DNA from: Spirosomataceae bacterium
GTDB taxonomy: Bacteria; Bacteroidota; Bacteroidia; Cytophagales; Spirosomataceae
Reading direction: 5' to 3'
Length of the DNA stretch: 24,000 nt
Assembly: GCA_965249815.1 (NCBI GenBank)
Contig: CBDFMV010000003.1
Coordinates: 2,574,218 to 2,598,217 of the forward strand
The number at the start of each line of letters is the position of its first letter. Positions within the stretch are counted from its first letter, which is position 1. This document shows positions 1-24,000 of the stretch, piece after piece. The notes below the pieces were generated by a model. The model did no database searches. It was not told where the DNA came from and was given only the letters and a program-made list of their open reading frames with translations. The position numbers and the translations under genes are program-made.

Positions 1-1377
1 ATGGAAACTCTTGCTTCTTCTCCTGCATCACTCCGCTTGCGGGGCCAACTCATCACCCCGAAAGACCCGGACTACGACACCGCCCGCCGCGTGTTGAACG
101 CCATGATTGACAAACGCCCCGCCCTGATTGCCCGCTGCGCCGACGAGGCCGATGTGGTGACGGCGGTGAACTACGCCCGCGAGCAAGGGATGCTGCTGGC
201 CGTGCGCGGCGGTGCACACAACGGCGCTGGCCTCGGCACCTGCGACGACGGGCTGGTCATCGACCTTTCGATGCTGCGAAATGTCCGGTTCGACCCCGCC
301 GACAACACCGTGCGGGTGCAGGGCGGTTGCCTGCTCGGCGACATGGACGCGGCCACGCACGTTCACGGTCGGGCGGTGCCCTGCGGCATCAATGCCACGA
401 CGGGCATCGGCGGGCTGACCCTCGGCGGGGGCCTCGGCTACCTGACCCGGCACTACGGCCTGACCATCGACAACCTGCTGGAAGTCAGGATGGTGCTGGC
501 CGACGGGCAGCAGGTGACGGCTTCAGCCACCGAACACCCCGATTTGTTCTGGGCCATCCGGGGCGGGGGCGGCAACTTCGGCGTTGTAACCGAATTTCGG
601 TTTCAGACCCACCCCGTCAGCACCGTGTACGCCGGGCCAATGCTCTGGGAGCTTTCGGAAACGAAAGAAGTGATGCAGTGGTACGAAACCTTCATCAGAA
701 CCGCCCCGGACGACATCAACGGCTTCTTCGCCTTCCTGATGGTGCCGCCGGGTGAGCCGTTTCCCGAACCACTCCACGGCAAGCGGATGTGCGGCATCGT
801 GTGGTGCTACACGGGCGATTTGGCCAAGGCCGAGGCGGTTTTTGCGCCGATTCGCGCCTTCAAAACTCCGACGCTGGATTTGGTCGGGGAATTGCCGCTG
901 CCGGTGTTGCAAACGATGTTCGACGGGCTGTTTGGGCCCGGCATGCAGTGGTACTGGAAAGCCGATTTTTTCAACCACCTCTCCGATGAAGTCATCGACT
1001 TGCACCTGAAATTCGGCGAGCAACTGCCTTCGATTTTCTCGGGAATGCACCTCTACCCCATCAACGGGGCCGCTTCGCGCGTGGGTAAAACCGACACGGC
1101 CTGGAACTACCGCCACGCCACCTGGGCGATGGTGATGGCGGGCGTAGACCCCGACCCGGCCCGCAAAGACGAACTCCGCGACTGGTCGCGGGCGTACTGG
1201 GAAGCGTTGCATCCGTTCAGCGCAGGCGGTGGGTACGTCAATTTCATGATGGAAGAAGGCGACGACCGGGTGCGCGCCACCTACGGCGACAACTACGCCC
1301 GGCTGGCGCAAATCAAAGCCAGGTACGACCCCGAAAACCTGTTTCGGGTGAACCAGAATATTCCCCCGGCGCGGTAA
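1..1377 (+). CDS. FAD-linked oxidase, berberine-bridge-enzyme (BBE)-like / PCMH-type FAD-binding oxidoreductase
   Basis: 458-aa ORF with ATG at position 1. The N-terminal FAD_binding_4-like region contains 'AVRGGAHN' and 'IRGGGGNFGVVTEF'. The C-terminal BBE-type motif is 'GGYVNFMMEE...YGDNYARLAQIKARYDPENLFRVNQNIPP'. Codon use is GC3-rich like the neighbouring genes. Confidence 0.9.
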   Translation: METLASSPASLRLRGQLITPKDPDYDTARRVLNAMIDKRPALIARCADEADVVTAVNYAREQGMLLAVRGGAHNGAGLGTCDDGLVIDLSMLRNVRFDPADNTVRVQGGCLLGDMDAATHVHGRAVPCGINATTGIGGLTLGGGLGYLTRHYGLTIDNLLEVRMVLADGQQVTASATEHPDLFWAIRGGGGNFGVVTEFRFQTHPVSTVYAGPMLWELSETKEVMQWYETFIRTAPDDINGFFAFLMVPPGEPFPEPLHGKRMCGIVWCYTGDLAKAEAVFAPIRAFKTPTLDLVGELPLPVLQTMFDGLFGPGMQWYWKADFFNHLSDEVIDLHLKFGEQLPSIFSGMHLYPINGAASRVGKTDTAWNYRHATWAMVMAGVDPDPARKDELRDWSRAYWEALHPFSAGGGYVNFMMEEGDDRVRATYGDNYARLAQIKARYDPENLFRVNQNIPPAR

Positions 1378-1414
1378 CCCCGTAATGAGTTCTCACCTTT
1401 CCTGATTCGGTATC

Positions 1415-1440
1415 GGTTGAAGGAAGGCCTTCCTTCAACC
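1415..1440. terminator. Perfect 26-nt palindrome (13-bp arms), possible terminator hairpin after the FAD oxidase gene
   Basis: GGTTGAAGGAAGG|CCTTCCTTCAACC read directly from the sequence, 38 nt after the stop at 1377. The T-run (cgttttttc) lies about 25 nt further on rather than adjacent, so a terminator role is uncertain. Confidence 0.3.
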
Positions 1441-1547
1441 GGTTCCTGGTACCCGTCTGTGCCGTTTTTTCAACCAATCCTTCCGGCAAAAAGCCGGGCT
1501 GGACGTCCATTGTCAACCGTATTCTATTTTCAAACCAATCGATTCCC

Positions 1548-2849
1548 ATGAAAAAGTCTCCCTTTTTTGCGCTCTTGCTCGGCGCTGCTCTGTTGGTGGC
1601 GTTCAATCCACCGAATCCGGTCAAGCCCCGACGCGTCGCCGACAAGCCGCTGGCTGGTCAGTCCAACCAGGTTGTCATGGACTGGAACCTGGTTGCGCTG
1701 CAAGCCTGCGGCGGGGTCACGTACCAGCACGCGCTGCTGGCTTCGCACACCTACGCAATGGTCCACCGGGCTATGTTTTTCGCGCTCAACGCCATTGCAC
1801 CCACGTACCAACCGGATAATCTGCTCCGCAAAGACGCGCAGGCGGCACCCGTCGCGGCGGCGGCAAAAGCGGCCCACGACGTGCTGGCGGGCCTTTTTCC
1901 CGATCAAGTGCCCATGCTTGACTCGGCCCTGACCCGCTCGCTGGCGAAGGTGCCGCCCGGTGAAAGCCTCAGCCGGGGACTGGCCCTGGGCGGGGAAGCG
2001 GCGGCTGCCGAGCTAAAGGAACGCAGCGGTGACGACGTTCTGCGAAACCCCGTGACCGAGGTAGCGGCCTCGACCGAAGCAGGCGTTTACCAAACGGTAC
2101 CGCCGTTTACGTTCGTCTTCGCGCCGTTCTGGCAGACCATGCCGCCCTTCAGTCTGAAGCAACCCGACCAGTTTCGCGCCGCCCCGCACCCGGCGCTCAC
2201 GAGCAACGTGTACGCCGCAACGTTCGCCGAAGTAAAGGGCGTGGGCGCAAAAATGAGTTCGACCCGCACCGCCAACCAGACGGCCTACGCGAAGTTTTGG
2301 TATGAATTTTCGGAAATCGGCTGGAACCGCATTGCCCGCACGGTGGCCGCCGACCGCAAACTTGATTTGCTCGCCACGGCCCGCCTGTTTGCCCTGCTCA
2401 ACATGGCGATGGCCGATTCGTACACGGCGGGCTGGGATTCCAAATTTCATTACAACTTCTGGCGGCCCTACACGGCCATTCGCGGAGCCGAAACGGACGG
2501 AAATCCGGCAACAACGCCCGATTCGGCCTGGGAACCGCTGATGCCCACGCCGCCCGTCCAGGATTATCCGTCCACGCACAGCGCCCTGGGCAATGCCGCC
2601 GCCGTGGTGCTGGCGCACGTGTTCGGCGACAAAACCCACTTTACGGCCACCTCCACCACCGCCGATCCAGTGATGGCTACGCGCAGCTTCACCAGTTTCA
2701 GCCAGGCGGCCAGGGAAAACGCCGATTCGCGGGTCATGGCGGGGATTCACTTCCGGTTTTCGTGCGAAGCGGGCCTCGAACTGGGCCGGAACGTGGGGCA
2801 GTGGACGGTGGAAAACCACCTGAAGCCCCGGTTGCAGGCGGCGAAGTGA
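1548..2849 (+). CDS. Secreted vanadium-dependent haloperoxidase-like / PAP2 (acid phosphatase) superfamily protein
   Basis: 433 aa. The N-terminal signal-like segment is 'MKKSPFFALLLGAALLVAF'. C-terminal PAP2/haloperoxidase-type motifs are 'YPSTHSALGNAAA' and 'ADSRVMAGIHFRFS' (SxH ... SRxxxGxH pattern). Confidence 0.7.
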   Translation: MKKSPFFALLLGAALLVAFNPPNPVKPRRVADKPLAGQSNQVVMDWNLVALQACGGVTYQHALLASHTYAMVHRAMFFALNAIAPTYQPDNLLRKDAQAAPVAAAAKAAHDVLAGLFPDQVPMLDSALTRSLAKVPPGESLSRGLALGGEAAAAELKERSGDDVLRNPVTEVAASTEAGVYQTVPPFTFVFAPFWQTMPPFSLKQPDQFRAAPHPALTSNVYAATFAEVKGVGAKMSSTRTANQTAYAKFWYEFSEIGWNRIARTVAADRKLDLLATARLFALLNMAMADSYTAGWDSKFHYNFWRPYTAIRGAETDGNPATTPDSAWEPLMPTPPVQDYPSTHSALGNAAAVVLAHVFGDKTHFTATSTTADPVMATRSFTSFSQAARENADSRVMAGIHFRFSCEAGLELGRNVGQWTVENHLKPRLQAAK

Positions 2850-2864
2850 GGGGGCTTTTTATTC

Positions 2865-2918
2865 TCACTGGCTCGTCACGGCGTTGAGCATCACATTCGT
2901 GTCCACCACAATTTTCAT
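2865..2918 (-). pseudogene. 17-codon remnant of a PIN-domain (VapC-like) toxin gene
   Basis: My own translation of the minus strand gives ATG AAA ATT GTG GTG GAC ACG AAT GTG ATG CTC AAC GCC GTG ACG AGC CAG TGA = MKIVVDTNVMLNAVTSQ*. 'MKIVVDTNV' is the typical PIN N-terminus including the first catalytic Asp. Its ATG overlaps the upstream ORF's TGA as ATGA (2915-2918). The ORF stops after 17 codons, 15 nt from the end of the convergent haloperoxidase-like gene. Confidence 0.4.
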
Positions 2919-3136
2919 GGGCGTGGGTGGGTGGGTATCCGGTGGTGCTGGTGGGCGAGGGCCTTGACCTCTTCGGGCGTAAGCCCTCGCTCCTCGATCA
3001 CCTGCTGGGCCATTGCCGATGCCTTACGGGCGAAATACTGGGAAAGTAGTTTACGGATTTCGAGCAAATCGCTTTCCCCGACCGAAGGCATCGCGAAGGT
3101 TTTCAGCAAATCCAACTGCAAAGGCGATAGGGGCAT
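2915..3136 (-). CDS. Small hypothetical protein, putative antitoxin partner of the degraded PIN toxin
   Basis: 73-aa ORF (MPLSPLQLDLLKTF...). It has a 4-nt ATGA overlap with the PIN-like stub downstream, which is the classic toxin-antitoxin operon layout. I do not recognise a family for it. Confidence 0.45.
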   Translation of the reverse strand: MPLSPLQLDLLKTFAMPSVGESDLLEIRKLLSQYFARKASAMAQQVIEERGLTPEEVKALAHQHHRIPTHPRP

Positions 3137-3196
3137 TTCAGGTCGGTGTTCATCGACGTGTTGATTGGCTTTTCAAAATTACTCCATTTTTTCCTC

Positions 3197-5404
3197 ATGA
3201 AAAACCGGCTACTCCCCCTGCTGGGCCTGCTCCTGCCCGTCGGCGCGGGCTGGGCGCAGGACAAAACCCCATACGTAGTGCCGCGCTTCGTGGGGCAATT
3301 CCGGCTCGACGGCATCCCCGACGAGCCGGGCTGGCTGGCCCTGCCCGCGCTGCCCGCCACGATGTGCATGCCCACCAACGGGACCGCACCGAGCGAACGA
3401 ACCGAGTTCCGGGTGGCCTTCGACGATGATTTCATCTACGCCGCCGGGTGGTTTTACGACCGCGACCCCAAAGGTGGACAGGGCTACACCTTCAAACGCG
3501 ATGATTTTGGGTCAGGCGACTGGTTTGGTCTGCACCTGGACACCTTCGCCGACAAAGAAAACGCCTTGGTGTTTTACACCACCCCAACCGGCAACCGGTG
3601 TGACGCCGCCAACTCGAACGACGCCCAGGGCGAAAATTTTAGCTGGGTCGGGGCGAGTTGGAACACGTTCTGGTACTGCGCCACCAGCCGCACAGCCGAG
3701 GGGTGGTTTGCCGAATTTAAGATTCCGTTGTCGAGCCTGCGCTACCAGGAACGTGACGGGCGCGTGGTGATGGGCATGTCGCTCAACCGGCGGATTGCCC
3801 GCAAAAACGAATACGACAGTTACCCGGCCATTTCGAATCAGTGGGGATTTATTAGCGTGTTCAAGGCATCGCAGGCGCAGCCCGTCGTGTTCGAGGGGCT
3901 GCGTTCCAAAACCCCCGTGTACGTCACGCCCTACCTGCTGGCCGGTCTGGGCAGCACGGCCCAACTCACCGACGGTGCTTATCAGCTTCAGCACACGCCG
4001 ACTTACAGCGCGGGGTTGGACGTGAAGGTGGGCCTGACCAGCAACCTCACCGCCGACCTGACTATCAACACGGATTTCGCGCAGGTCGAGGCCGACGACC
4101 AACAGGCCAACCTGACGCGCTTTTCGTTGTTTTATCCCGAAAAGCGCTTGTTTTTTCAGGAACGGGCCAGCATTTTCAACTTCGGTTTCGGCACCAACAA
4201 CCAACTCTTTTACAGCCGCCGGATTGGGCTGACCAACGGCCAGCGGGTACCGATTCTGGCTGGGGGGCGGGTGGTGGGCCGCGTCGGTCGCTGGGATGTG
4301 GGCCTGCTCGACATGCAAACGAGGGCCATCACCAACGCCGACGGAGCGCAACAGCCGTCAGAAAACATGAGCGTGCTGCGGCTCCGCCGACGGGTGTTCA
4401 ACGCTAATTCCTACGTTGGGGCCATGACCACCGCCCGGCTCGGCACCGACGGCCGGTACAACGTGGCGTACGGCCTCGACGGCATTTTTCGGGTGGTGAA
4501 ACAGAATTTCCTGGCCATAAACTGGGCGCAAACCTTCAAGAGCAGCCCCGCTGAACGCGGCAGCGCCCGCTGGCGGGTGCAGTACGAAAAGCGGATTCTG
4601 AAGGGCTTCGGCTTTGATTTGAGCGCGGCGCGGGTGGGGGCGGGCTACGACCCCGGTCTGGGGTTTGAGTCGCGGCAAAACTACACCCGCTTCGGCGACC
4701 GGCTGTTCTGGGGCTGGCTGCCGGGCGCCGCCTCGCGCCTGCTCAACCACCAAATCAGCCTTTACGGGTACGTGTTTTTGCAAAACGGCAGCGGCCTGAC
4801 CGAATCGGTCGAGGTATCACCCACGTGGGAGGCGCGGTCGAAAAAAGGCCAGCTCGCGCAGGGGAAATGGCGCAATTCCTACGAAAACCTGACCGCGCCG
4901 CTGGCCTTGTTCGACGAAGCGAGCCTGCCCGCCGGTCACTACCGGTTCCAGAGCGTGTACGGCCTGTTTGCCACCCCCGACAACCAGCCGCTGAACGCCC
5001 GCTTCGAGGCGGAAGGCGGACAGTTTTACGACGGTTCGCGGCTCACGGCCAGCGTGAAGCCCACCTGGATTCTGTCGCGATACCTCGAACTGGGCGGTTT
5101 TTTGCAGGAAAACCGGGTTTGGTTTCCAACCCGGGGCCAGCGCTACGACGTGGTGATTGCCCAGGTGCGCACGCGGCTGTCGCTCAACGTGAAGCTGTCG
5201 GTCGAGGGCCTCGTGCAGTACAACAGCGCGGCGCACCGCACGTCGGCCAACCTGCGGTTTCGCTACAACCCCCGCGAGGGCAACGACTTTTTCGTGGTTT
5301 TCAACCAGGGCACCAACACCGACCGCTTCCGCGCCGAACCCATTCTGCCCCCGCTCAGCGACCGCACGGTGATTTTGAAGTATTCGTACACGTTTGTGCG
5401 GTGA
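3197..5404 (+). CDS. DUF5916 / carbohydrate-binding family 9-like domain outer-membrane protein
   Basis: The ORF is open from 3146, but ATG at 3197 gives a clean signal peptide 'MKNRLLPLLGLLLPVGAGWAQ'. The N-terminal CBM9-like region contains 'FDDDFIYAAGWFYD' and 'DWFGLHLDTFADKENALVFYTTPTGN'. A long beta-rich C-terminal part ends in the aromatic-rich 'LKYSYTFVR', typical of beta-barrel termini. Confidence 0.7.
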   Translation: MKNRLLPLLGLLLPVGAGWAQDKTPYVVPRFVGQFRLDGIPDEPGWLALPALPATMCMPTNGTAPSERTEFRVAFDDDFIYAAGWFYDRDPKGGQGYTFKRDDFGSGDWFGLHLDTFADKENALVFYTTPTGNRCDAANSNDAQGENFSWVGASWNTFWYCATSRTAEGWFAEFKIPLSSLRYQERDGRVVMGMSLNRRIARKNEYDSYPAISNQWGFISVFKASQAQPVVFEGLRSKTPVYVTPYLLAGLGSTAQLTDGAYQLQHTPTYSAGLDVKVGLTSNLTADLTINTDFAQVEADDQQANLTRFSLFYPEKRLFFQERASIFNFGFGTNNQLFYSRRIGLTNGQRVPILAGGRVVGRVGRWDVGLLDMQTRAITNADGAQQPSENMSVLRLRRRVFNANSYVGAMTTARLGTDGRYNVAYGLDGIFRVVKQNFLAINWAQTFKSSPAERGSARWRVQYEKRILKGFGFDLSAARVGAGYDPGLGFESRQNYTRFGDRLFWGWLPGAASRLLNHQISLYGYVFLQNGSGLTESVEVSPTWEARSKKGQLAQGKWRNSYENLTAPLALFDEASLPAGHYRFQSVYGLFATPDNQPLNARFEAEGGQFYDGSRLTASVKPTWILSRYLELGGFLQENRVWFPTRGQRYDVVIAQVRTRLSLNVKLSVEGLVQYNSAAHRTSANLRFRYNPREGNDFFVVFNQGTNTDRFRAEPILPPLSDRTVILKYSYTFVR

Positions 5405-5461
5405 AGAAGGCTGGCGGTAATACGGGGTTTTCGCGGGGTTGAAACCCACCGTGGGGTTCGC

Positions 5462-5656
5462 TTAAATCCCCTGCTCAAACGCAAACCCCTGCTCAAACGC
5501 AAACCGCACCAGTTCCTGGGAATTTCCAATGCCGAGTTTGAGGTAGTTTAATGCTCTGCATTCGCACTGTGTTCTGGTACTTGGCTGGAATTTATCCCCT
5601 GCTGCCAGCGGGCGTAGGCAATAAGTTGGCCCGGAAACACACAGAAACCAGTTCAA
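5462..5656 (-). pseudogene. Remnant of a LuxR/FixJ-type HTH regulator (C-terminal DNA-binding end only)
   Basis: The minus-strand ORF ends '...LRPLAAGDKFQPSTRTQCECRALNYLKLGIGNSQELVRFAFEQGFAFEQGI*'. This resembles the LuxR HTH pattern (S..TV..H..NI..KLG..N..EL...A...G). There is no receiver or upstream domain, and the tail is duplicated by an 18-bp tandem repeat. Confidence 0.35.
5468..5503. repeat. Perfect 18-bp tandem duplication (2 copies) CCCCTGCTCAAACGCAAA
   Basis: Read directly: 5468-5485 and 5486-5503 are identical. On the minus strand this duplicates the peptide FAFEQG at the end of the LuxR-like remnant. Confidence 0.95.
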
Positions 5657-5769
5657 AATTCAAGCCGGGGAGCGCAGAAAAAAACTGAGTGAACGGTCAA
5701 AACCAAATCGCGGCGGGTTTGTAGCTTGCGGCGCAACTTTTGCCCAACCCACCTGTCTCCTCCCCCTTC

Positions 5770-6855
5770 ATGAAATCGTTGCGCAGACGCCAGTTTACTT
5801 TTTTTAGCATCCTCGTTCTTTTTCTGGTGCTTTTTACGGAATCCATGCTGCGGTTCGGTTTAAAAACCGGACTTTATTTCCCGTTCTGGCGGCCCGACCG
5901 CGCGCTGGCGGAGCGCTACTACCGCGATGCCTACCGCCTGCGAGATTCCACCATCACTCTCACCGACGGCTACTTCGACATCCTTATTCTGGGTGGTTCG
6001 GTTGTGGCCGACGAGTGGCACAGCACCGTTGGCCAGCGCCTGCGCGATACGCTCAAGGCCCGCACCGGCAACCCCCGCATCCGGTACTGGAATGTGGCCA
6101 GCCTGGGCCACAGCTCGGGCGACAACCTGGCTAAGTACCGGGCGCTGGAACGGCAACGGTTCGATTTGGTGCTTTACTACGAGGCCATCAACGAAACCCG
6201 CCTCAACAACGTACCACGCACTTTTTTCCGCCCGGATTACACGCACTACACCTGGTACGACGAGGTCCAGCTCGTGGAAAAACACCCCGAACTCCGCGTC
6301 AGCGTCGTGCCGTTTACACTGCATTTGCTTTGGAATCGCCTTCAGGCGCTGGTGGGGGTACGGCGGTACATCCGCGAAAAACCCGACCCCGACGACCAGC
6401 AACACGGGGGCGATTTAAAAACGCCACCTTGCTACCGGCGCAACCTCGACGCCATCCGGCAGTTGGCCCGGCAACGCAACGAACGGCTGCTGCTGGTCAA
6501 TTTTGCGTACTACATTCCCAATGCCTGGCGGGAATCGGGCTTCCGGACGGGTGCTGATTACAGCCCTTGCGGCCTCTCGTCGCCGATGGAAACGTGGGGC
6601 ATGGCGCAACACGTGGAAAGCGGCCTGCTGGCCCACCGCCGGATGATGCACCAACTCGCCGTGGCGCACCCGGAAGTTGGCTACGTGGACATGCAGCCTG
6701 TTTTGCCCAAATCCGGGCGGTACTTCTGCGACATTTGCCACCTGACCGACGACGGCTGTGGCGCGTTTGCCGGGGCGCTGGCGGCGCACATCATCCGGGA
6801 ACGACTGGTGCCGCCCCCGCCTCTGCTGGCGACGGCTTCAACCCGACGACCATGA
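5770..6855 (+). CDS. SGNH/GDSL-like hydrolase family protein with an N-terminal membrane anchor
   Basis: The ORF is open from 5740 (TTG), but ATG at 5770 gives 'MKSLRRRQFTFFSILVLFLVLF', a signal anchor. 'ILILGGSVV' resembles SGNH block I, and 'FCDICHLTDDG' matches the block V DxxH pattern. The assignment is tentative. Confidence 0.5.
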   Translation: MKSLRRRQFTFFSILVLFLVLFTESMLRFGLKTGLYFPFWRPDRALAERYYRDAYRLRDSTITLTDGYFDILILGGSVVADEWHSTVGQRLRDTLKARTGNPRIRYWNVASLGHSSGDNLAKYRALERQRFDLVLYYEAINETRLNNVPRTFFRPDYTHYTWYDEVQLVEKHPELRVSVVPFTLHLLWNRLQALVGVRRYIREKPDPDDQQHGGDLKTPPCYRRNLDAIRQLARQRNERLLLVNFAYYIPNAWRESGFRTGADYSPCGLSSPMETWGMAQHVESGLLAHRRMMHQLAVAHPEVGYVDMQPVLPKSGRYFCDICHLTDDGCGAFAGALAAHIIRERLVPPPPLLATASTRRP

Positions 6856-7255
6856 TCGTAATCCGGCTCACGCACACGAGCCGGTCTTGCTCGTCGGTGA
6901 TTTTGATTTCCCACACCTGCGAACGGCGGCCCACGTGCAGCGGCACGCAGCGGCCGTACACCCAGCCACTGCGGACCGAACGGAGGTGGTTGGCGTTGAT
7001 TTCCACGCCGACGGTTTGCTGGGTCTGGGGGTCATCGAGGGTTAGAAACGACGCCAGGCTGCCCAGCGACTCGGCCAGCACCACCGACGCCCCGCCGTGG
7101 AGCAGGCCAAACGGCTGGTGCGTGCGGTGATCGACGGGCATCCGGGCCGTCAGAAAGTCGGTGCCGATTTCGAGGAGTTCGATGCCGAGGTGCTCCAGCA
7201 TCGTGTTCCGGCCAAACCCGGCCAGTTGCTCCAGGGTATATCCCGGTTTTATCAT
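6791..7255 (-). CDS. PaaI/YbdB-type hotdog-fold acyl-CoA thioesterase
   Basis: Start taken at ATG 7255 (MIKPGYTLEQL...). 'HRTHQPFGLLHGGASVVLAESLGS' and 'GVEINANHLRSV...G...HVGRRSQVWEIKI' are characteristic of PaaI-family thioesterases. The 3' end overlaps the convergent gene by 65 nt. Confidence 0.85.
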   Translation of the reverse strand: MIKPGYTLEQLAGFGRNTMLEHLGIELLEIGTDFLTARMPVDHRTHQPFGLLHGGASVVLAESLGSLASFLTLDDPQTQQTVGVEINANHLRSVRSGWVYGRCVPLHVGRRSQVWEIKITDEQDRLVCVSRITIMVVGLKPSPAEAGAAPVVPG

Positions 7256-7345
7256 AATTGAGTAAGTGAAAAATGGGAAAATCTGCGTAGCTTCGCGGAA
7301 ATTTTGGGGAAGGTTTCCCAAAAATAGTCAACGACCACCATTCAC

Positions 7346-7990
7346 TTGAACGAGTCCGGCGTATCCAAATTAATTTACCTCATTCGCCACGGCGAGACGG
7401 AGTACAACCGCCGCGGGGTGGTGCAGGGCAGTGGCATCGACGCCGACCTCAACGAGCTGGGCTACGCTCAGGCCGCGGCGTTTTTTGAAGCCTACCGCGA
7501 CGTCCCGTTCGATAAAATTTATACGTCCAAACTGCGCCGCACCGGGCAGTCGGTGCAGGCGTTTACCGACGCGGGCATTCCCACCGAACGCCACGCAGGC
7601 CTCAACGAAATCAGTTGGGGGCTGCGCGAAGGCAAAATTCCCAACTACGCCGACGACGAGTACTACCTCGACCTGATCCAAAGCTGGCGCGCGGGCCAGA
7701 CCGACAAAACCACCGAAGGCGGCGAAAGTCCGCAGGACGTGAAAACCCGCCAGCAGCCCGTCATCGACCTGATGCTGAGTCGGCCCGACGAACCGACCAT
7801 CCTCGTGGCCATGCACGGCCGGGCCATCCGGATTCTGCTCACGACGCTGCTCCGTCAGCCCCTTTCGCACATGGACCACTTCGAGCACCGCAACCTGTGC
7901 CTCTACGTGCTCCGCTACGACTACGCCAGCGGGCACTTCGCCCTCGAACTCGCCAACGATACCCGTCACCTGCTGCCGCTGGCGGTGTAA
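7346..7990 (+). CDS. Histidine phosphatase family protein (phosphoglycerate-mutase-like)
   Basis: 214 aa with the 'LIRHGETEYN' RHG catalytic motif near the N-terminus and the later 'AMHGRAIR' His motif. Only a TTG start (7346) is available upstream of the RHG motif. Confidence 0.85.
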   Translation: MNESGVSKLIYLIRHGETEYNRRGVVQGSGIDADLNELGYAQAAAFFEAYRDVPFDKIYTSKLRRTGQSVQAFTDAGIPTERHAGLNEISWGLREGKIPNYADDEYYLDLIQSWRAGQTDKTTEGGESPQDVKTRQQPVIDLMLSRPDEPTILVAMHGRAIRILLTTLLRQPLSHMDHFEHRNLCLYVLRYDYASGHFALELANDTRHLLPLAV

Positions 7991-8127
7991 CGGTGCCAAA
8001 CGACGATATTGCCGCTTCTCCGCCCTATTTTCCCGCTAATCCAATTTCGCCGCCCGGTGCCGGGCGGCGGGCGCTACCTTGAAATCTGATTCGGCAACGC
8101 GGGCCGGATGTTTACGGAATTGATGGC

Positions 8128-9171
8128 ATGTCAAGACAAAAAACATACTGGTATTTTCAATTGACCGGTTGGACGGCCCTAACCGTCAACGAAATCATCA
8201 ACTACCTGCCCATCACGGGGTTTACGTTTTACATGCTGTTGGAAATGGCCGTCAACATCAGCCTGGGCATTTTACTGACGCACAATTACCGCCGTTTGGC
8301 CAAGCACCTGGGCTGGATCGAGCTGCCATTTATGCAACTGGTGCCGCGCCTGTTGCTGGCCATTCTGGTGATGGCGTCGGTGATGACGGCCGTCAACGTG
8401 CCCCTCGACGCGCAGATTATCGTGTTCGACGACCAGCGCCTGGCTACCCTCAACGCGTTGTTTAGCTGGGGCAAATACCTGCTTGTCTGGACGTTGATCT
8501 ACCACATGTTCCACTACTTCGAGCGGCGCAAGGAAATCGAGGTGGATAAAATCCGCATCGAGTCATCGGCGAAGGAAACCGAGGCGAAAGTGCTGCGGGC
8601 GCAATTGAACCCGCACTTCATGTTCAACGCCCTCAACAGCATCCGGGCGCTGATCCTTGAAGACCCCGACCGCGCCCAGAAAGGCATCACGCAGTTGTCT
8701 AATATCCTGCGGAGTTCGCTGCTCGCCGACCGCCGCCGGACGGTCTCGCTCGGCGAAGAAATGCGCACGGTGGATGACTACCTGGCCCTCGAAAAAATCC
8801 GGTACGAAGATCGCCTCGAAGTCCGCAAAAACATTTACCCCGAAACCCTCGGCCTCCAGGTGCCGCCGATGATGCTGCAAACGCTGGTCGAAAACGCCAT
8901 CAAACACGGCGTGTCGAAGCCGGTGAAAGGCGGGTTTGTGAGCATCGATTCGCAGATCAAAAAAGGCGCGCTGCACGTGTGCATCTCCAACACCGGCGTG
9001 CTCGAAGGCACGGATTCGGGCGGGTTTGGCCTGGAAAACACGGCCCACCGGCTGGAACTGCTCTTCGGTCCGGGGGCGAATTTTCACATTTATCAGGCCT
9101 CCGAAAACGTCGTTTGCGCTGAAGTGCTCATTCCGGTCGAGACGACCGTCGAGGCGGCGCGGGCGGCGTAG
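8128..9171 (+). CDS. LytS/YehU-type sensor histidine kinase (His_kinase PF06580 type plus HATPase_c)
   Basis: 347 aa. The N-terminal half is hydrophobic with multiple TM segments. 'LRAQLNPHFMFNALNSI' is the signature phospho-acceptor motif of LytTR-associated kinases. 'LVENAIKHG' is the N-box and 'GGFGLENT' the G-box. Confidence 0.9.
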   Translation: MSRQKTYWYFQLTGWTALTVNEIINYLPITGFTFYMLLEMAVNISLGILLTHNYRRLAKHLGWIELPFMQLVPRLLLAILVMASVMTAVNVPLDAQIIVFDDQRLATLNALFSWGKYLLVWTLIYHMFHYFERRKEIEVDKIRIESSAKETEAKVLRAQLNPHFMFNALNSIRALILEDPDRAQKGITQLSNILRSSLLADRRRTVSLGEEMRTVDDYLALEKIRYEDRLEVRKNIYPETLGLQVPPMMLQTLVENAIKHGVSKPVKGGFVSIDSQIKKGALHVCISNTGVLEGTDSGGFGLENTAHRLELLFGPGANFHIYQASENVVCAEVLIPVETTVEAARAA

Positions 9172-9184
9172 GGGAGGGTTGTTC

Positions 9185-9214
9185 AACGTTTAAGGGTTGA
9201 CGTTTAACGTTGAA
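9185..9214 (+). promoter_or_regulatory. Candidate LytTR-regulator operator: two 9-bp direct repeats with a 12-bp spacer
   Basis: AACGTTTAA (9185-9193) and AACGTTGAA (9206-9214) are separated by exactly 12 nt. Each matches 8 of 9 positions of the published LytTR consensus [TA][AC][CA]GTTN[AG][TG]. Related copies lie at 9199-9207 (GACGTTTAA) and 9264-9272 (AACGTTAAA). All sit in the 109-nt gap before the LytTR regulator gene. Confidence 0.35.
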
Positions 9215-9280
9215 AGTGCCGAATCCAAACCAGACGTCAAAATACCTTAAACCTTGATCCTCTAACGTTAAACGAAAAAA

Positions 9281-10018
9281 ATGAAAGCCCTCATCGTAGA
9301 CGACGAGCGCCTGGCCCGCAACGAACTGCGGCGGCTGCTCGACAATTTTCCGAAAATCAACATCGTCGGCGAAGCCGCCAACGCCGAAGAAGCCACCGCG
9401 CTCATCGACGAACTGCAACCCGATTTGCTATTTCTTGACATTCAGATGCCCGGCAAAAACGGCTTCGAATTGCTCCAGAGCCTCGAAGGCCACGTGCCCG
9501 AGGTGATTTTCACCACTGCCTACGACGAGTACGCCATCAAGGCGTTTGAGTTTAACGCGCTGGATTATCTACTCAAACCCGTGGAACTCCACCGGCTCAC
9601 CGAGGCCGTGCAGCGGGTGGAAGAAGAACTCCACCACCACGAACAGGAGAAGCGCGGCAAGGAAGAAGGTCACACCAAACTGCTGACTGAGGCCGACCAG
9701 GTGTTCGTGAAAGACGGCGAGAAGTGCTGGTTCGTGAAACTGGGCAAGGTGCGGCTGTTCGAGAGCATGGGCAACTACGTGCGTCTGCATTTCGACGACC
9801 AGAAACCGCTGGTGCTCAAATCGTTGAACGCGCTTGAAGACCGTCTCGACCCGAAAACGTACTTCCGCGCCAACCGCAAGCACATCATCAACCTGAGCTG
9901 GATCGACAAAATCGAACCGTGGTTTTCGGGTGGCCTGCTCGTCACCCTCCGTGGCGGCGACCGCATCGAAATCTCCCGGCGGCAGGCGATTCGGTTTAAG
10001 GAATTGCTGAGTCTTTGA
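9281..10018 (+). CDS. LytR/AlgR-family response regulator (REC plus LytTR DNA-binding domain)
   Basis: 245 aa. The receiver contains 'MKALIVDDE' and 'DLLFLDIQMPGKNGFELL'. The C-terminal LytTR domain contains 'YVRLHF...FRANRKHIINLSWI...L..G..I.ISRR'. Confidence 0.92.
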   Translation: MKALIVDDERLARNELRRLLDNFPKINIVGEAANAEEATALIDELQPDLLFLDIQMPGKNGFELLQSLEGHVPEVIFTTAYDEYAIKAFEFNALDYLLKPVELHRLTEAVQRVEEELHHHEQEKRGKEEGHTKLLTEADQVFVKDGEKCWFVKLGKVRLFESMGNYVRLHFDDQKPLVLKSLNALEDRLDPKTYFRANRKHIINLSWIDKIEPWFSGGLLVTLRGGDRIEISRRQAIRFKELLSL

Positions 10019-10028
10019 GGTTCTTCTT

Positions 10029-11582
10029 TCAATACCCCAGCTCATTCAGCGCCGCTTTCGCCTTGTTGTCCACCGAAGCCTTGTACTCGTGCTTCCGGAA
10101 GGCGAGGGCTTTTTCAAAAAAGGCCCTCGCCTTTTGCTTCTCACCTTTTGCCTGGGCCAGATACCCCAGTTGCAACGCCGACATCGCCCCGAAATACCAC
10201 GGTTGCCCTTCGCTGAGGCTGAGCGCCCGCTCGTAAAACGCCGTGGCCCGGCTGCTGTCGGCGCTGCGGTGAAAAATGCGCGCGCGGCGGTAGGCCAGTT
10301 CGGCGCGGTCGCGGGGCTGGGGCACGGCGCTTTCCGAAAACGGCTTCAATTCATCGAGAGCCGGAGCGTAGTAACCGCCGTCGAAGGCCAGCCGGGCGCG
10401 CATCAGCGCCTTTTGCACCGCCTCGCGGTTGGGCGTGATTTCCCCGAACTGCTCGGCGAAGCGCTGGGCAACTTTGTCGGGTTCGACGGTGGTTTCTCCT
10501 ACGTTGCGCACCTGCGCCAGCAGCGCACGGGCGCGGGCGTCGTCGTTTTGGAGCCAGTAGCAAAGCGCCTGCTTGTAGGTGGCGTCCTTCACGAAATTCC
10601 GGCCCCGGTGGGTTTTCAGAAACGTTTGGTACGCCGTTAGCGCGGGGCCGTACTCCTTTTTTTGCAACAAAATTTCCCCCCGGTCGTACTCGAGAAAGGG
10701 CACCGGCAGGTACTCCGGCCCCGTTGGCCGGGTGTTGAGCAGGGCCTGCGCCGCCTCGCTGCGGCCTTCTTTGAGGAGCGCCGAAACGCCGAAAAACCGC
10801 AGCAGCAGGTTGTCGGGCCGTTGCTGAACGAACTGCTGAAACGCGGTCAACTGCCGGGCATCGGTTTTGGTGATGTACACATGAATCAGCGACGTCATCA
10901 GCCGGGCTTCGTCGGCAAAAATCGGGTCACGCTGGGCCACGGCCTCGATTTCGCGCAGGCCGCCGGTCACGTCGCCGCGCAGGCCGAGCAGGTGGGTGAC
11001 CCAGCGGTATTGGTCGGGCGTCGAGCCAATCAGCACGTGTAGCAGACCCAGGATTTTCTGGTTGGGCAGAAAATCGGGGAAGCGTTTCGCGTTTTCGCTG
11101 GCCAGCCGGTACGCCTGGATCACGCCGTAAGCCCCGCTTGTTTCGTGCCCGAATTTGATTTTTACAAAGGCCCAGTGCAGCTTGATCTCGGCCTGAATAA
11201 ACCGGCTCCAGGGCGAGTTGGCGTCCAGGCGGCGTACCTGCCGCAGGCGTTCGTCTTCCGCGTCTTCGAGCTGGTCATAGGCAGCGCGGTCTTCGGCCAC
11301 GAGCAGGTAGAGCAGGTCGGCGTAGTCGGTCAGGTACAGGCCGATGCCGTTGCGCGGCTCGCGGGCCAGTTGGGCGCGGCCCGCCTGCAATTTCAGCTTG
11401 TTGATGTCGGCGTAGGCCTGGCGGAGGCCGGGTGTCCAGTCGAAGTCGTCGGAAAGCGGAGCCGCTTGCTTTCCCTCGCTATGGATGGGACGCAGAACGA
11501 CCAGCCACAAAAAAACAACCCACGAGAAAACTCGCGGGCTGTTCGGTTTTAAAAACATTGGTGTTGCTGAAAAAACGCTCAC
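10029..11582 (-). CDS. Tetratricopeptide-repeat (TPR)-like protein, probably exported
   Basis: 517-aa ORF with a GTG start at 11582 that overlaps the upstream stop by 4 nt. An alternative ATG at 11558 gives 'MFLKPNSPRVFSWVVFLWLVVL'. The body is helical-repeat rich, and the C-terminus 'LQLGYLAQAKGEKQKARAFFEKALAF' is TPR-like. No catalytic motif recognised. Confidence 0.65.
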   Translation of the reverse strand: MSVFSATPMFLKPNSPRVFSWVVFLWLVVLRPIHSEGKQAAPLSDDFDWTPGLRQAYADINKLKLQAGRAQLAREPRNGIGLYLTDYADLLYLLVAEDRAAYDQLEDAEDERLRQVRRLDANSPWSRFIQAEIKLHWAFVKIKFGHETSGAYGVIQAYRLASENAKRFPDFLPNQKILGLLHVLIGSTPDQYRWVTHLLGLRGDVTGGLREIEAVAQRDPIFADEARLMTSLIHVYITKTDARQLTAFQQFVQQRPDNLLLRFFGVSALLKEGRSEAAQALLNTRPTGPEYLPVPFLEYDRGEILLQKKEYGPALTAYQTFLKTHRGRNFVKDATYKQALCYWLQNDDARARALLAQVRNVGETTVEPDKVAQRFAEQFGEITPNREAVQKALMRARLAFDGGYYAPALDELKPFSESAVPQPRDRAELAYRRARIFHRSADSSRATAFYERALSLSEGQPWYFGAMSALQLGYLAQAKGEKQKARAFFEKALAFRKHEYKASVDNKAKAALNELGY

Positions 11583-12331
11583 CGGCCGCGCCCGGTGGGG
11601 GCGAAGGCGGCTTCCTCGACGTCGGCGAAAATGCGGCCGCAGTGTTCGCAGACGATGATTTTCTTTTTGTCCTTGATGTCGGCCTGGCGCTGGGGCGGCA
11701 CCACGTTGAAGCAGCCGCCGCAGGCACCGCGCCGCACCGTCACCACGGCCAGGCCGTTGACGGCGTTGTTGCGGATTTTTTCGTACGAGCGGAACAGGCG
11801 GTCTTCGATTTTAATGGCCTGGGCGTCGCGCTCTTTCACGTAGCCTTTTTCCTCCTCCTCGCTTTCGCCGATGATCGTGTCGAGTTCGGCGCGCTTGCTC
11901 TGGAGGTCCTTGCGGCGCTCGTCGAGGGTGGCCTGAGTCAGGCGGACGTCGTCTTGTTTGGTGGAAATCTTGAAATTAGCCTCGTTGATGCGCTTGTCGG
12001 AAAGCTCCATTTCGAGTTGCTGGAGTTCGATTTCCTTCGAGATGGCGTCGTATTCGCGGTTGTTGCGCACGTTCATCTGCTGATCCTTGTACTTGGTGAT
12101 CAGCTTTTCGGAGTCTTTCTTGGCGGCTTTGTGCTTGCCGATTTCGTCTTCGAGCGCGTCGATGTCGCGCTGGTATTTGCCGATGCGCGTTTCGTAGCCG
12201 ATGATTTCGTCCTCCAAATCGCGGACTTCTTCGGGCAAATCCCCGCGTACTTTCTTGATTTCGTCGAGTTTGGAGTCAATGAGCTGAAGTTTCAGCAGGG
12301 CGTCGAGCTTTTGGGCGATTGTGGTTTCCAT
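11579..12331 (-). CDS. COG1579 / DUF164 zinc-ribbon coiled-coil protein
   Basis: 250 aa. A long coiled-coil region begins 'KLDALLKLQLIDSKLDEI...'. It is followed by a C4 zinc ribbon 'CGGCFNVVPPQ...VCEHCGRI'. The gene sits downstream of a Nif3 gene, a conserved pairing in bacteria. Confidence 0.85.
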   Translation of the reverse strand: METTIAQKLDALLKLQLIDSKLDEIKKVRGDLPEEVRDLEDEIIGYETRIGKYQRDIDALEDEIGKHKAAKKDSEKLITKYKDQQMNVRNNREYDAISKEIELQQLEMELSDKRINEANFKISTKQDDVRLTQATLDERRKDLQSKRAELDTIIGESEEEEKGYVKERDAQAIKIEDRLFRSYEKIRNNAVNGLAVVTVRRGACGGCFNVVPPQRQADIKDKKKIIVCEHCGRIFADVEEAAFAPTGRGR

Positions 12332-12338
12332 GAAGACA

Positions 12339-12424
12339 AGTCGTAAGTCGCAGAAGTCGTGAGTCGTAGAAGTCGTCTCAGTCGAATGAGCCTGTCGACT
12401 GGTAACGGTTGACTACCGACTTCC
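12339..12424. repeat. Intergenic array of six AGTCG pentamers (7/9-nt alternating spacing, about 16-nt period) plus an inverted partner segment
   Basis: AGTCG occurs at 12339, 12346, 12355, 12362, 12371 and 12380. Units read AAGTCGTAAGTCGCAG / AAGTCGTGAGTCGTAG / AAGTCGTCTCAGTCG. GAAGTCGTGAGTC (12354-12366) is an imperfect inverted match to GACTACCGACTTC (12411-12423). A GTCGAC palindrome lies at 12394-12399. Confidence 0.8.
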
Positions 12425-12427
12425 ACC

Positions 12428-13528
12428 CTACACGAAGTAGTGAACCGGATTGGTAGGGGTTTCCGACATTTTGACCGCAAAAGTAGTGAATTTTCTGGCC
12501 AATTCGTCACGAAGAAGTTCCTTCGTAAACACTTCGCTTTCGTAATGCCCCACGTCGCAGACGACAAGGTGGTTTTCGGCGTCAAAAAATTCGTGGTACT
12601 TAAAATCGGCGGTTACGAAGGCGTCGGCCTCCTGCCGGAGGGCGTCGCCGAGCAGGAAACTTCCTGCCCCACCACACACGGCCACCCGCTGAACGGGTTT
12701 GCCCCGCAACGACGTATGGCGGATGACGTTCAGGTTCAGCCGGTCTTTCAAAAACCGCAGAAACGCCGTTTCGGGTAGTGGCTCTGGCAACGTACCGATG
12801 GCTCCGGCACCCACGTCCTGGGTTTCGTTTTCGAGTTTTTGGAGGTAAAACGCCACCGTTTCGTACGAACGCGCGGCGTTCAGTGCCGCCACTACCTCCC
12901 GCTCGCACACGGCGGGCAGCAGCACTTCGATGCGGTGTTCGGCCTCTTCGTGGTACTCGCCGATTTCCCCGATAGTCGGGTTCGCGCCTGGTTTGGCTTC
13001 AAACGTTCCCGTGCCTTCCACCCGGAACGAGCAGTTTTTGTACGGACCGATTTCCCCAGCCCCCGCAGCGTAAAGCGCCTCCAGAATCCGGGGTGTTTCG
13101 GCAACGGGCGCAAACGTGACCAGTTTGAGCAGCGTTTCACGCTTCGGAGCCAGGACACGGACGTTTTCCAACCCCAGCTTTTCGGCGATTTTCCAGTTGA
13201 CGCCGCCGCGCACATGATCAAGGTTGGTGTGGCTGGCGTAAATCGCCACGTCGTGTTTGATGGCCCGGATGACGGTCCGCTCCACGTAGTTCTTGCCGTT
13301 CAGCTTTTTCAGGCCCCGGAACACAATCGGGTGATGGGCCACGACGAGGTTGCAACCCTGCGCCACGGCCTCATTGACCACCGCTTCGGTGCAATCGAGC
13401 GTAGTCAGCACGCCGGTCACCTCCGCCTGCGGGTCGCCGACGAGCAGCCCGGCGTTGTCGTACGATTCCTGGTAGGCGAGGGGGGCGAGGGTTTCGAGAA
13501 ACTGGGCTACCTGGCGAATCGTCGTCAT
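12428..13528 (-). CDS. Nif3-like dinuclear metal centre protein (GTP cyclohydrolase 1 type 2 / YbgI homologue)
   Basis: Start taken at ATG 13528 (MTTIRQVAQFLETLAPLAYQESYDNAGLLVGD...), giving 366 aa. 'VVAHHPIVFRGLKKL', 'IYASHTNLD' and 'RVAVCGGAGSFLL' are typical Nif3 motifs. The ATG overlaps the DinB stop as ATGA. The longer track ORF (to 13876) is an Arg/Pro-rich out-of-context extension. Confidence 0.9.
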   Translation of the reverse strand: MTTIRQVAQFLETLAPLAYQESYDNAGLLVGDPQAEVTGVLTTLDCTEAVVNEAVAQGCNLVVAHHPIVFRGLKKLNGKNYVERTVIRAIKHDVAIYASHTNLDHVRGGVNWKIAEKLGLENVRVLAPKRETLLKLVTFAPVAETPRILEALYAAGAGEIGPYKNCSFRVEGTGTFEAKPGANPTIGEIGEYHEEAEHRIEVLLPAVCEREVVAALNAARSYETVAFYLQKLENETQDVGAGAIGTLPEPLPETAFLRFLKDRLNLNVIRHTSLRGKPVQRVAVCGGAGSFLLGDALRQEADAFVTADFKYHEFFDAENHLVVCDVGHYESEVFTKELLRDELARKFTTFAVKMSETPTNPVHYFV

Positions 13529-14049
13529 GCGGGAAGGCCGTAGCGTTCGTGGAGGATGTTGAGGTGGTGCCGTTCGTGCCCGGCGATGAGCCAGGCCAGC
13601 ACCCGCACGCCGATGGGCGACCCGTTGGCCGTGCCGCGCCGCTCCCAGGCGGCTTCGTCGAAACTCGCCACGAGCGCCAGCGTACCGAGGCGGGTCAGTT
13701 CGTACTGACGCAACAAACCGGCGAGCGGCTGGCGGTCGAATTGCGCCGTTTCGGCGTAGGTGTTTTCGTCGAACCCCGGCAGCGATTGCTGCTCGCCCCG
13801 GGCGATGGCCAGCATCCGGTAAGCGAAAATCCGTTCCGTGTCGGTCAGGTGGCCGAGCATTTCTTTCGGCGACCACTTGCCGGGGGCGTAGCAGGTTGTT
13901 TGTTGTTCGTCGGTGAGGTTTCCGAATAGCCCCAGCACCGTCTGCAACTGGTCGGTGAGCAGGTCAGCAACGTTCTGACCGTCAACCGTTTCGAGGTAAC
14001 GGCTAAAAGCAGCGCTCGGCGGGTAGTCGGATGGTGGGGGTTTGTGCAT
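13525..14049 (-). CDS. DinB-family (DinB_2) metal-dependent four-helix-bundle protein
   Basis: 174 aa. 'WSPKEMLGHLTDTERIFAYRM' and 'LIAGHERHHLNIL' supply the conserved His triad pattern of DinB/YfiT-like proteins. Confidence 0.85.
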   Translation of the reverse strand: MHKPPPSDYPPSAAFSRYLETVDGQNVADLLTDQLQTVLGLFGNLTDEQQTTCYAPGKWSPKEMLGHLTDTERIFAYRMLAIARGEQQSLPGFDENTYAETAQFDRQPLAGLLRQYELTRLGTLALVASFDEAAWERRGTANGSPIGVRVLAWLIAGHERHHLNILHERYGLPA

Positions 14050-14081
14050 GAAACTTTTTGAGAAAATTTTCAGACGAAGGT

Positions 14082-14112
14082 ATTGTCCCCGCCCGAAAAG
14101 CGCCTACTTTTG
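14082..14112 (+). promoter_or_regulatory. Candidate Bacteroidetes-type sigma-A promoter for tRNA-Asp
   Basis: ATTG (14082-14085), a 19-nt spacer, then TACTTTTG (14105-14112). The second element matches the Bacteroidetes -7 consensus TAnnTTTG, with a -33-like TTG. It lies 33 nt upstream of the mature tRNA 5' end. Confidence 0.35.
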
Positions 14113-14144
14113 CACCACGTTTTTCGGAAACGAAGGGCGAAAAC

Positions 14145-14218
14145 GGTCCGGTAGTTCAGTTGGTTAGAATACCTGCCTGTCACGCAGGGGGTCGCGGGTT
14201 CGAGTCCCGTCCGGACCG
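14145..14218 (+). tRNA. tRNA-Asp (anticodon GTC)
   Basis: Cloverleaf folded by hand. The acceptor stem is GGTCCGG/CCGGACC. The D-arm is GTTC-AGTTGGTTA-GAAT. The anticodon stem CCTGC/GCAGG carries the loop CT-GTC-AC. The T-arm is GCGGG-TTCGAGT-CCCGT, the discriminator is G, and no CCA is encoded. Confidence 0.93.
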
Positions 14219-14227
14219 CTGATAACA

Positions 14228-14272
14228 AAAGTAAGCCCTTGACTTTCAGCGAGTTAAGGGCTTACTTTTTTA
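14228..14272. terminator. Bidirectional rho-independent terminator between tRNA-Asp and the convergent 1259-aa gene
   Basis: The stem pairs AAAGTAAGCCCTT (14228-14240) with AAGGGCTTACTTT (14256-14268), leaving a 15-nt loop. It is followed by a TTTTT run on the plus strand and by TTGTTAT on the minus strand. Confidence 0.7.
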
Positions 14273-14336
14273 TTTGGTACAACATAGGTACAACAACCTT
14301 AAGATGTCATCTATTACCTTTATGTTGTTACCGTAT

Positions 14337-17300
14337 TCAATCATCTTGTGCGAATTGCCGCCGCCGTTCAGCGTCAGCATACTTTTCATAGCGCCCGATA
14401 ATCTGTTCCAGGTGTTGAATGTGCCCCAGGTAAGGTAAATGCGTTGGCATTCGCCGGACTTGTGCCACCACCTGTTTTAACTGGTCAGCCCTCATTTGGT
14501 CGAAGTTGAAATCCGCTCCACCCCCTCCCCCGTGAGGTGCCCAGTCAATCATTTTAAACTCGCTCAACGAACGGTTGATAGATAGGAACTCTCGAATGCA
14601 GAAGGACCATTCTTTCTCTAAACCAACCTCTAAAAGGGCTTGGGTCAAACTTTCGATTTCTTTGGGTTCCCTGTGATACTCCTGTACAAAGGCTCGCAGA
14701 AAAGCGATTACCGTTTCTTTCGAGTTTGGTAGCACCTGCTGAAAAAATGATTTGTATCTTCCATGAAGAAAATCATAGCGAGATTTGCTTTTCATCAGCT
14801 TAATAACCTTCATCGCCCAGCCAATAGAATCTTCTAATTGCCAAATAAAACCCAAGTTGTCGATTTCCGGATGGCTAATGTGGTCAGACTGGCGCTCGTA
14901 GTGTGCTTCCACGAATTCAAGTAGGAATCCTGGGTCTAACGTTAACAAAGCCTGTAGATTTCGTCGGTCGAAGTCGTAATGTCCGGTACGAGTGTGTCCA
15001 AACTGGAGAATATATGCCTTTTTTAGCAAAGGCAAATCCGCGATGGGGTCAAAGCGACTGATGCTTTCGCTAAAAAAATCGTATTCCAGATTGTACCAGA
15101 TTCCCTTTGTCTCGTATCGCTTAGTCAAAGCAGTTAAAACGTCGCGGTATAACGTAGGACGGTGAGGAAGGTACTTGTTCCAAATTTGGTCCCTAAAGTA
15201 CAATCCTTGCAGGGTGGATTGTTCATAAAACAGTATCAGTTGCTCCGCATAAAACGGTGTGATTACTTCAGGAGCGAGCAGGCCCCAAAAAGCCAGTTTC
15301 CATTCTTCCCTGTGGAAAGCAGCACCGGAGAATATTTGGTGCCACCGTTCAACTTTGCAGTCTATCTGTCCGAATATTTGGTGGATGACGTATGGAATAC
15401 CAAAATGCAGCGGCCAGTCATATTGGGAAAACAGAATTATGGTGCGTTCAAACAAGGTCTTGTCTGGGCCATCCGCTACCCCTCTCAAAATTGCTACAAG
15501 TTGTTTATCGAAGGATTCGCCTTCGCACGCTTTGTAACTGTATAACGCCATCACTGCGTTGAAAAACTCGTCAATGGCACCTTCACTGCTGAGATCAAGG
15601 TTTTCGAGAAGTTCTGATTGCTTTTTCCGCTTGTACTCCTCCTCATTCGTCCAAATTTCGTCACCGGCATTTTGGCCACGGATACGGTTCCATTGCATTA
15701 GGAGATAGAAATCGTATTGCTGATTGTGAAAGTGATTCGTCAGGGCCTCCATCTCATCCGAATATATGCCTTTCCACTCCAATAATCGAACGTACTCATG
15801 GGCAAAGTGGCAATCTTCAAAATCATTAGGAGAGAAGTATTCATAGATTAATGGAATTAGGCGTTCCATGTCAAACTGCCGGTACTCCTTATCTTCTCCC
15901 CGATGGAAGGTTTTCAAATATGCGTAAATCACTTGCCGTAATTCCTGAGGATAAGCGGGAAGTTGCCCGCGCACAAATTGCCAGAGGCTTTCTCGGAACG
16001 ACAGGAAGGGTTCACGATAAGGCAACGGAAGGCGAGTAAAGGTCACTAACCGACCTTTTGATGAATTTGACTCAAACTCAATTCGCAAAAATGAGGGAAC
16101 CAGTGCCACTACCAGCCGCCTCGCTTCGGAGTTGCCTGTAGAAGCCTGGTTAATTAGAAAATCAAAATACGCCGCTTGCCTGAGTTCCGGGTACGGCGTG
16201 TCGTCAGGACGAAACGAGAGGCGGTCATTAACTTTTTTGACAATCTCTTCCGAAGACTTGGGGTTCTGTTTAGCTATTAGCAATAGGAGTTCAAGGGCAG
16301 TTTCAAAATGCTCGTTGACTCCCTCTAAGAAGTGGAATAATAAGGTCAATCTCTTCTCAAGCGCTGTATTGCCGGTTATGCCATGCCAAGGATTCTCTTC
16401 CCAGACGGCCTGTAAATCAGGAAGTAGATAGGCAAACTGATGTAGATAGGCGAGTGTCTCAGTTGGCAAGGCGAAGTAGAAGATTTCAAGAAACGCGAAA
16501 GCCTTCTCATCATCTTCGCGCACCGAGTGGAAGTATTGGTGAGTTACCTCCCGGATATCAGCGATGGTTCGTTGCTGGTCGAGGACGTTCAATACACCGT
16601 AGAATGCGTCGCGGATGCGGTGAGGATATTCTTCAAAAAAGTTCGTTAGGAGCGTTTCTACACTTAAGAACTTTCTTTCGATGAAGGCCAGGAACACCGC
16701 ATAAGTAGCTAAGTTTTGGTCCGATATCTTGAACAAGCTCTGGTCGTTCATGTACACATCCGCCAGCTCATCTTTTTCCAAGGCTGACAGCTCAGCAGCG
16801 AATGTGTCCCGACTCAGGCCAAAAGCCTGACTGAGTTGTTTGCAGAAAGATTCATCGAGAAGGTCAATTTGCCGAAAAACGGCCAGCAGGCCCAATACTT
16901 TCAATCGCGTTGGGTCACTAAGCAAATGGTTATCTTCCGCGTCGGTCAGGTTGTCGTAGTAGGTTACGAACAAATCGGTGGCATCGTTCAGGGCCAAAAT
17001 ATTCTGTTCTTTTTTAGCGAGGCGGGCAGCCATGATAGCCAAGCGCGGATTCCCATTAGCTAAAAACCCAATTCGCTGCTGAAAAAGGGGATTCCGAATT
17101 CCAAAAGGTTCTGCACTGATTAATTGATTAATCTGCTCATCAGTGAACTTCTCCAAGAAATAGGAATCCGATTGATACGTCTTCAAGTGCCTTTGCACCA
17201 CGTTTAACGCGTAATCCCGAACGGTTAGGATGACCTTGAAATGGACATCCCGTTTCGCGTACAGGTATTCCAGCGTCTGAACCAGAATAGGTGTCTGCCG

Positions 17301-18116
17301 ATTGGCGTCGTCTATAAGAAAGAGGTATTTCTGCCCTGGGCGTACTAAATCGCCGAGGTCTTCAAGGAGGGGAGCGAATTTGTTGGTAATGCAAATAGGA
17401 GTGTAGCCTTCATTCTGCTTACAGAATTCACGGAGTGCCTCCAGAGCCAGCTTTGTTTTGCCAACGCCCGGTGCCCCCGACAAAATCGCAATGGTGTGCT
17501 GGTTGAGAAGGCTCAGGAATGAGGCTAAATCGTCTGAGCGGTGAAGGAAAGGGTTTGACAAAGGGTTGTTTTCGCCAATGGACTTGCGTTCCTGAGCGGC
17601 AATAAATTCGTCCGGTGTAAGCAGTTGCAGTGTCTCACCAGGAAGTCCGAGGTACCGACGGGCAAGTTGGGGGAAATCGTTGTGGATTGCCAGGGCCAAA
17701 CTGTCCAGGTTAATGAGTTCCAATCGGATGGTTCGTGGGCAAGCCTGCCGAAGCGCTTGGTCTTCTTCAGTAGTCAGCCTGCCAGCGAATGCCAGGGTGA
17801 TGCGGTCAATCTGCTGCGGTTGCAGACCTGTTTTGGCTTCGTCCAAGCACTTTGCCAAATCGTCATGCAGTTTTCCCGCGAGAGACCTCTGCTGTTTCGT
17901 GTACTCAATCAGTACGTATTGTCCACTTGGTAGGACTACATAGGTGTCAGGCGTACCCTTCACCGTTTGCATCTTCCCTGCTTGAGTACCTGTCCGGGTG
18001 ATTTGCCGGAACTCGGCCCCGTACTGGCAGAACAGGTATTCATCGCATAGGCGTTGAAAGGTAGCGGAGTCAACTCGTAAGAGTGCTCCCTCGATTTCGG
18101 TCAGGCGCTGGTTCAT
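14337..18116 (-). CDS. Large P-loop NTPase (AAA+/STAND-like) with a nuclease-like N-terminal domain and a long helical C-terminal region; candidate single-gene antiphage protein
   Basis: 1259-aa uninterrupted ORF in the AT-richer island. Walker A 'GAPGVGKT' is at aa 214-221 (nt 17454-17477) and Walker B 'YLFLIDDANR' at aa 264-273. 'VILTVRDY' is sensor-1-like and 'NGNPRLAIMAARLA' sensor-2/Arg-like. The N-terminal roughly 160 aa carry 'GTPD(57)TYVV...YVLIE(71)YTK(74)', reminiscent of Mrr/PD-(D/E)xK nucleases. About 850 C-terminal residues show no enzymatic motif I recognise. The CDS call is secure; the function is inference. Confidence 0.85.
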   Translation of the reverse strand: MNQRLTEIEGALLRVDSATFQRLCDEYLFCQYGAEFRQITRTGTQAGKMQTVKGTPDTYVVLPSGQYVLIEYTKQQRSLAGKLHDDLAKCLDEAKTGLQPQQIDRITLAFAGRLTTEEDQALRQACPRTIRLELINLDSLALAIHNDFPQLARRYLGLPGETLQLLTPDEFIAAQERKSIGENNPLSNPFLHRSDDLASFLSLLNQHTIAILSGAPGVGKTKLALEALREFCKQNEGYTPICITNKFAPLLEDLGDLVRPGQKYLFLIDDANRQTPILVQTLEYLYAKRDVHFKVILTVRDYALNVVQRHLKTYQSDSYFLEKFTDEQINQLISAEPFGIRNPLFQQRIGFLANGNPRLAIMAARLAKKEQNILALNDATDLFVTYYDNLTDAEDNHLLSDPTRLKVLGLLAVFRQIDLLDESFCKQLSQAFGLSRDTFAAELSALEKDELADVYMNDQSLFKISDQNLATYAVFLAFIERKFLSVETLLTNFFEEYPHRIRDAFYGVLNVLDQQRTIADIREVTHQYFHSVREDDEKAFAFLEIFYFALPTETLAYLHQFAYLLPDLQAVWEENPWHGITGNTALEKRLTLLFHFLEGVNEHFETALELLLLIAKQNPKSSEEIVKKVNDRLSFRPDDTPYPELRQAAYFDFLINQASTGNSEARRLVVALVPSFLRIEFESNSSKGRLVTFTRLPLPYREPFLSFRESLWQFVRGQLPAYPQELRQVIYAYLKTFHRGEDKEYRQFDMERLIPLIYEYFSPNDFEDCHFAHEYVRLLEWKGIYSDEMEALTNHFHNQQYDFYLLMQWNRIRGQNAGDEIWTNEEEYKRKKQSELLENLDLSSEGAIDEFFNAVMALYSYKACEGESFDKQLVAILRGVADGPDKTLFERTIILFSQYDWPLHFGIPYVIHQIFGQIDCKVERWHQIFSGAAFHREEWKLAFWGLLAPEVITPFYAEQLILFYEQSTLQGLYFRDQIWNKYLPHRPTLYRDVLTALTKRYETKGIWYNLEYDFFSESISRFDPIADLPLLKKAYILQFGHTRTGHYDFDRRNLQALLTLDPGFLLEFVEAHYERQSDHISHPEIDNLGFIWQLEDSIGWAMKVIKLMKSKSRYDFLHGRYKSFFQQVLPNSKETVIAFLRAFVQEYHREPKEIESLTQALLEVGLEKEWSFCIREFLSINRSLSEFKMIDWAPHGGGGGADFNFDQMRADQLKQVVAQVRRMPTHLPYLGHIQHLEQIIGRYEKYADAERRRQFAQDD

Positions 18117-18169
18117 TATAATAAATGGATGTTTTCCGAGTAAACGCTTGAAATTTTTGTGAGTTCCAT

Positions 18170-18199
18170 TTTGATATAACTTTTTTTACTATACATTTG
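18170..18199 (+). promoter_or_regulatory. Candidate Bacteroidetes-type promoter for the hsdS'-hsdM-...-CBASS gene string, possibly giving a leaderless transcript
   Basis: TTTG (18170-18173), an 18-nt spacer, then TACATTTG (18192-18199, matching TAnnTTTG). The motif ends 4 nt before the ATG at 18204, so the predicted start site falls at or near the start codon. It sits in an 87-nt AT-rich divergent intergenic region. Confidence 0.3.
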
Positions 18200-18203
18200 T
18201 GCC

Positions 18204-18797
18204 ATGATTCAACCTCTGGCCACCCTTGCCCGTATTCAATTAGGGACTACCCAACTCAGGGACGAAGGGGAAGGTGGAGTGCCGTTGGTGCAGGTGGGGG
18301 CCTTTGACAAGTACGGACGCATAATTCCAGACAACCCACGTCCGTTCAGCACGACTACCGCTGATATTCCTCAACGTGCCTGGGTTAAACCAGGGGATGT
18401 GCTATTGGCCGGAAAAGGAAGTCGGAACACCGCAGTCTATTACCGTCATGAGTACCCAGTTGCTGTAGCCTCTGCCGCATTTTTTATTCTACGGGTCATT
18501 GAGCCTGCCCTTTTGTTACCCGAGTTTCTTGCTTGTTACCTGAACCAGCCTGAACCTCAAGCACAAATGAAAAACCTTGTCAGTTCGTCGATTACCGTTC
18601 CAACCCTCAATAAAAGAGACCTGCTTGACCTACGAATTCCATTACCTCCTTTAGTTGTTCAGCGCCGCTTAGTGAATTTCTATAATGCGTTTCTTGAAAT
18701 CCACGACCTGAACCAGCACTTAACTAATCAATACGAGAAACTCCTCCATCAATGCTTTTTCCAGACTATCAGCCCGGATCTCAACAACCCGGAATAG
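18204..18797 (+). CDS. hsdS: Half-size Type I restriction-modification specificity subunit (single TRD HsdS)
   Basis: 197 aa with one target-recognition domain followed by the canonical junction 'LRIPLPPLVVQRRLVNFYN' (PLPPL.EQ-type motif) and a coiled C-terminal helix. It is about half the length of the full HsdS downstream. Confidence 0.7.
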   Translation: MIQPLATLARIQLGTTQLRDEGEGGVPLVQVGAFDKYGRIIPDNPRPFSTTTADIPQRAWVKPGDVLLAGKGSRNTAVYYRHEYPVAVASAAFFILRVIEPALLLPEFLACYLNQPEPQAQMKNLVSSSITVPTLNKRDLLDLRIPLPPLVVQRRLVNFYNAFLEIHDLNQHLTNQYEKLLHQCFFQTISPDLNNPE

Positions 18798-18838
18798 CTA
18801 ACACGGATCCATCTAATTCAGGCCTATCCAGTTCGGGT

Positions 18839-20383
18839 ATGAAACTGATTTCAGCCGCCGCCATCAACGGGGCCGTCTGGCGGGCCTGTGACACGTTTCG
18901 GGGTGTCATCGACCCCACGCAGTACAAGGACTACATCCTGACGTTCCTGTTCCTAAAGTATCTGTCGGACCTCTGGAAAGACCGATTCCAGTTTTACCTG
19001 AGCCGGTACAACGAAACTTTCGATAATTGCCCCCGTACGCAGCGTGCAATGGAACAGTTTGAGCGGTTCCGGTTGCCAGAGGAGTCTCGCTACGAGTACC
19101 TCTACGACCAGCGCAACGCCACTGACATCGGCGAGAAAGTAGACATTGCCCTCGAACACCTCGAAGAGTCTAACCGCACTAAACTGGAAGGAGTGTTTGG
19201 CGACATCAGCTTCAATTCAGAAAAACAACTTGGGCCTACCCGCGACCGAAACCGTCGAATCAAAAACCTCATCGAGGATTTCAAAAATATTGACCTGACT
19301 CCCTCGCATCTGGAAAGTAACGACGTCATCGGCGACGTCTACGAATTCCTCATTGAACGTTTCGCTTCTGATGCGGGCAAAAAAGCCGGTGAATTCTATA
19401 CACCTTCGGCGATTTCTACGCTACTGGCACGTCTGATGACTCCGCAGCCGGGTAGCCGTATTGCCGACCCTACTTGTGGTTCTGGTTCATTACTTATTAA
19501 AGTAGGCCAGCAGGTAGGTTCGCGGAACTTCGCTCTCTACGGGCAGGAAATCAACCGCAGTACCTACGCGCTGGCCCGAATGAACATGTTTCTCCACGGC
19601 TTTGACGACGCCATCATACGCTGGGGGGATACACTTAATAACCCGCTGCTGCTCGAAAACGACCGGCTCATGAAGTTCGACGTGGTGGTAGCCAATCCGC
19701 CGTTTTCGCTCGATAAGTGGGGAGCCGAAGATGCCGCAAAGGACCGCTACGGGCGATTTCATCGCGGTACTCCACCCAAATCGAAAGGTGATTTTGCGTT
19801 CATTTCCCACATGATTGAGACCACCTATGAGGGCAAAGGGCAGGTAGGCGTCATCGTACCTCATGGTGTCTTGTTCCGGGGCAGTACGGAAGGCTTGATT
19901 CGCCGGAAATTGATTGAAGAGAATCTGCTCGAAGCCGTCATTGGCTTACCCGCGAACTTGTTTTTCGGTACGGGCATACCCACAGCCATTCTGCTTTTCA
20001 ACCGTTCTCGTACGGGAAGTGCCAATACGGATGTGCTTTTCGTGGATGCCAGTCGTGATTACGCTGATGGCAAAAACCAAAGTGCGTTACGCCCCGAGCA
20101 CATCAATCGTATTGTCGATACGGTACAAACATTCCGTCAGACACCTGATGGTCCGGCGGGTTTGGTGGCCGATAAATATGCGTATCGTGTTACGCTGGAT
20201 GAAATCCGCGAGAACGATTACAACCTCAATATTCCACGCTATGTGGATACTTTCGAGGAGGAGGAACCCATTGACATTCGGGCTACTCAAGCTGAAATTA
20301 CCCAGTTAGAGGCACAGTTGGTTAATGCCAAAGCGCAAATGCAGCGGTACTTACAGGAGTTGGGATTTCAAGATGCTGACTAA
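18839..20383 (+). CDS. hsdM: Type I restriction-modification N6-adenine DNA methyltransferase subunit M
   Basis: Start taken at ATG 18839 (MKLISAAAINGAVWRACDTFRG...), giving 514 aa. The HsdM_N-like region has 'YKDYILTFLFLKYLSD'. The SAM motif I is 'ADPTCGSGSLL' and the catalytic motif IV is 'VVANPPFS'. The track ORF from 18752 is a 5' extension. Confidence 0.93.
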   Translation: MKLISAAAINGAVWRACDTFRGVIDPTQYKDYILTFLFLKYLSDLWKDRFQFYLSRYNETFDNCPRTQRAMEQFERFRLPEESRYEYLYDQRNATDIGEKVDIALEHLEESNRTKLEGVFGDISFNSEKQLGPTRDRNRRIKNLIEDFKNIDLTPSHLESNDVIGDVYEFLIERFASDAGKKAGEFYTPSAISTLLARLMTPQPGSRIADPTCGSGSLLIKVGQQVGSRNFALYGQEINRSTYALARMNMFLHGFDDAIIRWGDTLNNPLLLENDRLMKFDVVVANPPFSLDKWGAEDAAKDRYGRFHRGTPPKSKGDFAFISHMIETTYEGKGQVGVIVPHGVLFRGSTEGLIRRKLIEENLLEAVIGLPANLFFGTGIPTAILLFNRSRTGSANTDVLFVDASRDYADGKNQSALRPEHINRIVDTVQTFRQTPDGPAGLVADKYAYRVTLDEIRENDYNLNIPRYVDTFEEEEPIDIRATQAEITQLEAQLVNAKAQMQRYLQELGFQDAD

Positions 20384-20434
20384 GTTGCTCAACAAACCTT
20401 AAAATGCGGTTTCACAAGACTTTAATACTGGCCA

Positions 20435-21466
20435 ATGGCTGAGTTGTCTGACCAATTTACGGAAGTCGTCAACCTGATTCAGCAAGCCCGTGGCCGCGCT
20501 GTACAGCGGGTCAACAGCGAATTGATTGACCTGTACTGGAACGTTGGTGCCTACATCAGCCGCAAGGTGACCGCCAGCGAATGGGGTGACGGAACCGTGA
20601 ATCAACTGGCCGACTTCATCCGGCAGCACCATGCGGAGTTGCGGGGTTTCAATCGAAGGGGGTTGTACCGCATGAAGCAGTTTTACGAAACCTACCATCC
20701 GGTTCATGAGAATGTGTCGGCACTGCTGACACAAATTAGCTGGACCAATCACCTGGCTATTCTATCGCAGTGCAAGACCAGCGAAGAACGGCAATATTAC
20801 CTGCTTCGGAGTGCCCAAGAGCGATACAGTTCCCGGGAACTCGAACGCCAGATTGACAGTGGTCTGTTTGAGCGCACGGTGCTGGCCACCGCCCAACGGC
20901 CAGATACCGTTCGGCAACTGCCGCAGCAAACATCGGATGTGTTTCGGGATAGCTACGTATTTGAGTTTCTGGATTTGCCCGAACGTCACGATGAAACCGA
21001 CTTACAACGGGCCCTGATTCTCAACCTAAGTAAGTTTCTGTTGGAAACTGGTAGGCAGTTTACGCTTGCGGGCGAGAACGTGCGAATTCAGGTAGGCAAT
21101 CAGGATTTTTACATTGACCTGCTGCTGTACCACCGGACCTTGCAATGCTTAGTGGCTGTCGAGCTGAAAGTGACGAAGTTCAAACCCGAACACCTCGGGC
21201 AGTTGAATTTTTACCTCGAAGCACTCGACCGCGACCACCGATTGCCCCACGAAAACCCAAGCATTGGCCTGCTGCTCTGCACGAGTAAAGATAGCCAAGT
21301 TGTGGAATACGCCCTAAGTCGGAGCCTTTCGCCGACGTTGGTGGCCGATTACAGCCGTCAACTAATCGACAAACACCTGCTGGAAGCCAAAATAGCCGAA
21401 CTCTATCACCAAGCTCAACAAATAGCTGATGGCACCCTAACTCCTACAACGACTGATGGAAACTGA
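20435..21466 (+). CDS. DUF1016 / YhcG-family PD-(D/E)xK nuclease-domain protein embedded in the Type I RM operon
   Basis: 343 aa. The N-terminal 'VNSELIDLYWNVGAYI' and 'SWTNHLAIL' are typical of DUF1016. The C-terminal nuclease core is 'DFYIDLLLYHRTLQCLVAVELKVTKFKPEHLGQLNFYL' (D...ELK). The stop overlaps the hsdS start by 11 nt. Confidence 0.85.
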   Translation: MAELSDQFTEVVNLIQQARGRAVQRVNSELIDLYWNVGAYISRKVTASEWGDGTVNQLADFIRQHHAELRGFNRRGLYRMKQFYETYHPVHENVSALLTQISWTNHLAILSQCKTSEERQYYLLRSAQERYSSRELERQIDSGLFERTVLATAQRPDTVRQLPQQTSDVFRDSYVFEFLDLPERHDETDLQRALILNLSKFLLETGRQFTLAGENVRIQVGNQDFYIDLLLYHRTLQCLVAVELKVTKFKPEHLGQLNFYLEALDRDHRLPHENPSIGLLLCTSKDSQVVEYALSRSLSPTLVADYSRQLIDKHLLEAKIAELYHQAQQIADGTLTPTTTDGN

Positions 21467-22673
21467 ACTGATACCGTTAGCAACCAAAAACATTGCTCAC
21501 CAGCTACCAGACGGATGGGAATTGAGTAGATTAGGAATGCTGGTAAAATTCGTGAATGGCTATGCTTTTAAACCAGAAGATTGGAAAACGACGGGTTTGC
21601 CAATTATTCGCATTCAAAACCTGAATGACGCCAACGCCAGCTATAATTACTATGATGCTAAAGTTCCAGAACGATACTATGTACGTAAAGGTGATTTACT
21701 ATTCGCATGGTCAGGTACGAAAGGAGTCTCTTTTGGAGCAAGAGTTTGGAAAGGTGAATTAGCAATTCTGAACCAACATATTTTTCGGGTTATACCAACC
21801 AAAATTGACTCAGATTATTGCTATTACCTTCTCAGAGGGGCACAAGAAGCGGTTGAAAAAAATGCACATGGTTTCAAATCGACATTCGTACATGTTACGA
21901 AAGGCGAATTAGAGAAAGTTAAAGTTACCATTCCCCCCTTTGCCGAGCAGCGCAAAATCGTCGGCATTCTCGCCACCTGGGATGAAGCCATCCAAACCGC
22001 CCGGAACCTACTGACGGTAAAGCAAAAACGCAAATGGGGATTGATGCAACAATTGCTTACAGGGCAAGTTCGTCTTTCGGGGTTCTCAGAAGCATGGCGA
22101 GAGGTGAAAATTCGTAACGTAGCTCATGAAGTAAGCAAGCGTAACAAAGCAGACAAAGCGCTTAAGGTGCTTTCATGCACAAAATACAACGGATTAGTAG
22201 ACTCACTGGAATACTTCGGTAGAAAAATTTACAGCGATGACCTCAGCACATACAAAATTGCTCCAAAGAATTGCTTTGCATACGCAACTAACCATATCGA
22301 AGAAGGATCAATAGGGTACCAATCTAAGTACGATGAAGCATTAATCAGCCCTATGTACACAGTCTTTAGGACAGATAAGACCGTTGACGATGCATTTCTA
22401 TACTCCGTATTGAAAAGTGAGCGGTACGTCCAGATATACCAAAAAAACATGACGGGTTCAATCGATCGGCGCGGAGGCCTTCGTTGGGAAGAATTTTCCA
22501 ACATCAAGCTCAGCCTTCCTAACCTCGTAGAGCAACAGGCCATAGCCTCAATGCTCATCGCCGCCGATGAGGAAATCAGGTTGGCAAGCGCCGAAGTTGA
22601 TGCCCTAAGTCGGCAGAAGCGGGGATTGATGCAACAGTTGCTAACGGGGCAGGTGCGCGTAAACGCAGATTAA
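21456..22673 (+). CDS. hsdS: Full-length Type I restriction-modification specificity subunit S (two TRDs)
   Basis: 405 aa with two TRDs. Each is followed by a conserved junction, 'IPPFAEQRKIVGIL...KWGLMQQLLTGQVRL' and 'LPNLVEQQAIASML...KRGLMQQLLTGQVRV'. Confidence 0.92.
   Translation: METELIPLATKNIAHQLPDGWELSRLGMLVKFVNGYAFKPEDWKTTGLPIIRIQNLNDANASYNYYDAKVPERYYVRKGDLLFAWSGTKGVSFGARVWKGELAILNQHIFRVIPTKIDSDYCYYLLRGAQEAVEKNAHGFKSTFVHVTKGELEKVKVTIPPFAEQRKIVGILATWDEAIQTARNLLTVKQKRKWGLMQQLLTGQVRLSGFSEAWREVKIRNVAHEVSKRNKADKALKVLSCTKYNGLVDSLEYFGRKIYSDDLSTYKIAPKNCFAYATNHIEEGSIGYQSKYDEALISPMYTVFRTDKTVDDAFLYSVLKSERYVQIYQKNMTGSIDRRGGLRWEEFSNIKLSLPNLVEQQAIASMLIAADEEIRLASAEVDALSRQKRGLMQQLLTGQVRVNAD
22036..22657 (+). 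repeat. Intragenic direct repeat of the hsdS conserved region (two 37-nt copies 585 nt apart)
   Basis: GGGGATTGATGCAACAATTGCTTACAGGGCAAGTTCG (22036-22072) compared with GGGGATTGATGCAACAGTTGCTAACGGGGCAGGTGCG (22621-22657). The first 16 nt are identical and there are 5 mismatches overall. Both encode GLMQQLLTGQVR. Confidence 0.9.
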
Positions 22674-22685
22674 CAATACAACAAG

Positions 22686-23792
22686 ATGAAAAACGGCGAC
22701 GAACCACAGTCCTTTCGAATCCTGTCCATTGACGGCGGAGGCATCCGGGGAATCATTCCCGCCCGTTTTCTCTGTGATCTTGAAAGTGATGTCAGTCACG
22801 ACAAAGGAGAGGCTGTCCGTTTGTGTGACTACTTCGACTTGATTTGCGGTACGTCAACGGGTGGAATTATTGCAATTGGGTTGGCACTGGGTATGTCAGC
22901 GGCTGAAGTGTTGAATCTGTACAAGAATAACGCGAGTACCATCTTCGGACAGTCGTCTTGGTGGCTTGGGTTTTCTAAAAACGTTCGACGCCTGGCTTAT
23001 CCTAAACATTCCAGTTTAGGGTTGACGACGGTATTAAAAGCAGAGTTCGCCCGGTTTTCAGAAAATGGAGATACACGGATTGGTCACGCACGAACCAGAT
23101 TGGCTATTCCTGCTTTTCTGGCATCAGAAGGTAAGCCACGGGTATTCAAAACTTCGCACGACATGGAGTTGAAGCGCGATTACCAAATACCAGCCTACCA
23201 AGTAGCACTGTCAACCAGCGCGGCTCCTACTTACTTTTCGGCCCATACTTTTGAGTATGAAGACAATCGGACGAAGAGCAACAACAAGCTCACCAATTTA
23301 ATAGATGGTGGCGTATTTGCGAATAACCCAGCATTGATAGGCATATCTGAAGCACTGGCGCTGGGCTTTCCCGTCAGCAGCATCAAGCTCTTGTCATTAG
23401 GGACGGGTTCAGAATCCTTCAAAGAACCGCATCCAAAAAACCGATTTTATAACTTGAAGCCAGCTTGGGGAGTCAGCTATTGGCTTAACCCTTTTGCCGG
23501 GGCACCTCTCATCGAAATGATGATGCAAGCCAATTCTGAAAGTATAGACAATACCGTTAAAATTCTTAGTCGGGGATTAGGACGAGCCGAACGAAGTGTT
23601 TTCCAGTACGACCGAGTGCAAGTTCGGTTCGAGTCGAAAAAAGAACGGGTGGGTTTGGATTCGAGTCGGAAGAAAGAATTGGAGTTTCTCGAAGCGAAGG
23701 GAAAACACCTCTACGATTTACACGGAGGTCCGCTTACCCGTAGTTACTTCGACCAAAAAATTACGCCTTATACACCTTCATTCTCACTTTAA
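22686..23792 (+). CDS. capV: Patatin-like phospholipase, CapV-like CBASS effector
   Basis: 368 aa. The oxyanion motif is 'DGGGIRG', the nucleophile elbow 'GTSTGG' (GxSxG) and the catalytic Asp motif 'DGGVFANNP'. It lies directly upstream (11-nt gap) of a CD-NTase-like gene, the same capV-then-cyclase order as in Vibrio cholerae. Confidence 0.8.
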   Translation: MKNGDEPQSFRILSIDGGGIRGIIPARFLCDLESDVSHDKGEAVRLCDYFDLICGTSTGGIIAIGLALGMSAAEVLNLYKNNASTIFGQSSWWLGFSKNVRRLAYPKHSSLGLTTVLKAEFARFSENGDTRIGHARTRLAIPAFLASEGKPRVFKTSHDMELKRDYQIPAYQVALSTSAAPTYFSAHTFEYEDNRTKSNNKLTNLIDGGVFANNPALIGISEALALGFPVSSIKLLSLGTGSESFKEPHPKNRFYNLKPAWGVSYWLNPFAGAPLIEMMMQANSESIDNTVKILSRGLGRAERSVFQYDRVQVRFESKKERVGLDSSRKKELEFLEAKGKHLYDLHGGPLTRSYFDQKITPYTPSFSL

Positions 23793-23803
23793 AAGAACAC
23801 AAG

Positions 23804-24000
23804 ATGGCCAATTGTCACTCTCTCTTCATCACCTTCAACGACGATGAACTGAAGCTTACCGGTACGAAAGAAACGCGAATGCGAACCTCCCGCGAGGACT
23901 TACGGAAACGTATTCGTAAGCACTTTGCCGAAAAGCACCCTGAATACAAACCTAAATTTTACATTCAAGGGTCTTACAAAATGCGGACAGTAATCCGCAC
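23804..24000 (+). CDS. cGAS/DncV-like nucleotidyltransferase (CD-NTase), 5' partial (runs off the window)
   Basis: My translation gives MANCHSLFITFNDDELKLTGTKETRMRTSREDLRKRIRKHFAEKHPEYKPKFYIQGSYKMRTVIR. The layout is 'F..F...I.L', then 'R..LR.RI..HF', then 'P.F.IQGSY...T.IR'. It parallels the CD-NTase N-terminus and its Gly-Ser motif (DncV 'WTQGSFQYDTLNRP'). The catalytic DxD would lie just beyond position 24000. Confidence 0.6.
   Translation, partial: MANCHSLFITFNDDELKLTGTKETRMRTSREDLRKRIRKHFAEKHPEYKPKFYIQGSYKMRTVIR

What the first reader, a model, noticed from the sequence alone, without database searches (positions are those of the whole stretch)
14337..18116. 1259-aa nuclease-like / P-loop NTPase / helical-repeat protein: candidate uncharacterised Avs/STAND-like single-gene defence system
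This is one very long ORF transcribed divergently from a Type I RM-CBASS string, inside the AT-richer island that starts right after tRNA-Asp. The sequence shows a tripartite layout. (1) An N-terminal domain of about 160 aa has a 'PD...(13 aa)...E-Y-T-K' arrangement after a beta-strand-like hydrophobic run, resembling Mrr/Cap4-type PD-(D/E)xK effectors, although the E-x-x-K spacing is non-canonical. (2) An NTPase module has Walker A GAPGVGKT, Walker B LFLIDD, a TVRD sensor-1-like motif and a GNPRLA arginine motif. (3) About 850 aa of Leu/Phe/Tyr/Glu-rich, apparently helical sequence carry no catalytic motif. Effector-NTPase-sensor is the established architecture of antiviral STAND (Avs) and related NTP-dependent conflict systems. 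I cannot place this protein in a named family from memory. Architecture plus defence-island context make it the best candidate for a previously undescribed system in this window.
Basis: partly seen in the sequence, partly recalled or inferred. Interest (0 to 1): 0.85.

Follow-up and report, generated by a model that had tools for sequence, protein, structure and literature searches.

The report
Untested Avs-like nuclease–STAND immune gene
This is one intact 1259-residue gene in a defence island whose protein has a DNA-cutting-type domain, an ATP-driven switch and a large helical sensor, which is the layout of known bacterial antiviral "Avs" receptors; it belongs to a large, untested, mostly Bacteroidota family, so it is a good but unsurprising candidate.

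Summary
Pfam places the NTPase in nSTAND3, the same Pfam domain reported in Avs5, above its curated cut-off. AlphaFold2 models are confident (pLDDT 86 and 87.5). In Foldseek searches against the PDB, both the N-terminal domain and the NTPase-plus-sensor part have Avs4 as their best match. The N-terminal domain also matches NucS, Card1, FokI and other PD-(D/E)xK nucleases, though all those matches are weak.

The conserved set is GTPD57, E71, K82, D86 and C90, so the catalytic lysine probably sits on the following helix.

The family is large: 1317 clusters at 50% identity, and relatives in 427 stretches of a scan of one genome per species. It is mostly Bacteroidota, also occurs on Leptospira and Bacillus plasmids, and has no conserved neighbouring gene. 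About half of 14 annotated contexts hold defence or TIR genes. No PADLOC Avs model matches it, and I found no experimental test.

Verdict: a probable single-gene antiviral STAND that works like Avs4, and a new member of a known kind. Function and trigger are inferred, not shown. Interest is moderate (0.4), because a 2026 census already counts about 200 defence-associated STAND clades.

The parts
14337..18116 (-). Whole gene: 1259-aa REase-like / nSTAND3 NTPase / helical-sensor protein (stop codon 14337-14339).
   Evidence: ORF list and translation. Full-length homologues at 100% coverage.
17637..18116 (-). N-terminal PD-(D/E)xK-type (Mrr-like) nuclease-fold domain, aa 1-160. Its conserved residues are F20, Q21, D25, G54-T55-P56-D57, E71, K82, D86 and C90.
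   Evidence: AF2 gives pLDDT 86 and pTM 0.77 with an alpha-alpha-beta-beta-beta-alpha-beta-alpha-beta order. Foldseek against the PDB puts Avs4 8dgf_B first (E 8.6e-3, prob 0.99), followed by NucS, Card1, EcoO109I, PspGI, FokI and N.BspD6I.
17946..17957 (-). Invariant G54-T55-P56-D57, the 'PD' acidic residue just before strand beta2.
   Evidence: Invariant in 39 and in 28 sequences. Strand 58-61 follows it in the model.
17904..17906 (-). E71, a near-invariant acidic residue in strand beta3. It is the E of 'ExK', but position +2 is Thr rather than Lys.
   Evidence: An hhalign alignment to a Mrr_cat protein is in register (GTPD with GEID, VEYT with VEIK) but is not significant at E 0.075.
17871..17873 (-). 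K82, an invariant lysine on the helix after beta3, spaced i, i+4, i+8 with D86 and C90. It is the candidate relocated catalytic lysine.
   Evidence: Invariant. Helix 79-91 in the model. Its role is inferred.
17532..17636 (-). Conserved linker, aa 161-195 (consensus LDTGQI..F..EY....TPLDN.F).
   Evidence: Alignment. Lower pLDDT of 59-66.
17142..17531 (-). STAND nucleotide-binding domain, aa 196-325. It holds Walker A (17454-17477), Walker B (17307-17324) and sensor-1 TVR300.
   Evidence: Pfam nSTAND3 at aa 200-315, E 6.1e-10, above the gathering score. Invariant motifs. Five-strand alpha/beta core in the AF2 model.
16932..17141 (-). Helical domain HD1, aa 326-395, carrying the invariant GNPRLA (355-360) GxP-type motif.
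16707..16931 (-). Winged-helix domain, aa 396-470.
   Evidence: Helix-strand-helix-helix-strand pattern in the AF2 model, model residues 217-278. Weak HTH_20 and ArsR-type matches at aa 398-454.
14340..16706 (-). C-terminal all-alpha solenoid, aa 471-1259, with one beta-hairpin at aa 680-697. This is the presumed sensor.
   Evidence: AF2 gives pLDDT 87.5 and pTM 0.74. It is the least conserved part of the protein: 28-36% mean pairwise identity against 44-51% for the regions before it. No Pfam, NCBIfam or PADLOC match falls here.
14227..14269 (.). Hairpin with an A-run on one side and a T-run on the other, lying between tRNA-Asp and the gene's 3' end. It is a likely bidirectional terminator.
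   Evidence: Terminator-like site with 19 pairs. Sequence read.
18117..18203 (.). 87-bp AT-rich divergent intergenic region between this gene and the half-size hsdS. It presumably holds the promoters.
   Evidence: Sequence. The only sigma-70-like match overlaps the start codon, so no promoter is established.
14145..14219 (+). tRNA-Asp marking the left edge of the low-GC island that carries the gene.
   Evidence: ARAGORN and the GC profile. No repeat of the tRNA 3' end occurs within the window.

Best explanation
This is a single-protein antiviral STAND receptor of the Avs type.

Shown here: the protein has an N-terminal restriction-endonuclease-fold domain, an nSTAND3 STAND NTPase with all nucleotide-binding motifs intact, a winged helix and a ~790-residue helical solenoid. 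It sits alone in a horizontally acquired defence island next to a tRNA gene.

Inferred by analogy with Avs3, Avs4 and Avs7:
- In uninfected cells the protein is a closed, ADP-bound, auto-inhibited monomer.
- The C-terminal solenoid binds a conserved phage protein of unknown identity.
- Binding opens the NTPase, and ATP binding (K220, D269/D270, R300) drives oligomerisation.
- Oligomerisation brings the N-terminal nuclease domains together into an active assembly (D57, E71, probably K82).
- That assembly degrades DNA indiscriminately and aborts the infection.
For: - STAND identity: Pfam nSTAND3 above its cut-off in the query and in 39 of 39 relatives. Avs5 is reported to carry the same Pfam domain. 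Walker A, Walker B, sensor-1 and GxP residues are invariant.
- Structure of aa 186-1259: the AF2 model has pLDDT 87.5. Its best PDB matches are Avs4 (E 5e-9), followed by NLRP5, NLRP7, SAMD9, Avs5, MalT, Apaf-1 and Cdc6/Orc1.
- Structure of aa 1-190: the AF2 model has pLDDT 86. Its best match is the Avs4 chain, followed by PD-(D/E)xK nucleases.
- Conservation: the putative catalytic residues of the effector are invariant or nearly so across about 25-50% identical relatives.
- Window context: low-GC island beside a tRNA, holding type I RM, DUF1016/PDC-S02 and CBASS genes.
- Distribution: patchy and mobile. 427 of the stretches found in a scan of one genome per species encode a relative, across several phyla. 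There are 14 plasmid records. No neighbour is conserved; the best is shared by 8 of 79 loci.
- Neighbours elsewhere: type I RM (L005, L006); DUF1016 (L090); SLFN_AlbA_2, HEPN and DUF4145 (L091); Mrr, a Septu-like ATPase with HNH, and PDC-S41 (L092); an integrase beside a run of small genes with a glucosaminidase, which may be a prophage (L095).
- Immediate neighbours in the 79 GTDB loci include type IIG and type III RM genes, GajB and reverse transcriptases.
- About 10% of loci have a TIR-like gene that overlaps the STAND start codon.
- The sensor is the most divergent region.
Against: - No experiment shows defence, toxicity or nuclease activity.
- The nuclease-fold matches are individually weak (Foldseek E 8.6e-3 to 0.1, TM 0.26-0.45). 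No sequence profile (Pfam, PADLOC, PDB) recognises the domain.
- The canonical lysine of (D/E)xK is Thr in most members.
- No PADLOC Avs model matches any of 39 members.
- Five of 14 annotated contexts show no defence or mobile-element gene within 10 kb (L001, L004, L088, L093, L094), and a sixth (L003) shows only a toxin-antitoxin pair and a transposase. The striking type I RM adjacency did not generalise: seed searches found it in 3 of 80 GTDB loci.
- TM-scores to Avs4 over the large model are low (0.20-0.23), so the sensor fold itself is not shown to be Avs4-like.
Confidence: 0.72

Rival explanations
1. The protein is a conflict system aimed at mobile elements rather than phages. It would serve plasmid or integrative-element competition, exclusion or addiction, sensing a plasmid or conjugation protein with the same STAND-nuclease mechanism.
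For: Full-length homologues sit on 13 Leptospira plasmids, in one case beside parA and parB, and on a B. cereus megaplasmid. Several chromosomal copies lie next to integrases, recombinases or transposases. No homologue occurs in 50,697 phage records.
Against: The Avs families whose triggers are reported in the papers I read all sense phage proteins (PMC13581612). Neighbouring RM, CBASS and Septu-like genes are classical anti-phage systems. Plasmid carriage is common for anti-phage genes as well.
Confidence: 0.12
2. The N-terminal REase-fold domain is catalytically dead. It would act as a DNA-binding or oligomerisation module, with the killing activity supplied by a partner or with the protein acting as a regulator.
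For: The lysine of the (D/E)xK motif is replaced by Thr in most members. About 10% of loci carry a TIR-like gene that overlaps the STAND start codon and could be the real effector there. A subgroup has an extra ~165-aa N-terminal domain.
Against: D57, K82 and D86 are invariant, E71 is nearly so, and Q21 and D25 are also invariant across very divergent members. That pattern is what an active site looks like, and active-site residue migration is well known in this superfamily (my knowledge: Steczkiewicz et al. 2012). About 90% of loci, including the window, have no partner gene.
Confidence: 0.1
3. The protein is a housekeeping or regulatory STAND with no role in biological conflict, comparable to a MalT- or AfsR-type signal-transduction ATPase.
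For: MalT and Cdc6/Orc1 appear among the structural matches. Several homologues sit between ordinary metabolic genes. The 2026 census finds non-defence STAND clades interspersed with defence clades.
Against: There is no DNA-binding output domain beyond the STAND winged helix. The protein has a nuclease-fold N-terminus, a foreign base composition, an extremely patchy distribution across phyla and variable insertion sites. It has no conserved operon partner or regulated target genes.
Confidence: 0.05

Closest known systems
Avs4 (AVAST type 4; SeAvs4, PDB 8dgf), a portal-sensing antiviral STAND with an N-terminal Mrr-like nuclease
   Same: It has the same order of parts: an N-terminal restriction-endonuclease-fold effector, a STAND NTPase, a winged helix and a long helical sensor in one polypeptide. 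It is the best PDB match for both halves of the protein.
   Different: No detectable sequence similarity exists: phmmer and profile searches of the PDB find nothing beyond the P-loop, and no PADLOC Avs model matches. The NTPase falls in Pfam nSTAND3. TM-scores are low (0.20-0.45). The nuclease motif has Thr in place of the (D/E)xK lysine. The trigger is unknown.
Avs5 (SIR2-STAND; PDB 9jap, 9nc9)
   Same: It is reported to carry the same Pfam NTPase domain, nSTAND3. It appears among the structural matches at E about 1e-4. It is also a single-gene system.
   Different: The Avs5 effector is a SIR2 NADase and the protein forms filaments. Here the effector is a nuclease-fold domain and the sensor is about twice as long. 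Avs5 protein models were not among the PADLOC hits.
Avs3 and Avs7 (Cap4-nuclease STANDs that sense terminase and major capsid protein)
   Same: They provide the mechanistic template: ligand-induced, ATP-dependent tetramerisation assembles an N-terminal PD-(D/E)xK nuclease that cuts dsDNA (PMC13581612).
   Different: Their effector is the Cap4 clade of nucleases, and their NTPase and sensor families are different. They did not appear among the top 50 PDB matches listed.
SAMD9/SAMD9L and the bacterial Avs9 and Avs6 families
   Same: SAMD9 (PDB 9zjs) is among the structural matches of the NTPase-plus-helical region. PMC12680541 reports strong structural similarity between Avs5 and SAMD9/9L.
   Different: Avs9 has AlbA_2, SIR2, NTPase, TPR and OB parts, and Avs6 has a PNP effector. 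None of those parts is present here.

Membership tests
STAND NTPase superfamily | P-loop NTPase with Walker A GxxxxGK[T/S] and Walker B hhhhDD. | tested here: met
   GAPGVGKT at 214-221 and LFLIDD at 265-270. G214, G217, G219, K220, D269 and D270 are invariant in 39 sequences and again in 112 sequences.
STAND NTPase superfamily | Sensor-1 arginine, a GxP motif in the helical domain, and a winged-helix domain after the NTPase core. | tested here: met
   TVR300 and G355-N-P-R-L-A are invariant. The AF2 model shows a helical domain and then a winged helix. Structural matches include Avs4, NLRP5, NLRP7, Apaf-1, MalT and Cdc6/Orc1.
Pfam PF20720 nSTAND3 | Score above the family's gathering threshold. 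| tested here: met
   39.4 bits against a cut-off of 27.2 at aa 200-315. 39 of 39 family members match.
PD-(D/E)xK (restriction endonuclease-like) nuclease superfamily | Alpha-beta-beta-beta-alpha-beta core fold. | tested here: met
PD-(D/E)xK (restriction endonuclease-like) nuclease superfamily | Catalytic D at the start of beta2 and a (D/E)xK motif in beta3. | tested here: inconclusive
D57 is invariant and E71 is conserved in at least 90% of sequences, but position +2 is Thr (consensus VEYTT). The invariant K82 on the next helix is a candidate substitute.
Pfam Mrr_cat (PF04471) and other sequence-defined REase families | A significant profile match. | tested here: not met
   The N-terminal domain has no Pfam match even at E up to 0.1. 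hhalign against one Mrr_cat protein gives an in-register alignment at E 0.075 and probability below 1%.
Avs (antiviral STAND) as a functional class | Tripartite effector, STAND and sensor parts in a single gene. | tested here: met
   No conserved partner gene exists.
Avs (antiviral STAND) as a functional class | Enrichment next to known defence genes. | tested here: inconclusive
   Six of 14 annotated contexts hold recognised defence genes and two more hold a TIR-like partner. PADLOC hits among 149 immediate neighbours exist but could not be counted per protein. No background rate was computed.
Avs (antiviral STAND) as a functional class | Demonstrated anti-phage activity and activation by a phage protein. 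| not testable with these tools
   I found no experimental report for this family.
Avs1-Avs5 as defined by PADLOC-DB v2 models | A match to the family's HMM. | tested here: not met
   Only P-loop-level hits were found: PDC-S73, mad8 and MkoA for the query and 39 relatives.
Avs7-Avs24 and the 684 sensor clusters of Lee et al. 2026 | Listing in that paper's supplementary tables, or sensor structural similarity. | not tested
   The supplementary files are not held for either version of the paper. Profile and phmmer searches of all PDB chain sequences found nothing beyond the P-loop.

The most novel reading that the evidence does not exclude
This is a large, Bacteroidota-centred Avs family whose ~790-residue sensor recognises a phage component that no characterised Avs family detects, for example a conserved protein of Bacteroidota or crAss-like phages. 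It would fire a variant Mrr-like nuclease whose catalytic lysine has moved from strand beta3 to the following helix. About a tenth of the family has additionally recruited a translationally coupled TIR-like partner or an extra N-terminal domain.
Probability: 0.4. Interest if true: 0.55.

Novelty: new member of a known kind. Interest (0 to 1): 0.4.

Why it matters
If confirmed, this would add an experimentally untouched Avs family that is abundant in Bacteroidota. That phylum dominates gut, soil and aquatic communities, yet its phage defences have rarely been tested, because published Avs screens concentrated on Enterobacteriaceae homologues (PMC13581612).

Identifying the family's trigger would extend the map of which phage proteins bacteria use as molecular patterns. 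The variant nuclease active site and the optional TIR-like partner would show how effectors are swapped on one sensor chassis.

It would not change the concept, because effector-STAND-sensor immunity is already well established.

Tried and rejected
- PDB sequence searches with the protein, with the family profile and with the N-terminal profile found only P-loop noise.
- The exact protein was not on record in the contig index, so the source genome and organism could not be named. Relatives and the surrounding genes suggest a Cytophagales-type Bacteroidota host, but that is inference only.
- The idea that the family is specifically linked to type I RM came from 3 of the first 6 contexts. I rejected it after seed searches found type I RM genes in only 3 of 80 GTDB loci.
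- A search for a conserved operon partner found none; the best neighbour family is shared by 8 of 79 loci.
- The PADLOC and Pfam batch scans of 149 neighbours report only the 25 commonest families, each seen at most twice. A per-locus defence score could not be derived from them.
I redid it with protein ids.
- The profile search of 1.84 billion representatives with the N-terminal domain was saturated by the family itself. It gave the family size but no link to another architecture.
- I looked for an att repeat of the tRNA-Asp 3' end within the window and found none.
- The extra N-terminal domain of the P0008 group had no hit in any library.
- Supplementary tables of the 2026 STAND census were not available, so I could not look up accessions.


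Full report
**Observation.** The window holds a 1259-codon ORF at 14337-18116 on the minus strand.
- P56-D57, then 13 residues, then E71-Y-T-K74.
- Walker A GAPGVGKT (214-221).
- Walker B LFLIDD (265-270).
- TVRD (298-301).
- GNPRLA (355-360).

tRNA-Asp lies at 14145-14219 on the plus strand. GC content falls from about 0.60 to 0.45-0.52 from that point to the end of the window.

Upstream of the ORF and divergently transcribed lie five genes: a half-size HsdS (18204-18797), HsdM (18752-20383), a DUF1016/YhcG PD-(D/E)xK protein (20435-21466, PADLOC candidate PDC-S02), a full HsdS (21456-22673) and a patatin phospholipase that matches PADLOC's 'Effector: Phospholipase' models at 9e-91. An ORF starting at 23804 reads like the N-terminus of a CD-NTase and runs off the window. 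Left of the tRNA the genes are ordinary: NIF3, a zinc-ribbon protein, a TPR protein and a LytTR two-component pair. The observation and its context are confirmed.

**What the parts are.** Pfam recognises only the NTPase. nSTAND3 (PF20720) matches aa 200-315 at 39.4 bits against a curated cut-off of 27.2, with weaker AAA_16 and NB-ARC matches. All 39 aligned relatives match nSTAND3. A study of Avs5 reports the same Pfam domain in SIR2-STAND Avs5 proteins.

In alignments of 39 and of 112 relatives, several NTPase residues are invariant: the Walker A glycines and K220, D269/D270, T298 and R300, and G355/N356/R358/A360. V299 is invariant in the first alignment and nearly so in the second.

AlphaFold2 on aa 186-1259 with 112 sequences gave pLDDT 87.5 and pTM 0.74. 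The model shows a five-stranded alpha/beta core, a helical domain carrying GNPRLA, a winged helix (about aa 396-470), and then an almost purely helical solenoid to the C-terminus with one beta-hairpin at aa 680-697.

Foldseek of that model against the PDB put Avs4 bound to a phage portal (8dgf) first at E 5e-9. After it came NLRP5, NLRP7, SAMD9, Avs5 (9jap, 9nc9), MalT, Apaf-1 and Cdc6/Orc1. TM-scores are low (about 0.2). That supports a shared STAND-plus-helical-repeat architecture but does not show that the sensors are equivalent.

**The N-terminal domain.** No sequence library recognises it. It is nevertheless among the better conserved parts of the protein, at 45% mean pairwise identity against 28-36% for the sensor segments.

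The conserved residues are F20, Q21, D25, G43, G54-T55-P56-D57, E71 (in at least 90% of sequences), K82, D86 and C90. D57 sits immediately before strand 2 and E71 sits in strand 3, as in PD-(D/E)xK enzymes.

An hhalign comparison with a Mrr_cat protein is not significant (E 0.075) but is in register: FQxLC pairs with FEQLC, GTPD with GEID, and VEYT with VEIK. I therefore read this as a Mrr-like nuclease variant whose lysine has probably moved to the invariant K82 on the next helix. That kind of relocation is known in this superfamily; this last point is my own knowledge and was not tested.

**The family.** A search of 5.8 billion proteins found 208 relatives. Nearly all are 1240-1276 aa and cover 100% of the query. 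The closest are from Spirosoma and Fibrisoma (50-51% identity) and Arsenicibacter (40%). The rest, at 26-30%, come from Flavobacterium, Chitinophaga, Saprospira, Tenacibaculum, Adhaeribacter and many metagenomes. All are named 'hypothetical' or 'nSTAND3 domain-containing NTPase'.

A profile of the N-terminal domain finds 1317 clusters at 50% identity (652 at E up to 1e-30). Most of the top 150 are ~1240-1260 aa with the domain at residues 1-190, and the shorter entries are probably fragments. A few carry a ~160-residue N-terminal extension.

In a scan of one genome per species, 427 of 451 matched stretches encode a relative. Most are Bacteroidota. Others come from Ignavibacteriota, a few Bacillota, Stenoxybacter and some oddly labelled metagenome bins.

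Fourteen plasmid records hold a match, 11 of them over at least 80% of the query: 13 from Leptospira and one from a 472-kb Bacillus cereus plasmid. None of 50,697 phage records holds one.

**Genomic context elsewhere.** Clustering the ORFs within 10 kb in 79 loci showed no conserved partner. The commonest neighbour family occurs in 8 loci. The gene is therefore a stand-alone unit that lands in many different places.

I obtained 14 annotated contexts:
- Six hold recognised defence genes: the window itself; L005 (type I RM with a SLFN_AlbA_2 protein and a serine recombinase); L006 (type I RM with PDDEXK_2 proteins); L090 (DUF1016); L091 (DUF4145, SLFN_AlbA_2, HEPN); and the Bacillus plasmid L092 (a Mrr endonuclease, a PDC-M62A/PtuA-like ATPase with an HNH protein, and a PDC-S41 helicase).
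- Two have a TIR-like gene directly upstream (L089, L095). In L095 the gene also lies beside a tyrosine integrase and a run of small genes that includes a glucosaminidase, which may be a prophage.
- One has a toxin-antitoxin pair and a transposase (L003).
- Five show nothing of the kind (L001, L004, L088, L093, L094).

Among the 149 immediately adjacent genes in the 79 GTDB loci, PADLOC finds type IIG and type III RM genes, GajB helicases, reverse transcriptases and DrmMI. Pfam finds integrases, resolvases and Fic proteins.

The type I RM adjacency seen early on did not generalise: seed searches found it in 3 of 80 loci. The association with defence and mobile genes is real but moderate, and I did not compute a background rate.

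**Variants.** In about a tenth of loci a ~236-240-aa gene overlaps the STAND start codon (L029, L037, L038, L050, L053, L070, L089; in L095 it ends 4 nt upstream). Its C-terminal half matches the PADLOC CBASS 'TIR effector' model (E 1.6e-7 and 1.2e-6) and weakly matches nucleoside deoxyribosyltransferase. Another subgroup has a fused ~165-residue N-terminal extension that no library recognises. The window copy has neither. Only 87 bp separate it from the divergent hsdS fragment, and a hairpin at 14227-14269 separates its stop codon from tRNA-Asp.

**Mechanism.** Shown here are the domain order, the intact nucleotide-binding motifs, the conserved acidic and basic residues of the nuclease-fold domain, and the foreign, mobile, defence-island setting. 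Everything about how it works is inferred from Avs3, Avs4 and Avs7:
- A closed, ADP-bound monomer in uninfected cells.
- Binding of a conserved phage protein by the helical sensor.
- ATP-dependent oligomerisation through the NTPase.
- Assembly of the N-terminal nuclease domains.
- Indiscriminate DNA cleavage that aborts the infection.

I put about 0.7 on this. The rivals are an anti-plasmid or inter-element role (0.12), a dead nuclease domain with another effector (0.10), and a non-conflict regulatory STAND (0.05).

**Comparison with what is known.** It works like Avs4: a Mrr-like nuclease, a STAND NTPase and a helical sensor, and Avs4 is the best structural match for both halves. It is not a sequence-level member of Avs4. 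No PADLOC Avs model matches the query or any of 39 relatives, and PDB sequence searches find nothing. It shares its NTPase Pfam family with Avs5 but lacks SIR2. It lacks the AlbA_2, SIR2, OB and PNP parts of Avs9 and Avs6.

A 2026 census describes 589 prokaryotic STAND clades, 198 of them defence-associated, 684 sensor structural clusters and named families up to Avs24, with testing focused on Enterobacteriaceae homologues where possible. This clade is probably inside that census, but the supplementary tables are not held, so I could not check.

**Verdict.** It is a new and untested member of a known kind, not a new kind of system. Interest is moderate (0.4). The family is large, centred on an under-studied phylum, and has a variant active site and optional TIR partner. 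However, another uncharacterised Avs-like clade is what the field now expects to find in a defence island.

Noticed in passing
L089 9288-10004; L095 9286-9996; also L029, L037, L038, L050, L053 and L070 (gene directly upstream of the STAND gene): About 10% of family loci have a ~236-240-aa gene that overlaps or abuts the STAND start codon. Its C-terminal half matches the PADLOC CBASS 'TIR effector' model (E 1.6e-7 and 1.2e-6) and weakly matches Pfam Nuc_deoxyrib_tr. This is a two-gene variant, and it is absent from the window.
   Followed up: partly
Proteins P0008, P0031, P0146 and P0212; locus L028 162-4400: A subgroup carries a ~165-residue N-terminal extension ('MKAFISYS...') in front of the nuclease-fold domain. 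It has no hit in Pfam, PADLOC or PHROGs.
   Followed up: partly
window 18204-18797 and 18752-20383: A half-size HsdS (197 aa, one target-recognition domain) overlaps the start of hsdM by 46 nt. A full-length hsdS lies further on at 21456-22673. No hsdR is present in the window.
   Followed up: no
window 20435-21466: A DUF1016/YhcG PD-(D/E)xK gene (PADLOC candidate PDC-S02, E 6e-124) sits between hsdM and hsdS. A DUF1016 gene also lies directly upstream of the STAND homologue in the Bacteroides locus L090.
   Followed up: partly
window 22686-24000: A patatin CBASS-type phospholipase (22686-23792) is followed by an ORF starting at 23804. Its first 66 residues ('...KFYIQGSYKMRTVIR') look like a CD-NTase N-terminus, and it runs off the window.
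   Followed up: partly
window 14227-14269: A 19-pair hairpin flanked by an A-run and a T-run lies between tRNA-Asp and the STAND stop codon. It is a likely bidirectional terminator.
   Followed up: no
window 22036-22072 and 22621-22657: A 37-nt direct repeat (86% identity) occurs inside the full hsdS. It encodes the repeated 'GLMQQLLTGQVR' segment that follows each of its two halves.
   Followed up: no
Plasmid hits H1-H12; loci L092 (Bacillus cereus plasmid) and L093 (Leptospira interrogans pLiSL23): Homologues occur on 13 Leptospira plasmids, in one case next to parA and parB, and on a 472-kb B. cereus plasmid beside a Mrr endonuclease, a Septu-like ATPase with an HNH protein, and a PDC-S41 helicase. 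None occurs in phage records.
   Followed up: partly
L014, L022, L028, L062: Family members appear in metagenome bins labelled Methanobrevibacter, Limnohabitans, Dojkabacteria and Planctomycetota. This could be horizontal transfer or binning error; I did not resolve which.
   Followed up: no
window 14490-14552 (aa 1189-1209): A conserved glycine-rich loop lies just before the last two helices of the protein. The family consensus is W-R-G-N-G-G-x-x-S-G-D-V, and the window reads WAPHGGGGGADFNF. G1201 is nearly invariant. Its significance is unknown.
   Followed up: no

Follow-up and report, generated by a model that had tools for sequence, protein, structure and literature searches.

The window, by which we mean the whole 24,000-nt stretch of DNA analysed, ends in a tightly packed string of six genes that lies beside a tRNA gene and a divergent NTPase gene. 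The features of this part are as follows.

14145-14219, plus strand: tRNA-Asp(GTC), called by ARAGORN; left boundary of a low-GC defence island
14227-14269, no strand assigned: strong 19-bp hairpin between an A-run and a T-run; 18-nt arms, 94% complementary
14337-18116, minus strand: STAND NTPase (nSTAND3) gene, 1259 aa, divergent from the hsd string; Pfam nSTAND3, E = 6.1e-10
18117-18203, no strand assigned: divergent intergenic region, 87 nt, AT-rich; presumed promoter region of the string
18204-18797, plus strand: half-hsdS, 197 aa, with a single target-recognition domain (TRD); Pfam Methylase_S; PADLOC Specificity_I models match one half only
18839-20383, plus strand: hsdM; Pfam HsdM_N (E = 4.3e-26) and N6_Mtase (E = 7.5e-101); DPTCGSG and NPPF motifs in the translation
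20435-21466, plus strand: DUF1016/YhcG PDDEXK nuclease-family gene, in the slot between hsdM and hsdS; Pfam DUF1016_N and YhcG PDDEXK; PADLOC PDC-S02, E = 6e-124
21456-22673, plus strand: full-length hsdS with two TRDs; Pfam Methylase_S in two stretches; PADLOC full-length match over 16-403
22674-22685, plus strand: hsdS-capV junction, 12 nt, CAATACAACAAG; too short for a promoter or terminator
22686-23792, plus strand: capV, patatin-like phospholipase effector, predicted to be cGAMP-activated; Pfam Patatin; PADLOC CBASS effector, E = 9e-91
23804-24000, plus strand: cdn1, a CD-NTase gene, first 65 codons of a 341-aa protein; Pfam SMODS; PADLOC cyclase model, E = 1e-23; interrupted by the window end

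All six genes of the string share the plus strand, the orientation of the host Type I system, and the spacings given in an earlier, sequence-only reading of this DNA (41, 51, -11, 12 and 11 nt, the last between capV and cdn1) match the list of open reading frames exactly. That reading had also seen no hairpin between hsdS and the patatin gene, and the 12-nt spacer indeed cannot hold one. The hsdM start at 18839 agrees with the aligned start of the orthologue in L001, one of the related loci described below; an upstream ATG at 18752 is likewise open. Full-length hsdS carries central and C-terminal conserved repeats (LMQQLLTGQVR) and an internal 37-nt direct repeat, D1. Shuffling or phase variation of hsdS by way of the half-hsdS was considered and rejected, as the two genes lie on the same strand and there are neither long inverted repeats nor a recombinase. 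CapV scores 255 bits against NCBIfam CBASS_lipase (cut-off 200) and contains the GGGIRG, GTSTG and DGG motifs.

The minus-strand STAND NTPase gene and the boundary at tRNA-Asp, where GC content drops from ~0.62 to ~0.46 exactly at the tRNA gene, make the locus a defence island, a point that the first reading had missed. The hairpin at 14227-14269 is likely a bidirectional terminator for the tRNA and the convergent STAND gene. In L003, the closest relative of the window locus (hsdM 86% identical), homologues of the NTPase occupy the same position as two open reading frames, of 198 aa (70% identity) and 1052 aa (50%). The N-terminal 200 aa of the window protein had no match in our local copy of Pfam, and the 1259-aa NTPase is a candidate Avs-like defence gene. 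Its reading as a missed divergent hsdR was ruled out by the nSTAND3 assignment and by the lack of a match in tblastn with HsdR proteins.

That no HsdR is encoded in any frame of the window, as first claimed, was borne out by the same tblastn search with three HsdR proteins (best E = 0.44). The apparent lack probably arises because the window ends too early. A single 4,276,696-bp contig encodes the window CapV (P0001, 100%), a full CD-NTase (P0263), a cdn2 product (P0251) and an HsdR (P0124). P0263 is 341 aa long, is identical over residues 1-65 to the window's cdn1 fragment, carries GS, DMD and HID motifs and scores 218 bits against an NCBIfam cGAS cut-off of 150; like the window CapV, it thus exceeds its NCBIfam equivalog cut-off. 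P0124 is an intact protein of 1071 aa with five HsdR Pfam domains (TIGR00348, 450 bits against a cut-off of 285), an N-terminal nuclease motif and GSGKS and DEAH boxes, and it is 79% identical to the HsdR of L003.

The gene order of L003 is half-hsdS, hsdM, DUF1016, hsdS, capV, CD-NTase, E2, CD-NTase, hsdR and ygjP, with gaps of at most 24 nt and hsdR only 3 nt from cdn2. The adjacency of hsdS and capV, whose recurrence had been put forward as a check, was found again in three loci: in L001, L003 and L006 alike, the cassette sits between hsdS and hsdR, with hsdS-capV junctions of 3, -4 and 9 nt, respectively. Because both the order and the tight junctions are kept in three independent relatives (61-69% CapV identity), the arrangement is more than chance. 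In L008, hsdR likewise lies downstream; hsdM of L008 is 73% and that of L001 62.5% identical to the window gene, and L001, L003 and L008 each have a half-hsdS at the corresponding position (33-49% identity). The slot between hsdM and hsdS is filled in several ways: the DUF1016 protein of L003 is only 32% identical, L001 lacks the gene, and L008 and L009, which were chosen through hsdR alone, have there a different CBASS (HNH-SAVED effector, 403-aa cyclase, E2) together with an orphan cyclase of the cdn2 type, 60 nt ahead of hsdR. Across L001, L003, L006 and L008, a cdn2-type gene adjoins hsdR or lies one gene away. Taken with the co-occurrence of the proteins on the 4.28-Mb contig, this synteny suggests that hsdR lies directly 3' of the cassette at the window locus as well. 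Downstream hsdR in three relatives and an intact HsdR on the source contig favour the first of two options left by the sequence-only reading, in which hsdR follows the CBASS genes as in a prrC-like insertion.

The same four-gene cassette (capV-cdn-E2-cdn) occurs free of hsd genes in four of eight cassettes (L004, L005, L007 and L037), two of which are plasmid-borne (L004 on a Fibrella plasmid, L037 on Runella pRUNSL02); the free cassettes adjoin an XRE/MqsA-SocA pair. Embedded and free copies of CapV fall into common groups (L003 with L004, 83%; L006 with L005, 77%), and inside an embedded locus capV has been replaced by recombination while the neighbouring genes are unchanged. All eight related cassettes have a stand-alone E2-like gene, which at the window locus would lie beyond the window end. 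The E2-like proteins are ~145-165 aa long (PF26395); the L001 and L004 open reading frames, with no match in the local Pfam copy, were assigned by BLAST to E2s with precomputed PF26395. The cdn1 product has a ~50-aa C-terminal tail, and cdn2, after E2, is tail-less. The four-gene unit can be classed as an E2-type (type II-short) CBASS that is self-sufficient and uses a patatin effector. As expected of an embedded system sensu Payne et al. 2024, it is flanked by hsdS in the window and by hsdR in L001, L003 and L006, and probably by hsdR at the window locus too, and it exists outside its host in the four free copies. A metagenome scan with a CapV alignment yielded one 1.6-kb fragment, scans of viral contigs recovered no CapV match and HsdM relatives no closer than 45% identity, and plasmid tblastn with HsdM found only matches below 60% identity from other phyla.

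We then consider how the string might be transcribed. A Bacteroidota-type -7 box, TACATTTG, is found at 18192-18199, and in the window and L003 alike a TAnnTTTG box stands at -12 relative to the start of half-hsdS; the next on the plus strand occurs only at 23246 and 16150, respectively. Since such motifs are no commoner across the window than chance predicts (10 found, 9.6 expected), it is the conserved position that speaks for this box; free cassettes have no strict TAnnTTTG box either. Scans for sigma-70 promoters and terminators were rejected as evidence either way, given counts at the shuffled expectation in the window, L003 and L008 (terminator-like sites in the window: 13 found, 12.4 expected). 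Nothing corresponding to the 71-173-nt region upstream of the free cassettes occurs in the 600 nt ahead of embedded capV, and the embedded cassette begins exactly at the capV start codon. Because it starts there and lacks that region, its transcription would most likely depend on read-through from a promoter in front of half-hsdS, and for hsdR of L003 read-through from the same promoter would likewise have to hold. A promoter may lie inside the 3' coding region of hsdS, and in L001 and L006, where 240-320 nt lie ahead of hsdR, this gene may have a promoter of its own. Co-transcription of the string is likely. Of the functional unit of restriction-modification (R-M) and CBASS that the sequence-only reading had proposed, one part thus stands: shared transcription is plausible, given the tight junctions, the missing free-cassette upstream region and the -7 box at a conserved position. 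Interdependence, however, is opposed by the four stand-alone cassettes and by the exchange of capV between contexts, and an obligate unit is not supported.

The reading that we favour, with a probability of about 0.7, is that positions 18204-24000 form the 5' portion of a composite Type I R-M operon with a nested CBASS, set in a low-GC defence island near tRNA-Asp. The whole operon would measure ~11-12 kb and would run half-hsdS, hsdM, DUF1016, hsdS, capV, CD-NTase-1, E2, CD-NTase-2, hsdR and a gene for a ygjP-like peptidase, with DUF1016 nested in one variable slot of the host operon (hsdM-hsdS) and the four CBASS genes in another (hsdS-hsdR). The predicted Type I enzyme (an M2S1 methylase and an R2M2S1 nuclease) would act as a first-line barrier to unmethylated DNA. 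CBASS would form a second layer independent of it: upon infection, the cyclases would make a cyclic nucleotide, and CapV would then degrade the membrane, resulting in abortive infection.

A different relationship is suggested by the E. coli EcoprrI locus, where the anticodon nuclease PrrC is encoded in the same hsdS-hsdR slot (prrA-hsdM, prrB-hsdS, prrC, prrD-hsdR). By analogy, the CBASS could be a guard whose function is coupled to that of the Type I enzyme, so that adjacency reflects a mechanistic partnership and not co-residence; for example, it might be held off by the R-M complex, sense the failure or inhibition of that complex, or sense DNA products generated by HsdR. CBASS genes are present in each of the five loci sampled from this Type I family, including the hsdR-picked L008/L009, although just one locus was sampled free of CBASS bias, and the position of the cdn2-type gene at or one gene from hsdR in four loci also fits a guard. 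We nevertheless consider this unlikely. PrrC is a single gene, almost exclusively embedded in Type I R-M loci and physically masked by the R-M complex, whereas the insert here comprises the four genes of a signalling system and is found free as often as embedded (4/8), with two free copies on plasmids, a mixture of embedded and free copies within CapV groups, and a capV swapped in an embedded locus next to unchanged neighbours. No evidence for masking of CBASS by the R-M complex was seen.

Somewhat more doubtful is the broader idea that this Cytophagales Type I lineage (half-hsdS, hsdM, hsdS, hsdR, ygjP) is a dedicated partner of E2-type CBASS and not a passive landing pad. It arises because every sampled locus has CBASS and because the cyclase of the cdn2 type, which has no tail, remains next to hsdR also when a complete CBASS occupies the other slot; if true, it would suggest cross-talk, such as a cyclase reading restriction activity or its inhibition. 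Equally improbable, in our view, is a split Type I module with a remote hsdR, in which the string ends with CBASS as a mere defence-island neighbour. Defence islands often juxtapose systems, and P0124 could lie anywhere on the 4.28-Mb contig, but it is the closest known relative of the L003 HsdR, encoded just 3 nt from cdn2, its 79% identity to that protein tracks the 86% of hsdM, a cdn2 orthologue is on the same contig, and three relatives keep the S-cassette-R order. A methylation-only M+S module (an orphan methyltransferase) co-transcribed with an abortive-infection system, the second option of the sequence-only reading, fits a 24-kb window without hsdR but is very improbable given the intact, full-length HsdR orthologue on the source contig and hsdR in all relatives, and the apparent orphan module most probably resolves as a window-edge artefact.

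Read as a composite operon with a nested CBASS, the locus is a good but ordinary example of an established arrangement, and it adds CBASS to the documented cargo of the hsdS-hsdR slot beside PrrC, DarTG2 and TgvAB. In a known island that starts with the repressor gene rptR, the same slot holds autonomous multi-gene defence, one promoter drives the whole island, and the slot is, in the authors' view, probably a hotspot of recombination; the string described here, from a member of the Cytophagales, instead opens with a half-size hsdS, shows no regulator gene and carries CBASS. TgvAB, a type IV restriction system, is likewise nested in a Type I R-M locus, the VPI-2 cluster of Vibrio cholerae (PMC11411939). 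In a 'guilt-by-embedding' survey (bioRxiv 10.1101/2024.01.29.577857), 96.7% of nested defence genes have the host orientation; PDC-S02, which the window DUF1016 gene matches, is among its candidates, and CBASS is not named in its text or in the supplements covered. Co-transfer, co-regulation and layered defence have been proposed there and for TgvAB as benefits of embedding (bioRxiv 10.1101/2024.01.29.577857; PMC11411939). Unlike in these cases, two slots are filled at once here.

The two filled slots and the recombinational turnover point to Type I operons serving as scaffolds on which defence genes are exchanged in Bacteroidota, a phylum with few studies of such loci. The loci also offer a natural matched set, the same four-gene CBASS being embedded, probably without a promoter of its own, in a Type I operon or free with its own upstream region, which is suited to asking whether layered defences are expressed or regulated differently, or cover another range of phages, once embedded.

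The cassette itself resembles E2-CBASS (type II-short) systems such as Serratia marcescens CdnG-E2 (PMC12948482), in which a stand-alone E2-like protein comes after the CD-NTase, and the ~50-aa tail of cdn1 is of the kind ligated by E2 in such systems; it differs from CdnG-E2 in its second, tail-less CD-NTase after E2 and in its CapV effector. A literature phrase search for two-cyclase CBASS layouts found no description. As in the CapV-DncV CBASS of V. cholerae, the gene for the patatin phospholipase effector immediately precedes that for a cGAS/DncV-like cyclase. Whereas Cap2 (E1/E2) and Cap3 (JAB) belong to the V. cholerae system, the cassette described here has E2 only and a second cyclase.

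The ORF listing recovered six plus-strand genes at the coordinates claimed by the sequence-only reading, with the claimed spacings of 41, 51, -11, 12 and 11 nt, so that 12 nt separate hsdS from capV:

18204-18797, plus strand: half-hsdS
18839-20383, plus strand: hsdM (a further open ATG lies upstream at 18752)
20435-21466, plus strand: DUF1016 gene
21456-22673, plus strand: hsdS
22686-23792, plus strand: capV, the patatin gene
from 23804, cut at 24000, plus strand: CD-NTase gene

All six identities were upheld by Pfam, PADLOC and NCBIfam. HsdM carries DPTCGSG and NPPF, a pair of TRDs is present in HsdS along with both conserved repeats (internal repeat D1), and CapV contains GGGIRG, GTSTG and DGG and scores 255 against the NCBIfam CBASS_lipase cut-off of 200. 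The reported absence of hsdR from the window was likewise borne out, as tblastn with three HsdR proteins gave a best E of 0.44.

Homologue searches linked the window to a 4,276,696-bp contig (NCBI/ENA), which encodes:

P0001: CapV, 100% identical to the window CapV
P0263: 341-aa first CD-NTase (cdn1), whose residues 1-65 match the translation of 23804-24000
P0251: 293-aa second CD-NTase (cdn2)
P0124: 1071-aa HsdR with all five HsdR Pfam domains

P0124 scores 450 bits against TIGR00348 (cut-off 285) and has the nuclease, GSGKS and DEAH motifs. Because these four proteins share one contig, the source genome is predicted to encode a complete Type I enzyme together with a complete CBASS cassette (capV, cdn1, E2, cdn2). 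The proposal that hsdR lies beyond the CBASS genes, as in a PrrC-like insertion, is supported by the presence of P0124 and by three relatives, L001, L003 and L006, in which hsdR follows the cassette. The alternative of a methylation-only M+S module is not supported, given that an intact HsdR is encoded on the source contig.

The related Type I loci were organized as follows:

L003 (CapV 69% and hsdM 86% identical to the window): STAND gene on the minus strand, then half-hsdS, hsdM, DUF1016, hsdS, capV, cdn1, E2, cdn2, hsdR, ygjP
L001 (Persicitalea MAG, CapV 63%): the L003 layout minus DUF1016, plus a DUF3800 gene before hsdR
L006 (close to L001): hsdM interrupted by an IS
L008/L009 (picked via hsdR only, 62%; hsdM 73% identical to that of the window): half-hsdS, hsdM, HNH-SAVED effector, 403-aa cyclase, E2, hsdS, an unrelated DUF3800 gene, 294-aa cdn2-type cyclase, hsdR, ygjP

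The adjacency of hsdS and capV recurs in L003, L001 and L006; in L003 the two genes overlap by 4 nt, and cdn2 and hsdR are 3 nt apart. Since these layouts differ in cargo, the operon has two variable slots, one between hsdM and hsdS and one between hsdS and hsdR, whose contents differ between strains. In L008 the former slot (3745-6630) holds a different CBASS, made up of the HNH-SAVED effector, the 403-aa cyclase and E2, and the orphan cdn2-type cyclase (9056-9940) lies 60 nt 5' of hsdR; counting this orphan, CBASS genes are apparently constant in the sampled loci of this Type I lineage. The DUF1016 genes that occupy the hsdM-hsdS slot in the window (20435-21466) and L003 (7669-8727) encode proteins of only 32% identity compared to 86% for the flanking hsdM, a mismatch that would fit either replacement of the allele or very rapid divergence. 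A half-size hsdS with one TRD precedes hsdM, besides the full hsdS, in all four Type I family loci with a readable 5' end (window, L001, L003 and L008), and may provide the enzyme with a second, palindromic specificity.

Four further loci carry the cassette as a free-standing capV-cdn1-E2-cdn2 array without a Type I operon: L004 (Fibrella plasmid CP155474), L005, L007 and L037 (Runella slithyformis pRUNSL02). All four adjoin the same kind of divergent pair, a small ORF and an XRE/MqsA-SocA (Panacea-type) protein, with conserved blocks in common in the intergenic region:

L004, 8527-9878: divergent-pair region
L005, 8516-9867: divergent-pair region
L007, 6382-7775: divergent-pair region
L037, 6213-7765: divergent-pair region

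Embedded cassettes may thus have lost a dedicated partner, either a regulator or a toxin-antitoxin element, in the form of this pair. CapV similarity crosses the two contexts, reaching 83% between L003 (embedded) and L004 (free) and 77% between L006 (embedded) and L005 (free), the latter being the nearest CapV to that of L006. Between L001 and L006, which differ by a DUF3800 indel, DNA identity is 81-91% over cdn1-E2-cdn2 and 75-85% over hsdR, but only 51-69% over the capV body (L001 3614-4493). Because the capV body diverges while both flanks stay 81-91% identical, the comparison points to replacement of the effector gene through recombination inside the embedded locus. Judged from these sequences, the cassette is autonomous and mobile.

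Every cassette has two CD-NTases, one on each side of a single E2 (L003 11132-13474; L001 4567-6917; P0263 and P0251 in the window genome). The two are 36-40% identical to each other and both keep the catalytic GS/DxD/D residues; the first (~341 aa) has a C-terminal tail of ~50 aa, which the second (288-294 aa) lacks. A phrase search of the literature found no description of this two-cyclase layout.

Embedded capV genes start at most 12 nt past hsdS or overlap it by 4 nt, whereas free cassettes are preceded by 71-173 nt of AT-rich DNA, with conserved blocks common to L004, L005 and L007; nothing similar to this DNA was found within 600 nt 5' of the embedded capV genes. The window (18192) and L003 (5525) each have a Bacteroidota-type -7 box (TAnnTTTG) at -12 relative to the half-hsdS start, and no further plus-strand box occurs before 23246 and 16150, respectively. 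As evidence on transcription, all this is weak: the box count in the window is at chance level, the strict form was not found in the free cassettes, and terminator scans were uninformative. The most economical reading would be a single transcript that starts in the divergent region (18117-18203), reads through hsdS and enters CBASS, and that in L003 at least would extend into hsdR as well. The suggestion that restriction-modification and CBASS form a functional unit stands as far as joint inheritance goes, and probably also for joint transcription; as a mechanism, it does not hold. Separately, a short GC hairpin with a T-run lies 60 nt inside capV at the matching place in the window (22746-22761) and L003 (10058-10073); it overlaps the conserved RGIIPARF codons, and its conservation is therefore probably due to the coding sequence and not to a role as attenuator.

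The position of CBASS resembles that of PrrC, which sits between hsdS and hsdR in EcoprrI. DarTG2 in EPEC occupies the same slot, termed a likely recombination hotspot by its authors, in an island under one RptR-controlled promoter, and in V. cholerae TgvAB is embedded within the Type I cluster of VPI-2 (PMC11411939). Payne et al. generalized such nested defence as "guilt-by-embedding", with 96.7% co-orientation, and proposed co-transfer, co-regulation and back-up defence (bioRxiv 10.1101/2024.01.29.577857); the window DUF1016 family corresponds to their candidate PDC-S02 (PADLOC). E2-only CBASS has already been characterised (PMC12948482). CBASS within a Type I operon fits this embedding pattern, although we found no text that names such an arrangement.

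The setting of the string is as follows:

14145-14219: tRNA-Asp, exactly at a fall in GC from ~0.62 to ~0.46
within 14145-14269, directly after the tRNA: strong bidirectional 19-bp hairpin
14337-18116, minus strand: 1259-aa nSTAND3 NTPase (Pfam), divergent from the hsd string

Because tRNA-Asp coincides with the GC drop and the hairpin follows it, all of the window beyond 14.3 kb is a low-GC, horizontally acquired island, in which the STAND NTPase and the hsd-CBASS string occupy opposite strands. The defence island adjoins a tRNA, but the window shows no integrase. The Pfam assignment ruled out the 14337-18116 ORF, the one large ORF that the sequence-only reading passed over, as a helicase-nuclease. 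Its counterpart at the matching position in L003 (1664-5445, minus strand) is split into one ORF of 198 aa (70% identity) and another of 1052 aa (50% identity). Pfam gave no match for the first 200 residues of the NTPase; by eye, they contain a possible PD...ExK-like motif. Outside the island, the longest ORF of a NIF3-like housekeeping gene (12428-13876, minus strand) has an Arg/Pro/Ala-rich N-terminal extension of ~115 aa from a GTG, which is implausible, and the true start is probably an internal Met (MTTIRQ...).
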